The notes beneath the pieces are model-generated. The model was not told where the DNA came from, ran no database searches, and saw nothing but the letters and a program-made list of their open reading frames with translations. Below are positions 1 to 64,000 of a stretch of 64,000 nucleotides of DNA, in pieces (positions within the stretch are counted from its first letter, which is position 1; the number at the start of each line of letters is the position of its first letter). This DNA is from Candidatus Levyibacteriota bacterium (lineage in GTDB: Bacteria > Patescibacteriota > Microgenomatia > Levybacterales > UBA12049), in contig DAIDHK010000001.1 of assembly GCA_027459725.1 (NCBI GenBank), positions 131,411 to 195,410 on the forward strand. The letters run 5' to 3'. A program made the translations under genes and the position numbers.

Positions 1-696
<696 letters not shown>

Positions 697-699
697 TTA

Positions 700-1203
700 T
701 TAATTAATATTATTCTTTTTACCAACTGTTACTTCAGCTGGCCTTAATAATTTATCATGCAGCATAAATCCTGCTCTTATTTCTTCAATTACTTTACCTT
801 CTTCACCTTCTACTACTTGTATCGCTTCCATCAATACTGGATCGAATTTCTTACCCTTTGTTTCAATTTTAGTAACTCCTTCGTCCTTCAATGCATCTAA
901 AAATTGAGCAATACTGACGAGTAAATTCTGATCCTGACTATGTTTACTTGCCAACATTAGTGTATCTAAAACTGGCAACATTTTCAAGAGAATATTTTTA
1001 CCTGCGCTTTTAATCCATTCTACTCTCTCTTCACGCGAACGCTTTTCTAAATTCTGATAATCGGCTATTGCCCGCATGTATTTGCTTTTAAACTCTTCTT
1101 TTTCCTGTTCTAATTTTTCTAGATCTTCGTTTACTACATTTTCTTCCTCTTCTTCAAGTATCTCTTTTTGATCTTCATGTTTTACTTTTTGCTTATTATC
1201 CAT
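700..1203 (-). CDS. grpE: Nucleotide exchange factor GrpE
   Basis: 167 aa, acidic coiled-coil N-terminus and a conserved GrpE C-terminal region (YMRAIADYQNLEKR..., ...HDKLLRPAEVTV). Sits between hrcA and dnaK. Confidence 0.9.
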   Translation of the reverse strand: MDNKQKVKHEDQKEILEEEEENVVNEDLEKLEQEKEEFKSKYMRAIADYQNLEKRSREERVEWIKSAGKNILLKMLPVLDTLMLASKHSQDQNLLVSIAQFLDALKDEGVTKIETKGKKFDPVLMEAIQVVEGEEGKVIEEIRAGFMLHDKLLRPAEVTVGKKNNIN

Positions 1204-1210
1204 AGTTATT

Positions 1211-1951
1211 TTATCTGACCCCCAATAATTCTTCTACCAAATTCCCAAAATAGCGAACTGTGGGTATAACTTGCTGATAATTCAACCTTACCGGGCCCAA
1301 TACGCCCACCTGACCGGTCTGATTGAGTGGAGTATGATATTGTGTAAAGACAAAACCGTAAGGACCATTCAAACGAGATCCCAAATCTTCTCCGACCAGT
1401 ACGTAAGTATCATCCTCCATAGGTGTTTGGGTTAGATGGCTAAACAAATTTTGAAAATAGTCATATTCATCAATAGTTGCCAAAAGATTTTTCGTAACAT
1501 CTATATCAAAAAACTCAGGCATATCTAAAATATATGAATAACCAGATGTATACATTGTACCATCTCCACTCGTTGCTATAGCAAGTGTCCTGGTTTTATC
1601 AGCTAAAGATTTAGTTATCTCCTTCATAAATCGATTCATCTGATCACGATAATCCCACACTCTTTCTTTCATGGCTACTTCCTCTACAGTTGATAGTTCC
1701 TTTTCTTTCATCAGCTCTTTGACATAGAGTTTCATACCCTCAGCAGTTGGCACGCGGCCTGCTGAAGAATGAGGTTTTTTTAAATAACCAAGTTCTGATA
1801 ACCGAACCATTTCATTACGGATAGTAGCAGGTGAGGCGCTTAAATTATGTTTTTTTTCAATAGTTTCACTGCCAACTGGTTCAGCAGTATAAATATACTC
1901 TTCAATAATACTTTTAAGAATATCTATTTGTCTTTGTGTGAGATTATGCAT
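1211..1951 (-). CDS. hrcA: Heat-inducible transcription repressor HrcA
   Basis: LTQRQIDILKSIIEEY...EPVGSETI...SASPATIRNEM...HSSAGRVPT matches the HrcA N-terminal winged helix. The ORF track starts at a TTG (1990). I prefer the ATG at 1949-1951 (MHNLTQRQ...), which aligns with known HrcA N-termini. Confidence 0.85.
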   Translation of the reverse strand: MHNLTQRQIDILKSIIEEYIYTAEPVGSETIEKKHNLSASPATIRNEMVRLSELGYLKKPHSSAGRVPTAEGMKLYVKELMKEKELSTVEEVAMKERVWDYRDQMNRFMKEITKSLADKTRTLAIATSGDGTMYTSGYSYILDMPEFFDIDVTKNLLATIDEYDYFQNLFSHLTQTPMEDDTYVLVGEDLGSRLNGPYGFVFTQYHTPLNQTGQVGVLGPVRLNYQQVIPTVRYFGNLVEELLGVR

Positions 1952-1954
1952 AAT

Positions 1955-1981
1955 TAGCAAAATAATAACACGAGTGCCAAG
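1955..1981 (-). promoter_or_regulatory. CIRCE-like inverted repeat (HrcA operator), degenerate
   Basis: Minus-strand reading TTGGCACTC-GTGTTATTA-TTTTGCTAA versus CIRCE consensus TTAGCACTC-N9-GAGTGCTAA. Spacing 9; 8/9 and 6/9 half-site matches; outer TT.GCA/TGCTAA preserved. Lies directly upstream of the hrcA start. Confidence 0.5.
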
Positions 1982-1990
1982 AGTTGTCAA
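1962..1990 (-). promoter_or_regulatory. Sigma70-type promoter of the hrcA-grpE-dnaK operon overlapping CIRCE
   Basis: Minus-strand reading TTGACA-(17 nt)-TATTAT. The CIRCE element spans the spacer and -10. The inferred transcription start is only a few nt from the hrcA ATG, so the message may be near-leaderless. Confidence 0.45.
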
Positions 1991-2007
1991 GAAGCCGAAA
2001 TATTAAA

Positions 2008-2334
2008 TTATTTGACTAAAGATAAATATGGAGTCCGTGATCTAATATTTTTTTCAGACTTCTTTACCAACAGTTGTTCTCTAATCGTTCTTCTGATAAT
2101 AGCAACCTGACTCCATCTCAAACTTGCCCCTGTATGCAAAGGCACATGCCCCTCCGCATTACCTATACTTATCAAATTTCTAAGAGGATTAACTACCAAT
2201 CTTCCCCCTGACTCCATCTCTTGAGCAGCCTGACTACCTAAGAAGGAAGCATATTGTCTTTCAGCTAATGATAAACGTGGTTTCCTTACGAGAGCTCGAG
2301 CACTTCTTAATATCTCAATTGACGCTATGGCCAT
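2008..2334 (-). CDS. Hypothetical protein (108 aa), no recognisable family
   Basis: Open frame only. Contains a 14-bp DNA repeat (CCTGACTCCATCTC twice, about 100 bp apart). Composition looks slightly GC-richer than the neighbours. Confidence 0.3.
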   Translation of the reverse strand: MAIASIEILRSARALVRKPRLSLAERQYASFLGSQAAQEMESGGRLVVNPLRNLISIGNAEGHVPLHTGASLRWSQVAIIRRTIREQLLVKKSEKNIRSRTPYLSLVK

Positions 2335-2410
2335 AAAACATTTGTAGTTTTATCACTAAGAAATGCTAATGTCAAGATAGGATAATATAATTTGTGCTAA
2401 CATAAATAAA

Positions 2411-2797
2411 ATGCAGATAAAAATCTTCAGATTTAATATCTTTAACCGGTTTTTTTATCTTTTACTAACTTTAATTTCTTTTGCCACCACAGTTTACGTT
2501 ATAAACATGTACTCTCCCCAGGATACTATTGATCTGCAAATTTACTCATTTAAGTTATCGTCAGTTTATGCGGTATATTTTTTAATCTTTCTTTTTTGCC
2601 TGTTCTTTATGAGAGCCATGACACGTCATTTTATTCACGGTATAAGTTTGGGGATTTTTGTAATAAGCCTGCTGTTGTTGAAATCAAATAACTTTTTCCA
2701 GGCGAGTTTAATTGGACTTCTGGTGTTACTGGTCTTTGTACTTGAGTTTGCTTTCTGGCCTAAAAGGAATAAGCAGCAAAAGCTCCCTAGAAGTTAA
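2411..2797 (+). CDS. Hypothetical small membrane protein (about 4 TM segments)
   Basis: 128 aa with hydrophobic stretches. No motif recognised. Confidence 0.4.
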   Translation: MQIKIFRFNIFNRFFYLLLTLISFATTVYVINMYSPQDTIDLQIYSFKLSSVYAVYFLIFLFCLFFMRAMTRHFIHGISLGIFVISLLLLKSNNFFQASLIGLLVLLVFVLEFAFWPKRNKQQKLPRS

Positions 2798-2925
2798 AGT
2801 ATCACTTTGTAAAACCAGGGAGCTTAATTAATTTTGAGTCTGATCTTTTCCTACTTGTTCTCTGATTGCTGACACGGCTGTTTTCAGTTCTTCTTTCAGC
2901 TTATTCACTTCTGTCAAGTATAAAA

Positions 2926-2975
2926 TAATTTTGGACAATAATCGGAAACAATTATAAAATAAAATTGGACATAAT
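2926..2975. repeat. IS21-like terminal inverted repeat (left end in window coordinates) with two TTGGACA motifs
   Basis: TTGGACAATAAT at 2931 and AAATTGGACATAAT at 2964. Reverse-complementary to 4262-4300. Confidence 0.5.
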
Positions 2976-2988
2976 TGCCTAAAAAAAA

Positions 2989-4212
2989 TTAGTCTCTCTT
3001 TTTAAACCGGTAACTCTCTCCTTTAATTTCGATAACTGTACAGTGATGCAGGAGCCTGTCAACAACGGCGGTTGTTAATGTTTTATCAATGAACACTTTG
3101 TCCCACTCATTAATTGACCGGTTGGTGACGTAGGTTCCCATTTCTGTACTTATCGTGTGGAGGGCTACTTGCTCTCCCTCACAGATAATCCTCAGCAGAT
3201 GCTCATTCCACCTAATGGTCACGTCTTTGCCAACAAGACGGGAAGGAACAGAGTAATAGTTATTGGCAAAATGAATATGACAATTACTTGCCACCACTCG
3301 TTCCCCCCGGTTAAACAGTGCAAAGGGAGTGTCCGGCTGTGACTGTAGCTTACCTTTCTCCTCACTTAAAAATACCTCCATGGGTACTTTCCTGGTTGTC
3401 CCATGCACTCTTTTGTTGGCATAATTATTCATCCAGTCAGTTAATTGCCGCTTCATATCAATGCTGTCATGAAAGGTCCTGCCGCTGATAAAGTTGCCCT
3501 GCAGGTATTTAATCCCTGATTCAACAGTTCCTTTCTGTTCTGGAGAATACGGAGTACAGGGAATGATAACTGTATTGTAGTGATAGGCAAACTCTAAGAA
3601 ATCCTGGTTAAATTCTAAGTCATAATGCTGGTTTTTCAGAATGGCTGTTTTCATGTTATCCACCTTAAGCCTTCCGGGAACTCCGTCAAAATACAGGAAT
3701 GCATTCTCCATTTCTTGTATCAGTGTCTCCAACTTTTGATCATAGGTAATGGCATAAAAATCCAGTCGTGAGTAGGGCAGAATGACTGCTAATCCATAGG
3801 TTTTAACCAGAGGGCCAAGAGGTCCGGGGAACATCCCGACATACCCGAAATCAATCTCAGCTACTTCTCCCGGAAGAACTACCTGAACACCGAATGCCTC
3901 TTTTTGTTTGGGGAAGCGAACCTGAATATATTTACAAAGATTCACATAGGTACTTGAAACCCCATGTGTTTCTGTCAGTATTTCATACATGCGAAGAATT
4001 GATAATTTTTCTTCGATCCATTTCTTAATTTGTTCCTGGTAAGGGTCAAACAATGATCCTTTTTGTCGTGTCTGTTTTTCAATGAAGTTTTCACGAGACA
4101 ATACGTTTGCAATGGTATGACGGTGGCAGCCAAGTTCTCTAGCAATCTCTGATTGTTTCACCCCCTGCTTCTCAAGTGTTTTGATTGTTATTTGTTTGTA
4201 CATAGTTAGCAT
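2989..4212 (-). CDS. istA: IS21-family transposase IstA with in-frame C-terminal remnant of helper ATPase IstB (...VVDRLLHHCTVIEIKGESYRFKKRD)
   Basis: N-terminal HTH (VKQSEIARELGCHRHTIANVL) and DDE integrase core. The last 30 or so residues match the conserved IstB C-terminus (DRLLHH...GESYR), so the intervening istB body appears deleted. Start is probably at MLTMYKQ or MYKQ rather than the upstream alternative start. Confidence 0.7.
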   Translation of the reverse strand: MLTMYKQITIKTLEKQGVKQSEIARELGCHRHTIANVLSRENFIEKQTRQKGSLFDPYQEQIKKWIEEKLSILRMYEILTETHGVSSTYVNLCKYIQVRFPKQKEAFGVQVVLPGEVAEIDFGYVGMFPGPLGPLVKTYGLAVILPYSRLDFYAITYDQKLETLIQEMENAFLYFDGVPGRLKVDNMKTAILKNQHYDLEFNQDFLEFAYHYNTVIIPCTPYSPEQKGTVESGIKYLQGNFISGRTFHDSIDMKRQLTDWMNNYANKRVHGTTRKVPMEVFLSEEKGKLQSQPDTPFALFNRGERVVASNCHIHFANNYYSVPSRLVGKDVTIRWNEHLLRIICEGEQVALHTISTEMGTYVTNRSINEWDKVFIDKTLTTAVVDRLLHHCTVIEIKGESYRFKKRD

Positions 4213-4261
4213 AACAGATCTTGGTTTTTCACCTCCTACTCCGGTGGTACCCACCAAGATC

Positions 4262-4300
4262 TATTATTGTCCAATTTTATTTTATAACTATGTCCATTTT
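4262..4300. repeat. IS21-like terminal inverted repeat (right end) with two TGTCCA motifs
   Basis: ATTATTGTCCAATTTTATTTTATAA ... TATGTCCATTTT. The 20-nt core is an exact reverse-complement match to 2952-2971. Confidence 0.5.
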
Positions 4301-4414
4301 AATATTATATTTAACAATACATATTTATACTATCAAATTCAACGATTATTACAAACTAACCCAAGACTCCAAATTTTTCTTGCCTCGCTATCCTACGTCT
4401 GTTAAAATCAAAGC

Positions 4415-5875
4415 ATGGGAAAATTCTATATTACAATCGCAATTCCTTACGTCAACGGCAAACCGCATCTAGGACATGCGCTTGAATATTTTCAGGCTGA
4501 TGCAATCAGAAGATTTCATGAAATTAACGGTGATCAAACATTACTCCTATCCGGAGCAGATGAAAATGCGCTGAAAAACGTTCAAGCAGCCGAAAAAGAA
4601 GGTATCTCAACTCAGGAATTTTTAGATAGGAATTCTAACGTATTTCGTGAAGCTTTTGTCAAACTAGGTGTTAATTTAGACGTCTTTCAACGCGGATCCG
4701 ATCAGCAAAAACACTGGCCGGGAGTGCAGAAACTGTGGCAACTTTGTTTTGACAACGGAGATATATATAAAAAAAGTTATGAAGGACTTTATTGTGTGGG
4801 TTGCGAGAGTTTCAAAACTGCAGAAGAATTGACCGAAGATGGATTATGTAGGGAACACTTGAAAAAACCGGAGTTGATCAAAGAAGAAAATTACTTTTTC
4901 CGTCTAAGTAAATATCAGGAGCAGCTTGTTGATTTAATTGAAAGCAATACTTTGCAAATTATCCCAGATAATAAACGTCAGGAGACGCTAAGCTTTATCA
5001 AACAGGGCCTGGAAGATTTTAGTATCTCACGCTCTAAAACTCGTGCTAAAGGAGTAGGTGTTCCCGTACCCAACGACTCAGAACAAATTATGTATGTATG
5101 GTTTGATGCTTTGACGATTTATATGACTGGAGTTGGGTTTGGCATTGATGAGTCTAAATACAAGACTTGGTGGCCGGCAGATTTACATATTATCGGCAAG
5201 GATATTAATCGCTTCCATACAGTCTATTGGCCAGCTATGTTACTCTCAGCTAGACTGCCTATACCCAAGCAAGTTCTCATTCACAGTTTTATAAATGCTC
5301 CCGGTGGAGTAAAAATGAGTAAGAGTCTGGGAAATGTAATCGATCCATTTGACATGGCCCGGGAGTTTGGACTGGAATCTTTGCGCTACTACTTGCTTTC
5401 TCAAATTCCCCTGGCTGAGGATGGTGAAATGAGCCTGGAAAGATTTAAAGAGGTTTACAACGCTGATCTTGCTAATGGACTGGGTAATCTAGTTTCCCGC
5501 GTGGCTAAACTATGCGAGATGACTAAACATGAACAACTAGCCCGAGCAGACCGTTCTACCAAACATCTGATGGGTATTGATACTTACCTGCAGGCAATGG
5601 AGAATTATAAGATAAATGAAGCCTGTTCCTTTATCTGGCAGAAAGTAGCGGCTTTGGATAAGTATATTGTCGAGGCCAAACCGTGGGATTTAATCAAAAC
5701 TGAAGATCCAAGACTGCGTAGCGTCCTGGCACATTTAGTAGATGGTCTGCAGGAAATAGGGATATTATTATCACCCATCCTACCTGAGACATCAGGTAGA
5801 ATTGAACAGGTCTTCAAAGGCCCTGAGATAAAAAGCACCACGTCTTTATTTCCAAGGCTAAAAAAGGATAATTAG
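4415..5875 (+). CDS. metG: Methionyl-tRNA synthetase
   Basis: Class I aaRS: PYVNGKPHLGHA (HIGH-type motif) and KMSKSLGNVIDP (KMSKS). 486 aa. Followed by tatD as in many bacteria. Confidence 0.9.
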   Translation: MGKFYITIAIPYVNGKPHLGHALEYFQADAIRRFHEINGDQTLLLSGADENALKNVQAAEKEGISTQEFLDRNSNVFREAFVKLGVNLDVFQRGSDQQKHWPGVQKLWQLCFDNGDIYKKSYEGLYCVGCESFKTAEELTEDGLCREHLKKPELIKEENYFFRLSKYQEQLVDLIESNTLQIIPDNKRQETLSFIKQGLEDFSISRSKTRAKGVGVPVPNDSEQIMYVWFDALTIYMTGVGFGIDESKYKTWWPADLHIIGKDINRFHTVYWPAMLLSARLPIPKQVLIHSFINAPGGVKMSKSLGNVIDPFDMAREFGLESLRYYLLSQIPLAEDGEMSLERFKEVYNADLANGLGNLVSRVAKLCEMTKHEQLARADRSTKHLMGIDTYLQAMENYKINEACSFIWQKVAALDKYIVEAKPWDLIKTEDPRLRSVLAHLVDGLQEIGILLSPILPETSGRIEQVFKGPEIKSTTSLFPRLKKDN

Positions 5876-5902
5876 TAACTGAGATCTATATATAAACGAT
5901 TT

Positions 5903-6709
5903 ATGATTGACGCTCATTGTCATTTGAACTTTCACGCTTTTAATAAAGACGTCGATGAGGTCATAAAAAGATCTCAAGCTGCCGGAGTAGAAAGAATTAT
6001 TAATACCGGTACCAAACTGGATTCAAGCGCGCATGCTCTACAACTGGCAGAGCAATATGATAATCTCTATGCGATAGTGGGAGTTCACCCTCATCATGCA
6101 GATAAAATTGAAGAAGAAGGAGACTGGGTTGGGCAGCTGAAGATAATGACTAATAACCCCAAAGTCGTGGGTATAGGTGAGATAGGTATGGACTATTTCT
6201 CATATCACTCCAATGGCATAGTTGATCCTAAATTACAGAAAAGTGTATTTGAACAGCAGATTATGCTTGCATATAACACAGGCTTACCTCTGCAAATTCA
6301 TAACCGCCAGGCTGGCGAGGATGTCATTGAAGTGCTTAAAGCACATAGAAACTATTTGCAAGCAATCCCAGGCATGTTTCACTGTTTTGCAGGCTCAATG
6401 CAGGTTTTAAAAGAGGCACTTAATTTAGGATTTTTTATAGGATTTGACGGCAATTTGACCTACCCTGGGATGGCACCCGGAGAGACTACCGCTTTGTCTG
6501 ATATAGCTAAATATGTACCTTTAGAGAGGATTATTTGCGAAACAGATAGTCCCTATCTTACTGCTGTGCCTCACCGAGGCCAGAGAAATGAGCCTCAATA
6601 TGTTATACTAGTAGGACAGCAAATTGCCCGATTGAAGCAAATTTCGTACGAAAAAGTCAAACAACAAACTATAAAAAATACCTATACTGTTTTTAAACGT
6701 CTGAAGTAA
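5903..6709 (+). CDS. tatD: TatD-family metal-dependent DNase/hydrolase
   Basis: MIDAHCHLNF... and GIGEIGMDYF signature motifs of TatD/YcfH. 268 aa. Confidence 0.85.
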   Translation: MIDAHCHLNFHAFNKDVDEVIKRSQAAGVERIINTGTKLDSSAHALQLAEQYDNLYAIVGVHPHHADKIEEEGDWVGQLKIMTNNPKVVGIGEIGMDYFSYHSNGIVDPKLQKSVFEQQIMLAYNTGLPLQIHNRQAGEDVIEVLKAHRNYLQAIPGMFHCFAGSMQVLKEALNLGFFIGFDGNLTYPGMAPGETTALSDIAKYVPLERIICETDSPYLTAVPHRGQRNEPQYVILVGQQIARLKQISYEKVKQQTIKNTYTVFKRLK

Positions 6710-6725
6710 TCAGAAATGGTGTACT

Positions 6726-8219
6726 ATGAACGATTTTTTTAATCATATTTTTACCAGGTATCCCATCAAAACACGCCGTCTTCTGGAGTTGATGCCAGGC
6801 CTTACCGCCTGGGCTATTATCTTTTTACCCATCTACGGTTCGTTCCTTTTTCCCGAAGCCCTCTCCTGGATGATTCTTTTCTTTGATGTCTATTGGCTCC
6901 TCAAATCTTTTCATCTGGTTATTACCGCCTATAGAGCTACAGCAAAAATATTAGCTTCAGAAAAAGAAGACTGGAATGCCAAAGCCTCAAAATTACCTCA
7001 CTATAAAGATATGACACATGTATTAGTACTACCCAATTATAAAGAATCGGTCTCCAAGTTGAGATCAACCCTTGAAGAGTTAACTCATCAAAGTTTCCCT
7101 TTAAAAAGAATCTTTATTGTCCTGGCAATGGAAGAGAGGGAAATCGAGGCAAAAGACAAGTCTACTCAACTCATTAAAGAATTCAAACCATATTTTGGCG
7201 ATGTCATTGCCACTTTTCATCCTGACGTCATAGGAGAAGTAAAAGGAAAATCTTCCAATGAAGCCTATGGAGGCAGGGTCGCTTATGAAATGCTTTATGC
7301 TAATAATAAATATGATATAAATTATGCAACCGTAACGTCAGTTGATGCAGACTCTATATTTGATAAGCAATATTTTGCTTATCTAAGCTACAGTTTTATA
7401 ACGAACAACAACCCATATCGCAGATTCTGGCAATCAGCCAACGTCTTTTACAACAATCTGTGGGATGTTCCCGCGCCGAACCGAATTATTTCATTCTTCG
7501 GCAGTATGTATAGAACAGCTGTTCTTGTACAAGGAGATCGCTTAATAATCAATGCTACCTATTCCTTATCTTTTAAACTTCTTAAAGAAATAGATTTTTG
7601 GGATGTTGATGTTATCCCTGAAGATTACAGGATTTTCTTTAAGGCTTTTTATCGTACCAAAGGTGAAACTTATGCAGTGCCGATTTTCCTAAAAACCTCC
7701 CTCGATGCACCAAAATCCCCGACTTATTTAAAGAGTCTGCAAAACAAGTACCAGCAGGAAAGGCGCTGGTCATGGGGAGTTTCTGATGATCCTTTATTTA
7801 TTAAATGGTGGCTCACAGTTCCTGGTGTTCCTTTCTATAGAAAAACTGTCCTACTTTTCAACGTTCTTTTAGATCATCAGCTCTGGCCAGTTAACTGGTT
7901 TATTATTACAGTAGCGGCTAATATCATGCCTATTATAAATCCTGTCTATTCACGTACTACACTTGGCTACATGCTTCCTCAAATTGCCGCTTCCATTTTG
8001 ACCTTGTGTTTACTCGCCATCGTAGCCTTAATTTATCTGGATTATAAAAATTCTACTGAACATCGCTATGTTTCCAAGCGCAGAAGACTTCTTTTCCCTA
8101 TTGAATTTATTTTAATGCCAATAGTCGGATTTTTCCTTTCTGCATTACCAGCCCTGATCTCCCATACTCAACTTATGTTGGGTAAACGTCTTGAGTATAA
8201 GGTCACGGAAAAAGCATAA
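6726..8219 (+). CDS. Membrane-embedded processive family-2 glycosyltransferase (cellulose/chitin/hyaluronan-synthase-like)
   Basis: N-terminal TM pair, central GT-A domain with a DxD-like SVDADS and a QQERRWSWG (QxxRW-type) motif, and a C-terminal multi-TM region. 497 aa. Confidence 0.6.
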   Translation: MNDFFNHIFTRYPIKTRRLLELMPGLTAWAIIFLPIYGSFLFPEALSWMILFFDVYWLLKSFHLVITAYRATAKILASEKEDWNAKASKLPHYKDMTHVLVLPNYKESVSKLRSTLEELTHQSFPLKRIFIVLAMEEREIEAKDKSTQLIKEFKPYFGDVIATFHPDVIGEVKGKSSNEAYGGRVAYEMLYANNKYDINYATVTSVDADSIFDKQYFAYLSYSFITNNNPYRRFWQSANVFYNNLWDVPAPNRIISFFGSMYRTAVLVQGDRLIINATYSLSFKLLKEIDFWDVDVIPEDYRIFFKAFYRTKGETYAVPIFLKTSLDAPKSPTYLKSLQNKYQQERRWSWGVSDDPLFIKWWLTVPGVPFYRKTVLLFNVLLDHQLWPVNWFIITVAANIMPIINPVYSRTTLGYMLPQIAASILTLCLLAIVALIYLDYKNSTEHRYVSKRRRLLFPIEFILMPIVGFFLSALPALISHTQLMLGKRLEYKVTEKA

Positions 8220-8270
8220 GAGTTAAGTTATTAGATTGAATAAAAAGAAAAAATTGATAATAATTAACAT

Positions 8271-9794
8271 ATGAAAGACCTTCTCTATAGACTGGAAAAA
8301 TCTACTGCAACATGGGTACTGCTTATTACACTTTTTATTTTCTTTCTACTGCGTCTTCCTTCCCTGGTTGAACCTTATTGGTATGGTGACGAGGGAATTT
8401 ATGAGGTAATCGGTAGTGCGTTAAGACATGGTGTAGCTTTATACTCAGGTATTTGGGACAACAAACCCCCTCTACTTTATCTTACTTATGCTTTATTTTC
8501 CGGGGACCAATTTTCTGTAAAACTTCTGTCGCTTATTTTCGGCTTGCTAAGTGTAATTGTTTTTTTCTTTCTTTCTAAAAAGTTGTTTAGTCAACCCAAA
8601 ATCCAATATTTAACAACTATTATTTTTGCTTTACTTTTTGCCACTCCAGTCACTGAAGGAGATATCGCTAATGCTGAAAATTTTATGCTTCTCCCTATCC
8701 TGCTAGCAGCATATCTGGTTTATAATCTGTCCCTAAAGAGAGACTTCCATCTGATGGTAGGAAAGGGGGAAATAGGTAATTCTATTGTTAAATATCAAAT
8801 ATGGGCAGGGCTTTTATTAGGAATAGCTTCTCTATACAAAGTTGTTGCAATATTTGATTTTGCAGCTCTGGGATTATTTTTGTTCTTTTCGGTTTACTCA
8901 ACAAATTATAGAATTACCGATTTAACAGATACAAAAATTCTTAAACCTCTGGCAAAATTACTTTTACCTTTTGCTATTAGTTTTTTTGCCCCACTTGTAA
9001 TTACATTAATTTATTTCACTTCAAATGGAGCAGGAGTTGATTTTTTAAGGTCAGCCTTTAGTAACAATGTAGGATATGTCGGATACGGGAATACCCTTGT
9101 TATTCCTCAAGGATTTCTGATCTTAAAAGTTTTAATTCTGCTATTAATTGTCTGGTGGTTATACAGGCAAAGAAAAATATATACTAAAGAAACAATTTTT
9201 ATTTTATTGTGGTTTACATTTGAAATTTTTGACAGTTTTTTTTCTCAGCGGAACTACACCCATTATTTTCTGATGAGTATTATAAGTATATCTCTTTTAG
9301 TTGGATTACCAAGTTTGAAGAATAAGAATAATTGGAAGATAATTATACCTTTTGCTGCCTTAGCCGTTTTTACTATAGTATTTTTTATAAATATCCGGTT
9401 TATAAACTTACCAGGTTATTATCAAAATTATCTCTCCTACATTACTAATCATAAATCTGTTGATAACTATCGTAGTTTTTTTGACAAAACTACAACTCGT
9501 GATTATGCTATTGCTGATTATTTGAAACAGAATACTAAACCATATAGTAAGATCTTTATTTGGGGCAACAGTGCACAAATCTATGTGTTATCAAAAACAC
9601 TTCCTGTAGGAAGATATACAGTCGCATACCATATAACAGGGAAGGCAATTGACGAAACCCAAAGTACAATCGAAAATCAAAGACCCAAATTTATTGTAGT
9701 TCTTTCCGATATATCTCAATTCCCATTTATTATCAGCAATTATCAACCAGTTTTTTCTATGTCAGGTAATATAATTTATGAAAAAAACATTTAA
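8271..9794 (+). CDS. GT-C fold glycosyltransferase (GT39/GT83 ArnT/PMT-like), polyprenyl-phosphate-sugar dependent
   Basis: 507 aa polytopic membrane protein with an extracytoplasmic YWYGDEGIY (DE-type) motif in the first loop, typical of ArnT/PMT-type transferases. Confidence 0.55.
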   Translation: MKDLLYRLEKSTATWVLLITLFIFFLLRLPSLVEPYWYGDEGIYEVIGSALRHGVALYSGIWDNKPPLLYLTYALFSGDQFSVKLLSLIFGLLSVIVFFFLSKKLFSQPKIQYLTTIIFALLFATPVTEGDIANAENFMLLPILLAAYLVYNLSLKRDFHLMVGKGEIGNSIVKYQIWAGLLLGIASLYKVVAIFDFAALGLFLFFSVYSTNYRITDLTDTKILKPLAKLLLPFAISFFAPLVITLIYFTSNGAGVDFLRSAFSNNVGYVGYGNTLVIPQGFLILKVLILLLIVWWLYRQRKIYTKETIFILLWFTFEIFDSFFSQRNYTHYFLMSIISISLLVGLPSLKNKNNWKIIIPFAALAVFTIVFFINIRFINLPGYYQNYLSYITNHKSVDNYRSFFDKTTTRDYAIADYLKQNTKPYSKIFIWGNSAQIYVLSKTLPVGRYTVAYHITGKAIDETQSTIENQRPKFIVVLSDISQFPFIISNYQPVFSMSGNIIYEKNI

Positions 9795-10131
9795 TCGATT
9801 ATTCGCCGACCGTTTAATTTTACAAGCGACAACATTGACTTTTATTTTCTTATTTTTAAGTGTAATTGCCATTGCAATCGCTTGGCAATACTTGCCACCT
9901 GTTGTTCCTTTATATAACCAGGCCAGCTGGGGAGACCCAAGGCTAGCCGATAAAATATTTTTGTTTCTTCCATCTTTAATAGTCCTAACAGGTGTGATAA
10001 CCAATTCGATAATTGCAAGACTTTATTTAAATTCTATGCCAATGATCGCAAGGTTTTTGACTATTACTATCACTTTTAGCGCAATTTTAGTTTTTATATT
10101 TGATATCAGAACACTACAGTTAATTATATAG
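9778..10131 (+). CDS. Small 3-4 TM membrane protein, possibly a GtrA-like polyprenyl-phosphate-sugar translocase subunit
   Basis: 117 aa, hydrophobic, wedged between the GT-C transferase and the WecA-like gene. Assignment rests on size, topology and context only. Confidence 0.3.
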   Translation: MKKTFNRLFADRLILQATTLTFIFLFLSVIAIAIAWQYLPPVVPLYNQASWGDPRLADKIFLFLPSLIVLTGVITNSIIARLYLNSMPMIARFLTITITFSAILVFIFDIRTLQLII

Positions 10132-10140
10132 TTTAAATCT

Positions 10141-11235
10141 ATGAACTCTATAACTTCTTCTTTGCTTTTTTTAGTTTTTATACCTTTATTGTTATCTTTA
10201 TTTTTTACTGGTATACTGACACCCATTTTTATCAAAATTAACACACATTTAAAATTAATTGATGATCCAAAAAAACATAAACACCCTGCAATGTTACATA
10301 ATAAAATAATACCAAGAGGCGGAGGGCTACCATATTTTTTAGGTATTTTAATTACAGCATTGTTTCTTCTGCCAATAACTCAACAGAATATAACTATTTA
10401 CATCGCCGGTGCGATTGCACTAATTGTGGGTATTATAGATGATAGAATGAATGCTGAAGGAAAGGATATCTCTCCTTATATACGTTTTCTTTTTAATATC
10501 CTTTGTGCAACTATCATTGTCTTTGGTGGAACCAATAGTACATTTATTACTAATCCACTAGGAGGTATTTTACATTTAAATATATCTTTTATTCCATATT
10601 TACCTGTTACAGTTGCTCAAATAATTTATATTATTTGGATTGTATGGGTTATGAACATTTTAAACTGGAGTAAAGGAGTGGATGGACAAATGCCAGGTAT
10701 CGTTTCTATTGCTGCCATCGTAATTGGAATTTTAAGTTTAAGGTTTTCCCTCCATGACCAGAATGTAATTACAGATACCAAATTGTCATTTATGATTGCA
10801 GGAGCCAGCATCGGTTTTTTAATTTATAACTTTCATCCAGCAAAAATTTTCCCGGGGTTTGGTACTACTTCAGTTTACTTACTTTTAGCTGCTGTATCTA
10901 TCTTATCTAGCGCCAAGCTGGCTACGGCTATATTAGTAATGGGTGTACCAATCGTTGATGCAGCATTTACCATAATACGCCGTATTTATCACAAAAGATC
11001 TCCATTTTTGCATGACCGTTTACATCTGCATCATCTGCTGCTTAACCTTGGGTATTCACAAAAGCAAATTGCGTTGTTTTACTGGGCAATATCTGCTATA
11101 TTAGGACTTGTTGCACTTACATTGCAAAGTACAAATAAATTTTTTGCTTTATTGATGCTTTTCGCAATAGTGGGTGGAGGTTTATTGTTCTTGCATTCAA
11201 TAACACAAGACAAAAATGAAAAAATTTCTCCTTGA
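10141..11235 (+). CDS. Polyprenyl-phosphate N-acetylhexosamine-1-phosphate transferase (WecA/MraY family, GT4)
   Basis: PRGGGLPYFLGIL... and IVGIIDDRMN (DD motif), the MraY/WecA fingerprints. 364 aa, about 10 TM segments. Confidence 0.8.
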   Translation: MNSITSSLLFLVFIPLLLSLFFTGILTPIFIKINTHLKLIDDPKKHKHPAMLHNKIIPRGGGLPYFLGILITALFLLPITQQNITIYIAGAIALIVGIIDDRMNAEGKDISPYIRFLFNILCATIIVFGGTNSTFITNPLGGILHLNISFIPYLPVTVAQIIYIIWIVWVMNILNWSKGVDGQMPGIVSIAAIVIGILSLRFSLHDQNVITDTKLSFMIAGASIGFLIYNFHPAKIFPGFGTTSVYLLLAAVSILSSAKLATAILVMGVPIVDAAFTIIRRIYHKRSPFLHDRLHLHHLLLNLGYSQKQIALFYWAISAILGLVALTLQSTNKFFALLMLFAIVGGGLLFLHSITQDKNEKISP

Positions 11236-12160
11236 GTCCTTAAGATTGTTACGACCAAGACAGTGGGTTAAGAACCTGGCTATATATGCTGCTCTGCTTT
11301 TCTCAAGACAGCTCTTCGATCCTCAATCATTTTTAAATGTGACACTTGGTTTTATAGCTTTTTGTAGTATATCCAGCGCAATTTATGTTATCAATGATAT
11401 TCTTGATGTAGAAAAAGATCGCCGTCATCCGTTTAAACGTTTCCGCCCATTAGCAAGTAAAGCGTTATCAATACAATACGGGATTATTCTATCGATTATT
11501 TTAATAATCTTTTCATTTACAGTCAGTTTAGCCCTCTCTTTTCCGCTTTTACTCTTAATTATTGCATTTTTGTTTTTACAATTTTTATATTCTTTCTATT
11601 TAAAGCAAATAGCTATCATGGATATTATGGTCCTAGCTACAGGTTATATCATTAGAGTATATGGGGGAGAGTTGATTACTGGTCATCATATCTCTGTCTG
11701 GCTATTTTTAACAACTATTTCACTGGCTCTATTTTTAGCAGTAGGTAAAAGAAGACGCGAACTTACACTCATTAGCGGTTATACCAATACTCAAGTTGCT
11801 TCTATCCGTAAATCACTATCTCACTATTCGGAAAGTTTACTGGACATGTATGCTGCTGTTTTTGCTACGTCTGCTTTTATTATGTACTCACTTTTTACAT
11901 CCAGCGCAAGTCCGCAGATCACTAATAATTTATTTTTACCTGATTTTTTGCCTCAACAATTTCAGCGTAAATGGCTAATGATTACAATTTTGCCGGTAGT
12001 TTATGGACTAATGCGCTATCTGCAGGATATTTACGAAAAGCATGAAGGAGAAAGTCCGGAAAAGGTCTTATTTACAGATAAACAGCTATTAGCCACTGTT
12101 CTGGTTTGGGTAATTCTGGTCATTGCAATTGTATATGGGTTGCAATATTCTCCGCAATAG
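11216..12160 (+). CDS. UbiA-family prenyl-phosphate transferase resembling decaprenyl-phosphate phosphoribosyltransferase (DPPR synthase)
   Basis: LRPRQWVKNL and INDILDVEKDRRHP (NDxxDxxxD) as in the Rv3806c-type family. 314 aa polytopic. Confidence 0.65.
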   Translation: MKKFLLESLRLLRPRQWVKNLAIYAALLFSRQLFDPQSFLNVTLGFIAFCSISSAIYVINDILDVEKDRRHPFKRFRPLASKALSIQYGIILSIILIIFSFTVSLALSFPLLLLIIAFLFLQFLYSFYLKQIAIMDIMVLATGYIIRVYGGELITGHHISVWLFLTTISLALFLAVGKRRRELTLISGYTNTQVASIRKSLSHYSESLLDMYAAVFATSAFIMYSLFTSSASPQITNNLFLPDFLPQQFQRKWLMITILPVVYGLMRYLQDIYEKHEGESPEKVLFTDKQLLATVLVWVILVIAIVYGLQYSPQ

Positions 12161-12171
12161 CTAATCTATTA

Positions 12172-13038
12172 CTAATCATTTTTTTGTGCATATTGTGAAC
12201 TTATCCACCCAATTTTGTCATCTGGTAACTTAACCTCATACCATCCATTTTTTTCATCCAAAAGATATAAGCTATCACCCGGCTTTACCTGTTCAACTTC
12301 TGCGCTGTCTATATTGGCATCAGCTCGTACGCGCAAAAAACCTGTTGGGGTATCTAATATAGTAACCTTTGCCACCACAGGTGAAGGAGAAAGCTGTGCA
12401 GATGATGATGCATTCTCACTCGCACTACCGGATGCAGGTATTGGCTGATTAGACGCAGCTAAATAAATTGTCGCTTGCAGAATATATCCATTCGGGGTAT
12501 TTATATGTAGTATTTTATCAACGTAACCGTTTTTTTGTACTACTAATTTATGATCCGAAGCTGTCGGATTGTTATATGATAGAGGGGTATTACCTATAGA
12601 ATTATCATCAAGCAGCACATTAGCAGAGCTGGGGAAAGATGTAACCAAAAGCGAGCTACTATTAGAATTGTTTGCAGGATTTAACTCCAGAACGCTTCCG
12701 CTGGATTGTCCCGGGGGGCCAAAAGTGTAATCAACTACTGTCAAAACTCCCTTTCCTATTGAAATATGCTCAGCAAATGGAGCACTGCTCCCCTGCTTAG
12801 GGACAAGAGAAATGATGTAATTACCAACAGGCAGTACATTGCCGCTTTTGGAACTCTCACAACGACAAATTGGAGTATCACCTATATATTTGTTATTCAG
12901 ATATACCTTAGAAACCGGTTGACTCGTTATCTGTAGCTCTCCAGTACTATAGCCCTGCCCGAAGAAAAACTGCATGGTAAAGAAAATTGCCGCTGTTATG
13001 AGTAATGATAGAAGTAAAACTAGAACCGCTTTTTTCAT
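12172..13038 (-). CDS. Secreted protein with C-terminal bacterial SH3 (SH3b) domain
   Basis: N-terminal signal/TM (MKKAVLVLLLSLLITAAIFF). The C-terminal ...GDSLYLLDEKNGWYEVKLPDDKIGWISSQYAQ is SH3b-like. The middle may be PEGA-like. Confidence 0.5.
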   Translation of the reverse strand: MKKAVLVLLLSLLITAAIFFTMQFFFGQGYSTGELQITSQPVSKVYLNNKYIGDTPICRCESSKSGNVLPVGNYIISLVPKQGSSAPFAEHISIGKGVLTVVDYTFGPPGQSSGSVLELNPANNSNSSSLLVTSFPSSANVLLDDNSIGNTPLSYNNPTASDHKLVVQKNGYVDKILHINTPNGYILQATIYLAASNQPIPASGSASENASSSAQLSPSPVVAKVTILDTPTGFLRVRADANIDSAEVEQVKPGDSLYLLDEKNGWYEVKLPDDKIGWISSQYAQKND

Positions 13039-13127
13039 AAATATGATTTATATATTTAAACTAAATTAGAAGCTCTATCAACTATATCATGGAAGAAAAC
13101 TTAGGATCAAGGAATTCAAATATATTA

Positions 13128-15014
13128 TCATTCCCAGAGTGCGAAACGTTTACTAATCTTCTCTACTTCTTCATTATCACCAAAAAATCCAACCGCATAC
13201 AATTCAATGTCTTTTTCGTCCTGTTCTTCTATCATTTTGCCTAACTTTGTATCATCGGTTGTTTCAATCATATCTTTATTAAATGCCAGATGTAACATTC
13301 TTTTGTTTTCTACTTCCTGCAAAACATCATGTAACTCTGATTCGCTGGCAACTAATATGATTATGGCATATTGAGAATTACGCGGGAGATCTTTACCGTC
13401 TTTAGTAATAAAATATTCACCAGTTCCAAAATTTACTCCCATTTTATTTCCCAAATATGCGCCTACGTGAGCAGTTGCATTCATCGCCTTCCAGGAAGGT
13501 AAATCTTTACGCACAATTACTGCTGCTTTATGGGAGAAATCCTGTTTTCCAGAGTGCTGTCCTTCGTTTTTTACTTTTTGTCCTTCATCTTGTTTCATGG
13601 TTGGAAAGAATACCATTTCACGAACCGGTTTATCTACGAGCATACTAAATAATCTTTCTGAAATACCAAAACCGGCAGCTGGAGGCATACCATACTCTAA
13701 CGCTTCCACATAGTCCTCGTCCATCATCTGTGCTTCTTCATCTCCTGCCTCACGCAGTCTCATCTGCTCTTCAAATCTTTGCTTCTGGTCAATGGGATCA
13801 TTTAGTTCAGAAAATCCTTTACCCAGCTCTGAACCCATTGCTAAAATCTGTGTTCGCTCAACTAAATTTTCTCTGCCCGGAATACGTTTGGCAAGTGGTT
13901 CTACTTCTACCGGATGATTCATAACAAACATAGGCTGAATAAGTTGGGGACGGATAGTTTTTTTATATAAATAATCAAGCAATCTACCTTTACCCAAGTT
14001 AGGTTCAACCTGAATATGCAGTTTATCAGCTAAACGATACAAATCTTCAATGGTCATTTTCTCTGTATCTACCTGCCAATGCTCATTTAACAAATCTAGG
14101 TATTCTTTACGCGGCCACTTTCCGGACCAGTTAATCGTTTGTCCCTGCCAACTTGTTTGCAAACCAGCAAAAGTTGTTTTAATAACAGTTTGGTACATAT
14201 CCTGCAAAAAATCCATCAACTGATTATAGTCCGCATATGCCCAATAAAATTCCAACTGTGTATAATCCTGTAGATGTTCATCATCAATGCCTTCATTACG
14301 AAAGATTCTGCCAATTTCAAATACTTTTTCAAACCCACCTACCAATAAACGCTTAAGTGGTAATTCTAGCGAAATTCGAAGATATAAATCCATATCCTGT
14401 GCATTATGATGAGTTATGAATGGTCGGGCATCCGCACCTCCCGGAATTGATTGTAGAACAGGTGTCTCAACTTCTAAAAAACCATTATCAATAAGATACT
14501 GACGCATACTTTGCCAGAAAATTGTTTTCTTTTTAAATAACTCACGTAATTCCGGGTGCATTAATAAATCAAGATAGCGTTTACGCAACAGTACTTCTTT
14601 ATTTTTTATATCGTAAAATTCACTTGGTAAGGGTAATAGTGCTTTGGTCAGTAAGGTAAAACTAGTAGGAGCGATTGAGATTTCCCCTGCCATTGTTTTT
14701 ACCACTTCACCCTCAACTCCAATATAATCTCCAATATCTAATAAGTTTAGATTTTTATATAAATCTCCCAACAGTTTTTTTTGAAAAAAAATTTGAATTT
14801 TACCTGTCTCGTCCTTTAAATCGGCAAAGGCGATATTGCCATGTGTACGAAAAGAATATAGTTTACCAGCTGTCTTAACAGATCTACCTTCCATCTGCAA
14901 ACACTGAAAAACTGTCTGCTGCCTATCATATTTATGTATATAAGGATCCCATCCAATTTCCCTGATCCTGGCTAGTTTATCAATTCTTGCCTGTTTAAAG
15001 TTTACTTCATCCAT
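13128..15014 (-). CDS. lysS: Lysyl-tRNA synthetase (class II) with about 130-aa C-terminal PTH2/DUF2000-like extension
   Basis: N-terminal OB anticodon-binding domain and class II core (motifs up to ...FFPTMKQ at about residue 470), then a linker. The final roughly 130 aa (VIVRKDLPSWKAMNATAHVGA ... AVGFFGDNEEVEKISKRFAL) align by eye with the peptidyl-tRNA hydrolase 2 fold (VxVRxDL..GK.AAQ.xHA ... GIGPxP....ITGxLKL). Confidence 0.85.
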   Translation of the reverse strand: MDEVNFKQARIDKLARIREIGWDPYIHKYDRQQTVFQCLQMEGRSVKTAGKLYSFRTHGNIAFADLKDETGKIQIFFQKKLLGDLYKNLNLLDIGDYIGVEGEVVKTMAGEISIAPTSFTLLTKALLPLPSEFYDIKNKEVLLRKRYLDLLMHPELRELFKKKTIFWQSMRQYLIDNGFLEVETPVLQSIPGGADARPFITHHNAQDMDLYLRISLELPLKRLLVGGFEKVFEIGRIFRNEGIDDEHLQDYTQLEFYWAYADYNQLMDFLQDMYQTVIKTTFAGLQTSWQGQTINWSGKWPRKEYLDLLNEHWQVDTEKMTIEDLYRLADKLHIQVEPNLGKGRLLDYLYKKTIRPQLIQPMFVMNHPVEVEPLAKRIPGRENLVERTQILAMGSELGKGFSELNDPIDQKQRFEEQMRLREAGDEEAQMMDEDYVEALEYGMPPAAGFGISERLFSMLVDKPVREMVFFPTMKQDEGQKVKNEGQHSGKQDFSHKAAVIVRKDLPSWKAMNATAHVGAYLGNKMGVNFGTGEYFITKDGKDLPRNSQYAIIILVASESELHDVLQEVENKRMLHLAFNKDMIETTDDTKLGKMIEEQDEKDIELYAVGFFGDNEEVEKISKRFALWE

Positions 15015-15058
15015 AGCTGTATTGTAGCTTATTTTCTATTAACTAACAATTTTCAAAT

Positions 15059-15676
15059 CTAAAATTCTATTTTTTCTGAGCAGACAAATTGCAGACCTGT
15101 TTCAGAGTGATAGTATAACTGGTAATAATCAGCAAAATCCTTAAAATTACAAATAGAATAAATCTTATTGCCATCTGCTAGCCCTACATTTAAGGCAAAG
15201 ATTTCTCTACTATTATCTTTTAATATTTTTTTTAAATTTTCTAATGCTTTTTGGGGGGAGTTATTAACCAGTTCGTTTTTTAATAAATTCCAAATCTTCT
15301 CGGCTCCAATTTTTCCTCTTATATTAAGCGACACACCACGAAGAAGCCCATTAAAAACAAAAGCGTAACTGCCTTGTATATATGGCTGGTTAAAATCAAT
15401 ATTATTTTTGTGTTTTGCAAAAGACGCGCTTCTTGCATGAACTACGAACATATTACTGTTTGGTATTATCTCAAATAGATCTCTGTCCTGCCAAATTGGA
15501 TTTAGTGATTTAAACACCCGCCATTTTTTATCCTTATCAATCCATGCCACTCCCCATCCATCAGCTTGTCTGTCACCGTCCGGAGCCATGCTTTTTTCAG
15601 CTAAATCGGCAAACCTGTTTAAAATTACTGTTGACTCATTATTATTTTTTGATTGAATGAGTAGAAATCTACACAT
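15059..15676 (-). CDS. Class II glutamine amidotransferase-like Ntn hydrolase (YafJ/EgtC type), last gene of the LysW operon
   Basis: Begins MCRFLL (Cys2 nucleophile directly after Met). 205 aa, stand-alone. Start lies 4 nt after the lysJ stop. Confidence 0.6.
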   Translation of the reverse strand: MCRFLLIQSKNNNESTVILNRFADLAEKSMAPDGDRQADGWGVAWIDKDKKWRVFKSLNPIWQDRDLFEIIPNSNMFVVHARSASFAKHKNNIDFNQPYIQGSYAFVFNGLLRGVSLNIRGKIGAEKIWNLLKNELVNNSPQKALENLKKILKDNSREIFALNVGLADGNKIYSICNFKDFADYYQLYYHSETGLQFVCSEKIEF

Positions 15677-15679
15677 ATC

Positions 15680-16843
15680 TTAATCTAAATTTTCAATTAT
15701 TTTATTTAAACTTCTTATCATTAAATCAATATGTCTTTTTTGAATAATATACGAGGGTAGAAATCTTATTACGTCATCTCCTGCAGGAATGACCAGAATT
15801 TTTTCATCCTGCAACTGTTTCATGATTTTATTCCTAATGTCTTTTTTTACTACCAGTCCGATCATTAAGCCCTTACCCCTTACCGCTAATATTCTGTTGT
15901 TTTTTATTAAAGATAGCTCCTTCAAGAGATACAGTCCGTTATTTTTAACTTTAGTTAATGTTTTCTTATCAAGTAAATCGAGTGTGGCCATAATTCCGGC
16001 ACAAGCCAGTGGATTTCCCCCAAATGTCGAACTATGAATATGCTTAGGTACCAAATTTGCCACCACATCTGTAACAATCGTAGCACCGATTGGAATGCCC
16101 CCAGCTAATCCTTTGCCCAAGCATAAAATATCACCTGCAATTCCACCACTGGCAATAAATTTTCCAGTTCTGCCCATACCTGTTTGAATTTCATCGATGA
16201 TTAACATAATTTTTTTCGATTTGCAAATCTTTGAAATATTAATTAAAAAATTATCATCAGGGACATGGATACCTCCCTCTCCCTGAATCGGTTCTATAAT
16301 AAAACCTGCTGTATTTTCATCAATTACATTATTTAAGCTTTCAATATCATTGAATGGTATACTGACAAAATCCCACAATAATGGCATGAAGGGTTGTTTA
16401 TACCTTTCACCCGAAGTTGCAGAAAGTGCCCCCAATGTTTTTCCATGATAACCATGGTCACAAACGATAAATTTTTTCTTACCTGTTGACAGCACTGCAA
16501 ATTTTAATGCAGTTTCAATTGCCTCTGCTCCTGAGTTACTGAAATAAACTTGTGTATAATCATTGCCGCACTTATTTACCAGACGAGCTGCCGCACGCGC
16601 TCTCGTTTCATTAGTAAAACTTGCATGTAACGTAGTCAGTTTATTTATCTGATCAATCAGTGCTCTATTAATCCTCAGATTATTGTAACCTAAAATATTC
16701 ACTCCGTAATTTGTCATGAAATCTAAATATTGATTATCGTTCTCATCATAAAGATATACCCCTTTACCAAGCCTTAAGGATAGCTTTCTGTCAATATATG
16801 TATTGACTAAATAATTTTTCTGTAAAAACCCACTGATGTTCAT
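15680..16843 (-). CDS. lysJ: Class III PLP aminotransferase, LysJ/ArgD type (acetylornithine / LysW-semialdehyde aminotransferase)
   Basis: 387 aa, acetylornithine-aminotransferase-like N-terminus (YLDFMTNYGVNILGYNN). Directly follows lysZ. Confidence 0.8.
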   Translation of the reverse strand: MNISGFLQKNYLVNTYIDRKLSLRLGKGVYLYDENDNQYLDFMTNYGVNILGYNNLRINRALIDQINKLTTLHASFTNETRARAAARLVNKCGNDYTQVYFSNSGAEAIETALKFAVLSTGKKKFIVCDHGYHGKTLGALSATSGERYKQPFMPLLWDFVSIPFNDIESLNNVIDENTAGFIIEPIQGEGGIHVPDDNFLINISKICKSKKIMLIIDEIQTGMGRTGKFIASGGIAGDILCLGKGLAGGIPIGATIVTDVVANLVPKHIHSSTFGGNPLACAGIMATLDLLDKKTLTKVKNNGLYLLKELSLIKNNRILAVRGKGLMIGLVVKKDIRNKIMKQLQDEKILVIPAGDDVIRFLPSYIIQKRHIDLMIRSLNKIIENLD

Positions 16844-17647
16844 TTAACTAATTACTGTACCTCCACCTTCTAATATTTTAACTATTGGATGAACAATCCT
16901 CCCATCTCCCCAATACATTTTTTTTAGGCCATATGTAAATGCTTTTTCTGCTCCCAGCAATTTCTTTTTCATTCTTCCTTTAGCAAATTGCATATAATTA
17001 TTAAGTTCAGCTCTGTCAATTTTTTTAATTAAACTACACGGATCATCTGCATCACGAAGTAAACCGGGCGCAGCAAAAAGTGATATCATTTTTTTAATTT
17101 TTAAATCCCTAATCATTACTGCTGCTGCAAAGTCATTATCTGTATTAACAATTTCGTTTTCATTACTTATGGCCGGCGGACAAACTACAGGTATATACTT
17201 ATTACCCAACAATAGTAATAATAAACGAGTATTTACCTTTTCTACTTTCCCAGTTAGATTATCAGTTATGAGTTTTGTCTTGCCATTCTCAACTGAGTAT
17301 ACGAAATTCTTTCTACTGGCTTCCCATAATCTACCATCCACTCCAGTTAATCCAACTGCATTTACCCCATATTTTTGCAAGGTTACGACAAGTCTTTTGT
17401 TGATCAGTCCAGCATAAGTCATCAGAAAAATATCAATAGCTTCATCGTTTGTGTAAATGCTACTTACCCCAGAAGGTGAGTGCAAAACTTTACTTGGAGC
17501 TTTTAACTTTTTAGCGATTTCATCTCTTGTCTCACTTGCTCCATGGATGATGATTATTCGTTCTTTATTTTTCAACAAATCAGATATATCCCTGCAGATA
17601 GCATCAATATTAAGATTTTTGCCCCCACCTATTTTAATTAAAACCAT
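16844..17647 (-). CDS. lysZ: Amino-acid kinase family protein, LysZ/ArgB type ([LysW]-aminoadipate/glutamate kinase)
   Basis: MVLIKIGGG...IIIIHGASE...GLTGVDG kinase fingerprints. 267 aa. Confidence 0.8.
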   Translation of the reverse strand: MVLIKIGGGKNLNIDAICRDISDLLKNKERIIIIHGASETRDEIAKKLKAPSKVLHSPSGVSSIYTNDEAIDIFLMTYAGLINKRLVVTLQKYGVNAVGLTGVDGRLWEASRKNFVYSVENGKTKLITDNLTGKVEKVNTRLLLLLLGNKYIPVVCPPAISNENEIVNTDNDFAAAVMIRDLKIKKMISLFAAPGLLRDADDPCSLIKKIDRAELNNYMQFAKGRMKKKLLGAEKAFTYGLKKMYWGDGRIVHPIVKILEGGGTVIS

Positions 17648-17652
17648 AATCT

Positions 17653-18900
17653 TTAAGAAACCTGTTTCATTGCCTTTTCTTTATACTCTTCACCTATATG
17701 ATAACGATTAGCAACTTCCCAAAGTATAGACTCACAGGTATTATCTTTACCCATACGGCAAGACTCATCTTTATAGATATTGGTAATTACCTTTGCAAGA
17801 GTATCACTTACTCTATAGCCATGTCCTAATAAATAGCTTTGCACATGATGCCATCCGCTATAAGGATTAAGCACAAACTGATTCTCAGGAACTCCAAACA
17901 CCGATAGATCCACTGAACGATAAGCATTAGGATTTTTCATTACTGCATCTGTATGTACACCTGCACAATGTGTAGCATTGTCTTGGGAAACTAATTCTGA
18001 TTCTGGAACAGGAACTTTCAAAATATTACTCATAAGTTGATTTAAGTTGAAGATAAGTTTTAGATTAAAGCTTCTAAGCAAATTGGGATTAAATTCATAA
18101 AGTCTAAGTAATAAATTTCCAAAGGATGTTATTCCTGTCCGTTCTGCCCAACCCCATATTGATGTGTCAATCAGTGACATCCCTGCTTTTGCAGCTATTA
18201 GTGAATTATGCAACGATTCGCCTCTATCATTATGAAAATGTCCCTCCAAGTACTTATTCGGATAACGAGTTTGCATCTCTTTTATAACCTTTTTTATAGT
18301 TTCTTCCGTAGCAACTCCCACTGTGTCAGGAATTCCAAATGTATTTACATAAGGTTCAGCTGCATCAAATGCCAGTTGTCTATCAAGTGGATCTGACCTG
18401 AAGGCATCTTCAGTACTATAACGGATATATAATCCAGGATATGAGGAGCGAACTTCCCGTAAGGTTCTTCCCACTCTATCTGCAACTTCGGCAGGACTTT
18501 TCTGATGTCCGGCATATTGGGCTACCCCCATATAAACATGTATTCCGTCAACACCTCCCTCAATAGCTGAATTTATATCGTCTTCGTGACAACGAACGTG
18601 GGCATTTATTCTTGGCCTTTGTCCTTCAGGATAGCTATCCGCGAGCAGACGAACAGCCGCCAAACTCTCCCGTTCAAGACCGTTCACATTAGGTGAGAAA
18701 ACCTCAAAATTGCGTACACCTATATCATACATTGCACTAACCAGTCTTAACCTCTCATCAATATTAAGGGTTGGCCTTCCAAAATATCTTCTACTCTGTA
18801 AACCATCTCTGAGGGTTGTATCAATATTAGTTATATATTCCCCATTTACTTTGCCCGATGTTGGAAAGATTTCTGGTGATCCTGTTTCTTTTATTCTCAT
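17653..18900 (-). CDS. DRE-TIM metallolyase of the homocitrate/2-isopropylmalate/citramalate synthase family
   Basis: IDTTLRDGLQS near the N-terminus and HFHNDRG (HxHNDxG) metal-binding motif. The GFP-like segment (FSPNVNGLERESLAAV) follows the LeuA/HCS pattern. No regulatory C-domain (415 aa). Confidence 0.7.
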   Translation of the reverse strand: MRIKETGSPEIFPTSGKVNGEYITNIDTTLRDGLQSRRYFGRPTLNIDERLRLVSAMYDIGVRNFEVFSPNVNGLERESLAAVRLLADSYPEGQRPRINAHVRCHEDDINSAIEGGVDGIHVYMGVAQYAGHQKSPAEVADRVGRTLREVRSSYPGLYIRYSTEDAFRSDPLDRQLAFDAAEPYVNTFGIPDTVGVATEETIKKVIKEMQTRYPNKYLEGHFHNDRGESLHNSLIAAKAGMSLIDTSIWGWAERTGITSFGNLLLRLYEFNPNLLRSFNLKLIFNLNQLMSNILKVPVPESELVSQDNATHCAGVHTDAVMKNPNAYRSVDLSVFGVPENQFVLNPYSGWHHVQSYLLGHGYRVSDTLAKVITNIYKDESCRMGKDNTCESILWEVANRYHIGEEYKEKAMKQVS

Positions 18901-18904
18901 AATT

Positions 18905-19933
18905 TTAAATTGGGTGCAAGCCAGTAAATGTTAAACTTGTCGTTTCCGGCCATCCACACATTAAATTCAATGCCTGTACCGCCTGCCCAGCCGTGCCTTT
19001 AACTAAATTATCTATTGCCCCTATTACTACTAGTCGATTAGTATGTTTATCTAATTCAAAACCAATATCACAATAATTAGTTCCCTGTAGAATCTTTGGT
19101 TCAGGGTAGCGATAAAGACCGCTTTTCTCTTTGACAATCCGGATAAATGGTTCATCTCTATATACACTTTTGTATACTTTCCAAATTTCTTTCTCAGTTA
19201 TCCACTCTTTCGGTCTGGTATGAATAGTCACTAATAAACCTCTTACCATATCTATGGCTGTTGCAGAAATAGAGACATTAAGTCCAGCTAATTCCTGTTC
19301 TATCTCAGCAGTATGACGATGACCTGTTGGCATATATGAGCGCACCACACCTGAGCGTTCAGGATGATGAGAAGATAATGAAAAACTCATACCTGCTTGT
19401 GAACTGCTCATTTTTGCATCGATAATAACTTCACTTTCAATCACATTATTTTTAACCAATGGGAACAGGGAAAGTATGGAAACCGTAGCTTCACAACCAG
19501 CACATGCCACATAATCGGAATTTTTTATTTCTTCCCGATGTAATTCAGAGATACCGTAGACAAATTGTTTAAGTAAATCTGCTGAAAGATGTTTTTGGTG
19601 ATACCATTCGGTAAATTTTCCTTCATCATGTAAGCGAAAATCCGCTCCCAAATCAATGATTTTTTTTGCCTTTCTTTTAAATTTATTCATTAAACTCATT
19701 GATATTCCATTAGGCAATGCCACAATTAGTACATCACATTTTTCTAATTTTGCTGGCGATACAAATGACATATCGGTTGCTTTGCGTAAATTAGGATGAA
19801 CTAAACTTACCGGTTGATTAGCAAACTGACGTGATGTCACTTGTTGCAAAGAAACTTTAGGATGTTGAAGTAAAATCCTCAAAAGCTCACCGCCCGCATA
19901 CCCGGATCCGCCAACAATAGATACCTTAATCAT
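18905..19933 (-). CDS. lysY: N-acetyl-gamma-glutamyl-phosphate reductase family, LysY/ArgC type
   Basis: MIKVSIVGGSGYAGGELLRILLQHP Rossmann N-terminus and a semialdehyde-dehydrogenase catalytic Cys region (ACAGCEAT). 342 aa. Confidence 0.85.
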   Translation of the reverse strand: MIKVSIVGGSGYAGGELLRILLQHPKVSLQQVTSRQFANQPVSLVHPNLRKATDMSFVSPAKLEKCDVLIVALPNGISMSLMNKFKRKAKKIIDLGADFRLHDEGKFTEWYHQKHLSADLLKQFVYGISELHREEIKNSDYVACAGCEATVSILSLFPLVKNNVIESEVIIDAKMSSSQAGMSFSLSSHHPERSGVVRSYMPTGHRHTAEIEQELAGLNVSISATAIDMVRGLLVTIHTRPKEWITEKEIWKVYKSVYRDEPFIRIVKEKSGLYRYPEPKILQGTNYCDIGFELDKHTNRLVVIGAIDNLVKGTAGQAVQALNLMCGWPETTSLTFTGLHPI

Positions 19934-20778
19934 AAATTTTTATATACCTCCAAACAATAATCGATGACCTCTCCAGAAATATTCACTCCCGTTGGCTCTT
20001 CAGAATTCTTAAATTCCATAGTATGATTTATTTCATTGACCAAATATCCTTCGTCTGTTTCAAAAATATCCAGAGCCAGAATACCACCACCAACTGCATT
20101 TGAAGCATTACCGGCTAAAGTACGTAATGCTTTATTTAATTTACAATTTAAAGCTTCCCCTCCCCTGGCTGTATTAGTAATCCAATGCTCTGACTTACGA
20201 TAAATTGCACAAACCGCCTTCCCGTTTATTACGAACACTCTGATATCTCTACCTGGTTTTCTAATATACTGCTGGATATAGAGCGACTTCTGCTGTGGAG
20301 AACCGAGTACATCTTTATGTTCAATCAGCGCTTCTAAACTATCAGTATCATTCACTTTGGCTAATAGCCTACCCCATGAACCCAAGTTTGGTTTGATAAC
20401 TACTGGGTAACCTCCCATTTGCTCAATTGCTAATCGCGCTTCTTCAACCCCAAATACTAATGCAAATTTTGGTGTTGAAATTTTATTCTTCTGTAAAACT
20501 AGAGATGTCAAAAACTTATCCTCACAAATACTCGCTACTTTTGATGAGTTTATGACTTTAACACCCTGTGACTCTAAAAACTTAGTAGCATAGCCGCCTT
20601 TAACAGTAGACACACAACGTTCTAATGCTAAATCAAATTCTGTAGTATAAGTTAACGGATTAAAGACTACATTACGGACGTCAATTAATCTTATATTTAA
20701 CTTACGCTTTTTTGCAGCATCTAAAAGTAGTTTTTCATCAGCACGGATTAGAGTATGTAAAATACCGAGAGTAAGCAT
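19930..20778 (-). CDS. lysX: RimK-type ATP-grasp ligase LysX/ArgX (amino acid--LysW ligase)
   Basis: 282 aa ATP-grasp (VVIKPNLGSWGRLLAKV...). 4-nt overlap with lysY. Immediately downstream of lysW. Confidence 0.8.
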   Translation of the reverse strand: MLTLGILHTLIRADEKLLLDAAKKRKLNIRLIDVRNVVFNPLTYTTEFDLALERCVSTVKGGYATKFLESQGVKVINSSKVASICEDKFLTSLVLQKNKISTPKFALVFGVEEARLAIEQMGGYPVVIKPNLGSWGRLLAKVNDTDSLEALIEHKDVLGSPQQKSLYIQQYIRKPGRDIRVFVINGKAVCAIYRKSEHWITNTARGGEALNCKLNKALRTLAGNASNAVGGGILALDIFETDEGYLVNEINHTMEFKNSEEPTGVNISGEVIDYCLEVYKNL

Positions 20779-20802
20779 ATATTTATGTGTATTTGTGGTG
20801 TC

Positions 20803-20985
20803 TTACTCTCCCCAATCCTCCTCAACTTCAGGAGCCTCTTTTAAGACAGCTTTATTGTCGTTCAAATTGTCTATTACCAGACGTGATTTACAATCTGCAC
20901 ATGAAATAACTTCGGCAACCTGAGTTGAAGGAACCAACTTAGTTGTAGCATCACATACAGGACATACTGCAAGAATATTTTTCAT
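20803..20985 (-). CDS. lysW: Amino-group carrier protein LysW/AmCP
   Basis: 60 aa, zinc ribbon CPVC...CADC, acidic tail ending EEDWGE (the hallmark C-terminal Glu used for isopeptide attachment). Confidence 0.8.
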   Translation of the reverse strand: MKNILAVCPVCDATTKLVPSTQVAEVISCADCKSRLVIDNLNDNKAVLKEAPEVEEDWGE

Positions 20986-21036
20986 AATAATTCCATTATA
21001 TTATTTGATTTTCTATAGTCAATTTATTCACAATAT

Positions 21037-21723
21037 TTGACAATTATTTTAATTAATGTTACATATGTAACAATGATTACTACTACTGAAATAGTAAAGG
21101 ATATTATTCAAACTTCACCTCTGTTGGAAGATGGTCTGGCAAAAGGCATTATTAGTTACTCAGCTCTAGCAAGAGATATTAAACCAATTATTGAAAGAAG
21201 ATTATTAAAAAAAGTTACAAGAGGCGCTATCGTCATGGCTATTAAAAGATCAAGTATAAATTTAAAAAGAAGCAAAAAGCTTATAGAGAATATAGTAAGC
21301 TTAAGTAGCCTTACTGTAAGATCCAATCTTATCGAGTTGACATATCAAAACTCAGATACAATAGTTGAAAAACACAAAAAACTTTTTCTTTTGGCAGAGA
21401 AAAAAAATAATGCATTATATACCCTTTCTCAAGGTATTAGAGAAAGTATGATAGTGGTGGATGCCAATTTGGAGCATGATGTAGAAAATATATTGCTGGA
21501 TGAAAAACTTATTAAAAAAATTAGAAACTTATCCTCAATCACAATACTATTGTCCAAAGATACAGTTAATATTCCTGGAGTCTACTATTCTATCCTGAAA
21601 CTATTAGCATGGAACAGCATTAGTGTTGTTGATGTTGTATCAACTCTATCAGAGCTAACTATTGTTCTGGAAGACGCCTATGTGGATAAGGCGTTCTCCC
21701 TACTTAAAAACTACAATCTTTAG
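21037..21723 (+). CDS. Hypothetical protein with ACT-like C-terminal region, divergent from lysW
   Basis: The C-terminal SISVVDVVSTLSELTIVLED pattern resembles ACT/regulatory amino-acid-binding folds. The real start is probably MITTTEIV.... No firm family. Confidence 0.3.
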   Translation: MTIILINVTYVTMITTTEIVKDIIQTSPLLEDGLAKGIISYSALARDIKPIIERRLLKKVTRGAIVMAIKRSSINLKRSKKLIENIVSLSSLTVRSNLIELTYQNSDTIVEKHKKLFLLAEKKNNALYTLSQGIRESMIVVDANLEHDVENILLDEKLIKKIRNLSSITILLSKDTVNIPGVYYSILKLLAWNSISVVDVVSTLSELTIVLEDAYVDKAFSLLKNYNL

Positions 21724-21734
21724 AAAAAATAGCT

Positions 21735-22688
21735 TTAAATTAGCGGGTCAATAACAACATAATTATTTTCAGGATCATGTAATCCATTTTTCTTGATCAT
21801 AACATTACCCCAATTTATATCATAATGTTGAAAGGACGGAGACCAATACCTATCTTTAATAGGATCAATAATTTTTTTAGCGGCTATTGCGATCTTAGGA
21901 ATTGAATCAAAAGCAAAATCCCAAACTCCATCGATAATTCTATCATCCTTTTCCAACACACCAGATCTCTGCAACTTCTCATAGTCATCAATTATTTGTG
22001 CAATAGTATAACCTTCTATATTCTCCTGAATTAGTATTTCACTAGATCCTAAATATACCTCGGGGACAGGTATGCCATTTTCTCCTAAATGACGCAAGGC
22101 AATATAATTTCCTAAGCCAGTTACTCCACTAAGATTCCATTCTTTTCCTGTTGTATCATCTTCATATTTTTTCCTGCCTACAGATGCTTTCCATCTTTGT
22201 TCTGAATAAGGAAATGCAAAGTTAAAGTACTTTATACAAAGATCAGGATAAGCTCGTTCTACAGTCTTAGGAGAGAAGCCTACTGCACCGTATCCACCAC
22301 CTCTAAAATTAGAAAAGCTGATAGAACCAGAACATACACTGTTTAAGAATAGCTTTAGTATTTCTCCAGCCTTTCTTCTATTTGTTAAATTTACCACCAA
22401 TCTATCCAGTACTACTTTATATCCCTCTTTCCTCGAGACATCCCGAACTGCATAACCATGTACTGCATTGGTTATCATGCAATCCACATGACCACCTTTA
22501 GAAAAATACATTAAATCTAAAGACTCCGGTGCAGTTGAAGATAACCTAGACAAATCGACTGAGTCTACTCTATCCACTGGAGTGTCTGCCATAAAAACAT
22601 TATATGGCCTAGCTTTTGGGCTCTTATGATGAAACTCACTTCTGGCCCGGGCGAACTCTGCTGGAATTTCTCTACCTTCTATCTCCAT
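21735..22688 (-). CDS. Protein-kinase-like fold phosphotransferase (APH/choline-kinase-like), function unknown
   Basis: HYDINWGNVMI (HxDxxxxN catalytic loop) and VVIDP (DFG/IDxE-like) near the C-terminus. Gly-rich FRGGGYGAVGF earlier. 317 aa. Confidence 0.35.
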   Translation of the reverse strand: MEIEGREIPAEFARARSEFHHKSPKARPYNVFMADTPVDRVDSVDLSRLSSTAPESLDLMYFSKGGHVDCMITNAVHGYAVRDVSRKEGYKVVLDRLVVNLTNRRKAGEILKLFLNSVCSGSISFSNFRGGGYGAVGFSPKTVERAYPDLCIKYFNFAFPYSEQRWKASVGRKKYEDDTTGKEWNLSGVTGLGNYIALRHLGENGIPVPEVYLGSSEILIQENIEGYTIAQIIDDYEKLQRSGVLEKDDRIIDGVWDFAFDSIPKIAIAAKKIIDPIKDRYWSPSFQHYDINWGNVMIKKNGLHDPENNYVVIDPLI

Positions 22689-22740
22689 AGCTACAACTAA
22701 GGAGGCATTTTATCATATCCTTATATCTTTATGATAAATT

Positions 22741-23706
22741 TTATTTAACCTTGAGGATTTGCACTTCAGGCTCGGGGGTAAAATTAAATGTTTGTGTAAA
22801 CCTATCCTGAATTGCATTAATAATAGTCAAAACATCTTCTGCTTTTGCATTACCCATATTGGATATGTAATTATTATGTTTCTCCGAAACTTGCGCACCT
22901 CCTACTTTATATCCAGCAAAACCTAAGCGACCAATAATATATGCCATGGAAACTTTTCCATACCATTTTGTTTTAACAAGTAACTCTACGTCAGGCCATA
23001 CTTGAATTATTCTTTGTACTTGATCCAATTGATTAATATTCTTAAACACCGAACCGCAAGAAGGATACTCAAGGGGATGATGTGATTTACGATAATCTAT
23101 ATTAGTCTGACAAATTTCCTTTTGTTTTTCAATTTCAATTGCGTCAGCCTTTTGTAATTTAAAAGTAGCAGTAACAATTATTAAGTTAGGATTATGTTTA
23201 AAATAACTATCCCGATAAGCAAACTCGCATTGTGATTGATCAATAGTCTGCAGTTTTAATTGGGGATCTGAGAGATCTATATAACCTACAGTACTAATAG
23301 TATCTTTTATTTCCGACCCAAAACACCCCGCATTTCCTCTTACGGCTCCCCCTACCGTGCTGGGCAATCCACCCGCCCAGGCCAGACCCGCCAAATTGTG
23401 CGTAAAAGAGAAATCTATTAAATCAGCAATTTTAACTCCTGCAAAAGCCACTATATATTTCCCATCAATCTGCAAAGATGAGTTGTCGCCTGTTATATGT
23501 AAAACTACACCATCCAAATCTTCATCTGGCAAAAGCAAATTACATCCAAGACCCAAGATATAGACCGGAGAAAGTTTATTAATTTTTATAAACTCTAATG
23601 CTTCTATAACCTCCTCTATAGAAGAAGCTTCAATAAAAATTTTAGCATTACCTCCTATACCATAGTAGGTAATTTTGGAGAGATTTATATCTTGCTTTAC
23701 TTCCAT
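22741..23706 (-). CDS. murB: UDP-N-acetylenolpyruvoylglucosamine reductase
   Basis: FAD-binding N-terminal region YYGIGGNAKIFIEA... and MurB C-terminal domain. 321 aa. Confidence 0.8.
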   Translation of the reverse strand: MEVKQDINLSKITYYGIGGNAKIFIEASSIEEVIEALEFIKINKLSPVYILGLGCNLLLPDEDLDGVVLHITGDNSSLQIDGKYIVAFAGVKIADLIDFSFTHNLAGLAWAGGLPSTVGGAVRGNAGCFGSEIKDTISTVGYIDLSDPQLKLQTIDQSQCEFAYRDSYFKHNPNLIIVTATFKLQKADAIEIEKQKEICQTNIDYRKSHHPLEYPSCGSVFKNINQLDQVQRIIQVWPDVELLVKTKWYGKVSMAYIIGRLGFAGYKVGGAQVSEKHNNYISNMGNAKAEDVLTIINAIQDRFTQTFNFTPEPEVQILKVK

Positions 23707-23789
23707 ATATTTTAAGAAATCAGAGAGGGTGACTAATTAACTTTAACAGTAGTATAACAAATATTAAGTTAACTGAAAAATTAGTGGCT

Positions 23790-24290
23790 TTATTGAATAG
23801 ATACAACAGTATAAACTACTTTCCCTGCCGGTGCTTCAACTTCCACTGTCTCACCCATTCCTTTCCCTAAAAGGGCTTTGCCTAAAGGCGATTCGTGTGA
23901 AATCTTTCTAGCAATTGGATCGGCTTCCCACTCTCCTACAAGAGTATAAGTTTCAGTTTTACCATCTATTTTAAGATTAACCCTTGAACCTATGGCTATG
24001 CTTTTATCCTTACCCTTAACGGAACCTTCCTCCTTAACTACTATTGCTTTTTTAATCAGCTCTTCAATCTCCTCAATCCTTCCATCAATAAAACTCAATT
24101 CCTCACGTGCAGCTGAATATTCTGCATTCTCCGATAAATCACCCATGTCACGAGCATCAGAAACACGATCAACTATTTGAGGTCTTTTAACCTTTACCAA
24201 CTCCTCGTATTCTTTTTTAAGTTCTTCCAAACCTTCTTGTGTCAGTAAAACTTTTTTGTTATCCATATTATTTATTAAAAAACTCTCCAT
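23790..24290 (-). CDS. greA: Transcription elongation factor GreA
   Basis: LTQEGLEELKKEYEEL... coiled-coil finger with DLSENAEYSAAREE and a C-terminal FKBP-like domain. 166 aa. Confidence 0.9.
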   Translation of the reverse strand: MESFLINNMDNKKVLLTQEGLEELKKEYEELVKVKRPQIVDRVSDARDMGDLSENAEYSAAREELSFIDGRIEEIEELIKKAIVVKEEGSVKGKDKSIAIGSRVNLKIDGKTETYTLVGEWEADPIARKISHESPLGKALLGKGMGETVEVEAPAGKVVYTVVSIQ

Positions 24291-24364
24291 TAATTTAAAA
24301 CTGGGAGAGATGTATAATCTCTGCGAGTATAAATAATACCGTTTTCATTGTCAATGTCCCATAA

Positions 24365-25249
24365 TTATATATTTTTCACATTTTTTTCACGAATATTATA
24401 TTGGTTTATTACTCTTATCCTATAATCTTTAGGATGAAAGGCAGCCATATGAGCGTTAACTATTTCCGTAGTTTTATGTCGATTTATTAGCATGAACTGT
24501 ATCCACCGGGAGGGATATTCGAAAATGGCTATTATATAACACAGTACAGAATTAATAATATCTCCTCTCCCATTCATATTAAACTCTAGATGCGGATTGT
24601 AGTTAGCTAAATATTTAGCATACCAGATATTTGAAAAAAGCAACTTACGGTAGAAATTAGCTCTATCAAATAGTGGTTTAAGTTGAATTAATTCATAAGC
24701 AGTATAAAGATCCTGATGATTTTTACTAAAGTCAAGATTTGCTTCGTCCATAAAAAAATTCAGACAAATACTGTCAGGAGCATATTTCACGCTGCGCTTA
24801 CGTCTCCTCTTTAAAAATTGCAATATTATTAAGGATAAAAGTCTGGAGATCCATAACCTATTCCTGGCAGTAATTATAAACAAATCGACGTCAGCATTAA
24901 AATCTGCATTTTCCCTGGCAAGACTGCCGCTTAGACCGATAAATTTAATTGTAGGAATTTTAGCAATAATTTTGATTACTCCTATAGCAGAATTTAATTT
25001 ATTCTGACTGATTGAAAATCTGTTTTTACGTACGGAGATGATTTTTTGCCTGTTTTTCAGACAATAAAAAGGACGCCTATATTCAATATTTTCTAGTTTG
25101 ACTCCATCTAATTCGTCTTTAAAATACTGCCAGCTGACAGGAATTGGAGTTATTAGATATTTAAAGATTTCCTTTTCTGTTAGCGGATAATCAAATATAT
25201 CGCTGTATTTTAATGTCTGAATTATTGCCAGCTTTAGATTTGTGTTCAT
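24365..25249 (-). CDS. Polymerase-beta-superfamily nucleotidyltransferase domain protein
   Basis: GLSGSLARENADFNADVDLFII (GS...DxD nucleotidyltransferase motif). 294 aa. Confidence 0.5.
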   Translation of the reverse strand: MNTNLKLAIIQTLKYSDIFDYPLTEKEIFKYLITPIPVSWQYFKDELDGVKLENIEYRRPFYCLKNRQKIISVRKNRFSISQNKLNSAIGVIKIIAKIPTIKFIGLSGSLARENADFNADVDLFIITARNRLWISRLLSLIILQFLKRRRKRSVKYAPDSICLNFFMDEANLDFSKNHQDLYTAYELIQLKPLFDRANFYRKLLFSNIWYAKYLANYNPHLEFNMNGRGDIINSVLCYIIAIFEYPSRWIQFMLINRHKTTEIVNAHMAAFHPKDYRIRVINQYNIREKNVKNI

Positions 25250-25293
25250 AATTTAAGCACTATTATGCCACAAGCGAACTAATTAGCAATAAT

Positions 25294-26784
25294 TTATTGT
25301 ACGTATTGCTGTATAACCTGATTCACACCGTTAGCTAATACATTAACAGCATCAGAAAGAGAACCATTTGCTGCCAAATCATTTACTGCCTGTTTCAAAT
25401 AGCTATTGCTCTTATCATTAAGCCCATTATCATAGGTATTATCATTAAATATAGTGGAAACTGCGTCTGGACCCTGAACTTCAAATGGATAAAGCAAGGA
25501 ATTGGATTTGAGAGTAGTAGCTAAATCCATACGTGCATAAGGCTCTCCATATCCTCTGACTTTTGCAGCACTCGCATAAAATTCCTGTTGTGTAGTTTTT
25601 TGATTTAAGAAATTCATAAATTCCATCGCTTCTTGCATATGCTGACTGTGTATTGACACTCCCTCAACCCAATAGCTAGCTATTGTACGTTTCACTCCCA
25701 GATCAGAAGGCATAGGATATATCTGAAAATGCAGATTGGGATTTAACCTCTGAATGTTGGAAATATCCCATGAATAACCGATATACATTGCTAAATTGCC
25801 TGCAGCAAACATCTGTAAAGAACTAGGCAAAGTACTACTCCAGGTTGCATTACTACTATTGGTGAATTGCATGAAAAAATTCAATGCAGACTCTGCTCCA
25901 GATTGATTGGCTGAAATATTGGTGTAATCTACGTTGCTTTCGGATAATAATAACCCTAATATATCTGGGCCATTATTAATATTCTGTAAAGAACCTAATG
26001 CGATACCTGAGGTAGTAATAGTTCCATCTGAACCTTTAACTGTCATCTGCGGAGCATCCACTTGCACATCGTTCCAGTCAGACGGAATCTTAACTCCAGC
26101 CTTCTGAAATATTTCCGGGTTGACATACAATGCTAGCGTATCAAAATCCAGCGGAATTCCATAAATTGCCCCGTTATGAACTAAATCCTGACTCACTACG
26201 GGAAAATAAGTATTGCCGAAATCCTGAGGAGAAACCACAGATTGAGACATCGGGGCTAAAACTCCTGCTAATTCAGGGTACCAATTGTTATGAAACCTGA
26301 AAATGTCAGGACCGTTTCCCGCATTAATTCGTGCAATCAGGCGCTTTGGATATTCCTGGTTTTCGTTATATAGACTTTTGATATCCTGCAATTGGTAGTC
26401 AATGGTTATATTGGGATGCTCTTTCTCAAAAGAATCAATTACTGGCTGCATAATATTTTTATCATCCCATAAACCCCAGTAAACCAGAGTCACATGTCCC
26501 TGGTTTTGCTTATTCATATTTGGCAGAACTATGAATAAAATAACCCCTAAAACAATCACTAATAAAAGAATTCCTAAACCTAATTTAAATAAAATTCCCA
26601 GTGAGGATCGCGGCCTAGGCGGCGGCGGTGGAGTGGCTGGCGGAGGAGTCATCCAACTTTGGTTCTGCCGAAAAGCGCTCACTGGTTGAGACGAAGCAGG
26701 TTGAGCTGGAGCAGTAGGGACGGCACCTGAAATACTATTTGGAGCTGATACATTTTTAGGATCAAATAAAACATTTTCTGGCAT
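25294..26784 (-). CDS. Membrane-anchored ABC transporter substrate-binding protein (sugar/oligosaccharide type)
   Basis: Pro-rich cytoplasmic N-terminus, one TM segment, then a family-1 solute-binding fold (VTLVYWGLWDDK...). Confidence 0.7.
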   Translation of the reverse strand: MPENVLFDPKNVSAPNSISGAVPTAPAQPASSQPVSAFRQNQSWMTPPPATPPPPPRPRSSLGILFKLGLGILLLVIVLGVILFIVLPNMNKQNQGHVTLVYWGLWDDKNIMQPVIDSFEKEHPNITIDYQLQDIKSLYNENQEYPKRLIARINAGNGPDIFRFHNNWYPELAGVLAPMSQSVVSPQDFGNTYFPVVSQDLVHNGAIYGIPLDFDTLALYVNPEIFQKAGVKIPSDWNDVQVDAPQMTVKGSDGTITTSGIALGSLQNINNGPDILGLLLSESNVDYTNISANQSGAESALNFFMQFTNSSNATWSSTLPSSLQMFAAGNLAMYIGYSWDISNIQRLNPNLHFQIYPMPSDLGVKRTIASYWVEGVSIHSQHMQEAMEFMNFLNQKTTQQEFYASAAKVRGYGEPYARMDLATTLKSNSLLYPFEVQGPDAVSTIFNDNTYDNGLNDKSNSYLKQAVNDLAANGSLSDAVNVLANGVNQVIQQYVQ

Positions 26785-26835
26785 AATACTCTTTCTCTAT
26801 AGTATAATATTCTCCAACCTTCTGGCAAACTGTCT

Positions 26836-28260
26836 ATGAGATTAAAACCAACTCACTTACATCATCATGTAATTCATTTCTCCCGTATGATTTTCTGGTT
26901 CATGATAGGTGGAGTTCTGGGTTTGATATTTTTTGTAAGCTTCCTGCTTATATTCTATCAACATATATATTACCAAAAAGTCTATCCTGGTGTAATGATA
27001 AACGGAGTTAATTTTGAAGGACAAACACAAAATCAAGTCAGAAATTATTTTTTACAACAAAATGCTAAAATTGCTGATAATAAAGTTACTCTTACCTATA
27101 AAAATCAAATAGCCACAGCATCTGCCTCTCAATTACAACTGGGTTATAATGCCGACTTACTGGCACAACAAGCCATAAGCATCGGCCGTTCAGAAGATAT
27201 TTTCAGCAACGCAAGTTTATTATGGCAAGCTTATACCAGTAATGTTTCGTTGCCTCCTACCTATCAGTACGATCAACTGTCTTTAACTAACCTGTTAAAC
27301 CCATTGGAGAGGGACATAAACAAAAAGCCTGTTAATGCTTCCTTTACTATCATTAACTCGCATGTAACAGCTTTCCAATTGGCTCAATACGGACAAAAAG
27401 TAGATGATGCTCAAGTTTATCAGAATCTTCTATTACTGATTCCACAAATGCTGCGCCATCCCGAGGATAAATATGTAAAGTTTACTTTACCTGTTACAAC
27501 TCTTAAGCCTCAAGTCACCGACCAAAGTATGCAAAGTTATGGTATTACTCAGCTTATCGCCACAGGTACTTCATTATTTGCCGGATCAAATCCCAGTCGT
27601 GTATATAACATAGGCTTGGCCGCAAGCCGTTTAGACGGAACACTCGTTCCTCCTGGCCAAATATTCTCTTTCAATAAAGCAGTTGGCGATATCTCATCAC
27701 TGACGGGCTACAAACAAGCATATGTAATTTCTAATGGCCATACAGTATTAGGTGATGGAGGCGGAGTATGTCAGGTCTCGACTACTATGTTCAGAGCAAT
27801 TCTTAATGCAGGCTTACCAGTTGTGGAGAGACATGCTCATGATTATGAAGTTGATTATTATACCGAAGATGCACCATTAGGATTAGATGCTGCTATTTAT
27901 CAACCGACAGATGATCTGAAGTTCAAGAATGATACAGGTCATTATATCCTAATACATTCTATTTTCCAGCCTGAGGAAAATAGTTTAACCTTTGAATTCT
28001 ATGGTACTAGCGATGGTAGAAAGGTCAGTATTACGCAACCAGTAATAACCAATGTTCGACCTGCACCCCCACCTCTATATCAGAATGACCCCAATTTGCC
28101 AGCCGGAACGATACAGCAAACTGACTTTGCCGCTCCAGGCGCACATGTCTCTTTTACCCGGACTGTTACCAGAGATGGGAAAACTATTTATTTCGATACA
28201 TTCACATCAGATTATCAACCGTGGCAAGCTGTATACTTAAAAGGGACCAAAACAAATTAA
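26836..28260 (+). CDS. VanW-family protein with N-terminal TM anchor
   Basis: VanW-domain signature GDGGGVCQVSTTMFRA. 474 aa. Confidence 0.7.
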   Translation: MRLKPTHLHHHVIHFSRMIFWFMIGGVLGLIFFVSFLLIFYQHIYYQKVYPGVMINGVNFEGQTQNQVRNYFLQQNAKIADNKVTLTYKNQIATASASQLQLGYNADLLAQQAISIGRSEDIFSNASLLWQAYTSNVSLPPTYQYDQLSLTNLLNPLERDINKKPVNASFTIINSHVTAFQLAQYGQKVDDAQVYQNLLLLIPQMLRHPEDKYVKFTLPVTTLKPQVTDQSMQSYGITQLIATGTSLFAGSNPSRVYNIGLAASRLDGTLVPPGQIFSFNKAVGDISSLTGYKQAYVISNGHTVLGDGGGVCQVSTTMFRAILNAGLPVVERHAHDYEVDYYTEDAPLGLDAAIYQPTDDLKFKNDTGHYILIHSIFQPEENSLTFEFYGTSDGRKVSITQPVITNVRPAPPPLYQNDPNLPAGTIQQTDFAAPGAHVSFTRTVTRDGKTIYFDTFTSDYQPWQAVYLKGTKTN

Positions 28261-28261
28261 T

Positions 28262-28741
28262 ATGATTCTTTCTCTCCAGCAATTACAAAAACAAAATCTC
28301 CCAATTAAACCCAATAGAAAACTTATTTTAGTCGGAGGATGTTTTGATATTTTACACAGAGGCCACATTGAATTTATAAAAAAAGCCAAGATGCAGGGGG
28401 ATGTCTTAGTAGTTTTACTCGAAAGTGATAATTCTATTAGACAAAAAAAGGGGTCGAGTAGACCGATAAATTCTCAATTAGACCGGGCTGAATTTCTGCA
28501 AGAATTAAGAAGTGTTGATCATGTGGTCTTAATGCCTGAGAATACAACTAATCAAGATTACTATGAGGTGACCAAATTGCTAAAACCTGCTATAATCGCA
28601 ACTACTAAAGGGGATCCTGCAAGACGAGAAAAGGAATTATGTGCTAAGGCAGTCAACGGACAAGTTGTAGATGTCATTGACTATATAGCTGCCAAATCTT
28701 CATCTCGCATTGCTGATCTTCTTAAAAAAGAAGACTTATGA
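28262..28741 (+). CDS. Cytidylyl/adenylyltransferase-like protein (RfaE domain II / TagD-like)
   Basis: LVGGCFDILHRGHIEFIKKAK (HxGH nucleotidyltransferase motif). 159 aa. Confidence 0.6.
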   Translation: MILSLQQLQKQNLPIKPNRKLILVGGCFDILHRGHIEFIKKAKMQGDVLVVLLESDNSIRQKKGSSRPINSQLDRAEFLQELRSVDHVVLMPENTTNQDYYEVTKLLKPAIIATTKGDPARREKELCAKAVNGQVVDVIDYIAAKSSSRIADLLKKEDL

Positions 28742-29211
28742 AAACAATTATTGGTTTGTTTGCGATATTGTTTGTTGTTATCATTATTACTGTGTCTGCT
28801 CTACACAGCAATAACTATAATCCCTTCACAACTAAATCTCCTATGATACAGATTGGAGATAAAACGTTCACTGTTGAAGAAGCAAAGACACAGGCAGCAT
28901 GGCAACAAGGACTATCTGGAAGAAAGAGTATGCCTGCTGATCAGGGTATGTTATTTATCTTCCCCCAGGCAGATTATCAGCAGTTTTGGATGAAGCAAAT
29001 GTTGTTTCCATTAGATATGGTTTTTATAAACAATGATAAAATAGTGACAATTCATCAAAATGTTCCCATACCCCCTGCCAATGCCAGCCTCAGTTCATTA
29101 CCAATTTATGCGTCAAGTGCACCAGCAAATTATGTTCTGGAGTTAAATGCAGGTACGGTTAAGAAAGATAATATAAAAGTTGGCGATAAAGTTACCTATT
29201 ATAACTTATGA
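28738..29211 (+). CDS. DUF192 (COG1430) secreted/anchored protein
   Basis: QGMLFIFPQ...FWMKQMLFPLDMVFI pattern typical of DUF192. N-terminal TM. Confidence 0.6.
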   Translation: MKTIIGLFAILFVVIIITVSALHSNNYNPFTTKSPMIQIGDKTFTVEEAKTQAAWQQGLSGRKSMPADQGMLFIFPQADYQQFWMKQMLFPLDMVFINNDKIVTIHQNVPIPPANASLSSLPIYASSAPANYVLELNAGTVKKDNIKVGDKVTYYNL

Positions 29212-30266
29212 TCATCCTCGGAATAGAAACCTCTTGTGATGAAACCAGTGTGGGTATCATAGAGAAATCGGGAGAGCATTTGAAACTATTAACAAATGTT
29301 GTAGCTACATCATTAGCGATTCATAGTAAAAACGGTGGAATAATTCCTGAATTGGCTGCCAGGGAACAGGTGAAATTTATTCTACCGGTATTGCAACAAG
29401 CACTAAATGAGGCATTTGAGCAAAAATTTACAGATTTAAATTCTCCACCTCCACCAGTCGATGCTATCGCTGTAACGTATGGTCCAGGACTCATAGGATC
29501 TCTACTGGTAGGAGTCGAAACTGCTAAAACATTAAGTTATCTCTGGCAAATACCGCTAATACGGATTAATCATATGTACGGTCATATTTATGCCAACTGG
29601 CTAAATCAGGATGGGAAATTACCACAGACTGAAAACCTTCCGGCACTAATACTGGTGGTCTCGGGAGGCCACACAGATTTGTTAATTATGAGAGAACATG
29701 GGGATATGAAAGTAATCGGGGGGACCAGAGACGATGCTGCAGGAGAAGCCTTTGATAAAATTGCCAGACTGCTAGGTTTACCTTATCCGGGCGGTCCAGC
29801 CATTTCTAAAGCAGCATTAAAGGGAAATTCTGATTTTATCCACTTTCCAAGACCTTTAATAGGGCAAGATAATTTAGATTTCTCTTTTTCCGGCTTAAAA
29901 ACGGCCGTTTATCGAGAAGTACAAAAATATAAGCAAAAAAATGAAATTTTATCTTCTCAATTAGTCAATGACTTAGCTGCTTGCGCACAAGCTGCAATTA
30001 TTGATGTTCTAGTTAAGAAAACTATTAAGGCTGTGGAAAAGTATAATGTTAAGTCTCTTTTATTATCCGGTGGAGTAGCAGCAAACGACTTATTGAGGAA
30101 AACTTTCATAGAAGAGATCAACAAATGCGCTTTACAGACTGATTTTTTTGTCCCACAAAAAACTCTCTGTACGGATAACGGAGCGATGATAGCCGCAGCA
30201 GCAGCTTTTAATTATAAAGCAACTCCCTGGCAGGAAATAACCGCAGATCCTCAATTGTATTACTAA
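29208..30266 (+). CDS. tsaD: tRNA N6-adenosine threonylcarbamoyltransferase TsaD (Kae1/Gcp family)
   Basis: MIILGIETSCDETSVGII... and C-terminal GGVAAN motifs. 352 aa. Confidence 0.9.
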   Translation: MIILGIETSCDETSVGIIEKSGEHLKLLTNVVATSLAIHSKNGGIIPELAAREQVKFILPVLQQALNEAFEQKFTDLNSPPPPVDAIAVTYGPGLIGSLLVGVETAKTLSYLWQIPLIRINHMYGHIYANWLNQDGKLPQTENLPALILVVSGGHTDLLIMREHGDMKVIGGTRDDAAGEAFDKIARLLGLPYPGGPAISKAALKGNSDFIHFPRPLIGQDNLDFSFSGLKTAVYREVQKYKQKNEILSSQLVNDLAACAQAAIIDVLVKKTIKAVEKYNVKSLLLSGGVAANDLLRKTFIEEINKCALQTDFFVPQKTLCTDNGAMIAAAAAFNYKATPWQEITADPQLYY

Positions 30267-30293
30267 TTGCTAATTCATGATAAAATATAGTCC

Positions 30294-31307
30294 ATGTCTT
30301 TTGACACTGCCGTCATTATTATTCTACTCTTCGTAATCAGTGGATTGCTGTATTACTTCAATCGTAGACTCTCCACTCTGCCAACCAATCAACCAGATCA
30401 GACTTTGCTTGAGTGGCTAAAAACCATGCAGAACTCTTTAGAGAACACCAATAAAACTCTTAATGATGCCCTGAACAACAACTCATCTCATCTGGTACGG
30501 ACTCTCCAAGAGAACAGCAGACAACTTAATGACCGTTTAGATAAAGCGGCATCTGTGATTAAAGAGGTAGGAATTGAAGTCGGACAGATGAGTGAAATTG
30601 GACGTAGTATGAAAGAGTTACAGACATTTCTTAAAAGTCCAAAATTACGAGGTAATATAGGAGAGGAAATTTTAACAGATCTGATTGAGCAAATGTTTCC
30701 TAAACAATCTTTTAATCTGCAATATACCTTTCAAAGCGGCGAGAAAGTTGATGCAGCAATTAAAACTGATGCAGGCATTTTGCCTATTGATGCCAAATTC
30801 CCCCTGGAAAACTTTCAGAAGATGGTTAAAACTGAAGATGAAATAGAGAAACAAAATTTTCAAAAAGAATTTATACGTGATGTAAAAAAACATATCGAGA
30901 ATATTGCTAAAAAATATATTCTTCCCAACGAAGGTACAATGGATTTTGCACTAATGTATATACCCAGCGAAACAATTTATTATGAGATAGTAAATACAGT
31001 AGAGATTATGTCTTTTTCCAGACGTCAGCGAATTTATATTGTTTCACCTTCGACTCTTTATGCACACTTACAAACCATCCTGCTTTCGTATGAGGGTAAA
31101 AAAGTAGAAGCTAGATCAAAAGAGATATTCAAGCTTTTACGAAGCTTACAAATTGATTACGAAAAACTACAAGAGAATCTGAATATTTTGGGTAAACACC
31201 TTAACAATGCATCTGCCCAGTACGGCCAAGTTACTATCAGTTATTCCCAATTTGGTAAAAAGCTGCAAACCAGTCAATTAATTGAAGCAGAAAATGAAAG
31301 CATATAA
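30294..31307 (+). CDS. rmuC: DNA recombination protein RmuC
   Basis: N-terminal TM, long coiled coil, and the RmuC C-terminal domain (DFALMYIPSETIYYE). 337 aa. Confidence 0.75.
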   Translation: MSFDTAVIIILLFVISGLLYYFNRRLSTLPTNQPDQTLLEWLKTMQNSLENTNKTLNDALNNNSSHLVRTLQENSRQLNDRLDKAASVIKEVGIEVGQMSEIGRSMKELQTFLKSPKLRGNIGEEILTDLIEQMFPKQSFNLQYTFQSGEKVDAAIKTDAGILPIDAKFPLENFQKMVKTEDEIEKQNFQKEFIRDVKKHIENIAKKYILPNEGTMDFALMYIPSETIYYEIVNTVEIMSFSRRQRIYIVSPSTLYAHLQTILLSYEGKKVEARSKEIFKLLRSLQIDYEKLQENLNILGKHLNNASAQYGQVTISYSQFGKKLQTSQLIEAENESI

Positions 31308-31321
31308 AAGATACTTTTTTA

Positions 31322-34294
31322 TTGCTCTATGGTAAAGCTTCTGTTATTATAATTTCCATGTCAAACAGTGTTGATTTAACTACATTAAATGAAGAACAAC
31401 GCCTAGCGGTGACACATGAAAACGGGCCCCTGCTAATTATTGCCGGAGCTGGTACCGGAAAAACAACAGTAATAACTAAACGCATTCAATATTTAATATT
31501 AGAAAAGAAAGTAACCCCCCCGAATATTCTGGCTCTCACCTTTACTGAAAAAGCAGCAGCAGAGATGGAGAAAAGAATTGATGAAATACTACCTTATGGA
31601 TATACGGAAATGTGGATAGAGACTTTTCATGCCTTCTGTGACCGTGTTCTTCGTCAGGAAGCAATCCATCTGGGGTTGGACCCTACTTATGAATTAATGA
31701 CAGAGGCAGAGACATTACTCTTTTTACGTAAAAGTTTATTTAAATTTGATCTTGATTATTTTCGCCCACTAGGCAATCCGATGAAGTTCTTGCAAGGAAT
31801 GACTCAACATTTTAGCCGACTAAAAGATGATGATGTAACACCTGAGGATTACCTGAAATATGCCAAAAACTTAGACCAGAAAACAGATGAAAGTGAGATC
31901 AAACAAACTTTAGAATTAGCCAACGCTTATATGCTCTATGAAAAACTGAAAACACAAAGTGGAGTAATGGACTTTTCAGATTTAATTTCAAATACACTAA
32001 AACTTTTCCGTTCGCGTCCACACATCTTGAAGAAATACCAAAATCAATTTCAGTATGTACTAGTAGACGAATTTCAGGACACTAATTATGCCCAGAATGA
32101 AATGGCGATCTTACTGGCTGGTAGAAAACAAAATATTGCAGTTGTGGGGGATGATGATCAGTCAATTTATCGCTGGCGGGGGGCAGCTATCTCCAATATG
32201 CTGCAATTCCGCTCTCATTTTCCTCAAGCCAGTGTTGTGACGTTAACAAAAAACTATCGTAGTACTCAACATATTCTGGATAGCGCTTATCAATTAATCC
32301 AAAATAATAACCCGGATCGACTGGAGATCAAAGAAGGTATCGATAAAAAACTAATTGCATTGCGGGAGAACAGGAATAATAACAAGCAAAATGTCGAATT
32401 TATTTATACAAATAGTGTTGATGAAGAGGCTGAAGAAGTAGCCAAAACTATAAGAAAACTGTTAAAAAATAACAATGTCAAATACAATGATTTTGCCATA
32501 TTAGTACGGGCCAATGATCATGCCACACCATTTCAAAGAGCTCTGGAAAGAGCAAAAATCCCCTATCAATTTCTAGGACCGGGACATTTATTTGAACAGC
32601 CTGAGATAAAAGATCTTTTATCTTATCTTAAAGTTTTAACCAACTTTGAGGACACAGCCTCTTTATATCGGGTCTTAACTATGGAGATTTTTGACTTACT
32701 GCCTAGAGATATTGCAGCGTTACTTAACTATGCAAAAAAGCAAAATCTTTCTTTGTTTGAAACCCTCGAAGACGTGGAGCAAACTATGCTAACCTCAGAA
32801 GGCAAAGATAAAGTTAAACAAATTGTTGAGATGATACAAAAACATTTAGCACAAATTCCTCACCAGACTGCAGGACAAATATTATATTACTTCTTTGAGG
32901 ACTCTGGTTTGATGGGACATTATTTAGATCCTAAAACAATTAAAACCGAAAGGGAAGCACAGAATGTGGCCAGATTTTTTGAAAAACTACAGAAATTTGC
33001 TGCCAATCACGAAGATGCATCAATTTTTGCAGTAGTTGACTGGATTGATTTATCAATGGAATTGGGGGAAAGCCCACTTGCTGCTGAGGTTGAATGGAAT
33101 AATAATAATGCTGTTAATATCTTGACTGTCCACTCGAGTAAAGGACTTGAATTCCCGGTTGTTTTTGTGGTTAATCTGGTTACTCAACGCTTTCCAAGTA
33201 GAGACCGTAAGGAACAGATTCCTGTCCCTCAAGGAGTTATTAAGGAAGAATTACCAAGTGGTGACGAAAATATTCAGGAAGAAAGAAGGTTGTGTTATGT
33301 AGCCATGACACGTGCCAAAGATCAATTATACTTAACTGCTTCTAAATTTTATGGTGAAAGCAAAAGAGAACGTAAATTGTCTCCGTTTATTGTAGAAGCT
33401 ATCGGGCAGGAACAACTGGAAAAAATAGTTAAGACACATAATCAGGAAGAATCTTCACAACAGTTGTCTTTGTTGGATATGTTTAATGAAAATACTAGAG
33501 CTGAACCAGTTAAAGTAAACTCATCTTTACTAACTGTTGATAAGGTTCATAATTTGTTTCCTATTACATATATAAGCTATTCTCAAATCCAAACCTTTGA
33601 TGTTTGTCCCATGCACTACAAACTTCGTTACGTATTAAATTTACCGGCCCCGGAATCTCCGGCATTGAGTTATGGAATAAGTGTACACAATACATTAAAG
33701 GAGGGGTTTACATATTTACTACAGGAAAAAGAGCTGAGTGAGGAAGTAATAAAACAACTGGTAACTCATAATTGGCTGAAAAAAGGGTATTCCAGTAAAG
33801 AGCATGAGCGTAAAGCTTTTCAGCAAGCCGAAAAAATACTTGTGGATTATCTGCTTAAATGTAATGATAGTAAACCAGATACTTTAGCTGTTGAATTACC
33901 ATTTCAGTTTTGGTTAAAGCGGATCAAAGTAGGAGGACGAATAGACCGCATAGACCGCTTGAAAGATGACAGAATCGAAATTATAGATTATAAAACGGGC
34001 AACAATGTACCTGATGAAAAGAAGCTATTAACAGATATGCAGCTTACTTTTTATGCTTTAGCGGCAAGTGAGGTCCATGATAAAATTTTGAATCATAAAC
34101 CCGAAGAAATCGTTCTATCACTTTTCTATATTGAACCTAATGTTAAGTTAACTACTACTCGTACACTTGAACAATTAGCTGAGGCTAAGAATTTTATTTT
34201 AAACAAGGTTGAAGAAATCTCATCCAGTGACTTCAAGTGCTCACACAGTCGCTTCTGCCTAAACTGTGAATACAAGATGATCTGTAACTCATAA
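31322..34294 (+). CDS. UvrD/PcrA-family SF1 helicase fused to a C-terminal Cas4/AddB-type PD-(D/E)xK nuclease with Fe-S cysteine staple
   Basis: Helicase motif I AGAGTGKTTVIT plus motifs II-VI. The C-terminus has GRIDRIDRL...IEIIDYKTG (RecB-nuclease motifs) and Cys in QTFDVCPMHY plus CLNCEYKMIC (C-x2-C-x5-C). 990 aa. The real start is probably MSNSVDLTTLNEEQR. Confidence 0.8.
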   Translation: MLYGKASVIIISMSNSVDLTTLNEEQRLAVTHENGPLLIIAGAGTGKTTVITKRIQYLILEKKVTPPNILALTFTEKAAAEMEKRIDEILPYGYTEMWIETFHAFCDRVLRQEAIHLGLDPTYELMTEAETLLFLRKSLFKFDLDYFRPLGNPMKFLQGMTQHFSRLKDDDVTPEDYLKYAKNLDQKTDESEIKQTLELANAYMLYEKLKTQSGVMDFSDLISNTLKLFRSRPHILKKYQNQFQYVLVDEFQDTNYAQNEMAILLAGRKQNIAVVGDDDQSIYRWRGAAISNMLQFRSHFPQASVVTLTKNYRSTQHILDSAYQLIQNNNPDRLEIKEGIDKKLIALRENRNNNKQNVEFIYTNSVDEEAEEVAKTIRKLLKNNNVKYNDFAILVRANDHATPFQRALERAKIPYQFLGPGHLFEQPEIKDLLSYLKVLTNFEDTASLYRVLTMEIFDLLPRDIAALLNYAKKQNLSLFETLEDVEQTMLTSEGKDKVKQIVEMIQKHLAQIPHQTAGQILYYFFEDSGLMGHYLDPKTIKTEREAQNVARFFEKLQKFAANHEDASIFAVVDWIDLSMELGESPLAAEVEWNNNNAVNILTVHSSKGLEFPVVFVVNLVTQRFPSRDRKEQIPVPQGVIKEELPSGDENIQEERRLCYVAMTRAKDQLYLTASKFYGESKRERKLSPFIVEAIGQEQLEKIVKTHNQEESSQQLSLLDMFNENTRAEPVKVNSSLLTVDKVHNLFPITYISYSQIQTFDVCPMHYKLRYVLNLPAPESPALSYGISVHNTLKEGFTYLLQEKELSEEVIKQLVTHNWLKKGYSSKEHERKAFQQAEKILVDYLLKCNDSKPDTLAVELPFQFWLKRIKVGGRIDRIDRLKDDRIEIIDYKTGNNVPDEKKLLTDMQLTFYALAASEVHDKILNHKPEEIVLSLFYIEPNVKLTTTRTLEQLAEAKNFILNKVEEISSSDFKCSHSRFCLNCEYKMICNS

Positions 34295-34296
34295 TT

Positions 34297-34881
34297 TCAG
34301 ATCATATGGGAATTTCCAATGGTAGTTAACACTTCGGGTAACTTCTTCTCATCAACCTTATCTATCTTAATACCTTCTTTTTTCAATAAAATAGGTCCCA
34401 GTATGATTTCTTTGGCTATGAAAGCATCATTTAATCTAAGTGCACCAATCAGCATGGGATCTTTTTCTCCCCTAATATGCAAAACTAAAGTTGCTAAAAA
34501 TAATGTCAGTTCACACTCCACATCTTCAATTACTTCCAATACAATTGTTTTCACCGAATAAGATTTAATAAAATAAGCTTTATAAACAGTTATGTTTTCC
34601 TCATCAATAACTATTTCTTCAGGAAAAAAAGCGAAAGGAAACATTCCCTTTATATGCAGCAACATGTGCTCAGGTTTATCTTTTAGCTTGGATAGTCTCT
34701 CATTTTCATTATCTTTATCTTCACATTCTTCTTTGTCAGCTTTGTGTTGCAAAGTTTTCTGTAATTGAGAACTTTTCTCAGTATTATTTTTGTCTAACAA
34801 GCTCTTCTTAACAACACCTTTTTTGGAGCTGGATAATTTTATTAACTTAATATCAAATATAGTTTTGGTATCTTTCATCAA
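34297..34881 (-). CDS. Hypothetical acidic protein
   Basis: 194 aa open frame, Lys/Glu-rich N-terminal half. No recognised motif. Confidence 0.4.
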   Translation of the reverse strand: MMKDTKTIFDIKLIKLSSSKKGVVKKSLLDKNNTEKSSQLQKTLQHKADKEECEDKDNENERLSKLKDKPEHMLLHIKGMFPFAFFPEEIVIDEENITVYKAYFIKSYSVKTIVLEVIEDVECELTLFLATLVLHIRGEKDPMLIGALRLNDAFIAKEIILGPILLKKEGIKIDKVDEKKLPEVLTTIGNSHMI

Positions 34882-34967
34882 TTCAGCCTACCATTCTTAA
34901 GTAAAAATAGAGTAATAATAGGCACAAAGTTGAGTTTAATAGCCTTTCTCTGAACCTAAATTATTCA

Positions 34968-34998
34968 GCTTGATCTCCTATAGTAGTTATAGTACAAT
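34968..34998 (+). promoter_or_regulatory. Sigma70-type promoter for rnpB
   Basis: TTGATC -(17 nt)- TACAAT, with the predicted transcription start about 6-7 nt downstream. This coincides with the start of the RNase P RNA P1 helix. Confidence 0.5.
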
Positions 34999-35003
34999 GA
35001 ACA

Positions 35004-35382
35004 TATTCTCGGGAGGCCGGACCACTACCCTGTTTTTATTAACACCAGGGAGGAAAGTCCAGGCAGCACATATACATGGGACGGAGCGCAAGCTCCGAAC
35101 CGCTTTATTTTAAAGCGAGGCTAGTATCTCAACTCTTTACTCACATGTGGAGTTGAGAACAAATCCTGAAATGACAGGATTTGAGAGCAACAGAGACGAG
35201 TGAGTATGAAACGGGTAATCCTACCTGCTGCAACTTCCGAATGCTGCGTCTGATCTGTATATGGAGAGCAGCAAAGCATGAAGGCATCTTATCTAAAAAA
35301 TAGGACAATGTGATAAAACATCATATTGAGATAGATTGTGGTTTAAAAACAAAACCTGGCTTATGAGCTTTCCGAGAATAAA
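35004..35382 (+). ncRNA. rnpB: RNase P RNA (bacterial type A)
   Basis: AGGGAGGAAAGTCCAGGC (P4 5' strand and universally conserved GGAAAGUCC) at about 35047-35064. Matching P4 3' strand ACAAAACCTGGCTTAT at 35348-35364 with covarying base pairs. P1 pairing ATATTCTCGG / CCGAGAATA at the two ends. About 380 nt. Confidence 0.85.
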
Positions 35383-35784
35383 TTAATTTGTTACCGTGGT
35401 TTTCTGGTTATTACTATCTAAATAATTTTTAACCTCATTCAATAAATCTGCCGGAGTAATTTGGCTCTTAATGATATAACCATTACCTAAATCTAATGCT
35501 TTTTTAATGTCAGCTTCATTATCTAAATTAGTAAGAAAGACTGTACATTTATTCGTGAGCTGGACCTGCTCTTCATTTAACTTCTCCATCACCTGAATTC
35601 CATCCATTATAGGTAGAACAATATCTAATAAAACCAAATCATAACCCCCTGCTTTAATTTTGTCGTACGCTTCTTGACCATTAACAGCCAAATCCACTTC
35701 ATACCCAGCAGTTGAAAGGGTCTCATTATACAAGTCTCTAAGAAATAAATCGTCTTCTACTAACAGCAGCTTTTTCTTATCCAT
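35383..35784 (-). CDS. Stand-alone response-regulator receiver (CheY-like) protein
   Basis: LLLVEDD...DLVLLDIVLPIMDG... with a conserved Lys later. 133 aa, no output domain. Confidence 0.8.
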   Translation of the reverse strand: MDKKKLLLVEDDLFLRDLYNETLSTAGYEVDLAVNGQEAYDKIKAGGYDLVLLDIVLPIMDGIQVMEKLNEEQVQLTNKCTVFLTNLDNEADIKKALDLGNGYIIKSQITPADLLNEVKNYLDSNNQKTTVTN

Positions 35785-35824
35785 ATATTTACAAGGGGCA
35801 GTTAACTATATTTTCTCACTGAGT

Positions 35825-36340
35825 CTATCTGGTCAAAGCAAGGTTAGGTACAGTTCCATCAATAGCCTGTGCATCAGGAGCATAAACAGTTATGCGATTA
35901 TTTGTTGAAGAAACTGAAATCTGATAACCGCTGTCATAATTGGCAGAACATGTTATTTGTTGACCATTGTTGATACTTGGATCCTCTGGAAAAGCTGCAA
36001 CATAAGATGGGACAATAGTAGAACAAATGTCTGCTTCACCAACTGCGCTATTTGGATAAGGAGCAGTAAGGCCAGCACCTAGTTCATAAACCTTACCATC
36101 AGCATTTAGTCCTGTAGGCAATTGTCCGTGATGGTCTGCTAAATACTGCCCAACAGCATCAAGAATAGTCTTAACAGCACTCTGTCTCTGAGTATTATTG
36201 GCCTGAGCAAACTGACGAGCTGGATTAATAGCAACCAGTACAATTCCCATCAAAACGGCTAAAATACCAATCACAATTAAAAGCTCAATAAGAGTAAAAC
36301 CCCGTTGAAGTTTAGAAATTTTTAATGCTGTAGAATTCAT
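35825..36340 (-). CDS. Type IV pilin (class III signal peptide)
   Basis: ...KLQRG/FTLIELLIVIGILAVLMGIVL: prepilin peptidase site G|F, Glu at +5, hydrophobic helix. 171 aa. Confidence 0.85.
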   Translation of the reverse strand: MNSTALKISKLQRGFTLIELLIVIGILAVLMGIVLVAINPARQFAQANNTQRQSAVKTILDAVGQYLADHHGQLPTGLNADGKVYELGAGLTAPYPNSAVGEADICSTIVPSYVAAFPEDPSINNGQQITCSANYDSGYQISVSSTNNRITVYAPDAQAIDGTVPNLALTR

Positions 36341-36426
36341 AATTAATTTATTGATCTGTATTTAGTATTAATTGTTTACGGTTGTTTGTCAACTGGTATT
36401 AAATATATCTATTTAATGCAATTTGC

Positions 36427-36464
36427 AAAAAAAGAAGAAGCCTAGGCATGAGCTTCTTCTTTAA
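36427..36464 (-). terminator. Rho-independent terminator downstream of hup (bidirectional hairpin)
   Basis: 10-bp perfect stem AAGAAGAAGC/GCTTCTTCTT (36432-36441 / 36452-36461) with a 10-nt loop. It is flanked by an A-run on one side and T's on the other, giving a U-tract on the minus-strand transcript. Confidence 0.6.
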
Positions 36465-36485
36465 TTGACTTATTCTTAATAATAA

Positions 36486-36767
36486 TTATTTAACTGCTTT
36501 TCGCAAAGTTTTCCCGGGAGTAAACCCTGGTGATTTATGCGCAGCAATGGTAATTTTTCCGCCTGTATGTGGATTTCTGCCTGATTTGGCTGCTTTTTTT
36601 CGAATAGAAAAAGTACCAAATCCCGTTATGACTACTTTCTCTCCTCTTTTTAAAGAATCACGTATGGCATTTAGCATTACATCCACTGCCTCCCTTGATG
36701 CACGATTAGTTAAGTTAGCTTTTTTAGCAATTAATTCAATTAAATCTCTTTTGGTCACTTTCTTCAC
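36486..36767 (-). CDS. hup: DNA-binding protein HU
   Basis: MKKVTKRDLIELIAKKANLT...GFGTFSIRKKAAKSGRNPHTG... 93 aa, HU/IHF fold signature including the arm RNPxTG. Confidence 0.9.
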   Translation of the reverse strand: MKKVTKRDLIELIAKKANLTNRASREAVDVMLNAIRDSLKRGEKVVITGFGTFSIRKKAAKSGRNPHTGGKITIAAHKSPGFTPGKTLRKAVK

Positions 36768-36858
36768 CTCCTTTTAGTGAAATGTTACAATTAGACTTAC
36801 AGTATAATTAAATTGTAATATTGTCAAGTGAAAAATATTTAAATGGGATGAAGAAACT

Positions 36859-38127
36859 CTATATTGTGGTTTCAGGATAAACAGCACGGAACTCACGAAT
36901 AACGGTGACTTTTACTTCACCGGGAACTGCCAGAGAACGACTAACCTCCTGCTGAATTTTTTGTGCCAAAATAACCGTATCTTCATCAGCTAAGCGGCCC
37001 GGATTAATGATGACTCTCAGTTCCCGACCAGCCTCAAAAGCATATGCATCTTCGACGCCTTCATAACGTTTGGCAATAACTTCCATTTCCTGCAAGCGCT
37101 TGGCATAGTTTTCAATGTCTTCATAGCGTGCACCGGGACGAGATGCAGACACAACATCACCAATATGAACAATCACCGATTCTATACTTGAAAACGGCTT
37201 GTCTTCATGATGCTCGGCTACACAGTTAATAACTGCTTCGGGGAAATTATAACGTTTCAACAGCTCGACCCCTAATTTGACATGACTGCCTTCTCCTTCT
37301 AAAACTTTTCCGATGTCATGAAACAGAGTTGCTAAACGAACAGTATTTACATCCGCCCCTATTTCTTCAGCTAAGTGAATACCAACTTTAGCAACTTCCA
37401 GAGAATGGACAACTAAATTTTGTCCATATGAGGTACGGAATTTAAATCTGCCTAGAATGGGATATAAATCTGCTGGTAAATTAAAAATATTGACTTCATT
37501 AGCAATTTTTTCACCCTCAGTGAATAAAATTTTCTCTAATTCTGCTCTTGTTTGTTGGACAACCTCTTCTATACGAAAGGGCTGAATACGCGTATCTTTA
37601 AGTAACTTTTCCAATGCACGACGGGCGACTTCTCTTCTGATCTGATCAAAGGAAGATAATCTGATTACACCTTCTTCATCCAAATCAACATCTACACCCG
37701 TAGCCTGTTCAAACGCTCGAATATTGCGTCCTTCCTTACCTATAATACGACCTTTTATTTCCTCATCTTCTACTTTGACAACAGAGACTGTATATTCAGG
37801 GATGTAGTTTAATGCTCCATGTCTCATACTATCGAGCAGAATTTCCTGAGCTTTTTTATCAGCCGATCTTTTAGCTTCTTCTTCGCCTTCTTTGATCATG
37901 CGCGAAATCATTTGTGCGCTCATATGCTCTGTTTCCCTGAGAAGTTCTTGTTTGGCTTCTTCACGTGTCAAGCCTGACACTCTCTCAAGTTTTTCTGCAT
38001 ATTCCCCGCGTTTCTTATCTAATGCTTCCTTATCTTTTTCTATCTGTTCCTGCTTGGCTTCAAGTTTTTCTTGACGTTCAAGTAATTTTTTCTCAAGAAC
38101 CAATAAATCTGCTTGTGGTGTTGCCAT
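36859..38127 (-). CDS. rny: Ribonuclease Y (KH + HD domains) without N-terminal membrane anchor
   Basis: KH motif GRIIGKEGRNIRAFE and HD domain HSLEVA...LFHDIGK. The N-terminus is a coiled coil with no hydrophobic segment. 422 aa. Confidence 0.85.
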   Translation of the reverse strand: MATPQADLLVLEKKLLERQEKLEAKQEQIEKDKEALDKKRGEYAEKLERVSGLTREEAKQELLRETEHMSAQMISRMIKEGEEEAKRSADKKAQEILLDSMRHGALNYIPEYTVSVVKVEDEEIKGRIIGKEGRNIRAFEQATGVDVDLDEEGVIRLSSFDQIRREVARRALEKLLKDTRIQPFRIEEVVQQTRAELEKILFTEGEKIANEVNIFNLPADLYPILGRFKFRTSYGQNLVVHSLEVAKVGIHLAEEIGADVNTVRLATLFHDIGKVLEGEGSHVKLGVELLKRYNFPEAVINCVAEHHEDKPFSSIESVIVHIGDVVSASRPGARYEDIENYAKRLQEMEVIAKRYEGVEDAYAFEAGRELRVIINPGRLADEDTVILAQKIQQEVSRSLAVPGEVKVTVIREFRAVYPETTI

Positions 38128-38347
38128 AATATCAATACTAATTTTGCAATAGAAGAACTGACAAGTGAATGCGGATTACTTACTTATTAATAAAGTTAGA
38201 GAAATAATCTTTTGCATATTTCCTGCAACTTCTATCGCTATGTTTAATTATACTGCAAATACAAATCTGCGTCAACGCGATCTGAAAATATAACTGTATA
38301 TATAGAGTAAAGCCTCTCCAAATTTATAAATTGTATACATCAATAGT

Positions 38348-38830
38348 CTACTTATTCAAAGCTGCCAAAACATTATCAATTGCTTTCTTGCTCACTGCCC
38401 AGGAAAACCCCTTACGCGCCAAAACTCCTCCTAATTTGTTATAAATCTCATGTCTTTCCATCCCATTGTATTGCCCTACTTTTCTTTCAACCAAATCCTC
38501 TGCCATCTCCAAATCACTTCTTACCACTGGCGTATCAATTATTACCTGATCAATTATTTCTTTACTGATCCCCTTTTGTTGTAATTCGTATCGTAGAAGA
38601 TACTGACTGCGTGGCTTGGAACGAGACCGGGATTCTACCCACGTACGAGCAAATGTTTCATCATTCACCAAACGTTGAGACCTTAATTTAGCAATTATTT
38701 TCTCAATTATCTCCTCTGAAGCATTTTTCTTTTCCAGGTTATCTCTTATCTCTTTTTCCGAACGTAAGCGATAATTGAGGAATCGATAAGTACTTAATAA
38801 GTATTTCTCAAAAAAAATATCCTGATCCAT
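38348..38830 (-). CDS. recX: Regulatory protein RecX
   Basis: 160 aa with three-helix-repeat pattern. Immediately downstream of recA. Confidence 0.8.
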   Translation of the reverse strand: MDQDIFFEKYLLSTYRFLNYRLRSEKEIRDNLEKKNASEEIIEKIIAKLRSQRLVNDETFARTWVESRSRSKPRSQYLLRYELQQKGISKEIIDQVIIDTPVVRSDLEMAEDLVERKVGQYNGMERHEIYNKLGGVLARKGFSWAVSKKAIDNVLAALNK

Positions 38831-38867
38831 ACATTAATAATAAATTAACAGCATAACAAAAAGAATT

Positions 38868-39986
38868 CTACTGAGAGGATACTGTGGTCTCTGAATTAAC
38901 TTCATCATCATCATTCTCTACACCTACGGCTACTGGCATACGCGCACCATCGGCATTTTTAGCTCTTATCTCATCTACAATCTTTTTTTGTAAATCTTTA
39001 TTTTCTTTAAGTTTATCCATAGTCGCAGCCTTACCCTGGCCCAACATTTCATTACCATAGCGATAAAATGCACCAGATTTGGTAATTATCCCCAACTCAA
39101 CACCTACATCAACAATTCCACCTTCACGGGAAATACCATCTCCGAAGACATCAAACTCGGCAATACGAAAAGGGGTAGAAACCTTATTTTTTACCACCTT
39201 CACACGGTGACGGGAACCTATAACCTTATCTCCATCTTTTATGGTCTCTATTTTTCTGATATCCATTCTTACTGAAGCATAGAATTTCAAAGCCAAACCG
39301 CCAGTTGTAGTTTCAGGGTTACCAAACATAACCCCAATTTTCTGACGCAGCTGATTAGTAAAAATAACAACTGTTTTTGATTTAGAGATAACACCCGTTA
39401 ATTTGCGTAAAGCCTGTGACATTAAACGTGCCTGCAATCCCACTACTGCATCTCCCATCTCACCTTCGATTTCCGCACGTGGTACCAGAGCAGCAACTGA
39501 ATCTATAACCAGAACATCTACGGCTCCTGATCGAACTAAACTTTCAACAATTTCCAAAGCCTGTTCCCCAGTATCCGGTTGAGAAATCAATAAATCATCC
39601 AGCTTAACACCTATTCTCTCTGCCCAGAGTGGATCCAGAGCATGTTCGGCATCAATAAAAGCGGCAATACCACCATGCTTTTGGGCCTGAGCAATCGTTG
39701 AAAGACAAACAGTAGTTTTCCCGGAAGCTTCTGGTCCGTAGATTTCAACTATTCTACCCCGAGGTAATCCCCCTACACCCAAGGCAATATCCAGTGGTAA
39801 GCAACCCGTAGATACGACAGAAATGTCTAATTTTTGTGCTGCTTCACCAAAACGCATGATTGCTCCACGACCATATTGTTTTTCAATTTGGTCCATTGCC
39901 ATACGAATGGATTGTAATTTGGCTGTAGCGTCAGCTGATGGCTGTACTGCAATAGATTTTGTAGAATTATTAGAGGATCGAGCCAT
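38868..39986 (-). CDS. recA: Recombinase RecA
   Basis: AIMRFGE..., Walker [11 protein letters not shown]1/L2 loops. The ORF track extends to 40073 via an upstream start. I place the start at the ATG encoding MARSSNN... (complement of 39984-39986). Confidence 0.9.
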
Positions 39987-40116
39987 AAAACTATGCTCAA
40001 TATATACTACATTATGATACAATGCAAGTACCAATTCCGGGAAAAATAACCAAATATTCTGAAAATTTTTCAATATTTCTTCTCGTATTAATTTGGTTTA
40101 TGATTAATGCAGATAT

Positions 40117-40187
40117 CGGGGAGTAGTTTAACGGTAGAATGCGCGCATGGGGTGCGTGTGGCCGGAGTTCAATTCTCCGCTCCCCGA
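40117..40187 (+). tRNA. tRNA-Pro (anticodon GGG)
   Basis: Folded by eye. Acceptor CGGGGAG/CTCCCCG. D-arm GTTT-AACGGTA-GAAT. Anticodon stem CGCGC/GCGTG (one G-U) with loop ATGGGGT (U33, GGG, G37). Variable loop TGGC. T-arm CGGAG-TTCAATT-CTCCG. Discriminator A. No encoded CCA. Confidence 0.75.
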
Positions 40188-40204
40188 CTGGTATAGAAAA
40201 GTTC

Positions 40205-41041
40205 TTAGACAGCTTTTACTTCTTCTGCATTAAGAAAGTTATCAACAATTGGAATCAATTCTTGCCTGTCAGAGAGAGGATTAAACCTACGTGAGGGATT
40301 ATCACTATACGCAAAGCCTAACAATCGGGCTGTAATAGTCTCAACAAACTCTTCCTCAATAGGTAATTCCTGACCTGGCTTTCTATAAAATTAAGAATAA
40401 TGTGAAACAGGATCATATCTTTCTGCAGCCTGAGCAAAACGAGTCATAAAATCCAACCCATCAACTACCTCTCCGCTGGGTAAGCGCAAAGTATATCCTT
40501 CTGTATATAAAGCTTGTGTAGCCAGTGTATGTGCGAATTCATGCACTAAACCCTCCGCATGGATAATTTTCCTAACACTCTCTGGAATAAAGGAAGGAAT
40601 TTCAAGTAGCCAAATATCACTTGAGGGACTGCCTGACTGCCGCCATCTGGTATTGTCTGTATATGAGGGAATAATAGCAGTTTTACTTAATGCTAACGCT
40701 GGATCAGATGTTGTACTTATGTTCTCAGGTGTGGCGTCATGTGCGAAATACCTCGAAGGTTTGCCTATAATCCCTCCTGTGTTGAGTCTCGATATCCTGT
40801 GAGCACGAGTTGGAAATAGGTGTAAAAGTCCACTTACTTCAGCGGACGTAACATGCAGGTGTTCAATTCCTTGTAGTGAGAATGGAGGAGCTTCCTATCT
40901 GGGTTGAGGCAAGAGTCCAGTAATCTTAGCCGTATTCCCACTATACCAGTCAATTGTGGGTCTCATGTCCAATCCGGAATTGTTTGATTGAGGCTCAGAA
41001 GGCTTGATTTGATCAGTTTGCTTAAATCTCTCACCTGCCAT
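40205..41041 (-). pseudogene. HExxH zinc-metallopeptidase-like gene interrupted by two in-frame stop codons (TAG at 40895-40897, TAA at 40391-40393), no frameshift
   Basis: Hand translation of the minus strand gives one 278-codon frame: ATG (41041)...LPQPR-TAG-EAPPFSLQGIEH...KIIHAEGLVHEFAHTLATQ...DPVSHYS-TAA-FYRKPGQELPIEEEF...AEEVKAV-TAA (40205). The three pieces are 48, 167 and 62 codons, all in the same frame. Composition appears GC-richer than the neighbours. Confidence 0.6.
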
Positions 41042-41110
41042 AAGAAGAATTATATAATTTCAAATTTATAATTGCAAAAACTTATGAGCTGCATTGGTAT
41101 TTGTTCACGT

Positions 41111-41848
41111 TTAAATCTTTATCTCACTGATTACAGGTAAATGATCAGAGGCTCTGGTTTCTCCCACATAAGTTTGCAAAACTTCAACATCCCGGCTGGT
41201 AAAGATATAATCAATGCGGTACTCAAGTCCATTTACTTTAAATCCTCTGTAATTGGCAGGATATACACTCCATGTTTTTTGTTTTAGATTTTTATCTGCT
41301 GATTCCAAAACTTGTGCTATCATCTGAACAGTGCTGCTTTCAGGCAAACTATTAAAATCTCCTAATAAAATCACTTTATTTTCCCGAAATAGAGAAATTA
41401 ATTTTTTAACCTGCCTGTTACGAATTTGAGATTCCTCAAAACCCTGTGAATAACCTAAATGGGTATTAAAAATAGTAAACTTTACATTGCTTACTGTAAT
41501 TTCTGTCCTTATGACCACTCTAGGTTCTGTGTCAGCAGAACCCTGGTATTCAGTTAAGGAACTCAATTCTATTACTTCAGACGAGGAGATAGGAAATCTA
41601 CTTAATATTGCATTCCCCAGATCATATTCCGGATGATGTCGATCAGTGTGAAAAGCTTTGAAGTAGATAAAATTGTAGCCTAATTCATTTGCAATGCTTT
41701 CTGCTATATTAAATTGTTTACCCTCTCGTTTCTGTTCAATTACTTCTTGTAAACCAATTACATCAGGATTTTCTGTTTTTAAATATTGAATAATTCCTGG
41801 TAAATATTTCCCATGCCAGATATTCCATGTCATAACTTTTATTTTCAT
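41111..41848 (-). CDS. Endonuclease/exonuclease/phosphatase (EEP) family protein
   Basis: MKIKVMTWNIWHG...GLQEV... N-terminal EEP motifs and a C-terminal SDHLPV catalytic His region. 245 aa. Confidence 0.7.
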   Translation of the reverse strand: MKIKVMTWNIWHGKYLPGIIQYLKTENPDVIGLQEVIEQKREGKQFNIAESIANELGYNFIYFKAFHTDRHHPEYDLGNAILSRFPISSSEVIELSSLTEYQGSADTEPRVVIRTEITVSNVKFTIFNTHLGYSQGFEESQIRNRQVKKLISLFRENKVILLGDFNSLPESSTVQMIAQVLESADKNLKQKTWSVYPANYRGFKVNGLEYRIDYIFTSRDVEVLQTYVGETRASDHLPVISEIKI

Positions 41849-41962
41849 ATGTGCATTCTATAGAACTCCTTCTATATAAGCAATGTGCTGCAAGTACTGG
41901 TATTGGTTTGACACTATTGGTAATTACCAAAAGATAATTACTTTATATCACAATCATATTCT

Positions 41963-42325
41963 TTGAGCTATAATACTACTGTGACTATTGAGGAAATCCA
42001 ACAAAAAGTTATTAAATTTCGTGACGACCGGAATTGGAAACAATTCCATAATCCTAAGGATCTTGCACTGTCTCTCACTCTAGAAGCAGCTGAGGTTATG
42101 GAGAAATTTCAGTGGAAAAATTCACAGGAGATGGGTGAATATATTCAGAATAATAGATCCAATATTGCAGAAGAGATCGCTGATGTATTTAAATACTTAT
42201 TAATAATTTGTCATGATTTAAATATTAATTTAGAGCAAGCTACACTTAAGAAAATGAAGAAGGATAACCAGCATTATCCCGTAAAAAAAACCAAAGGAAA
42301 ACACACCAAATATACAGAACTTTAA
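41963..42325 (+). CDS. MazG-like nucleotide pyrophosphohydrolase (small all-alpha NTP-PPase)
   Basis: ...KFRDDRNWKQFHNPKDLALSLTLEAAEVMEKFQWK...EEIADVFKYLL matches the MazG/HisE-type EExxE...E/D pattern. 120 aa. Starts on TTG or an internal GTG. Confidence 0.7.
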   Translation: MSYNTTVTIEEIQQKVIKFRDDRNWKQFHNPKDLALSLTLEAAEVMEKFQWKNSQEMGEYIQNNRSNIAEEIADVFKYLLIICHDLNINLEQATLKKMKKDNQHYPVKKTKGKHTKYTEL

Positions 42326-42458
42326 AATCTGTTAGGATATATCTTTACCTATATCACAATTATCCTGTCAACTGCCCTTATTCACATCCTTGCACAAAGT
42401 TATGGGAGACTTCTAGCCCTGCTTGATTTTCGCCTAGATTTTGAAACAAATAAATAAC

Positions 42459-43442
42459 TTATCTGCTCCATCGCGCATAAATTCCAGTTGATAATAGTCT
42501 TTTTCTGCTTTTTTCTTCCAGCGCTAATTCTCCAGATTCAACTGTCCCATCAAACTTTTGCATCATATCCTCAATTGTGTTCAGTAGCATGATGGAAGAA
42601 GCGGAAACTGCATAGGCATTAATTAGCACAAACAGTGGAGTACTTGATAAAACCTGCTGACAAGCGTCCACCAATTTAGGGAAACTTTCCGTAAACTCCC
42701 AGCGTTCACCTTTGGGTCCGTGACCAAAGACAGGAGGATCCATAATTATTCCGTCATATTTAATACCTCTTCGAATCTCACGCTGCACAAATTTTAAACA
42801 GTCATCCATTATCCAGCGGATTGGTTTGTCGGATAGATTGGACAGACTTTGATTTTCTCTCGCCCAACTAATCGTCGGATAAGATGCGTCCACATGGGTA
42901 ACATTTGCTCCATTAGCAGCACATACCAAACTTGCAATACCAGTATATCCAAATAAATTCAAAACTCTTATTATTTCTCCATGCTTGGTTTTTGATCTTT
43001 GCAATTTTATTTTTCCTTCCAGCCAATCCCAGTGCAGATGCTGCTCCGGGAAAACCCCTGTATGTTTAAAAGGCGACATTTTAACCCTGAGGGTCAACTG
43101 TTTATAGCGCATTTTCCAGCTTTCAGGCATAAAATGGCTACGCATCCAACTTCCTTTACCGTTCTGCTCCCTAAAAGATGCGTCAGCCTTAACCCAGTCT
43201 AAATTAGAGAGGCCAGGCTGCCAGAGGCACTGCGGATCAGGCCGTGACAGAATATAAGGCCCAAACCGCTCTAGACGCCTCAGATTGCCGCTATCCAGTA
43301 GTTCATAATCCATCCATCCCCGAGAGGATAAAATAGTCATGTTATTTAGTATAATCTTAGACACCCTCACAAGCAACTCGTTTAAGACTACACAGATTAG
43401 GCACATTTTGTGCTCACATTGTCGTACAATTAAAATGATCAC
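42459..43442 (-). CDS. Class I SAM-dependent methyltransferase, RlmI/YccW-like (rRNA m5C-type architecture)
   Basis: LNLFGYTGIASLVCAANGANVTHVDAS (motif I GxGxG-like) and IIMDPP (motif IV). The N-terminal region resembles the PUA-like region of RlmI. The real start is probably downstream of the listed one. Confidence 0.6.
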   Translation of the reverse strand: MIILIVRQCEHKMCLICVVLNELLVRVSKIILNNMTILSSRGWMDYELLDSGNLRRLERFGPYILSRPDPQCLWQPGLSNLDWVKADASFREQNGKGSWMRSHFMPESWKMRYKQLTLRVKMSPFKHTGVFPEQHLHWDWLEGKIKLQRSKTKHGEIIRVLNLFGYTGIASLVCAANGANVTHVDASYPTISWARENQSLSNLSDKPIRWIMDDCLKFVQREIRRGIKYDGIIMDPPVFGHGPKGERWEFTESFPKLVDACQQVLSSTPLFVLINAYAVSASSIMLLNTIEDMMQKFDGTVESGELALEEKSRKRLLSTGIYARWSR

Positions 43443-43525
43443 ATTTTTACTATATATTATGCCTGATTTGTGCCTATAGAGTATATTTTATACTCAATAT
43501 AGATCTTGTTCCCTGGTCAACCCTG

Positions 43526-44038
43526 ATGTATAATGGAGATTACGTTATGAAGAATGATATGAAAAGTAGACTTATTGATTTTTCCAAACTTAAATTCGAA
43601 GTACGCAAAGCAATGCGATATAACGACGTCGGAGATTACTTTGGTAATACTATTATTTCCTACGATATGGGCGATGAAATAGTTAATAATGCTATTATGC
43701 TTCACGAATTTATTGAATATACGCTGATTAAATCTGCCGGTATTCCAGTTGGACTGATTGATGCTTTCGATACTACCGACGATGCTGAAGAGAAATATCC
43801 AGGAGAATTCAAACTATATAGTAAATTTCACAGATTAGCTAACGCAATCGAGAGACAATTTATAGAGAATTTAGGTCTGAACTGGCAAAAGCACGAGAAG
43901 ACTATTGATACAGCTAAAGTAGAAGTGGCGATGAAAAAAATTGAAGAAGAATTGCATAAAGAGCATCCATCCGAAAAAAAGCTTGAAGCTTCAAAAGATG
44001 TAGTAGAGGATGTGTTTAAGGAAAAAGGAAATAAGTAA
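43526..44038 (+). CDS. Hypothetical protein
   Basis: 170 aa open frame. No motif recognised. Confidence 0.4.
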   Translation: MYNGDYVMKNDMKSRLIDFSKLKFEVRKAMRYNDVGDYFGNTIISYDMGDEIVNNAIMLHEFIEYTLIKSAGIPVGLIDAFDTTDDAEEKYPGEFKLYSKFHRLANAIERQFIENLGLNWQKHEKTIDTAKVEVAMKKIEEELHKEHPSEKKLEASKDVVEDVFKEKGNK

Positions 44039-44039
44039 G

Positions 44040-45455
44040 CTATTTAATTTCCCCTACTTTTACGTCAAAAGGCAGACTATAAAGATTTCTCTCCAAACCA
44101 TAGTTAAGTCTGTTTAAAATTGATGAGGAATAATCAAGTGACAAATAATCATCTTTTGAGCGATAGTAGGCTCCAATAAAGGCAAACCCATCAACATTAC
44201 GATACATCTTATTAACTGCTTCATTAATACTTTTGCCAGCGCCTGTAATTACAGCTAAATTCCAATCAGTTCCCACTGAGACAAATTTACCACGCCGATT
44301 ACGTTTGACATCCCATAACCACAGATCTTTTTCAATCTCCGGCTTAAAATCAACAGTAAGATCAGCAGATATTTGTTCAGTTTCGTCATTGCGGTTAAGA
44401 TTAAAAATCCGTACTGAAGAGCCTACAGTTCCAATACTTAAAGGATTTTGTTTTTTAACCATTCTCTCAAAATATTCATGAACAGAGGGCGCTTGTGAAA
44501 TTTGCGTAAAGTATTCATTATATCCAGGACGATTGGAACAAAATTCACCAAAATATATTCTGCCATCTTTTTTATTAATCAAAATTGAAGCATCCCAGAT
44601 AAACAATCCCTTCCTAGTTTTGGCAATCTCATCAACAATGGGAGGAAAACACAGTTTGTTAATTCTGTCTTCCATCAATGTGGGGAATACTAAATCTTCT
44701 GAGCATCCTGTCTGAATAGAAATATTTCCGCTGCCAAATGATTTATTTTCTATATCTATAGAAGTTCCAATAGGAACTCCATCATAATATAATTTTTCCG
44801 GTGTTAATTCGATAATGGATGGTATAAATAATTCAAGTATAAAACCACGTTTTTCGTATTGTTCGGGGAAATTAATTAACATTTCCAAAATCTGTCCTTT
44901 TGCCAAATCAGGATCATAAACATCAGGAACAAAAGTACGAGCACCATCATCTTTGCCTTTTAAAACCCATAAATCATTGGAAGTTTCTAGGAAAGCAACT
45001 GCTTCTTTAGTTTTTTCAAATTCTACAACGTCGGGAGTATACAACTTAGGATAATTCTGACGAACAAATTTTTTAGCACTGTCTCTATCAATTTCTAACA
45101 TAAAGTCTTCTTTTGTCGGAAAATTTCCTTCGAATCCTTTATCTCTTAAACGTTCAGCCCATCTATATAAATTATTCTCTTCAAAAAAAAGATACCATTC
45201 CTGAGGATTTTTTACTTCTAACAATTCCTGTACTACCTTCTCTGCAGATTTAATATCCAAAATACCTTTAAACAGCTCTAATCTTCTCTGCTTATTAAAT
45301 GAAGATTCTGTTGCCCTTGAAACTTCTTCCTCCATGACATAATCTTTTACATCTTCAATGATACCTACCAAAACATCATAACCTTCCTGTTGTAATTTAT
45401 AGGCGATCGGCAAACTTAGTCCACTAAAAGTAATAAAAGCATATTTCATATCCAA
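44040..45455 (-). CDS. PurD-like ATP-grasp ligase (phosphoribosylamine--glycine-ligase fold), orphan
   Basis: Pre-ATP-grasp N-domain, central LWVLKGKDDGARTFV (PurD A-domain-like), EFCSNRPGYNEY (ExN.R.GDPE-like), and C-terminal GKFVSVGTDWNLAVITGAGKSINEAVNKMYRNVDGFAFIGAYYRSKD (PurD C-domain pattern). 471 aa. No other pur genes in the window. Confidence 0.5.
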   Translation of the reverse strand: MDMKYAFITFSGLSLPIAYKLQQEGYDVLVGIIEDVKDYVMEEEVSRATESSFNKQRRLELFKGILDIKSAEKVVQELLEVKNPQEWYLFFEENNLYRWAERLRDKGFEGNFPTKEDFMLEIDRDSAKKFVRQNYPKLYTPDVVEFEKTKEAVAFLETSNDLWVLKGKDDGARTFVPDVYDPDLAKGQILEMLINFPEQYEKRGFILELFIPSIIELTPEKLYYDGVPIGTSIDIENKSFGSGNISIQTGCSEDLVFPTLMEDRINKLCFPPIVDEIAKTRKGLFIWDASILINKKDGRIYFGEFCSNRPGYNEYFTQISQAPSVHEYFERMVKKQNPLSIGTVGSSVRIFNLNRNDETEQISADLTVDFKPEIEKDLWLWDVKRNRRGKFVSVGTDWNLAVITGAGKSINEAVNKMYRNVDGFAFIGAYYRSKDDYLSLDYSSSILNRLNYGLERNLYSLPFDVKVGEIK

Positions 45456-45507
45456 TTAATTAAACTTCATAAAGTGAAAAAAATCAATAACTAAAATAAG
45501 CATTAAA

Positions 45508-46479
45508 TTATTTTTTGATGAGGTTGATTAATATTTTTTTTATATCGTTAATTGAGTCATTATCGTAAATAGATATTTTATAAATTTTTTTCTGCAAGTT
45601 CTTCAACTTTTCCTCTTTTATATTTAATTCTTCTTTAGTAATTAAATCGATTTTTGTTAGTAAAATAATTTCCTGTTTTTGATTAATCTCATTACCATAT
45701 TTCTCAAACTCATCATGAACGGCTAGGTAATTATTAACTAAATCATCTTCACTACAGTCAAGGCAATGCACTAGTACTCTTGTCTTCTCTATATGTTTTA
45801 GGAATTTAAATCCAAGTCCTCTTCCCTGACTTGCTCCTTCAATCAAGCCGGGAATATCAGCTAATATAATTCCATCCATTACCCCTAGGTTTGGTTCAAG
45901 GGTAGTAAAAGGATAATTGGCAATTTTTGGTTTTGCGTTAGTCAATACTGATAACAAACTGCTCTTACCTGCATTAGGTAAACCTATAAAACCAATATCC
46001 GCAATCAATCTTAATTCCAGTTTTAAATTTTTCACGCTTCCTTTAGTTCCCGGTTCTGCATAATGAGGGGCCTGGTTAGTTGAAGATTTAAACTCAGTGT
46101 TACCTCTACCTCCTATACCACCTTTAGCGATTAACAACTTATCTTCTATATTGTCTATTTCATAAGTCTTATTTTTATCTATATCTGTAACACTTGTTCC
46201 CAGAGGTACAAAAATTACTAAATCCTCTCCGGTACGCCCAAATAAGTTTTTATTTTTACCATCTACTCCATTCTGAGCTTTCCATTCTTTTTTAAATTGA
46301 AATTGTTGCAATGCAGTTAAGTCAGTTGACCCCTGCAGATAAACACTACCACCGTTACCACCGTTTCCGCCGTTAGGTCCTCCTTTAAAATTAACTGATG
46401 TGTGTAAAAAAGTGGAAGCACCATTTCCTCCATCCCCACCTTTAACCGTAATTAAGACATTATCTATTAACATAATCAT
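45508..46479 (-). CDS. obg: GTPase Obg/CgtA
   Basis: Gly-rich Obg fold (GGDGGNGASTF..GGPNGGNGGNGGSV) then G-domain GLPNAGKSSLL, ...DIPGLIEGA. 323 aa. Confidence 0.9.
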   Translation of the reverse strand: MIMLIDNVLITVKGGDGGNGASTFLHTSVNFKGGPNGGNGGNGGSVYLQGSTDLTALQQFQFKKEWKAQNGVDGKNKNLFGRTGEDLVIFVPLGTSVTDIDKNKTYEIDNIEDKLLIAKGGIGGRGNTEFKSSTNQAPHYAEPGTKGSVKNLKLELRLIADIGFIGLPNAGKSSLLSVLTNAKPKIANYPFTTLEPNLGVMDGIILADIPGLIEGASQGRGLGFKFLKHIEKTRVLVHCLDCSEDDLVNNYLAVHDEFEKYGNEINQKQEIILLTKIDLITKEELNIKEEKLKNLQKKIYKISIYDNDSINDIKKILINLIKK

Positions 46480-46834
46480 ATTGTATCATCAGTGATACTT
46501 AAAAAGAAGTTTTTTTCTTACGAAAGATTTACCATATCTTTTTTCTCGTCTAATCAAAAAATTAGAGAATTATTTTATTATATCCAATAATGATCTAACT
46601 AAAATTCCACAGATGGCAAATAGTAATACCACGGATCCAACTTCCAATAACGATAATGAAATGAGAGATACAAGGGAATTTAATAGGCATCACACAGAAC
46701 TTAGCCAATAATTTCCTTTCTAAAAATGACGGAAAGCCCAAAACTACTATATAACTGGATCGAAGAGACTCGATAATGAGACTGCTCAAGAAACAGATAG
46801 CAGTTAGCCTGAACATTCTGGTAAATTCAGAAAA

Positions 46835-47077
46835 TTGTCAGATAAAAGCAGCGCTATTCAAGATCTAGTGGATGAAGGGCACAATAAAAAATATATAGGA
46901 CAAACACCTCCAAGTATTCAGGTGGAACCCTCTGCTGCGGTCGAGATTCCCGATCCTGTCTCAATCAAAGATACGCTTGATAATGCACAGAGCATGGAGA
47001 TGCAAGAGAAAGAAGACTTAGAGTATGCTGAAGCGGTCGGTATTAAAAGATCTGTAGATGAGGCGGAGAATACCTAA
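46835..47077 (+). CDS. Hypothetical small acidic protein
   Basis: 80 aa open frame. Low confidence that it is expressed. Confidence 0.3.
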   Translation: MSDKSSAIQDLVDEGHNKKYIGQTPPSIQVEPSAAVEIPDPVSIKDTLDNAQSMEMQEKEDLEYAEAVGIKRSVDEAENT

Positions 47078-47115
47078 AAATACACTAAACTAATAACTTC
47101 TCTTGTTTCCACTTT

Positions 47116-47799
47116 TTGTATAATAAACAAATGATTTATGGAGTAGTATTAATTGGGGAGCTCCTTTTACTTTATCTATTTTCTCAATTATTATCAAAAT
47201 CTATCTCTTTATTGTTCCAGATATTCAGATTCCATCAAATATTAATTGTATTTATCATGGGTATTATTTTTTTGCCAGGGACTTTAATTCATGAATTAGC
47301 ACATTGGTTCATGGCAAAACTTCTTTTTGTACCAACCGGGAAAATCTCTCTTTTACCTAAGTTACAAGGAAATACCATTCGAATGGGAACGGCAGAGGTT
47401 GGTAAATCAGATATTGTCAGACAATTATTAATTGGTGTGGCCCCTTTTATCCTAGGGATAACAATACTGTTCTTGAGCTTTTATTTTTTACTACCCAAAC
47501 TTTCTTCTTTAAATTATGTGCTTCTAGATTTATTCATTTACCTGCTGTTTACAATCTCCAACTCTATGTTTTCAAGCAAGAGAGATTTGGAAGGCATAGC
47601 ATTCTTCTTATTTATATTAATTATATGTTTTAGTTTATTGATAATTTTTGACAAAGAAATAATTGTTCAATTACAAACATTACTGTCTTTATTACCCGCA
47701 CGATATTGGCAAACAGCCATTTACTATTTGTTGATACCTTTAACGCTTGACATCATCATACTAATCGTATTAAGATTGTTTATTCAGTTATTCAAATAA
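47116..47799 (+). CDS. Polytopic membrane protein with HExxH motif (putative intramembrane/zinc metalloprotease)
   Basis: PGTLIHELAHWFMAKLLF at the edge of a TM helix. 227 aa with about 6 TM segments. Confidence 0.45.
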   Translation: MYNKQMIYGVVLIGELLLLYLFSQLLSKSISLLFQIFRFHQILIVFIMGIIFLPGTLIHELAHWFMAKLLFVPTGKISLLPKLQGNTIRMGTAEVGKSDIVRQLLIGVAPFILGITILFLSFYFLLPKLSSLNYVLLDLFIYLLFTISNSMFSSKRDLEGIAFFLFILIICFSLLIIFDKEIIVQLQTLLSLLPARYWQTAIYYLLIPLTLDIIILIVLRLFIQLFK

Positions 47800-47806
47800 T
47801 ATACCT

Positions 47807-48283
47807 ATGAGAAAAGACATTATCAGCGCTATTATAGTTTTTGTAGTAATTGTTGCTGCAGGAACTGGACTTATGTATGTAAGTGCAAAAACTTCATCAA
47901 GCAATGCCACTCCTACACCTACTCAACAACAAAATAGTTCAAGTACCTCAACAGCTGATACAAAAAAGCTACAGATTACTGATGAAAAAGTTGGGACAGG
48001 TCCTGCTGCTAAAAAAGGTGACACAGTAACCGTCAATTATGTAGGTACTCTGATGAATGGTAAACAATTTGATAGCTCTTATTCCAGAAATCAACCTTTC
48101 ACTTTCACTATCGGCGCTGGTCAGGTTATCAAAGGATGGGATTTGGGAGTGGTAGGTATGAAAGTCGGTGGAAAAAGAAAATTAGTGATTCCACCGGATT
48201 TAGGATATGGGAGTACTGCTCAAGGAAGTATCCCTGCTAATTCCACTTTAATTTTTGAAATCGAGTTATTAAGTATCAAGTGA
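47807..48283 (+). CDS. FKBP-type peptidyl-prolyl cis-trans isomerase with signal anchor
   Basis: KGDTVTVNYVGTLMNGKQFDSSY...GWDLGVVGMKVGGKRKLVIPPDLGYG, the classic FKBP domain. 158 aa. Confidence 0.85.
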   Translation: MRKDIISAIIVFVVIVAAGTGLMYVSAKTSSSNATPTPTQQQNSSSTSTADTKKLQITDEKVGTGPAAKKGDTVTVNYVGTLMNGKQFDSSYSRNQPFTFTIGAGQVIKGWDLGVVGMKVGGKRKLVIPPDLGYGSTAQGSIPANSTLIFEIELLSIK

Positions 48284-49981
48284 TCATTTTCTCTTAAAAA
48301 CTCGATACAAATCCATTTGAGAAACATAAACTCTAGTAGGACGTCCATGTGGACACGTAGTATTATTGCTGGTTTTATTTAATTGTTCAAGCAATCTCTT
48401 CATCTCAGAATTAGATAACATGTCCCCAGCCATAATAGCTTGCCTACAGGATAGATATGCCAGTGTTTTGTGGGTTTGTATATCTGTTCTAAAACTTTTT
48501 TCTTTAGCTACTAATACATCATCTGTCCTGGTGAGTAGTTCTAAAATTAAATCTACATAATTCCTGTCTCGAAAAATCAAAGGTACTGCAGTTAAGAATA
48601 ATCTTGTCTTATTTGTTGAAAACGTAAAACCAAATCTCTTTAAAAAATCTCTTGAATCTGTCAATTTTTGCATCTCGACAAAGGGCAGGTCTAACTCTAC
48701 CGGAGCAGATAGAATAAATTGTTCTACTTTACTCTGCTCAAGAAGAAATGCTTTACTGAATTGTTCATACAAAATACGTTCATGTGCGGCATGCTGATCA
48801 ACCAAATAAAATCCTTTTTTTACAGGAAGTAAAATAAATGTTTTATCAATTTGTAATGGATCACCTTTTAACGCATTTTGCTCACTATCCCGTACCATCC
48901 AGGTATCTACATTTTCTTGCAAGAGTAGCCCCATGACAGAGTTAGTAGTTTTGTCTTTAGGGGAAAAAAGAAGATGCACATCTGAAGTAATTGTATACTT
49001 TTGGAGAGCCTGCTGAACTACTTGGGTTAACTCCTCAATTAAATTTTCTTTGTTAGCAATACCTACTTGCTCTTTACGTGGATGAATATTAACATCCACA
49101 AACTCAAAAGGAAGCTTAATAAAAATTATAAAATAAGGATATCTGTGAAACGGCAATAAACTCCCATATGCCAGTTTTATAGTTTTCTGCAGTTGAGTAT
49201 CAGTAATTTGACGTTCGTTAATATAAATTATTTCTTTATTAGAAGTAGATAAAGATTCCGTCGGTGGACTTATTAATCCTCTTATCTCAATAAATTGATC
49301 TTTATGACTAACTTGTATCATATTACTCATCTTGGAAACCGGAAAAAGTAAACTGATACGTTCTAATCTTTCTTTTGATTTATTCAGAATCAATATTTTT
49401 CTTTGATTATGATATAGAGAAAATCCAATTTTAGGATTACCTACTGCTGCAGATATCACTATATCTATTATATGTCCTAACTCTGTTCGTGCACTTTTTA
49501 AAAATTTTTTGCGGGCTGGTATTGTTTGAAACAAATTATTAATAATTACCGTCGTTCCTACTGGCATACCTAGCGGATTTATAGAGTTAACAACTCCATT
49601 TTTTAATTTTACTTCTGTTCCCACTAAACTAGATTCATCCCTACTTTGAATAACCAATTCCGACATAGCTGCCATACTAGCAAGTGCTTCACCCCTAAAA
49701 CCTAAAGAATTTATATTGCTTAAATCATCAACTTCATGTACTTTACTGGTAGTATGAATCTTAAATGATTCAAGCAGGTCATCTTTACTCATTCCATGTC
49801 CATTATCATGAACAATAATCTTTTTTAACCCGTTATTTTCTAAATAGATAGTTAAATTATCAGCTCCCGCATCTAAACTATTATCAATCAACTCTTTAAC
49901 AGCGTAAGCTGGTCTTTCAATCACTTCACCTGCAGCAATGCGTGAAATAACTTCAGGTGGTAAAAGTTTAATAGTTTTCAT
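48284..49981 (-). CDS. mutL: DNA mismatch repair protein MutL
   Basis: GHKL ATPase N-terminus (ELIDNSLDAGA...IVHDNGHGM) and C-terminal dimerisation domain. 565 aa. Confidence 0.9.
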   Translation of the reverse strand: MKTIKLLPPEVISRIAAGEVIERPAYAVKELIDNSLDAGADNLTIYLENNGLKKIIVHDNGHGMSKDDLLESFKIHTTSKVHEVDDLSNINSLGFRGEALASMAAMSELVIQSRDESSLVGTEVKLKNGVVNSINPLGMPVGTTVIINNLFQTIPARKKFLKSARTELGHIIDIVISAAVGNPKIGFSLYHNQRKILILNKSKERLERISLLFPVSKMSNMIQVSHKDQFIEIRGLISPPTESLSTSNKEIIYINERQITDTQLQKTIKLAYGSLLPFHRYPYFIIFIKLPFEFVDVNIHPRKEQVGIANKENLIEELTQVVQQALQKYTITSDVHLLFSPKDKTTNSVMGLLLQENVDTWMVRDSEQNALKGDPLQIDKTFILLPVKKGFYLVDQHAAHERILYEQFSKAFLLEQSKVEQFILSAPVELDLPFVEMQKLTDSRDFLKRFGFTFSTNKTRLFLTAVPLIFRDRNYVDLILELLTRTDDVLVAKEKSFRTDIQTHKTLAYLSCRQAIMAGDMLSNSEMKRLLEQLNKTSNNTTCPHGRPTRVYVSQMDLYRVFKRK

Positions 49982-50063
49982 CTCACCTACTGTAGCAAAA
50001 AATAATTAAGAAGCCAACAAAAATTCTGTTGATAAAACCTTTCTACGCTGTTGTCAGTCTAAA

Positions 50064-52691
50064 TTAATCTTTTTCAAAATAATTTTGTTTATTCTCCTGA
50101 TTAAATATTTTCTGGTGTTCTTTCAATTCAGCCAATTTATTCAGAGCTTCCAAAGGTGTCATTTGCGAAATATCAATTTCAGTCAACTCTTTACTAATTA
50201 AATGCTCAACAATAATTGTAGGTTGGGTCGGGAAGTTAATATTTCTTTGTATCTCACTTTTTGTTTCTAATTCGCTTAAAATTTTATTGGCGCTATTTAT
50301 AACTTCCTCTGGTACTCCAGCCAATTTAGCAACAGCAATTCCAAAGCTATGTGAAGCACTACCAGGCATTATCGTGTGTAAAAATATCGGCCCATCTGTT
50401 CCGTCCTCTGTAGCCATGAAATAATTGGAAATCAGTGTAGGATATTTTTCCGCTAAACCTTGCAACTCATGATAATGTGTGGCAAAGAGCGTCCTGGGAG
50501 GAGAAGAGAAATGAGTTACTAAATACTCAGCTACTGCGCTAGCAATACTAATACCATCATAGGTGCTCGTTCCTCTGCCTATCTCATCCATAATGATCAA
50601 GCTTTTACCAGTCGCCTGACGTAAGATATAAGCTGTTTCTGTCATCTCAACCATGAATGTAGATAATCCCTCGCCAATAACATCGGATGCTCCAGAACGA
50701 ACGAAGATTTTATCAACTAAAGACAGCTCTGCACTTTTAGCGGGAACAAAACTGCCTATTTGATTCATTAATACAATCAAAGCAATCTGGCGGATAAAAA
50801 CTGATTTACCTGCCATATTTGGACCGGTAATTATCCATAGTGACGGACTATCTTGGTCTAAAATCACACTATTAGGACAAAAACGCTGTTCGGCTAAAAG
50901 TGTCTCCACTACAGGATGTCGTCCTTGCGTAATAGAAAACTTTCCTTCCACAAACTGGGCTCTTATATACTGCCTTTTTTCGGCTAATTGAGCAAAGTTT
51001 ATCAGACAATCTAAAATGGCAATTTGTCTAGCCGCTTGTTGAATACTGTTTGTATACGATAAGACATATTCAAGTATTTGCCAGAATAAATTATATTCCA
51101 ACTCCGACATTTTTTCCTCAGCCGAAAGAATAATTGCTTCCTGTTTTTTTAGTTCTGGAGTAGTAAATCTTTCACCATTCACTAATGTCTGCTTACGGAA
51201 GTAACTTGAGGGTACTAAAGTGAGGTTGGCCTTACTCACTTCAATGTAGTAACCAAAAACTGAGTTATAACGGACTTTTAAGGAACCAATTCCTGTTCGA
51301 GTCCTCTCTGCATTTTCAAAATCATTTATCCACTTTTTAGATTTTGCAATAATTTCATGAAGTTTATCCAGTTCAGGACTGACTTCCTTTTGTATCATCT
51401 TCCCGATGCGCAAATCTATAGGAGGCTCGGGGACAATATTTGCATCTATATAAGGAATAAGTTTTGTTAAATCATCGCTTATAGATAAATTTATTTCTTT
51501 TAGTAAAGGCGATTTCGCCTGCTGTAAGAGCATTTTGAGCTCTAAAATTAATTGCAAAGCAAGTTTAAGATTAACTAAATCCCTGGCATTCCCTATGCGC
51601 ACACTTAAGCGTGAGAGTAAACGTTCTATATCAATAACTTCTTTTAATCTATCTGCTAACTTCTGTCTCAATTTAGAGTCTAGAAGAAGTTCATCAACTG
51701 CGTCATGGCGTGCATTAATTTTTTCTACACTATATAAAGGAGACGTAATCCACTGACGCAATAGTCTGCCTCCCATAGAAGTAATAGTTTCATCTAACAC
51801 AGACAATAGACTCCCTTTGAAATTATGTTCACGAATTGTCGAAAGAAGTTCAAGGTTCAAAATTGTTGAACGATCAAGCTGGACCGACTCTTCATCCACA
51901 ATCTCTTCGATCGTACGTATATGTACAACTTTTGTTTTCTGAGTTTGCTGTAAATATCCAATAAGAGTTGCTGCAACTTCCTGCAGTAATAAATTAGTCG
52001 CGATACTGAAGGCTTTCAGGCTGCCGACAGCAAAATGCTGTTGCAAAATGCTAGTCGCCTGATCAGCTATAAAATTCCATTCCTGAAAACAATTAATGTT
52101 TAAGTTATTTTGCCTGCGTAATAATCTAATAAAATCTACATTGTTATAAAGACTGGGTGAAAGAATACATTCTGAAGGCTGAAGCCTGGAAAGTTCGTTA
52201 AATAAAGTTGTTGCTAAATTAATAAATTTTACTTTCCTTACAGCAAAATAACCAGTCGATATATCAGCAATAGCTAAAGCAAGAACATCTTCAGATAAAG
52301 TTATACAAATAATATAGTTATTTTCTTTTTTCTCCAATGCTTTCTCATCAAGAATAGTTCCAGGAGTTACAACTCGTATAACATCCCTTTCTACTAGACC
52401 TCGTTTATTAGGAGGACTTAACTGCTCACATACAGCCACCTTGTAGCCCTCCTTAACTAGCTTGGTGAGGTAAGAATCAACTGCATGGAAAGGTATACCA
52501 GCCATGGGAATATTACCGTCTTTTCCACCTCTTTTATGAGTAAGAGTAATATTAAGAATTTTACTACCAATCAAAGCATCTTCGAGAAATAGCTCATAAA
52601 AGTCGCCCATGCGATATAAAAGTAAGCAATCTGTATATTGCTTTTTAATCTCCTCATACTGTTTCATCATTGGTGTTGAGAAAGACCGCAT
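50064..52691 (-). CDS. mutS: DNA mismatch repair protein MutS
   Basis: Mismatch-binding N-terminus, ABC ATPase TGPNMAGKS, ...DEIGRGTST. 875 aa. Confidence 0.9.
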   Translation of the reverse strand: MRSFSTPMMKQYEEIKKQYTDCLLLYRMGDFYELFLEDALIGSKILNITLTHKRGGKDGNIPMAGIPFHAVDSYLTKLVKEGYKVAVCEQLSPPNKRGLVERDVIRVVTPGTILDEKALEKKENNYIICITLSEDVLALAIADISTGYFAVRKVKFINLATTLFNELSRLQPSECILSPSLYNNVDFIRLLRRQNNLNINCFQEWNFIADQATSILQQHFAVGSLKAFSIATNLLLQEVAATLIGYLQQTQKTKVVHIRTIEEIVDEESVQLDRSTILNLELLSTIREHNFKGSLLSVLDETITSMGGRLLRQWITSPLYSVEKINARHDAVDELLLDSKLRQKLADRLKEVIDIERLLSRLSVRIGNARDLVNLKLALQLILELKMLLQQAKSPLLKEINLSISDDLTKLIPYIDANIVPEPPIDLRIGKMIQKEVSPELDKLHEIIAKSKKWINDFENAERTRTGIGSLKVRYNSVFGYYIEVSKANLTLVPSSYFRKQTLVNGERFTTPELKKQEAIILSAEEKMSELEYNLFWQILEYVLSYTNSIQQAARQIAILDCLINFAQLAEKRQYIRAQFVEGKFSITQGRHPVVETLLAEQRFCPNSVILDQDSPSLWIITGPNMAGKSVFIRQIALIVLMNQIGSFVPAKSAELSLVDKIFVRSGASDVIGEGLSTFMVEMTETAYILRQATGKSLIIMDEIGRGTSTYDGISIASAVAEYLVTHFSSPPRTLFATHYHELQGLAEKYPTLISNYFMATEDGTDGPIFLHTIMPGSASHSFGIAVAKLAGVPEEVINSANKILSELETKSEIQRNINFPTQPTIIVEHLISKELTEIDISQMTPLEALNKLAELKEHQKIFNQENKQNYFEKD

Positions 52692-52761
52692 AGATATATA
52701 TCTTAGGCCAAACTCACAGACATGTCCAACTTATAAATTGAGAATATTGTACAATGTAATT

Positions 52762-53208
52762 ATGGAAAACAGTATTGTCCCTACTGGTTATGTTCCGCAA
52801 CCTAATGCACTTACATGCCAAGTTTGTCATATCGTTGTCAGAAACAACTGGTATTTTTGTCCAAACTGTGGCAAGAAACTTAAGAACGCACCTCTCTCTA
52901 CCTCAGCATGGAAACAATTCCAACTTTATATATTGAGTATCTTTTTACCTCCTTTTGGTTTGATTCCAGGTATGAGATACTTATTTGATAAAAATGGTAA
53001 CGCGAAACTAGTAGGAACAATTTGTTTACTTCTAACTGTGCTGTCGAGTATATTAACTATCTGGATAACTATGGTACTTGTACAACAGATTAATATTGAA
53101 CTCAATCATGCACTTACCCCATTGCCAGGTTTACAATATAATCATGGTTCTTCGAATACTAATAACTCGATGAATTATACGAATAGTATTCTCAAAAGCC
53201 TGCAATAG
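52762..53208 (+). CDS. Zinc-ribbon (C-x2-C...C-x2-C) membrane protein
   Basis: MENSIVPTGY...CQVCH...CPNCGKK followed by two TM helices. The ORF track starts at 52609 inside mutS. I prefer the ATG at 52762. Confidence 0.45.
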   Translation: MENSIVPTGYVPQPNALTCQVCHIVVRNNWYFCPNCGKKLKNAPLSTSAWKQFQLYILSIFLPPFGLIPGMRYLFDKNGNAKLVGTICLLLTVLSSILTIWITMVLVQQINIELNHALTPLPGLQYNHGSSNTNNSMNYTNSILKSLQ

Positions 53209-53259
53209 ATATTCCCATCTAGAGAATGTCAATTCTAGTGAGAAGTATAAGATAGAAAG

Positions 53260-53739
53260 TTAGCGTTTTGGAGATTGCTTCTTGCGACGGGCTTTTCCAC
53301 CAGTACCAACTTTACGTCGTTCCCTAACACGAGCATCGTGAGTCAAAAAACCTTTGGATTTCAATACTGCACGATACTTTTTATCTTCAACTAAAGCTAA
53401 GGCATTAGAAATTCCACTGACTATCGCAGCTAGCTGCCCACTCAAACCACCACCGTCAACTTTTACAGTAAAAGTGTATTTATTAGCGGTGTTAGTTACT
53501 CGAAAAGGCTCAGAAAAAATATGACGTCGAATAGTATCGGCATATATTTCATTTATCAGCTTACCATTGACTAAAATATCACCTTTATTAATCAAGACGT
53601 TATCCCAGCTCAAACTATCCTTAACATGTTCATATAAACGAACACGTGCCACTGCTTCACGTCGACGACCTACTGCATAGATAAAATCCTGCTTTTTATC
53701 TTTTTCTGTTTTTTGAGTTGTAACTTGTGTGTCTGCCAT
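53260..53739 (-). CDS. rpsI: 30S ribosomal protein S9
   Basis: ...GGGLSGQ...KSKGFLTHDARVRERRKVGTGGKARRKKQSPKR, the S9 C-terminus. Confidence 0.9.
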   Translation of the reverse strand: MADTQVTTQKTEKDKKQDFIYAVGRRREAVARVRLYEHVKDSLSWDNVLINKGDILVNGKLINEIYADTIRRHIFSEPFRVTNTANKYTFTVKVDGGGLSGQLAAIVSGISNALALVEDKKYRAVLKSKGFLTHDARVRERRKVGTGGKARRKKQSPKR

Positions 53740-53747
53740 ATCTATAA

Positions 53748-54164
53748 TTAATTTGTTTTAAATTTGTCTGCAAATCGATGTTCGCTTCCGGCAAAAATAA
53801 ATAATCGCTTGAGCATCTTATCACGAAGTTTGCTTTCAGGCAACATACCTCTGACAGCTTTTTCTACAATTTCCTCCGGTTTACGTGCCCTTAATTCTTT
53901 GACAGTTTCAGATTTAAAACCTCCCGGATACATGGAATGTCTCGCATACGATTTTGCTGTTTCTTTCTTACCTGTTAATCTTACATTTTTTGCATTAACT
54001 ACCACTACATAATCCCCACAGTCCAAATTGCGAACAAAATAAGATTTAGATTTACCCATCAATAACTCTGCAATTTTAGTAGCTTGTCTGCCCAAAACCT
54101 GATCATTCACATCGATTAAATGCCAAGTTCTTTTAATATCATTAATTTTTGTTGCTGGTGTCAT
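53748..54164 (-). CDS. rplM: 50S ribosomal protein L13
   Basis: WHLIDVNDQVLGRQATKIAELLMGK..., the L13 N-terminus. 138 aa. Precedes rpsI. Confidence 0.9.
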   Translation of the reverse strand: MTPATKINDIKRTWHLIDVNDQVLGRQATKIAELLMGKSKSYFVRNLDCGDYVVVVNAKNVRLTGKKETAKSYARHSMYPGGFKSETVKELRARKPEEIVEKAVRGMLPESKLRDKMLKRLFIFAGSEHRFADKFKTN

Positions 54165-54166
54165 AA

Positions 54167-54685
54167 TTATTTAACCTCTTTCTTAGCCTTAGATGTTTTT
54201 TTCACTTTGGTAGATGTCTTTTTTGCAGAGGTTTTCTTAGCTTTTGCAGTGATTTGATTTGATTCTTTGCGAGTTAATTCTTTTTTATCCGTTTTAATTG
54301 TTTGGCTTTGATTTTTAAGATTCAAATTCTTACTCTCCGTCCATTCAATAAAAGCAGTTTGTGCGTTATCGTTAAAGCGACGACCTAACTTTATAATCCG
54401 AGTATAACCTCCCTGACGATCAGCAAAACGGGGACCCAAATCATCTATTAGCTTCATTACTGCAGTTGAGCTAACGAGTGGCTGTAACAAGATTCTAGCA
54501 TGTAATTTGTCATCATATTTGGCTTTGGTAATCAATTTATCAGCGTCTGATTTAATAGCTCTCGCTTTTTCTAAAGTTGTTTCAATTCTCTCATGTAAGA
54601 CAAGCTCTGATAGCAAACTCTTAAAGAGCGCTTTTCTCTCATTAACATCTCTTTTAAATTGTCTACCAAATACATTTTTTCGCAT
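54167..54685 (-). CDS. rplQ: 50S ribosomal protein L17 with Lys-rich C-terminal extension
   Basis: GRQFKRDVNERKALFKSLLSELVLHERIETT...YTRIIKLGRR. Confidence 0.9.
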   Translation of the reverse strand: MRKNVFGRQFKRDVNERKALFKSLLSELVLHERIETTLEKARAIKSDADKLITKAKYDDKLHARILLQPLVSSTAVMKLIDDLGPRFADRQGGYTRIIKLGRRFNDNAQTAFIEWTESKNLNLKNQSQTIKTDKKELTRKESNQITAKAKKTSAKKTSTKVKKTSKAKKEVK

Positions 54686-54697
54686 AAATATAAAAAA

Positions 54698-54810
54698 ATC
54701 CGAGTCTCAAAACCCGAAATACGAAACATTTCAAATAAAATTTCTTTTAAATTAAACCGACAGTTTGGAAATTATTATTTGTTTCGAATTTCGATATTCG
54801 AACTTCGGAT
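54698..54810. repeat. Imperfect palindromic intergenic element A (rpoA-rplQ spacer)
   Basis: Arms ATCCGAGTCTCAAAACCCGAAATACGAAACA (54698-54728) and TTTGTTTCGAATTTCGATATTCGAACTTCGGAT (54778-54810) are reverse-complementary at both ends (ATCCGA/TCGGAT, CGAAACA/TGTTTCG) around a roughly 50-nt centre. Shares the core TCAAAACCC(R)AAAT(R)C(R)AA with element B at 57549. Confidence 0.45.
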
Positions 54811-54813
54811 TTA

Positions 54814-55770
54814 TTAGATAGTTAAATTAATACCTTTTTGTTGCAATTTTTCTTCAATTACAGCAATTGATTTACCACCCATATTGCGCATAGAAGCAAG
54901 TTCTTTTCTCGGAGTTTGTAGTAATTGTTCCACCGTTTCAATTCCGCCATTGCGCAAACTATTATAAATTCTGGTAGGCAGATCTAATTCATCAATGGTC
55001 ATATTTAAAGAAGGCTGTGAGCCGGATACGGGAATTGCCGTTTCTACACTGGAATCAGCATCTGGTGAATATACCTGTGTAAATAATTGACTTAACGTCT
55101 TTGAAGCAAAATCGAGAGCTTCCCTAGGAGTAACACTACCGTTTGTCCAGATCTTCATGATTAACTTATCAAGATTTGTTTGGCGTCCCACACGAGTTGA
55201 TTCAACACTGTAGGTTACTCTTTTAACAGGAGAAAAAATAGCGTCTGTTGGAATGACACCAACTGAAGATACCTTACGTTCGTCTGCAGGGGAGAAACCA
55301 TATCCTCTTTCAACTATCATTTCCAATTCCAATTTGGCTTTTTCATTAGCCAATGAACCTAAATATTGATCTTTGTTTACAATTTCTACACCATCACTGA
55401 CATTAAGATCAGCAGACGTAACTTCTTTAGGACCCTTTACGGAGAGATTAATTGTTCCTGTTTCTCTATTCTCTGACAGTCGTACTTGCAGTTGTTTCAC
55501 ATTTAAAAGAAGATCAATAACATTTTCTTTCAATCCTGAAATAGTAGAGAAACGATGCTTAACTCCAGAGATTTTTACTGAAGTAACTGCTGCCCCAGGA
55601 ATTGAAATATACAAAACTCTTCGTAATGCGTTTCCCAGAGTATGTCCATATCCTGGCTGAAGCGGCTCTATCACAAACTCCCCAAAATCTTGAGTTGCCG
55701 TTAATTCTTTTACTGTAAATTTTAAATCTTCCATATCCTGTATTGTATCACTATCTTGAATAATATTCAA
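54814..55770 (-). CDS. rpoA: DNA-directed RNA polymerase subunit alpha
   Basis: ...FVIEPLQPGYGHTLGNALRRVL..., the alpha N-terminal-domain signature, plus C-terminal CTD. The start may be the internal ATG at 55734 (MEDLKF...), which removes the 20-nt overlap with rpsD. Confidence 0.9.
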   Translation of the reverse strand: MNIIQDSDTIQDMEDLKFTVKELTATQDFGEFVIEPLQPGYGHTLGNALRRVLYISIPGAAVTSVKISGVKHRFSTISGLKENVIDLLLNVKQLQVRLSENRETGTINLSVKGPKEVTSADLNVSDGVEIVNKDQYLGSLANEKAKLELEMIVERGYGFSPADERKVSSVGVIPTDAIFSPVKRVTYSVESTRVGRQTNLDKLIMKIWTNGSVTPREALDFASKTLSQLFTQVYSPDADSSVETAIPVSGSQPSLNMTIDELDLPTRIYNSLRNGGIETVEQLLQTPRKELASMRNMGGKSIAVIEEKLQQKGINLTI

Positions 55771-56353
55771 TAATCTGTTGAGTATTAAATGGCACTTCTA
55801 TATCTGCTCCTTTTGGCATGCGTAATAATTTGCCAGTGGTTGCTTGTCGTTCCAAAAACGGCAAGATATTGGGAGTGTCCTCTAATAGTTTAACAATTTG
55901 TGAATTTTTTTGCAACTTAGGACTTAAACTTACTACATCATCCACTTTAACCTGGTAAGATGGGATGGACAATTTTTCTCCGTTTACCAACACATGACCA
56001 TGTGAGACTAACTGACGAGACATATAACGACTAGAAGCAAATCCCAAGCGGTATACTACATTATCCAGTCTAGTTTCAAGTAATGAGAGTAACAATTCCC
56101 CCGTATCTCCTTTTTGAGTAGCAACTCTATCAACCAAGCCTTTAAATTGTTTTTCTAAAAGTCCGTAAATTGCCTTGGCTTTTTGCTTTTCACGCATCTG
56201 CAAACCATACTCTGACATCTTCTTCCTACGTTTTTTACCATGAACACCGGGCGGAACTGATAAACGTCGCAACAAACTATTGGAAGTTTTATCTAGTACA
56301 TTTATACCTTCTTTTCTTGCTAACTTATGTTTTGGTCCAGTATATCTTGCCAT
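55751..56353 (-). CDS. rpsD: 30S ribosomal protein S4
   Basis: MARYTGPKHKLARKEG... 200 aa. Confidence 0.9.
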   Translation of the reverse strand: MARYTGPKHKLARKEGINVLDKTSNSLLRRLSVPPGVHGKKRRKKMSEYGLQMREKQKAKAIYGLLEKQFKGLVDRVATQKGDTGELLLSLLETRLDNVVYRLGFASSRYMSRQLVSHGHVLVNGEKLSIPSYQVKVDDVVSLSPKLQKNSQIVKLLEDTPNILPFLERQATTGKLLRMPKGADIEVPFNTQQIIEYYSR

Positions 56354-56370
56354 ATTTTTAAAATCAAAAA

Positions 56371-56775
56371 CTATACACGTCTACGAACGGGCGGACGTGG
56401 TCCATTATGCGGAATTGGTGTAATATCCGCAATAGAATTAATTGACAATCCAGCAGCTTTAACTGCCCTTAAAGAAGAATCTCGACCAGAACCAGGTCCT
56501 TTGACAAACACATCCACCGTTTCCATACCTCTGTCAACAGCTTTTTTAGCAGCAATTTCCACAGCAGTAGAAGCGGCGAATGGAGTAGATTTACGTGTGC
56601 CCCGAAAACCAGCATTACCGGCAGAACTCCAGGAAACAGCATTGCCTTTATCATCGGTTATAGTAACTAAAGTATTGTTGAAAGTAGCCGTTACGAACAA
56701 TCTTCCGTGTTTAGACACGGTTTGAACTGTTTTTTTATTACTACTTGTTAATTTAGTTGTTTTTTTAGTTGCCAT
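56371..56775 (-). CDS. rpsK: 30S ribosomal protein S11
   Basis: ...[46 protein letters not shown]... Confidence 0.9.
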
Positions 56776-56778
56776 AGA

Positions 56779-57186
56779 TTATTTTGTTTTTGCTGCTGTC
56801 GCTGCCTCGATCTTGGCGGCTACTTCTTTCTTAATCGCTCCAATTGTCATTCTCTTACCACGCTTAGTTCTAGCATTCGAACGAGTTCTCTGTCCACGAA
56901 CTGGTAAATTTCTAGCATGTCTTAATCCCCGATAAGCACCAATATCACGCAAAGTTCTAATGTTGCCACTAACTTCCGCTCGTAAATCACCTTCTAATTT
57001 ATAGCTTTCTAAAACTTTGGTTAATTTTTTAACCTCATCTTCTGATAATACTTTGGCTCTAATGCTCCCATCAACTGAAGCAGCTGTCAAAATTTTTTTG
57101 ATATTACTCCTGCCTATCCCGTAAAGATAGGTTAAAGCTATATCAATTCTCTTATCATCAGGTATATTGGTGCCTAAAAATCTCAT
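56779..57186 (-). CDS. rpsM: 30S ribosomal protein S13
   Basis: MRFLGTNIPDDKRIDIALTYLYGIGRSN... Confidence 0.9.
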   Translation of the reverse strand: MRFLGTNIPDDKRIDIALTYLYGIGRSNIKKILTAASVDGSIRAKVLSEDEVKKLTKVLESYKLEGDLRAEVSGNIRTLRDIGAYRGLRHARNLPVRGQRTRSNARTKRGKRMTIGAIKKEVAAKIEAATAAKTK

Positions 57187-57196
57187 ATTTTAATAA

Positions 57197-57310
57197 TTAA
57201 CCCTGGCGTTGTTTATGCTTCGGAGTTGAACAAATAACCCGAACAACACCTTTACGTCTAATAATTTTACATTTCATACATCGTTTCTTTACACTTGCTT
57301 GTACTTTCAT
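57197..57310 (-). CDS. rpmJ: 50S ribosomal protein L36 (below the ORF-track size cutoff; found by hand)
   Basis: Minus-strand translation [37 protein letters not shown]. Zinc-ribbon C..C...C...H-type L36, in the expected position between infA and rpsM. Confidence 0.85.
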
Positions 57311-57321
57311 CTTTAATCTCC

Positions 57322-57540
57322 TTATCTATAACGTAATATAATACGTCCTTTATTTAAATCATATGGCGTCATCTCAATCCTTACCCTATCGCCAGGAAGA
57401 ATTTTGATAAAATTCATTCTCAGTTTTCCCGATAGATGACATAAAACAATTGTTTTATCCTCTAACTCTACTCTAAACAATGTATTAGGCAGCGACTCTC
57501 GTACTACTCCGTCTTTCTCAAATGAACCTTGGTGAGCCAT
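57322..57540 (-). CDS. infA: Translation initiation factor IF-1
   Basis: ...[62 protein letters not shown]. 72 aa. Confidence 0.9.
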
Positions 57541-57548
57541 AAAAAAAA

Positions 57549-57652
57549 TTCAAAACCCAAAATGCAAATATCAAAATCTAATTCGCTAGTATACTGCGAG
57601 CAAACTTTTAATTTTGACTTGCAATTTTGCCTTTTGAATTTTGCATTTTGAA
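57549..57652. repeat. Imperfect palindromic intergenic element B (map-infA spacer), homologous to element A
   Basis: Left arm TTCAAAACCCAAAATGCAAATATCAAAATC (57549-57578). Right arm ATTTTGACTTGCAATTTTGCCTTTTGAATTTTGCATTTTGAA (57611-57652), whose reverse complement begins TTCAAAATGCAAAATTCAAAAGGCAAAAT.... Shares the TCAAAACCC(R)AAAT(R)C(R)AA core with element A. Confidence 0.45.
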
Positions 57653-57691
57653 CTTAGGATATTATAGCAAACACACTACGCAAGCGCAAGG

Positions 57692-58465
57692 CTAGGGAGT
57701 AAGTATTATTGGCTCCCCCCCTGTAATAGCGATGCTACGCTCAAAAACAGCAGACAATGACCCGTCTTTACTGACTATTGTCCAGTCATCTGTACCTAAA
57801 TAAACTACCTCTCCCTTGCCCATATTATATATTACCTCAACAGCTATCGTCATACCGGGTTTGAGCAATACAGTCCTTTCAATCGAACCTTCTAAGTATC
57901 CTGGCACTTCAGGATCTTCATGCAGCTCACGACCAACCCCATGGCCGATCAAACTGCGTACTACAGAATAACCGTTATCCTGTTCTACAATCTGTTGAAT
58001 AATCTTTGAAATGTTTCCGATATGATTACCAGCTTTTGCCTGTTTAATAGCCGCATTTAATGCCTTTTTACCGGTAGCTAAAAAATCATCAATCTGTAAC
58101 TCATTATTAATCTTGCCGCCCGCCGATTTAATTTTAACTGTCTCACACATATCTGTATGAAATCCACCGTAAAAAACACCCATATCAATATCTATAATAT
58201 CTCCGTCCTTGAGACGGTAATTGGTAGGAATGCCATGTACTACCACATCATTGGTACAAGCACAAATTGTATTATGATAACCGGGAACTTTCATGAAACC
58301 AGGTTCTCCTCCTTTTTCTCTTATCAGCTTCTCAGCCATTTCATCCAGTTCTAACTCAGAAACTCCGGGTTTGGCGGCCCGACATACTTCCCACATCACT
58401 TCTGAAAGTATTCTACCTCCAAGCTGCATAAGCTTAATCTGTTCAGGTGTCTTAATATCAATCAT
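57692..58465 (-). CDS. map: Methionine aminopeptidase type I
   Basis: ...GFHTDMCETV, ...HGVGRELHEDP metal-ligand motifs. 257 aa. Confidence 0.9.
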   Translation of the reverse strand: MIDIKTPEQIKLMQLGGRILSEVMWEVCRAAKPGVSELELDEMAEKLIREKGGEPGFMKVPGYHNTICACTNDVVVHGIPTNYRLKDGDIIDIDMGVFYGGFHTDMCETVKIKSAGGKINNELQIDDFLATGKKALNAAIKQAKAGNHIGNISKIIQQIVEQDNGYSVVRSLIGHGVGRELHEDPEVPGYLEGSIERTVLLKPGMTIAVEVIYNMGKGEVVYLGTDDWTIVSKDGSLSAVFERSIAITGGEPIILTP

Positions 58466-59154
58466 AAATTTCTATATCCTCTGACCTCATCAATAACTCT
58501 TAATATTTTCTCAATTGTCTGCTCTTCTGTCAAATTGCTATCGTCTACTATATTATAGCCGTATCTTTCGGGCTCAGACACCAAATTATGTAAATCACCA
58601 AACATATCTTTTTCGTCCCGATATTTGGTTTCCTCCAGCACTTGTTGCAAACTCTCATCTGTATCCATGCTTTGCTGCAAATATCTCCTTTTTGCACGCG
58701 TTTCAAGATCTGCTGTCAGATAAATTTTAACTTCTGCATTTGGAAAAACTTTGGTCACCATATCTCTTCCTTCCGCAATAACAATCTTTTCTTGTGACAT
58801 TTTAAGTCCTATTTCTCTCTGCATTGGTATCAAATAATCTCTTACAAAAGAATAATTGGCTACGATAGTTACTTCTTTATCCACATTAGACTGTTTCAGA
58901 TAACCTGTGACATCTTCTTCGTTCAATATCGTAGTTTCTCCACTCACACGGACTTTTATTTTTCTTAATATCTGCCTTACCGCTTCACTATTGTCAATGC
59001 TAATATCATGCTGAAGGCAATAATAGGTAACTGCACGATAAAACATACCAGTGGTCAGAAAAAATGCATTTAACCTACTAGCTAATGCTTTTGCGATAGT
59101 CCCTTTTCCTGAAGCTACGGGGCCATCAATTGCGATAATAAAACCTTGACTCAT
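58462..59154 (-). CDS. cmk: Cytidylate kinase
   Basis: IAIDGPVASGKGTIAKALA...AEGRDMVTKVFPNAEVKIYLTADLETRAKRR aligns with E. coli Cmk motifs. 230 aa. Confidence 0.85.
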   Translation of the reverse strand: MSQGFIIAIDGPVASGKGTIAKALASRLNAFFLTTGMFYRAVTYYCLQHDISIDNSEAVRQILRKIKVRVSGETTILNEEDVTGYLKQSNVDKEVTIVANYSFVRDYLIPMQREIGLKMSQEKIVIAEGRDMVTKVFPNAEVKIYLTADLETRAKRRYLQQSMDTDESLQQVLEETKYRDEKDMFGDLHNLVSEPERYGYNIVDDSNLTEEQTIEKILRVIDEVRGYRNL

Positions 59155-59198
59155 AAATTAATAACAAAATACTTCTCTTACAGTACTATCCAACTATT

Positions 59199-59792
59199 TT
59201 ATTTAATGTTTATACTATTCTTCACATCCTTATGCACTTCTGCAATCGGCTTCATTCCATCAACTGTTAAAAGTTGATATTTGCTTTGTATAACCTGTAA
59301 ACGTTCAACTAACTTGTCGTTAAAATATGCCAAACGCGACTTAATGCCCTCTATTGTATCATCCCTCCGTCTACGTTTGCTTACCAGTCGTTTGATACTC
59401 TCTTCTTCAGAAATATAAATATACAAAACCACTACTGGTAGTGTCAATCGCGATTCCTTTAACAAATCATCAAACTGTATTGTTTCCTCATATGTGCGTA
59501 AACTGCCATCTAAAATTACCCCTCTCTGATATTGTTTTCCATTCAATGTCTTAATAAAAATTTGTTTCAAAAACTTTGCTGCTAAATAGCTGTGGCTGGC
59601 AAACATTTTTCTGGCAGCATTTCCCAATTCTCCTCTATCATTCTCGGCAAAAGAGCGAATTAAATTACCCGTTGATACATACGGCAATCCAGTCTTTGTC
59701 GCCAGTAAATTAGCTTGCGTCGATTTTCCAGCCCCCTCCGGCCCAATAAAAATGAATATTCTGTTGTGTTGCATATCCCAGTAAGGAGGCAC
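59199..59792 (-). CDS. Adenylate-kinase-like nucleoside monophosphate kinase (second, divergent adk paralog)
   Basis: IFIFIGPEGAGKSTQANLLA...YVSTGNLIR P-loop/NMP-binding pattern. 197 aa (probable start MQHNRIF). Tandem to the canonical adk. Confidence 0.6.
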   Translation of the reverse strand: MPPYWDMQHNRIFIFIGPEGAGKSTQANLLATKTGLPYVSTGNLIRSFAENDRGELGNAARKMFASHSYLAAKFLKQIFIKTLNGKQYQRGVILDGSLRTYEETIQFDDLLKESRLTLPVVVLYIYISEEESIKRLVSKRRRRDDTIEGIKSRLAYFNDKLVERLQVIQSKYQLLTVDGMKPIAEVHKDVKNSINIK

Positions 59793-59806
59793 TTTGAATT
59801 AAAAAT

Positions 59807-60352
59807 TTAATCTAATTTGTTTGCGATTTCATTGAAAACTTCCTCTATTGATTTCTCTCCATCCACCTCTACTAATTTATGATGGTGACGGTAATGAGCT
59901 AAAACTGGTTCAGTGAATTTATGAAAGAGCTCTATACGCTTAAAAATAGCTTTTAAAGTATCATCTTCACGCTTTTCTTTTTCGGTAACCGAGCGTCCCG
60001 CTAAACGCCAAAGAGCCTCTTTGTCGGAGACTTTCAGGTACACTACCTTAGTTATACCATTGGAAAACTTTTCAGCCTGCTGAATGGTACGAGGAAAACC
60101 ATCTAAAATATAACCCGCTTCATATTCAGACCTATGCAAGTATTCACTTACGATTTCCAGTGTTTTATCGTCTGGAATTAGATAACCTGCATTCATCACT
60201 TCTTTAATGTAGCGGCCTAAGGGTGTGTGCTCTTTAGCAATCTCGCGAAAAATATGCCCTGTGGATAAGTAAGGAATTTTGAATTTTTTCGACAGCATAT
60301 TACCCTGAGTTGATTTTCCTGCACCTTGGATACCAATCAAAATAAGTTTCAT
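59807..60352 (-). CDS. adk: Adenylate kinase (short form, no lid zinc finger)
   Basis: MKLILIGIQGAGKSTQGNML...YLSTGHIFRE. Canonical position after secY. 181 aa. Confidence 0.85.
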   Translation of the reverse strand: MKLILIGIQGAGKSTQGNMLSKKFKIPYLSTGHIFREIAKEHTPLGRYIKEVMNAGYLIPDDKTLEIVSEYLHRSEYEAGYILDGFPRTIQQAEKFSNGITKVVYLKVSDKEALWRLAGRSVTEKEKREDDTLKAIFKRIELFHKFTEPVLAHYRHHHKLVEVDGEKSIEEVFNEIANKLD

Positions 60353-60355
60353 AAG

Positions 60356-61648
60356 TTACCTCTCCAAAAATCCTTCATAATTGCGCATGACTAAATTAGC
60401 TTCAATCGACTTATAAGTATCTAAGACCACACTTACAACGATCAGAATACCTGTACCTCCCAAAGTCAGTGTAGAAATTCCGGTAGCAGAACTTACTATT
60501 GTGGGAAAAACTGCAATTATACCTAAAAAAATGGCTCCGACCAGAGTAATACGCGTCATGATGTAATTTAAATATTGGCTAGTAGGTGTTCCTGGACGAA
60601 CACCAGGAATAAATCCCCCGGCTTTCTGCATTTCCTCAGCAATTTTCTTCGGATTGAAAACTACAGCTGTGTAAAAATAAGTAAAAGCTAAAACTAAAAG
60701 GAAATAAGTGACATTATACGAGATGCTGGTTGTACTAAACCACTGAGTTAAGTTGGTGCCAATAGCATATAAAGTAGTATTCTTAGAGGTAAGCAGGTAA
60801 TTACCTACCACAGAAGGCAACAAAACTAAAGATACGGCAAAAATAATCGGAATTACACCTGCCTGGTTCAAACGCAAAGGCAAATGTGTGGTATCACTGC
60901 CACTGGCAATATTATTTCCCCGAGATCGCCTGGCATAGTAAACTGTAATTTGTCTTGTTGCTTCATTAATAATGATAATCGAAACCACCACAATTAAGCC
61001 TAAAACTGCAAAAGTTAAATAACTTACAACCGATTGAGTAGAAGCCGTAGAGGCTGTCTGTGTTAAAGCTACTGGCAATCTTCCCACGATACCAGCGAAT
61101 ATTAATAAAGAAATCCCATTGCCTACACCTCGTTCAGTAATTAACTCACCTAGCCATACTAACAGCATTGTCCCTGCTGTCATGGTCAAAATGAACACAA
61201 TCACCTGTACTGGACTTAACGTAATAATAATACTTTGTGAGCGCAGTAAAGCATACATGCCGATTGACTGCAACACTGCCAATGGAACTGTTAGCATTCT
61301 TGTGTACTGGTTAATTTTACGACGACCACTCTCCCCTTCTTTTTGCAACTCCTCCAGTTTAGGCATCACCATCATCAATAACTGTAAAATAATCGACGCA
61401 TTGATATAAGGATTTAATCCTAATGCCATAATGGAAAAGTTAGCCAAAGTTCCTCCTGAAAAAATGTCAAGTAAACCCAAAAACTGGTTTTGTGCAAACA
61501 AACTTTTAAGTTGGGCAACATTAACACCTGCTACAGGAACATGAGCAAATATGCGAAAGACTAGAAAAATGAGTGCTGTAAAAAGAATTTTATTGCGAAT
61601 CTCCGGAGTACTAAAAGCTGTTTTAAAAATTGAAGTAATACTATTCAT
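60356..61648 (-). CDS. secY: Preprotein translocase subunit SecY
   Basis: 430 aa, 10 TM segments, ...[23 protein letters not shown] motif. Confidence 0.9.
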
Positions 61649-61727
61649 GTAATTTGTCTTTGGTTTTTAGTCGTTCGTCTCTAGATAAACCAAAACTCTG
61701 TTTACACCAAGGACAAATGACCAAAGA

Positions 61728-62165
61728 CTACAGACTAACCGTGCCACCGGCTTTCTCAACCTTTGTTTTTGCTTTCTGAGAGATGGGCAAACTTATAGTC
61801 AAAGCTACTTTTAATTCACCATCTCCTAGGATTTTAACTCCCCTGAGTTGAGCATCATCTATCCTGACTAATTTCTTTTCTACCAAACTTTCAATTGTAA
61901 TAACACTTTTGTCTGTAAAACTATTCAAATCTGACAGATTAATCACAATCGGCTTTACATTAGCTTTGTTGCGTCCTTTACCTCTTAAATAAGGGAGACG
62001 TTTTGTCAGCGGTAAAGCACCGCCTTCAAATTTAAGCCCTCGAGAACTACGAGCATTCTGACCTTTGGTGCCACGTCCGGAAGTTTTTACTCTCCCAGAA
62101 CCATGACCCTGACCAAGACGTCGTCTTTTTTTAGCTGTAATAGATGGTAAAGTATGAATATTCAT
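61728..62165 (-). CDS. rplO: 50S ribosomal protein L15
   Basis: ...RRLGQGHGSGRVKTSGRGTKGQNARS... 145 aa. Confidence 0.9.
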   Translation of the reverse strand: MNIHTLPSITAKKRRRLGQGHGSGRVKTSGRGTKGQNARSSRGLKFEGGALPLTKRLPYLRGKGRNKANVKPIVINLSDLNSFTDKSVITIESLVEKKLVRIDDAQLRGVKILGDGELKVALTISLPISQKAKTKVEKAGGTVSL

Positions 62166-62166
62166 A

Positions 62167-62700
62167 TTATTTTTTCAATGCTGCTTGTTTAGCACTACGC
62201 TCACTCAAAATCCTCAGAGCCTCCAAAGTGGCTAACACATTATTGGCTTGATTTTTAGTACCCATCACTTTAGAGGAAATGTTTTTGATACCAGCAGCAG
62301 AAACTACACTACGTATAGCTCCTCCAGCAATAACTCCACTTCCCATTGGAGCTGGTTTTAGCATAACTTGAGCCGCTCCAACCTTGACATCTACACGAAA
62401 AGGAATGGTTCCATTGACAATAGGCACAGCAATCATATGTTTTTTAGCCAAAATAATACCCTTGCGAATGGCATTAGCCACATCCGGTGCTTTACCAAGT
62501 CCTACACCTACTTTTCCATTTCTGTCCCCAACTACTGCCAATGCGGCAAAACCGATCTTATTACCTCCTTGAGTCTTCTTGGAAGTACGACTGATACGTA
62601 CAATCTTCTCGTCAAACTCACTCTCTACACGAGGTGCATTATTCTGACGATCTCGGTTTCTATTTTGATTAAATTGTCTATTATTTCGATTATTATCCAT
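62167..62700 (-). CDS. rpsE: 30S ribosomal protein S5 with Asn/Arg-rich N-terminal extension; abuts rplO with no L30 gene between
   Basis: ...EKIVRISRTSKKTQGGNKIGFAALAVVGDRNGKVGVGLGKA... Only 1 nt separates it from rplO, so rpmD (L30) is absent. Confidence 0.9.
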   Translation of the reverse strand: MDNNRNNRQFNQNRNRDRQNNAPRVESEFDEKIVRISRTSKKTQGGNKIGFAALAVVGDRNGKVGVGLGKAPDVANAIRKGIILAKKHMIAVPIVNGTIPFRVDVKVGAAQVMLKPAPMGSGVIAGGAIRSVVSAAGIKNISSKVMGTKNQANNVLATLEALRILSERSAKQAALKK

Positions 62701-62770
62701 ATATTCTAAACTTATAACTTCACCCGAGTAATTTCTGAATTAATATTTATCAGAAGTTAGTAAGGCAATA

Positions 62771-63100
62771 TTAAAACTTAAGCCCTCCTTCTCGTGCTCC
62801 TTCTGCAAGGGCTTTAACTCTGCCGTGATAAGAATAACTGCCTTTATCGAAAATTACAGTCTTAATTTTCTTTTCTAAGGCTAATTTAGCCACTTCCAAA
62901 CCTAAATTCTTTGCCTTATCTGTTTTTGTCCCTTTAGCTTTAGCATCCCGCATGCCCAGCAAAGTAACATGCTTTAAATCATCAATAAATTGTACTGCAA
63001 TCCCTTTATTGGAACGAAAAACACTCATTCTCGGTCTATCAGCTGTACCTGTTATTTTTGCTCTAATTCTTCTTTGTCTTTGTAATTTATTCTTTTTCAT
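62771..63100 (-). CDS. rplR: 50S ribosomal protein L18
   Basis: MKKNKLQRQRRIRAKITGTADRPRMSVFRSNKGIAVQFIDD... Start taken at the ATG at 63098-63100 rather than the upstream alternative start at 63175. Confidence 0.85.
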   Translation of the reverse strand: MKKNKLQRQRRIRAKITGTADRPRMSVFRSNKGIAVQFIDDLKHVTLLGMRDAKAKGTKTDKAKNLGLEVAKLALEKKIKTVIFDKGSYSYHGRVKALAEGAREGGLKF

Positions 63101-63116
63101 ATTGATAATCAACTGA

Positions 63117-63671
63117 CTATTTAGCCGCTCCAACCGCTTTGGCTGCCTTACCTGCTTTGCGCCGGATATATTCACCTACGTATTTTATTCCTTTACCTTT
63201 ATATGGTTCTGGCGGACGGATGGATCTAATTTCCGCTGCCATTTCGCCTACCATCATTTTATCAATTCCAGCTATCGTAATAACATTCTCTGCTACCGAA
63301 AATGTAATACCTGGCTTAGCTTTAACTTTAACCGGATGAGAAAAACCTAGTGACAATTGTAAATCAGTACCTTGGATTTGAGCTCGATAACCAACTCCTG
63401 ATAATTCAAGTTTTTTTTCAAATCCTTTATCGACACCAGTTATCAAGTTAGCCAAAGATGCACGTGTCAAACCAAACAAAGCTCTTTTTTTAATATCATT
63501 AGGAGTTTTCTGACTAACCACAATCTGGTTGTCTGCTACAGCAACATTAATATCATTTGGAATTACAAAGCCTAGTTCACCTTTAGGGCCTTTTACGACA
63601 ACCTTACCGCTATCTAAAGTTACTGTTACACCTGATTGTATCTTAATTGGCATCCTTCCGATCTTTGACAT
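63117..63671 (-). CDS. rplF: 50S ribosomal protein L6
   Basis: MSKIGRMPIKIQSGVTVTLDSGKVVVKGPKGEL... 184 aa. Confidence 0.9.
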   Translation of the reverse strand: MSKIGRMPIKIQSGVTVTLDSGKVVVKGPKGELGFVIPNDINVAVADNQIVVSQKTPNDIKKRALFGLTRASLANLITGVDKGFEKKLELSGVGYRAQIQGTDLQLSLGFSHPVKVKAKPGITFSVAENVITIAGIDKMMVGEMAAEIRSIRPPEPYKGKGIKYVGEYIRRKAGKAAKAVGAAK

Positions 63672-63698
63672 ATATTGGATTTAAGAAACTTACACAAA

Positions 63699-64000
63699 TT
63701 ACCAGATCTGAAAAAGTAACTCTCCTCCTACTCCTTTCTTGTTAGCCTCGCGTCCCGACATCACGCCCTGGCTGGTTGATAAGACAGAAACCATAGAACC
63801 ATTGTGTGCCGCAGAAATTTTTTTGTTAGTTGCATAAGCTCGCAAAGACGGCTTAGAGATAATCTTTACCCCCTCGACTACTGGTCTACGATTTACATAT
63901 CTAAGATTGACCAATAGCTGTTTTTTATTCTCAATCGTTTCTTCTCTTACGTCAGCTAAGAAACCTTCTTTAACTAAAACTTTAGCAACGGCCTGACTTA
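63699..64000 (-). CDS. rpsH: 30S ribosomal protein S8, C-terminal part; gene runs off the window end
   Basis: ...SQGVMSGREANKKGVGGELLFQIW is the S8 C-terminus. The frame stays open upstream to position 64000 (...VKEGFLADV...). Confidence 0.85.
   Translation of the reverse strand, partial: SQAVAKVLVKEGFLADVREETIENKKQLLVNLRYVNRRPVVEGVKIISKPSLRAYATNKKISAAHNGSMVSVLSTSQGVMSGREANKKGVGGELLFQIW

Follow-up and report, generated by a model that had tools for sequence, protein, structure and literature searches.

The minus-strand gene cluster at positions 15059–20985 of the 64-kb stretch of DNA analysed here (hereafter the window) is probably a native, single-promoter operon for LysW-mediated synthesis of lysine from alpha-aminoadipate (AAA), with an EgtC-like Ntn cysteine hydrolase as the release enzyme. 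We propose that this hydrolase is a LysW gamma-glutamyl amidohydrolase that replaces LysK; the original prediction had it standing in for LysK, and this is supported by a conserved operon place across phyla, an EgtC fold, the active-site signature and the co-occurrence with Gln-terminated LysW (see below). The proposed swap of LysK for an Ntn cysteine hydrolase recurs widely among uncultured bacteria and seems not to have been described before; if true, it would be a non-orthologous displacement.

The ORF listing of the window confirmed all seven minus-strand ORFs of the predicted run, and their family assignments were upheld by profile-HMM searches (Pfam, NCBIfam). The genes are lysW, for the amino-group carrier protein (20803–20985; 60 aa), lysX, for an ATP-grasp ligase (19930–20778), lysY, for an ArgC-type reductase that yields the LysW-bound semialdehyde (18905–19933), a gene for a DRE-TIM Claisen-condensing enzyme, homocitrate synthase (HCS; 17653–18900), lysZ, for [LysW]-aminoadipate kinase (16844–17647), lysJ, for a class III aminotransferase whose substrate is this bound semialdehyde (15680–16843), and the gene for the Ntn hydrolase, which has a class II GATase fold and starts MCR (15059–15676). 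The junctions range from a 4-nt overlap, found at lysX/lysY, to a 24-nt gap, and lysZ and lysJ abut with zero gap. The GC content of the operon (0.34–0.38) is that of the window and the operon is common in related CPR lineages, which bears out the suggested native origin. The operon had also been considered unusual for CPR; instead, it is found frequently in Levyi-, Roizman-, Gottesman-, Davies-, Shapiro-, Pace- and Dojkabacteria. Two of its components had been overlooked, a divergent gene (21073–21723, plus strand; see below) and, 44 nt downstream of the operon, a minus-strand gene for a class II LysRS (13128–15014; NF001756, 541 bits, cutoff 468) with a C-terminal DUF2000 domain (PF09391, residues 495–627). 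LysRS is probably co-transcribed with the operon and would be co-located as the consumer of its product.

The carrier has a CxxC…CxxC zinc ribbon (C8/C11/C29/C32), scores just below the cutoff of Zn_ribbon_LysW and ends in EEDWGE; it aligns end to end with LysW of T. kodakarensis and T. thermophilus (5K2M_E, 3WWL), and all three share the EDWGE terminus. LysX (TIGR02144, 322 bits, cutoff 276), LysY (TIGR01850, 392 bits, cutoff 234) and LysZ (NF010659, [LysW]-aminoadipate kinase, 299 bits, cutoff 223) exceed the cutoffs of their models, and LysJ matches Aminotran_3 at 1e-99 and LysJ models at 289–309 bits, under their equivalog cutoffs. Among solved structures, the nearest relative of the window LysX is T. 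thermophilus LysX (273 bits, vs 153 for ArgX). By the criteria of PMC10433800, the protein has the Asn-Thr signature of LysX (HWITNT) as well as the GSWGR motif; across related LysX proteins the former is found in about 108/111 and the latter in 109/111.

The product of the operon is most probably lysine, not ornithine, because LysX is nearest to the AAA-specific T. thermophilus enzyme and has the Asn-Thr and GSWGR signatures, because LysZ passes the aminoadipate kinase cutoff, and because LysRS (of either of the two non-homologous classes, in the flanks of 19/97 related operons) and AblA lysine 2,3-aminomutase (in the flanks of two of the 97) are neighbours. A pathway to ornithine/arginine (ArgW-type), or a bifunctional one to lysine and ornithine, as in Sulfolobus and Thermococcus, is in our view decidedly unlikely. 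Promiscuity is known for LysY, LysZ and LysJ (PMC12998189), operons of the type W-X-Y-Z-J-Ntn, with no AAA-supply genes at all, occur, and the window lacks homoaconitase and homoisocitrate dehydrogenase (HICDH). However, the Asn-Thr motif of LysX is present and no ArgX paralogue was seen, LysZ matches the aminoadipate-kinase equivalog, related operons carry HCS and full AAA blocks, and the LysRS and AblA neighbours are lysine-specific.

As judged from its sequence, the DRE-TIM enzyme is a bona fide homocitrate synthase. The protein consists of HMGL-like and HCS_D2 domains, and its best PDB relatives are the HCS structures 3IVS and 2ZTJ (162 bits, vs 65 for IPMS). Equivalents of R12, H72, R133, S135, E137, T166, H195 and H197 of T. 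thermophilus HCS are kept, with E13 replaced by D, and the catalytic and 2-oxoglutarate residues checked are conserved in 31/31 homologues. Orthologues of 40–42% identity occupy the same slot between lysY and lysZ in six loci (L022, L032, L039, L044, L046 and L062), where they are immediately followed by a HacA-family aconitase, its small subunit (HacB) and a HICDH-like gene; the slot is therefore the place, in this operon type, of the 2-oxoadipate branch. In the window, homoaconitase, HICDH and LysN are absent, and no aconitase or Iso_dh gene was found among its 30 largest other ORFs. It had been suggested that the enzyme may act on a carrier-bound intermediate. On this reading it would condense acetyl-CoA or a keto acid with the LysW-bound semialdehyde to give a non-proteinogenic amino acid, much as in the Streptomyces AmCP pathways (DADH; vazabitide, ficellomycin, azinomycin), which share the AmCP carrier and LysX/Z/Y/J homologues and in which the carrier-bound aldehyde is the substrate of an additional enzyme (PMC11726168). 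The place of the gene between lysY and lysZ, the score with the best NCBIfam model (fungal/archaeal HCS, 193 bits, below the cutoff of 413) and the occurrence of other enzymes in the same slot, a threonine-transaldolase-like one for example, could be read in this way. However, the orthologues next to HacA and HICDH fall similarly far under that cutoff (211 bits), HCS structures are the best matches by far, the HCS residues are kept, and LysX is of the AAA type, with LysRS and AblA as neighbours; moreover, the window differs from the Streptomyces loci in lacking a transketolase or any other aldehyde-extending enzyme, in having an HCS as the inserted enzyme and in its neighbours, which are lysine-specific housekeeping genes. 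Condensation on the carrier is thus the least credible account of the locus, and we give it hardly any weight. The threonine-transaldolase-like enzyme, found in the slot in some relatives, could use an aldehyde.

The Ntn protein belongs to GATase_4 and scores 57 bits with the EgtC model (cutoff 219). The top structural matches of its AF2 model (pLDDT 95.5) are the EgtC structures 4ZFL, 4ZFK and 4ZFJ (TM 0.8; E 1e-9), at a sequence identity of 18%; like EgtC, it is a stand-alone class II GATase-fold Ntn protein with an MCR start and R-x-A-[ST] and N-G motifs. The model is nearest to EgtC with its gamma-glutamyl substrate bound. In 115/115 homologues C2, R3, H80, R82, N109-G110 and G124 are invariant, and K127 is present in 113 of the 115. 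In low-identity sequence alignments, two methods place Gly124 opposite Asp123 of GlmS; the register relative to EgtC is ambiguous. The Asp of GlmS binds the alpha-amine of the glutamyl group, and EgtC is a gamma-glutamyl-amide hydrolase. The apparent exchange of this Asp for an invariant Gly fits LysW, because there the glutamyl alpha-amine belongs to the peptide chain, and the active-site signature, as far as can be read from the alignments, would suit a C-terminal, N-acylated gamma-glutamyl amide. The median pI is 8.7 for the Ntn family, 5.1 for EgtC and 4.5 for LysW; the basic character of the family agrees with reports of basic docking patches on every AmCP enzyme studied (PMC11726168). 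In contrast to EgtC, the proposed substrate is the C-terminal gamma-glutamyl amide of a protein, with a blocked alpha-amine, rather than a free compound, and the window locus has no egtA/B/D nearby.

The Ntn gene directly follows lysJ in 62/74 assessable genome loci, from CPR, Aminicenantes/Acidobacteriota, Chloroflexota (Dehalococcoidia), Fischerbacteria and one archaeon (a Borrarchaeota MAG). A second operon type has it between lysY and lysZ, with overlapping stop and start codons. On the other hand, 12 homologues (from Entotheonella, Tectimicrobiota and Chloroflexota) are found away from any lysine gene, and these, together with the membership of the protein in the GATase_4/YafJ/EgtC superfamily, are what would be expected of a plain glutaminase or a hydrolase of gamma-glutamyl compounds that has no connection with LysW and is only incidentally linked to its operon; it might, for instance, supply ammonia or break down some small gamma-glutamyl metabolite. 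This is very improbable given the linkage across phyla and in two operon positions, the replacement of Asp by an invariant Gly, the complementarity of a basic family to an acidic LysW and the co-occurrence with LysW ending in Gln; furthermore, the LysW pathway is not known to include an amidotransfer step.

Of the other ORFs in the 64-kb window, the 30 largest include no M20/ArgE gene; the contig to which the window belongs measures about 280 kb. Likewise, 100 M20-sized neighbours of about 97 Ntn-type operons were swept with Pfam and gave no convincing LysK; two M20 proteins were found, neither of them LysK-like. In Thermus, lysK lies apart from the main cluster.

Many LysW genes have EDWGQ, not EDWGE, at their end, and of 120 metagenome matches, 119 are genuine zinc-ribbon LysW genes with a terminal Gln. 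Counting only Q-ending operons that are readable past lysJ, or that already show the Ntn gene, the latter is present in 35/37 and M20 in none; the 35 represent 18 clusters at 80% LysW identity. Three more Q-ending operons are devoid of the Ntn gene, one with an empty position (L092) and two with an alpha/beta hydrolase instead (L174 and L184). For ArgW, experiments have shown that the terminal Glu is essential (PMC10433800). A terminal Gln is useless to LysX before deamidation. The chemistry of the Ntn enzyme could deamidate the terminal Gln, which is not to be expected of an N-acyl-amino-acid deacylase, and we infer that it may prime Q-ending carriers in this way. Thirty-six of 45 LysW proteins in Ntn-type operons, that of the window among them, end in Glu and the enzyme would therefore need a role beyond Gln priming. 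An enzyme that only matures or repairs the carrier, by deamidating the terminal Gln or stripping mis-loaded groups, while a canonical M20 LysK encoded elsewhere releases the product, is an unlikely alternative; it would be in line with the unlinked lysK of Thermus and with one Q-ending, Ntn-type operon (L045) that has a generic ArgE/DapE-family deacylase gene just upstream. However, the operons conserve the gene, with translational coupling, although the Glu-ended carriers need no priming; a maturase dedicated to a needless step is not expected in small CPR genomes, and the sweep of the neighbours yielded no LysK-like M20.

In the pathway that we propose, with the Ntn hydrolase as the release enzyme, homocitrate synthase would open the branch from 2-oxoglutarate to 2-oxoadipate and AAA, and LysX would link AAA, through its alpha-amine, to the gamma-carboxyl of the C-terminal Glu of LysW. 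The tethered intermediate would then be phosphorylated by LysZ, reduced by LysY and transaminated by LysJ to LysW-gamma-lysine, and the last step would be carried out by the EgtC-like hydrolase, not by an M20 LysK. Its N-terminal Cys (Cys2 prior to Met removal) may attack the gamma-glutamyl amide, with Asn109-Gly110 as the putative oxyanion hole and Arg82 gripping the free alpha-carboxylate of the terminal LysW residue; Gly124, in place of the alpha-amine-binding Asp of the amidotransferases, would give space to the LysW peptide chain. Hydrolysis would yield free lysine and regenerate LysW-Glu, much as EgtC is known to free an amine product from a gamma-glutamyl amide. The same chemistry would turn an encoded terminal Gln into Glu, which would account for the persistence of EDWGQ LysW genes in Ntn-bearing operons. 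The enzyme is thus proposed to catalyse the reaction of LysK/ArgE from the same position after lysJ, but with an unrelated fold and mechanism, in which an N-terminal Cys nucleophile takes the place of the di-metal centre.

The zinc-ribbon EDWGE carrier, the LysX motifs, LysZ/Y/J and HCS are shared with the LysW pathway of T. thermophilus, Thermococcus and Sulfolobus, and sister operons include the whole 2-oxoadipate branch, as do those systems. The window operon type differs from those of T. thermophilus, Thermococcus and Sulfolobus in its order, W-X-Y-[AAA block]-Z-J-Ntn, in that some carriers end in Gln, in having the Ntn cysteine hydrolase instead of an M20 LysK in or beside the operon, and in a conserved divergent partner with a helical domain and two ACT domains.

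This divergent gene starts at Met13 of the TTG ORF in the ORF listing and codes for a protein of 216 aa, with an N-terminal helical domain (residues 1–74) and a tandem ACT (residues 79–212). At 45 loci, homologues of 39–80% identity are found upstream of lysW. The family is labelled 'ArsR regulator' or 'aspartokinase' in databases, with PF13840, and its profile matches the ACT domains of aspartokinases; the top Foldseek matches of the AF2 model (pLDDT 91) are the aspartate kinase regulatory subunits 2ZHO, 3AAW, 3AB2 and 2RE1, on which the tandem ACT superposes (TM about 0.7). Such subunits mediate feedback control by binding Lys and/or Thr. The divergent protein differs from them in its extra helical domain, which has about 75 residues and may bind DNA, and in being encoded by a separate gene beside the LysW operon rather than forming part of an aspartokinase. 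Most likely it is an amino-acid sensor that regulates the operon, with lysine as the presumed ligand. In the divergent intergenic region, a perfect 16-nt palindrome (TGTTACAT/ATGTAACA; 21056–21071) is a candidate operator. Directly upstream of lysW, a predicted minus-strand sigma-70-like promoter (TTGACT-16-TATAAT; 20995–21022), a consensus match at 11/12 positions, has the best promoter-like score in the 9 kb scanned; the same scan detected no terminator-like site on the minus strand within the operon, and the unit is presumably co-transcribed.

All seven minus-strand ORFs assigned to the operon by the original prediction (lysW, lysX, lysY, the gene for an HCS-like DRE-TIM enzyme, lysZ, lysJ and the gene for an Ntn hydrolase) are present where it had placed them, with junctions that range from a 4-nt overlap, between lysX and lysY, to a 24-nt gap, and searches of Pfam and NCBIfam bore out the family of every gene. 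LysX is a RimK-type ATP-grasp protein (TIGR02144, 321.7 bits, above the cutoff of 275.6), LysY is of the ArgC type (392 bits, above cutoff) and LysZ has the amino-acid-kinase fold and scores above the cutoff of the [LysW]-aminoadipate kinase model (NF010659, 299.3 against 223). LysJ is a class III aminotransferase (Aminotran_3, 1e-99) that falls below the equivalog cutoffs (NF042418, 309 against 700; TIGR00707, 375 against 410); its family membership thus holds but the equivalog call does not, and the operon context supports a LysJ role. LysW has a four-Cys zinc ribbon (CxxC...CxxC, at C8, C11, C29 and C32), aligns with 5K2M_E and 3WWL, and reaches 26 bits with PF21344, for which the cutoff is 27; it is also below the curated NCBIfam cutoffs (NF041070, 47 against 75; TIGR01206, 33.6 against 53.2). 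Its C-terminus reads EEDWGE, so that the EDWGE motif is present with its terminal Glu, the residue of the carrier to which the substrate is attached (PMC10433800). Although divergent in sequence, LysW has kept all functional motifs. The last gene of the operon (15059-15676, minus strand) codes for a GATase_4 protein of 205 aa that starts with MCR, and whose sole NCBIfam match is EgtC (TIGR03442, 57.2 against a cutoff of 218.65).

The rest of the window carries housekeeping genes of the CPR type, including those for MetRS, MurB, RecA, MutS/L, TsaD and SecY and ribosomal genes. The GC content of the operon is that of the window, and in the nearest genome locus, a Levyibacteriota MAG (L006), the gene order is identical and the proteins are 68-80% identical; both observations uphold the native origin that had been proposed. 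The operon had also been called unusual for a CPR organism, which does not stand, as it is common in Microgenomates-type CPR lineages; being native and common there, it is no oddity of this genome.

Database searches gave 733 relatives of the Ntn hydrolase, most of them Patescibacteria proteins and others from Aminicenantales. A scan of species-representative genomes gave 80 loci, which were annotated with the window proteins as queries. The Ntn gene lies directly after lysJ in 62 of 79 loci, or 62 of 74 once five contig-edge loci are set aside; the other 12, from Entotheonella, Tectimicrobiota and Chloroflexota, are without lysine genes nearby. The Ntn proteins of these twelve (L075-L083, L051, L055 and L067-L070) are close homologues with the same MCRF and IGA[EQ]KIW signature, and ORFs of about 359, 318 and 366-406 aa recur beside their genes. 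Writing W, X, Y, Z and J for the lys genes, four operon types were distinguished. The first, W-X-Y-HCS-Z-J-Ntn, is that of the window and also occurs in Aminicenantes and in one Borrarchaeota MAG; the second is W-X-Y-Z-J-Ntn. In the third, genes for the large and the small aconitase subunits and an Iso_dh protein follow that for HCS, ahead of Z-J-Ntn; by Pfam and NCBIfam these inserts are a HacA-family homoaconitase (501 bits, above cutoff), its small subunit and a homoisocitrate-dehydrogenase (HICDH)-like enzyme. In the fourth (L005:1212-5306, L015:3830-8031 and L053:4077-8020), a cassette replaces the HCS block in the slot between lysY and lysZ, again ahead of Z-J-Ntn; it encodes an ALS-like TPP enzyme (546 bits, above cutoff), a ThrC (threonine synthase)-like PLP enzyme and an SHMT homologue resembling fluorothreonine/threonine transaldolases, the latter two being fused in L053. 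This cassette could convert 2-oxoglutarate to 2-oxoadipate or alpha-aminoadipate via succinic semialdehyde, or could carry out chemistry on a LysW-bound aldehyde.

The DRE-TIM enzyme of the window had been regarded as a non-canonical partner that may act on a carrier-bound intermediate. The protein has HMGL-like and HCS_D2 domains, and its best NCBIfam match, fungal/archaeal HCS (TIGR02146), is below cutoff (192.9 against 413.55). However, an orthologue that stands within a full HCS-HacAB-HICDH operon reaches 211 bits, likewise far under the curated cutoff, so that the clade as a whole is divergent and the low score does not point to a new function. The best solved relatives are the homocitrate synthases of S. 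pombe and T. thermophilus (162 bits), as against about 65 bits for isopropylmalate synthases. In an alignment with the T. thermophilus enzyme, the equivalents of R12, H72, R133, S135, E137, T166, H195 and H197, which bind the metal and 2-oxoglutarate in that enzyme, are kept by the window protein and by every one of 31 homologues; at the position of E13, 12 homologues have a conservative replacement by Asp. Moreover, six loci (L022, L032, L039, L044, L046 and L062) encode an HCS that shares 40-42% identity with the window protein and whose gene is directly followed by those for homoaconitase and HICDH, in the same lysY-lysZ slot. In operons of this type, the slot accommodates the 2-oxoadipate branch, of which the window has a reduced version. 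With the best matches, the kept residues and the orthologues beside homoaconitase and HICDH all pointing to HCS, we rejected action of the enzyme on a carrier-bound aldehyde as very improbable; the supposedly non-canonical partner is predicted to be an ordinary homocitrate synthase.

Several lines of evidence bear on the product of the operon. Among solved relatives, the window LysX matches LysX of T. thermophilus, which is specific for alpha-aminoadipate, best (273 bits), followed by the bifunctional LysX of T. kodakarensis (206) and the Glu-specific ArgX (153). The specificity motif is Asn-Thr in LysX-type enzymes and Gly-Phe in ArgX, while a GSWGR motif recognises EDWGE (PMC10433800); the window LysX has both the Asn-Thr signature (HWITNTARGG) and GSWGR, as do about 108-109 of the 111 LysX proteins from our two surveys. 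Of 97 operons, 19 have a LysRS gene in their flanks, roughly ten-fold over chance for a single-copy gene, and the enzymes belong to two unrelated classes (13 of class I, with a fused B3_4 domain, and six of class II). In the window, a class II LysRS with a C-terminal DUF2000 domain, recognised by domain search (PF09391, residues 495-627), is encoded at 13128-15014 (minus strand); the gene starts 44 nt past the Ntn gene, and a promoter/terminator scan found no terminator-like site between the two. The class I LysRS fused to B3_4 that neighbours the operon in related CPR loci is of about 770 aa; it and the class II-DUF2000 protein of the window are both unusual LysRS fusions adjoining a lysine operon. 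Two loci also carry a gene for the lysine 2,3-aminomutase AblA (548 bits, above cutoff; L017:5491-6831 and L018:5059-6399). In both, which are from Roizmanbacteria, ablA comes directly after the Ntn gene and ahead of that for a class I LysRS, a position that suggests beta-lysine formation coupled to the operon. On these sequence features, the product of the operon is predicted to be lysine.

One step of the LysW pathway has no assigned gene here, the release of lysine from LysW, for which the Ntn hydrolase is the candidate enzyme. The step is the hydrolysis of the amide between the gamma-carboxyl group of the terminal Glu of LysW and the alpha-amine of lysine. The lysK gene of Thermus lies apart from the main cluster. 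No M20 peptidase, aconitase or isocitrate/isopropylmalate-type dehydrogenase was found among the 30 largest other ORFs of the 64-kb window, and of 100 proteins of M20 size encoded near Ntn-type operons, all searched with Pfam, two proved to be M20 proteins, neither of them LysK-like, so that the idea of an overlooked LysK in the window or next to related operons was discarded. One of the two, encoded between the ACT gene (see below) and lysW in L045, is a deacylase of the ArgE/DapE family, of generic type (134 bits, the cutoff being 218), that is more DapE-like and scores 72 with the [LysW]-lysine hydrolase model, for which the cutoff is 363; the other, in L133, is a CpsA-type amidohydrolase encoded 4 kb away on the opposite strand. 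The Ntn protein itself has the Ntn/GATase_4 fold rather than that of M20 enzymes and is no member of the LysK family; though outside that family, it is proposed to act like LysK, freeing lysine from the gamma-glutamyl amide on LysW.

An AF2 model of the Ntn hydrolase (pLDDT 95.5, pTM 0.92) was compared with the PDB; the top 13 matches are all EgtC (TM up to 0.80) and include a complex with a gamma-glutamyl substrate, followed by structural-genomics GATase_4 proteins and then by GlmS and PurF. In 115 of 115 full-length homologues, Cys2, Arg3, His80, Arg82, Pro98, Asn109-Gly110 and Gly124 are invariant, and Lys127 is kept in 113. Reference sequences of GlmS and EgtC, checked against PDB chains, were aligned to the Ntn protein by hhalign and MAFFT. 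The register against EgtC is ambiguous; against GlmS, both methods align C2, R82 and N109-G110 with C1, R73 and N98-G99, placing HARSAS opposite HTRWAT (Arg82 at Arg73) and FNG opposite HNG, the oxyanion hole, and, at low identity, IGAEKIW opposite TDTEVIA (Gly124 at Asp123). In GlmS, Arg73 binds the alpha-carboxylate of glutamine and Asp123 its alpha-amine. At this low identity, the Asp that binds the alpha-amine in class II GATases appears to be absent from the Ntn family, an invariant Gly taking its place. Retention of the Arg and loss of the Asp would fit the terminal residue of LysW, which has a free alpha-carboxylate and an alpha-amine that is peptide-bonded to Gly. The family is also basic, with a median pI of 8.7 and a net charge of +4, as against a pI of 5.1 for EgtC, 5.7 for the glutaminase domain of GlmS and 4.5 for LysW. 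Every AmCP enzyme studied has positively charged patches for docking of the carrier (PMC11726168), with which the calculated charge of the Ntn family would agree. The Ntn protein stands alone, and no fusion to an ammonia-accepting synthase domain was found in the 120 best of the 733 relatives (180-242 aa). Thus, the Ntn protein shares with the class II GATase fold the N-terminal Cys, the Arg and the Asn-Gly pair, but appears to lack the alpha-amine-binding Asp and has no synthase partner; it differs from EgtC in scoring below the TIGR03442 cutoff and in having lys rather than egt genes as neighbours.

A further association involves the carrier itself. In the genome survey, 9 of 45 lysW genes, from unrelated lineages, end in EDWGQ (with a CAA codon) and not in EDWGE. 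The ATP-grasp ligase requires a carboxylate, so that a Gln-terminated LysW would be dead unless deamidated, and deamidation of the terminal Gln is the same bond chemistry as release of the product. In ArgW, the terminal Glu was found experimentally to be essential, using an E54A substitution (PMC10433800). Metagenome contigs were scanned for AP-x-x-[D/E]-EDWGQ-stop, a sample that by design holds Gln-ending LysW only; of the 120 matches, 119 are true zinc-ribbon lysW genes. An Ntn gene lies inside the operon at 35 of these loci, which represent 18 clusters at 80% LysW identity; 31 of them have a new order, W-X-Y-Ntn-Z-J, with stop/start overlaps, and the remaining four carry the Ntn gene after lysJ. 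No M20 gene was found in the Gln-ending operons of this set. Only two operons readable past lysJ are without an Ntn gene. In one (L092), the position after lysJ holds nothing; in the other (L174:2897-4063, minus strand), lysJ is followed immediately by a gene for an S33 alpha/beta hydrolase of the proline-iminopeptidase family. In a split operon (L184:6765-7994, plus strand), the gene for a DLH/S9-like alpha/beta hydrolase with a CarboxypepD_reg domain is found between lysY and lysZ. With these two alpha/beta hydrolases, release or priming may have been solved independently in a third way. A subfamily of 29 Ntn sequences has His for Asp39 and Met for Gln97 and lacks one residue near position 85; its matching size suggests that it corresponds to the W-X-Y-Ntn-Z-J order of the Gln-ending operons (31 loci within L087-L202, e.g., L090:1254-5857). 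The string EDWGQ has no occurrence in about 8 million full texts.

The Ntn enzyme is not a mere maturase, since most carriers in Ntn-type operons, that of the window included, end in Glu. The simplest reading is that it cleaves gamma-glutamyl amides of LysW in general and thereby relaxes selection on the terminal codon; an enzyme that cleaves such amides at a protein C-terminus would permit LysW to be made as a "pro-carrier" with a terminal Gln, inactive until deamidated. The substitution of the Ntn hydrolase for LysK, proposed earlier, gains support from the synteny after lysJ (62/74), the EgtC-like fold, the residue signature and the co-occurrence with Gln-ending LysW, and we consider it probable that the window encodes a LysW lysine operon with the Ntn hydrolase as release enzyme. 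Such a system would work like the LysW lysine pathway of Thermus and archaea, and its LysW, LysX, LysY, LysZ, LysJ and HCS belong to that pathway family, but it would differ in its release enzyme, which is EgtC-like and belongs to neither the LysK nor the EgtC family, in a conserved ACT-domain partner, in gene order and in the occurrence of Gln-terminated carriers in systems of the window type. It is not a Streptomyces-type AmCP secondary-metabolite cluster; no gene for an aldehyde-extending enzyme (transketolase), as in DADH-type clusters, and no tailoring or export genes were found in the operon or its flanks.

Taking all parts of a wider claim together, we still lean towards it, with somewhat more reserve: that EgtC-like Ntn hydrolases are an unrecognised family of LysW carrier-release enzymes that replaces M20 LysK across much of the uncultured bacteria (CPR/Microgenomates, Aminicenantes, Chloroflexota and others) and also enables a Gln-terminated pro-carrier, with an alpha/beta hydrolase as a possible third solution in a few lineages. 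No paper describing this family was found. The shared ancestry of lysine and arginine biosynthesis has a textbook example in the LysW/AmCP pathway, and an ArgE/LysK-type metallopeptidase performs the last step in, to our knowledge, every version characterised; a release enzyme of unrelated mechanism would clearly be a case of non-orthologous displacement. It would close the "missing lysK" gap in many CPR, Aminicenantes and Chloroflexota genomes, in which completeness tools score lysine biosynthesis as incomplete, and would revise the view of these Microgenomates as unable to make lysine. Gln-terminated LysW would be the first hint of an amino-group carrier made as a pro-form that needs enzymatic activation, and an enzyme that cleaves C-terminal gamma-glutamyl isopeptides could serve AmCP-based biocatalysis.

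An eighth gene, missed in the original prediction, diverges from the operon 87 bp upstream of lysW (21073-21723; the true start is Met13 of a TTG ORF). Homologues with 39-80% identity occupy the same divergent position in 45 related loci; source annotations call the family "ArsR regulator" or "aspartokinase". In the AF2 model (pLDDT 91), a helical N-terminal domain is followed by two ACT domains that superpose (TM about 0.7) on stand-alone regulatory subunits of aspartate kinase. Between the divergent gene and lysW lie the highest-scoring sigma-70-like consensus match in 9 kb, TTGACT-16-TATAAT, directed toward lysW, and a perfect 16-nt palindrome (TGTTACAT/ATGTAACA) just ahead of the start of the divergent gene. 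We propose that its product is a putative amino-acid-sensing regulator; alternatively, the ACT protein might act on LysZ, which has the kinase fold of aspartokinase.

Other LysW-like genes were encountered outside lysine operons. Four phage-borne copies on IMG/VR viral contigs (L206:9942-10118, L207:2063-2236, L208:3497-3679 and L209:1112-1312) code for a zinc ribbon with an intact EDWGE tail and lie within arrays of small phage-like ORFs, with no lysX, lysY, lysZ or lysJ nearby. BtrH belongs to butirosin biosynthesis, in which a gamma-glutamyl protecting group is used on a carrier protein. A stand-alone Gln-ending LysW-like gene directly downstream of a gene for a BtrH_N-domain protein (L167:3130-4432) may, with this partner, belong to a different carrier-based pathway. 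Finally, the window itself has a single evident trace of a mobile element, a 422-aa ORF at 2989-4257 (minus strand) with an HTH, an rve integrase core, the C-terminal domain of a Mu transposase and the final 45 residues of an IstB-like ATPase, which resembles istA of the IS21 family with a remnant of istB fused to it.

Follow-up and report, generated by a model that had tools for sequence, protein, structure and literature searches.

A probable recent pseudogene from a rare family of HExxH proteins beside a tRNA-Pro gene in a Candidatus Levyibacteriota genome

Results

A reading frame with two internal stop codons adjoins the tRNA-Pro gene

The stretch of DNA analysed here, 64,000 nucleotides long and referred to below as the window, belongs to a bacterial chromosome that uses the standard genetic code. 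Open reading frames (ORFs) of at least 100 aa, 65 in number, cover 89% of it and terminate with TAA (39 ORFs), TAG (17) or TGA (9). The longest stretch devoid of such an ORF extends from 40074 to 41110 and holds the disrupted frame under study; the features of this locus are collected in Table 1. The frame comprises 279 codons on the minus strand: from an ATG at 41041, 48 sense codons are followed by a TAG, 167 sense codons by a TAA and 61 sense codons by the terminal TAA (40205-40207), which makes 276 sense codons and two internal stops. Retranslation agreed with the first-pass annotation on a single in-phase frame with exactly two stops and no frameshift, and on the presence of a HEFAH motif in the middle segment. 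The segment sizes given for the first two segments (48 and 167 codons) were also right; the third has 61 codons and not 62, a figure that counts the terminal stop. The other five frames over 40205-41041 contain 10-31 stops each. The expectation that random sequence would hit more stops was borne out by mononucleotide shuffles of the region, which carried 16.7 stops on average and never two or fewer (0 of 20,000). The first start codon of the second segment is a GTG at its codon 117 and that of the third segment a TTG at its codon 23; since neither segment has a start codon near its head, separate translation of useful fragments is unlikely.

Table 1. Features of the disrupted locus and its flanks (positions in the window; the relatives L001 and L071 are described in the text)
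Feature	Position	Strand	Basis
Disrupted reading frame, probable pseudogene of an uncharacterised HExxH zincin-like protein	40205..41041	-	translation, full-length homology, synteny with L001
Stop 1, TAG at codon 49, next base G	40895-40897	-	codon alignment with the closest orthologue: CAG (Gln)
Stop 2, TAA at codon 217, next base T	40391-40393	-	codon alignment with L001: TCA (Ser)
HEFAH motif, residues 167-171	40529-40543	-	translation, family alignment
Ile83 (ATA) where 26/26 homologues have Arg (RSRL motif); radical change, window copy only	40793..40795	-	family alignment, codon alignment
12-bp in-frame deletion relative to L001 (TTTACTGGCAAG), junction between 40367 and 40366	40364..40369	-	alignment
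Promoter-like TTGCAA-17-TATAAT, ending 7 nt before the ATG	41049..41077	-	consensus match; function putative
tRNA-Pro(GGG), separate from the pseudogene and convergent with it	40117..40188	+	same place in L001 and L071

The adjacency to tRNA-Pro reported earlier holds, with a gap between the gene stop and the tRNA gene (40189-40204) of 16 nt instead of the 18 given; in the related locus L001 the gap is 13 nt. No terminator-like hairpin was detected in the window gap, and transcription of the disrupted gene would continue antisense into the tRNA-Pro gene. Pfam assigned the neighbouring ORFs to RecA, RecX, RNase Y, Obg, an EEP-family nuclease, a MazG-like protein and a SAM methyltransferase, and left two neighbours (170 aa and 471 aa) without any match. 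The 471-aa ORF (44040-45455, minus strand) had been called PurD-like; neither Pfam nor PDB gave a sequence match for it. It is 93-94.5% identical in both relatives, next to 89-92% for recA and 74-76% for Obg, and to judge from this conservation it looks like a protein of no known family under very strong constraint.

The closest named genome is the Candidatus Levyibacteriota MAG GCA_027459745.1, whose locus L001 has diverged from the window by about 25% in protein sequence. Its gene order is mutS, mutL, FKBP, Obg, a 469-aa ORF, the methyltransferase, the MazG-like gene, the EEP nuclease, the gene under study, tRNA-Pro(GGG), recA, recX, RNase Y and, at the far end, a UvrD-like helicase. Genes common to the window and L001 are all collinear from mutS to the uvrD-like gene, and by this synteny MutL and MutS were placed further out in the window. 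Three genes are extra in L001 relative to the window, encoding a LysE-family protein (8110-8745), a GNAT acetyltransferase (12751-13281) and an IS1595 transposase (15896-16762).

Intact homologues carry sense codons at both stop positions

The conceptual product of the frame matched 26 intact proteins of 206-290 aa, with a best E value of 1e-123 at 70% identity. The homologues covered 91-100% of the query, save one truncated 206-aa match at 67%. The closest of them, P0001, is an intact ORF of 282 aa in L001 and represents the syntenic orthologue. As the homologues are single ORFs that align end to end, the three segments constitute one gene and not independent ORFs. When the frame was aligned with its orthologues, as the first-pass annotation had suggested, Gln and Ser were found to occupy the positions of the two stops, and each stop is one substitution away from the orthologous sense codon (CAG to TAG and TCA to TAA). 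The TAG of stop 1 lies at a position that varies within the family. The TAA of stop 2 takes the place of the second Ser of a near-invariant SHYSSFYRK motif, and about 40 nt around it are almost identical in L001.

Two further lesions accompany the stops. In addition to the radical change at residue 83, the 12-bp deletion is unique to the window copy and removes four residues, including a Phe kept in at least 90% of homologues. Of the 54 alignment columns conserved to 90% or more, the window copy departs from the family at 3 (a stop, the radical change and the deletion), and its closest relatives P0001 and P0002 at none. All 21 residues that are invariant in the family alignment are kept in the window copy. 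In the HEFAH motif, both His residues (H167 and H171) are invariant in the family and E168 is found in at least 90% of its members.

The window copy has no frameshifts and its ATG is conserved with L001. The promoter-like stretch upstream (41039-41077) is likewise conserved, at 9960-10003 of L001, which implies that the disrupted gene may still have an intact promoter. No Shine-Dalgarno-like sequence was seen. Because the TATAAT ends so close to the start codon and the arrangement is conserved in L001, a leaderless or near-leaderless mRNA is suggested.

The identity of 70% to the orthologue sits inside the range of the neighbouring genes between the window and L001 (56-95%). A relative-rate test counted 16 changes against 8, an excess of window-specific changes that is not significant (p = 0.15) and represents a trend only. 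Among 18 window genes compared with L001, only the gene at 40205-41041 is disrupted, and a same-frame split-ORF scan of the 64-kb window found no other interrupted genes, only ordinary adjacent ones.

Combined, these results make it highly probable that 40205..41041 is a unitary pseudogene of recent origin, derived by nonsense mutations from a member of a rare CPR/DPANN HExxH family. Recent inactivation, one of the options raised in the first-pass annotation, is supported by orthologues that are intact with sense codons at the stop positions, by the two additional lesions and by the retention of a promoter-like site and a start codon. The ancestral product would have been about 280 aa long, and no signal peptide is evident in it. 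Two single-base substitutions would have created the premature stops, CAG becoming TAG at codon 49 and TCA becoming TAA at codon 217, and the window copy would also have gained the Arg-to-Ile change at an invariant site and the 12-bp deletion. On an mRNA made from the conserved promoter, translation would halt after 48 codons, ahead of any catalytic residue. For the window copy, we infer loss of function, recency of this loss and descent from a zinc hydrolase.

The locus resembles the unitary nonsense pseudogenes of reduced or host-dependent genomes in several respects: the orthologues are intact and full-length with the stops one substitution away, the changes run in the GC to AT direction (C to T for the TAG, C to A for the TAA), extra lesions lie at conserved sites and the gene is absent from one relative. 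It differs from them by the very early stage of its decay, with neither frameshifts nor a significant acceleration and with the promoter-like site and the start codon intact. On its own, 40205..41041 matters little, being a routine case of the gene loss that continues in a small CPR genome; the proper annotation is a pseudogene, and neither three ORFs nor a candidate for recoding.

Artefacts, readthrough and recoding as alternative readings of the internal stops

As the window comes from a metagenome-assembled contig of 279,945 bp, the stops could in principle be errors of sequencing, assembly or consensus calling, or a minority allele caught in the MAG consensus, the gene of the organism being intact. 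Heterogeneity of this kind is seen in the family: on contig L026, a family member has a TAA (4672-4674) where the otherwise identical sibling-sample contigs L018 and L019 have GAA, which is a nonsense polymorphism in another lineage, at another position than the window stops. It is also in keeping with an artefact that a second copy of the window genome was not found in the collections searched. Scans of genome contigs and metagenome contigs for strain variants returned no near-identical copy, the window's own proteins were found on a single NCBI contig, and exact look-ups of the EEP, recA and recX products of the window returned no gene position on record. Against this, no interruption affects the other 65 ORFs of 100 aa or more in the 64-kb window, and substitution errors making two stops without indels elsewhere do not fit the usual error profiles of short or long reads. 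Since 837 bp hold four independent lesions and the remainder of the window showed none, an artefact is very unlikely.

The first-pass annotation had also considered that a full-length protein is still made through stop-codon readthrough or suppression, either programmed or by a suppressor tRNA. A gene expressed in this way would also appear as a frame that is otherwise open and well conserved, and the in-phase segments, the 21 retained invariant residues and the conserved promoter-like site can be read in this sense. However, two independent events would be required, one of them at a TAA followed by T; judging from termination contexts in E. coli, this ranks with the strongest terminators. A stop at either position was found in 0 of about 70 related loci, TAG and TAA together end 56 of the 65 window ORFs, and all three stops terminate normal genes of the window. 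Moreover, the tRNA-Pro is the only tRNA in the window, no Rfam element besides it was detected in 39800-41300, and the invariant Arg and the conserved Phe are lost too. We regard readthrough as extremely improbable. If it did occur, it would be low-level or would rely on a suppressor tRNA encoded elsewhere in the Levyibacteriota-like genome, and it would represent gene-specific or incipient relaxed termination at TAG/TAA in a CPR lineage from which recoding is not known.

Genome-wide recoding was rejected on the basis of stop-codon usage, the density of ORFs and the split-ORF scan. The situation shares with the stop reassignment of CPR bacteria (code 25) the occurrence of in-frame stops in a conserved gene of a CPR bacterium. 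In code 25, UGA encodes Gly in Gracilibacteria and Absconditabacteria, whereas the stops here are TAG and TAA and not TGA, all three stops terminate window genes and the lineage is Levyibacteriota-like; we know of no stop reassignment in this group. Separately, L035 encodes a family member whose frame contains a TGA near residue 231, away from the two stop positions of the window; it could be either a pseudogene or the gene of a code-25 organism.

The interval beside tRNA-Pro is plastic and the gene accessory

The position of the gene against the 3' end of tRNA-Pro had led to the proposal of an acquired islet at a tRNA hotspot, in which an integrative element would have brought in the gene recently, possibly along with the EEP, MazG-like, methyltransferase and 471-aa genes, and the gene would now be decaying. 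The patchy distribution of the family across CPR bacteria and DPANN archaea, in unrelated contexts elsewhere, is compatible with such an origin. Composition points the other way. The region had been described as GC-richer than its surroundings and is mildly so (41.9% versus 36.4% for the window), but several neighbours are alike (recA 40.8%, methyltransferase 42.2%, rny 40.5%) and its GC3 of 30.8% is inside the 24-40% of the neighbouring genes. The orthologue in L001 follows the same pattern, with a GC of 40.3% and a GC3 of 23.3%, the latter inside the local range. Since GC3 is native in both copies and the excess is confined to codon positions 1 and 2, in L001 as well, it reflects amino-acid composition and not foreign origin.

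A repeat of the tRNA-Pro 3' end was looked for as the first-pass annotation had advised: allowing up to 3 mismatches, this 20-nt sequence occurs only once each in the window, L001 and L071, and no relevant direct repeat was found in window positions 36000-50000. Pfam, run on nine ORFs around the gene, identified no integrase domain. L001 has the gene, the tRNA and every member of the proposed islet in the window order, and L071 has the islet members in this order too, apart from the MazG-like gene. As this order is common to L001, and to L071 save MazG, it is older than the split between these species. A phage origin was also discarded, as megablast of 38000-43000 against phage records gave no match.

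L071 is a third relative (ENA ERZ27236897, k141_1015151). In pairwise identities among the three, the window and L001 are closer to each other than either is to L071 in 6 of 8 shared genes. One flank of the interval in L071 retains Obg, a 483-aa ORF, the methyltransferase and the EEP nuclease, the other tRNA-Pro, recA, recX and RNase Y; neither the disrupted gene nor the MazG-like gene is present. The interval itself, from the EEP nuclease to tRNA-Pro (5509-7969), encodes a 348-aa protein with a HETTH motif besides an ORF of 80 aa. This protein has about 17 homologues of its own in Levy-, Roizman- and Patescibacteria, and its AlphaFold model (pLDDT 88) gave weak gluzincin or M34-type matches, including PPEP-3. 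Comparison with the window family by hhalign, made to see whether the protein might be a diverged orthologue, gave a probability of 0.5% in sequence-profile mode and of 2.5% in profile-profile mode (E = 0.019), the latter over the stretch from the HExxH to the acidic helix. Beside the tRNA-Pro 3' end, positions 7238-7989 of L071 contain fragments broken by two in-frame stops and a change of frame. Their matches are proteins of 290-395 aa (42-44% identity, 98-100% of the query covered), one of which carries a PF13408 recombinase zinc ribbon, and from these matches the segment looks like a decayed recombinase-like relic.

Because L071 is devoid of the gene and has other ORFs and a relic in this place, the interval beside tRNA-Pro is plastic and the gene accessory. 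This much of the islet proposal stands, and it is what the locus has in common with tRNA-associated genomic islands: a gene beside a tRNA 3' end, an interval that varies among relatives and a relic in one of them. Integrase, att-like repeat and compositional signal, by contrast, are all missing from the window, and the gene is shared by descent with L001. Decaying cargo of a recent integrative element is thus a very unlikely description; the gene is not a recent acquisition in the window.

The absence of the gene from L071 and the nonsense polymorphism in another lineage suggest that it is dispensable. With the pseudogene described here, these cases of repeated loss suggest an accessory gene that is perhaps host- or partner-dependent.

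The parent family is probably zincin-like

No match to the family was found in Pfam, in NCBIfam or among PDB sequences. A profile search of 1.84 billion representatives retrieved only 187 clusters, most of which have 250-300 aa and align over almost the full profile. A search for literature on this HExxH family or on pseudogenes in Levyibacteria returned nothing.

AlphaFold2 modelled the orthologue P0001 with a pLDDT of 92 and a pTM of 0.89. The model shows a disordered N-terminus, a beta-sheet, a long helix (154-174) carrying the HExxH and a later helix (229-245) on which the invariant residues E234, E235 and E238 are located. Gluzincins place the third zinc ligand on a later helix, and the order of elements in the predicted structure of P0001 would agree with such a layout. 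The best Foldseek matches in the PDB were domains of anthrax lethal factor and were weak (E = 0.06-0.7, TM 0.29-0.43, probability 0.14-0.8, 10-14% identity); assorted zincin-like viral proteins ranked behind them. The Pfam ATLF family gave no match even at E <= 1, and no curated peptidase family was matched significantly by sequence or by fold. The family thus has in common with the gluzincins (MEROPS clan MA(E)), and especially with M34 (lethal factor and the Pro-Pro endopeptidases), a HExxH on a long helix that follows a beta-sheet and an acidic cluster on a later helix; it differs in that the structural matches are weak and a sequence match is absent, and its zinc binding and peptidase activity are predicted only. 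The family is probably zincin-like, of the Glu-zincin type, and the ancestral product of the window gene would be a putative cytoplasmic zinc hydrolase. With a confident model and no close solved relative, the family is a candidate for a new zincin family tied to an episymbiotic lifestyle.

Contexts of the family differ in every lineage examined: no conserved gene neighbourhood was found and, outside the locus described here, no adjacency to a tRNA gene. Across the family (loci L003-L009, L012, L020 and L036), the named genomes that encode members belong to CPR bacteria (Levyibacteriota, Gracilibacteria) and mostly to DPANN archaea (Nanoarchaeota, Woesearchaeota), to which the family appears confined, and include one MAG labelled Methanosarcinales. 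Members of the Levyibacteriota type are about 40% identical to archaeal members, and this level of identity between two unrelated groups of small-celled episymbionts hints at transfer between domains.
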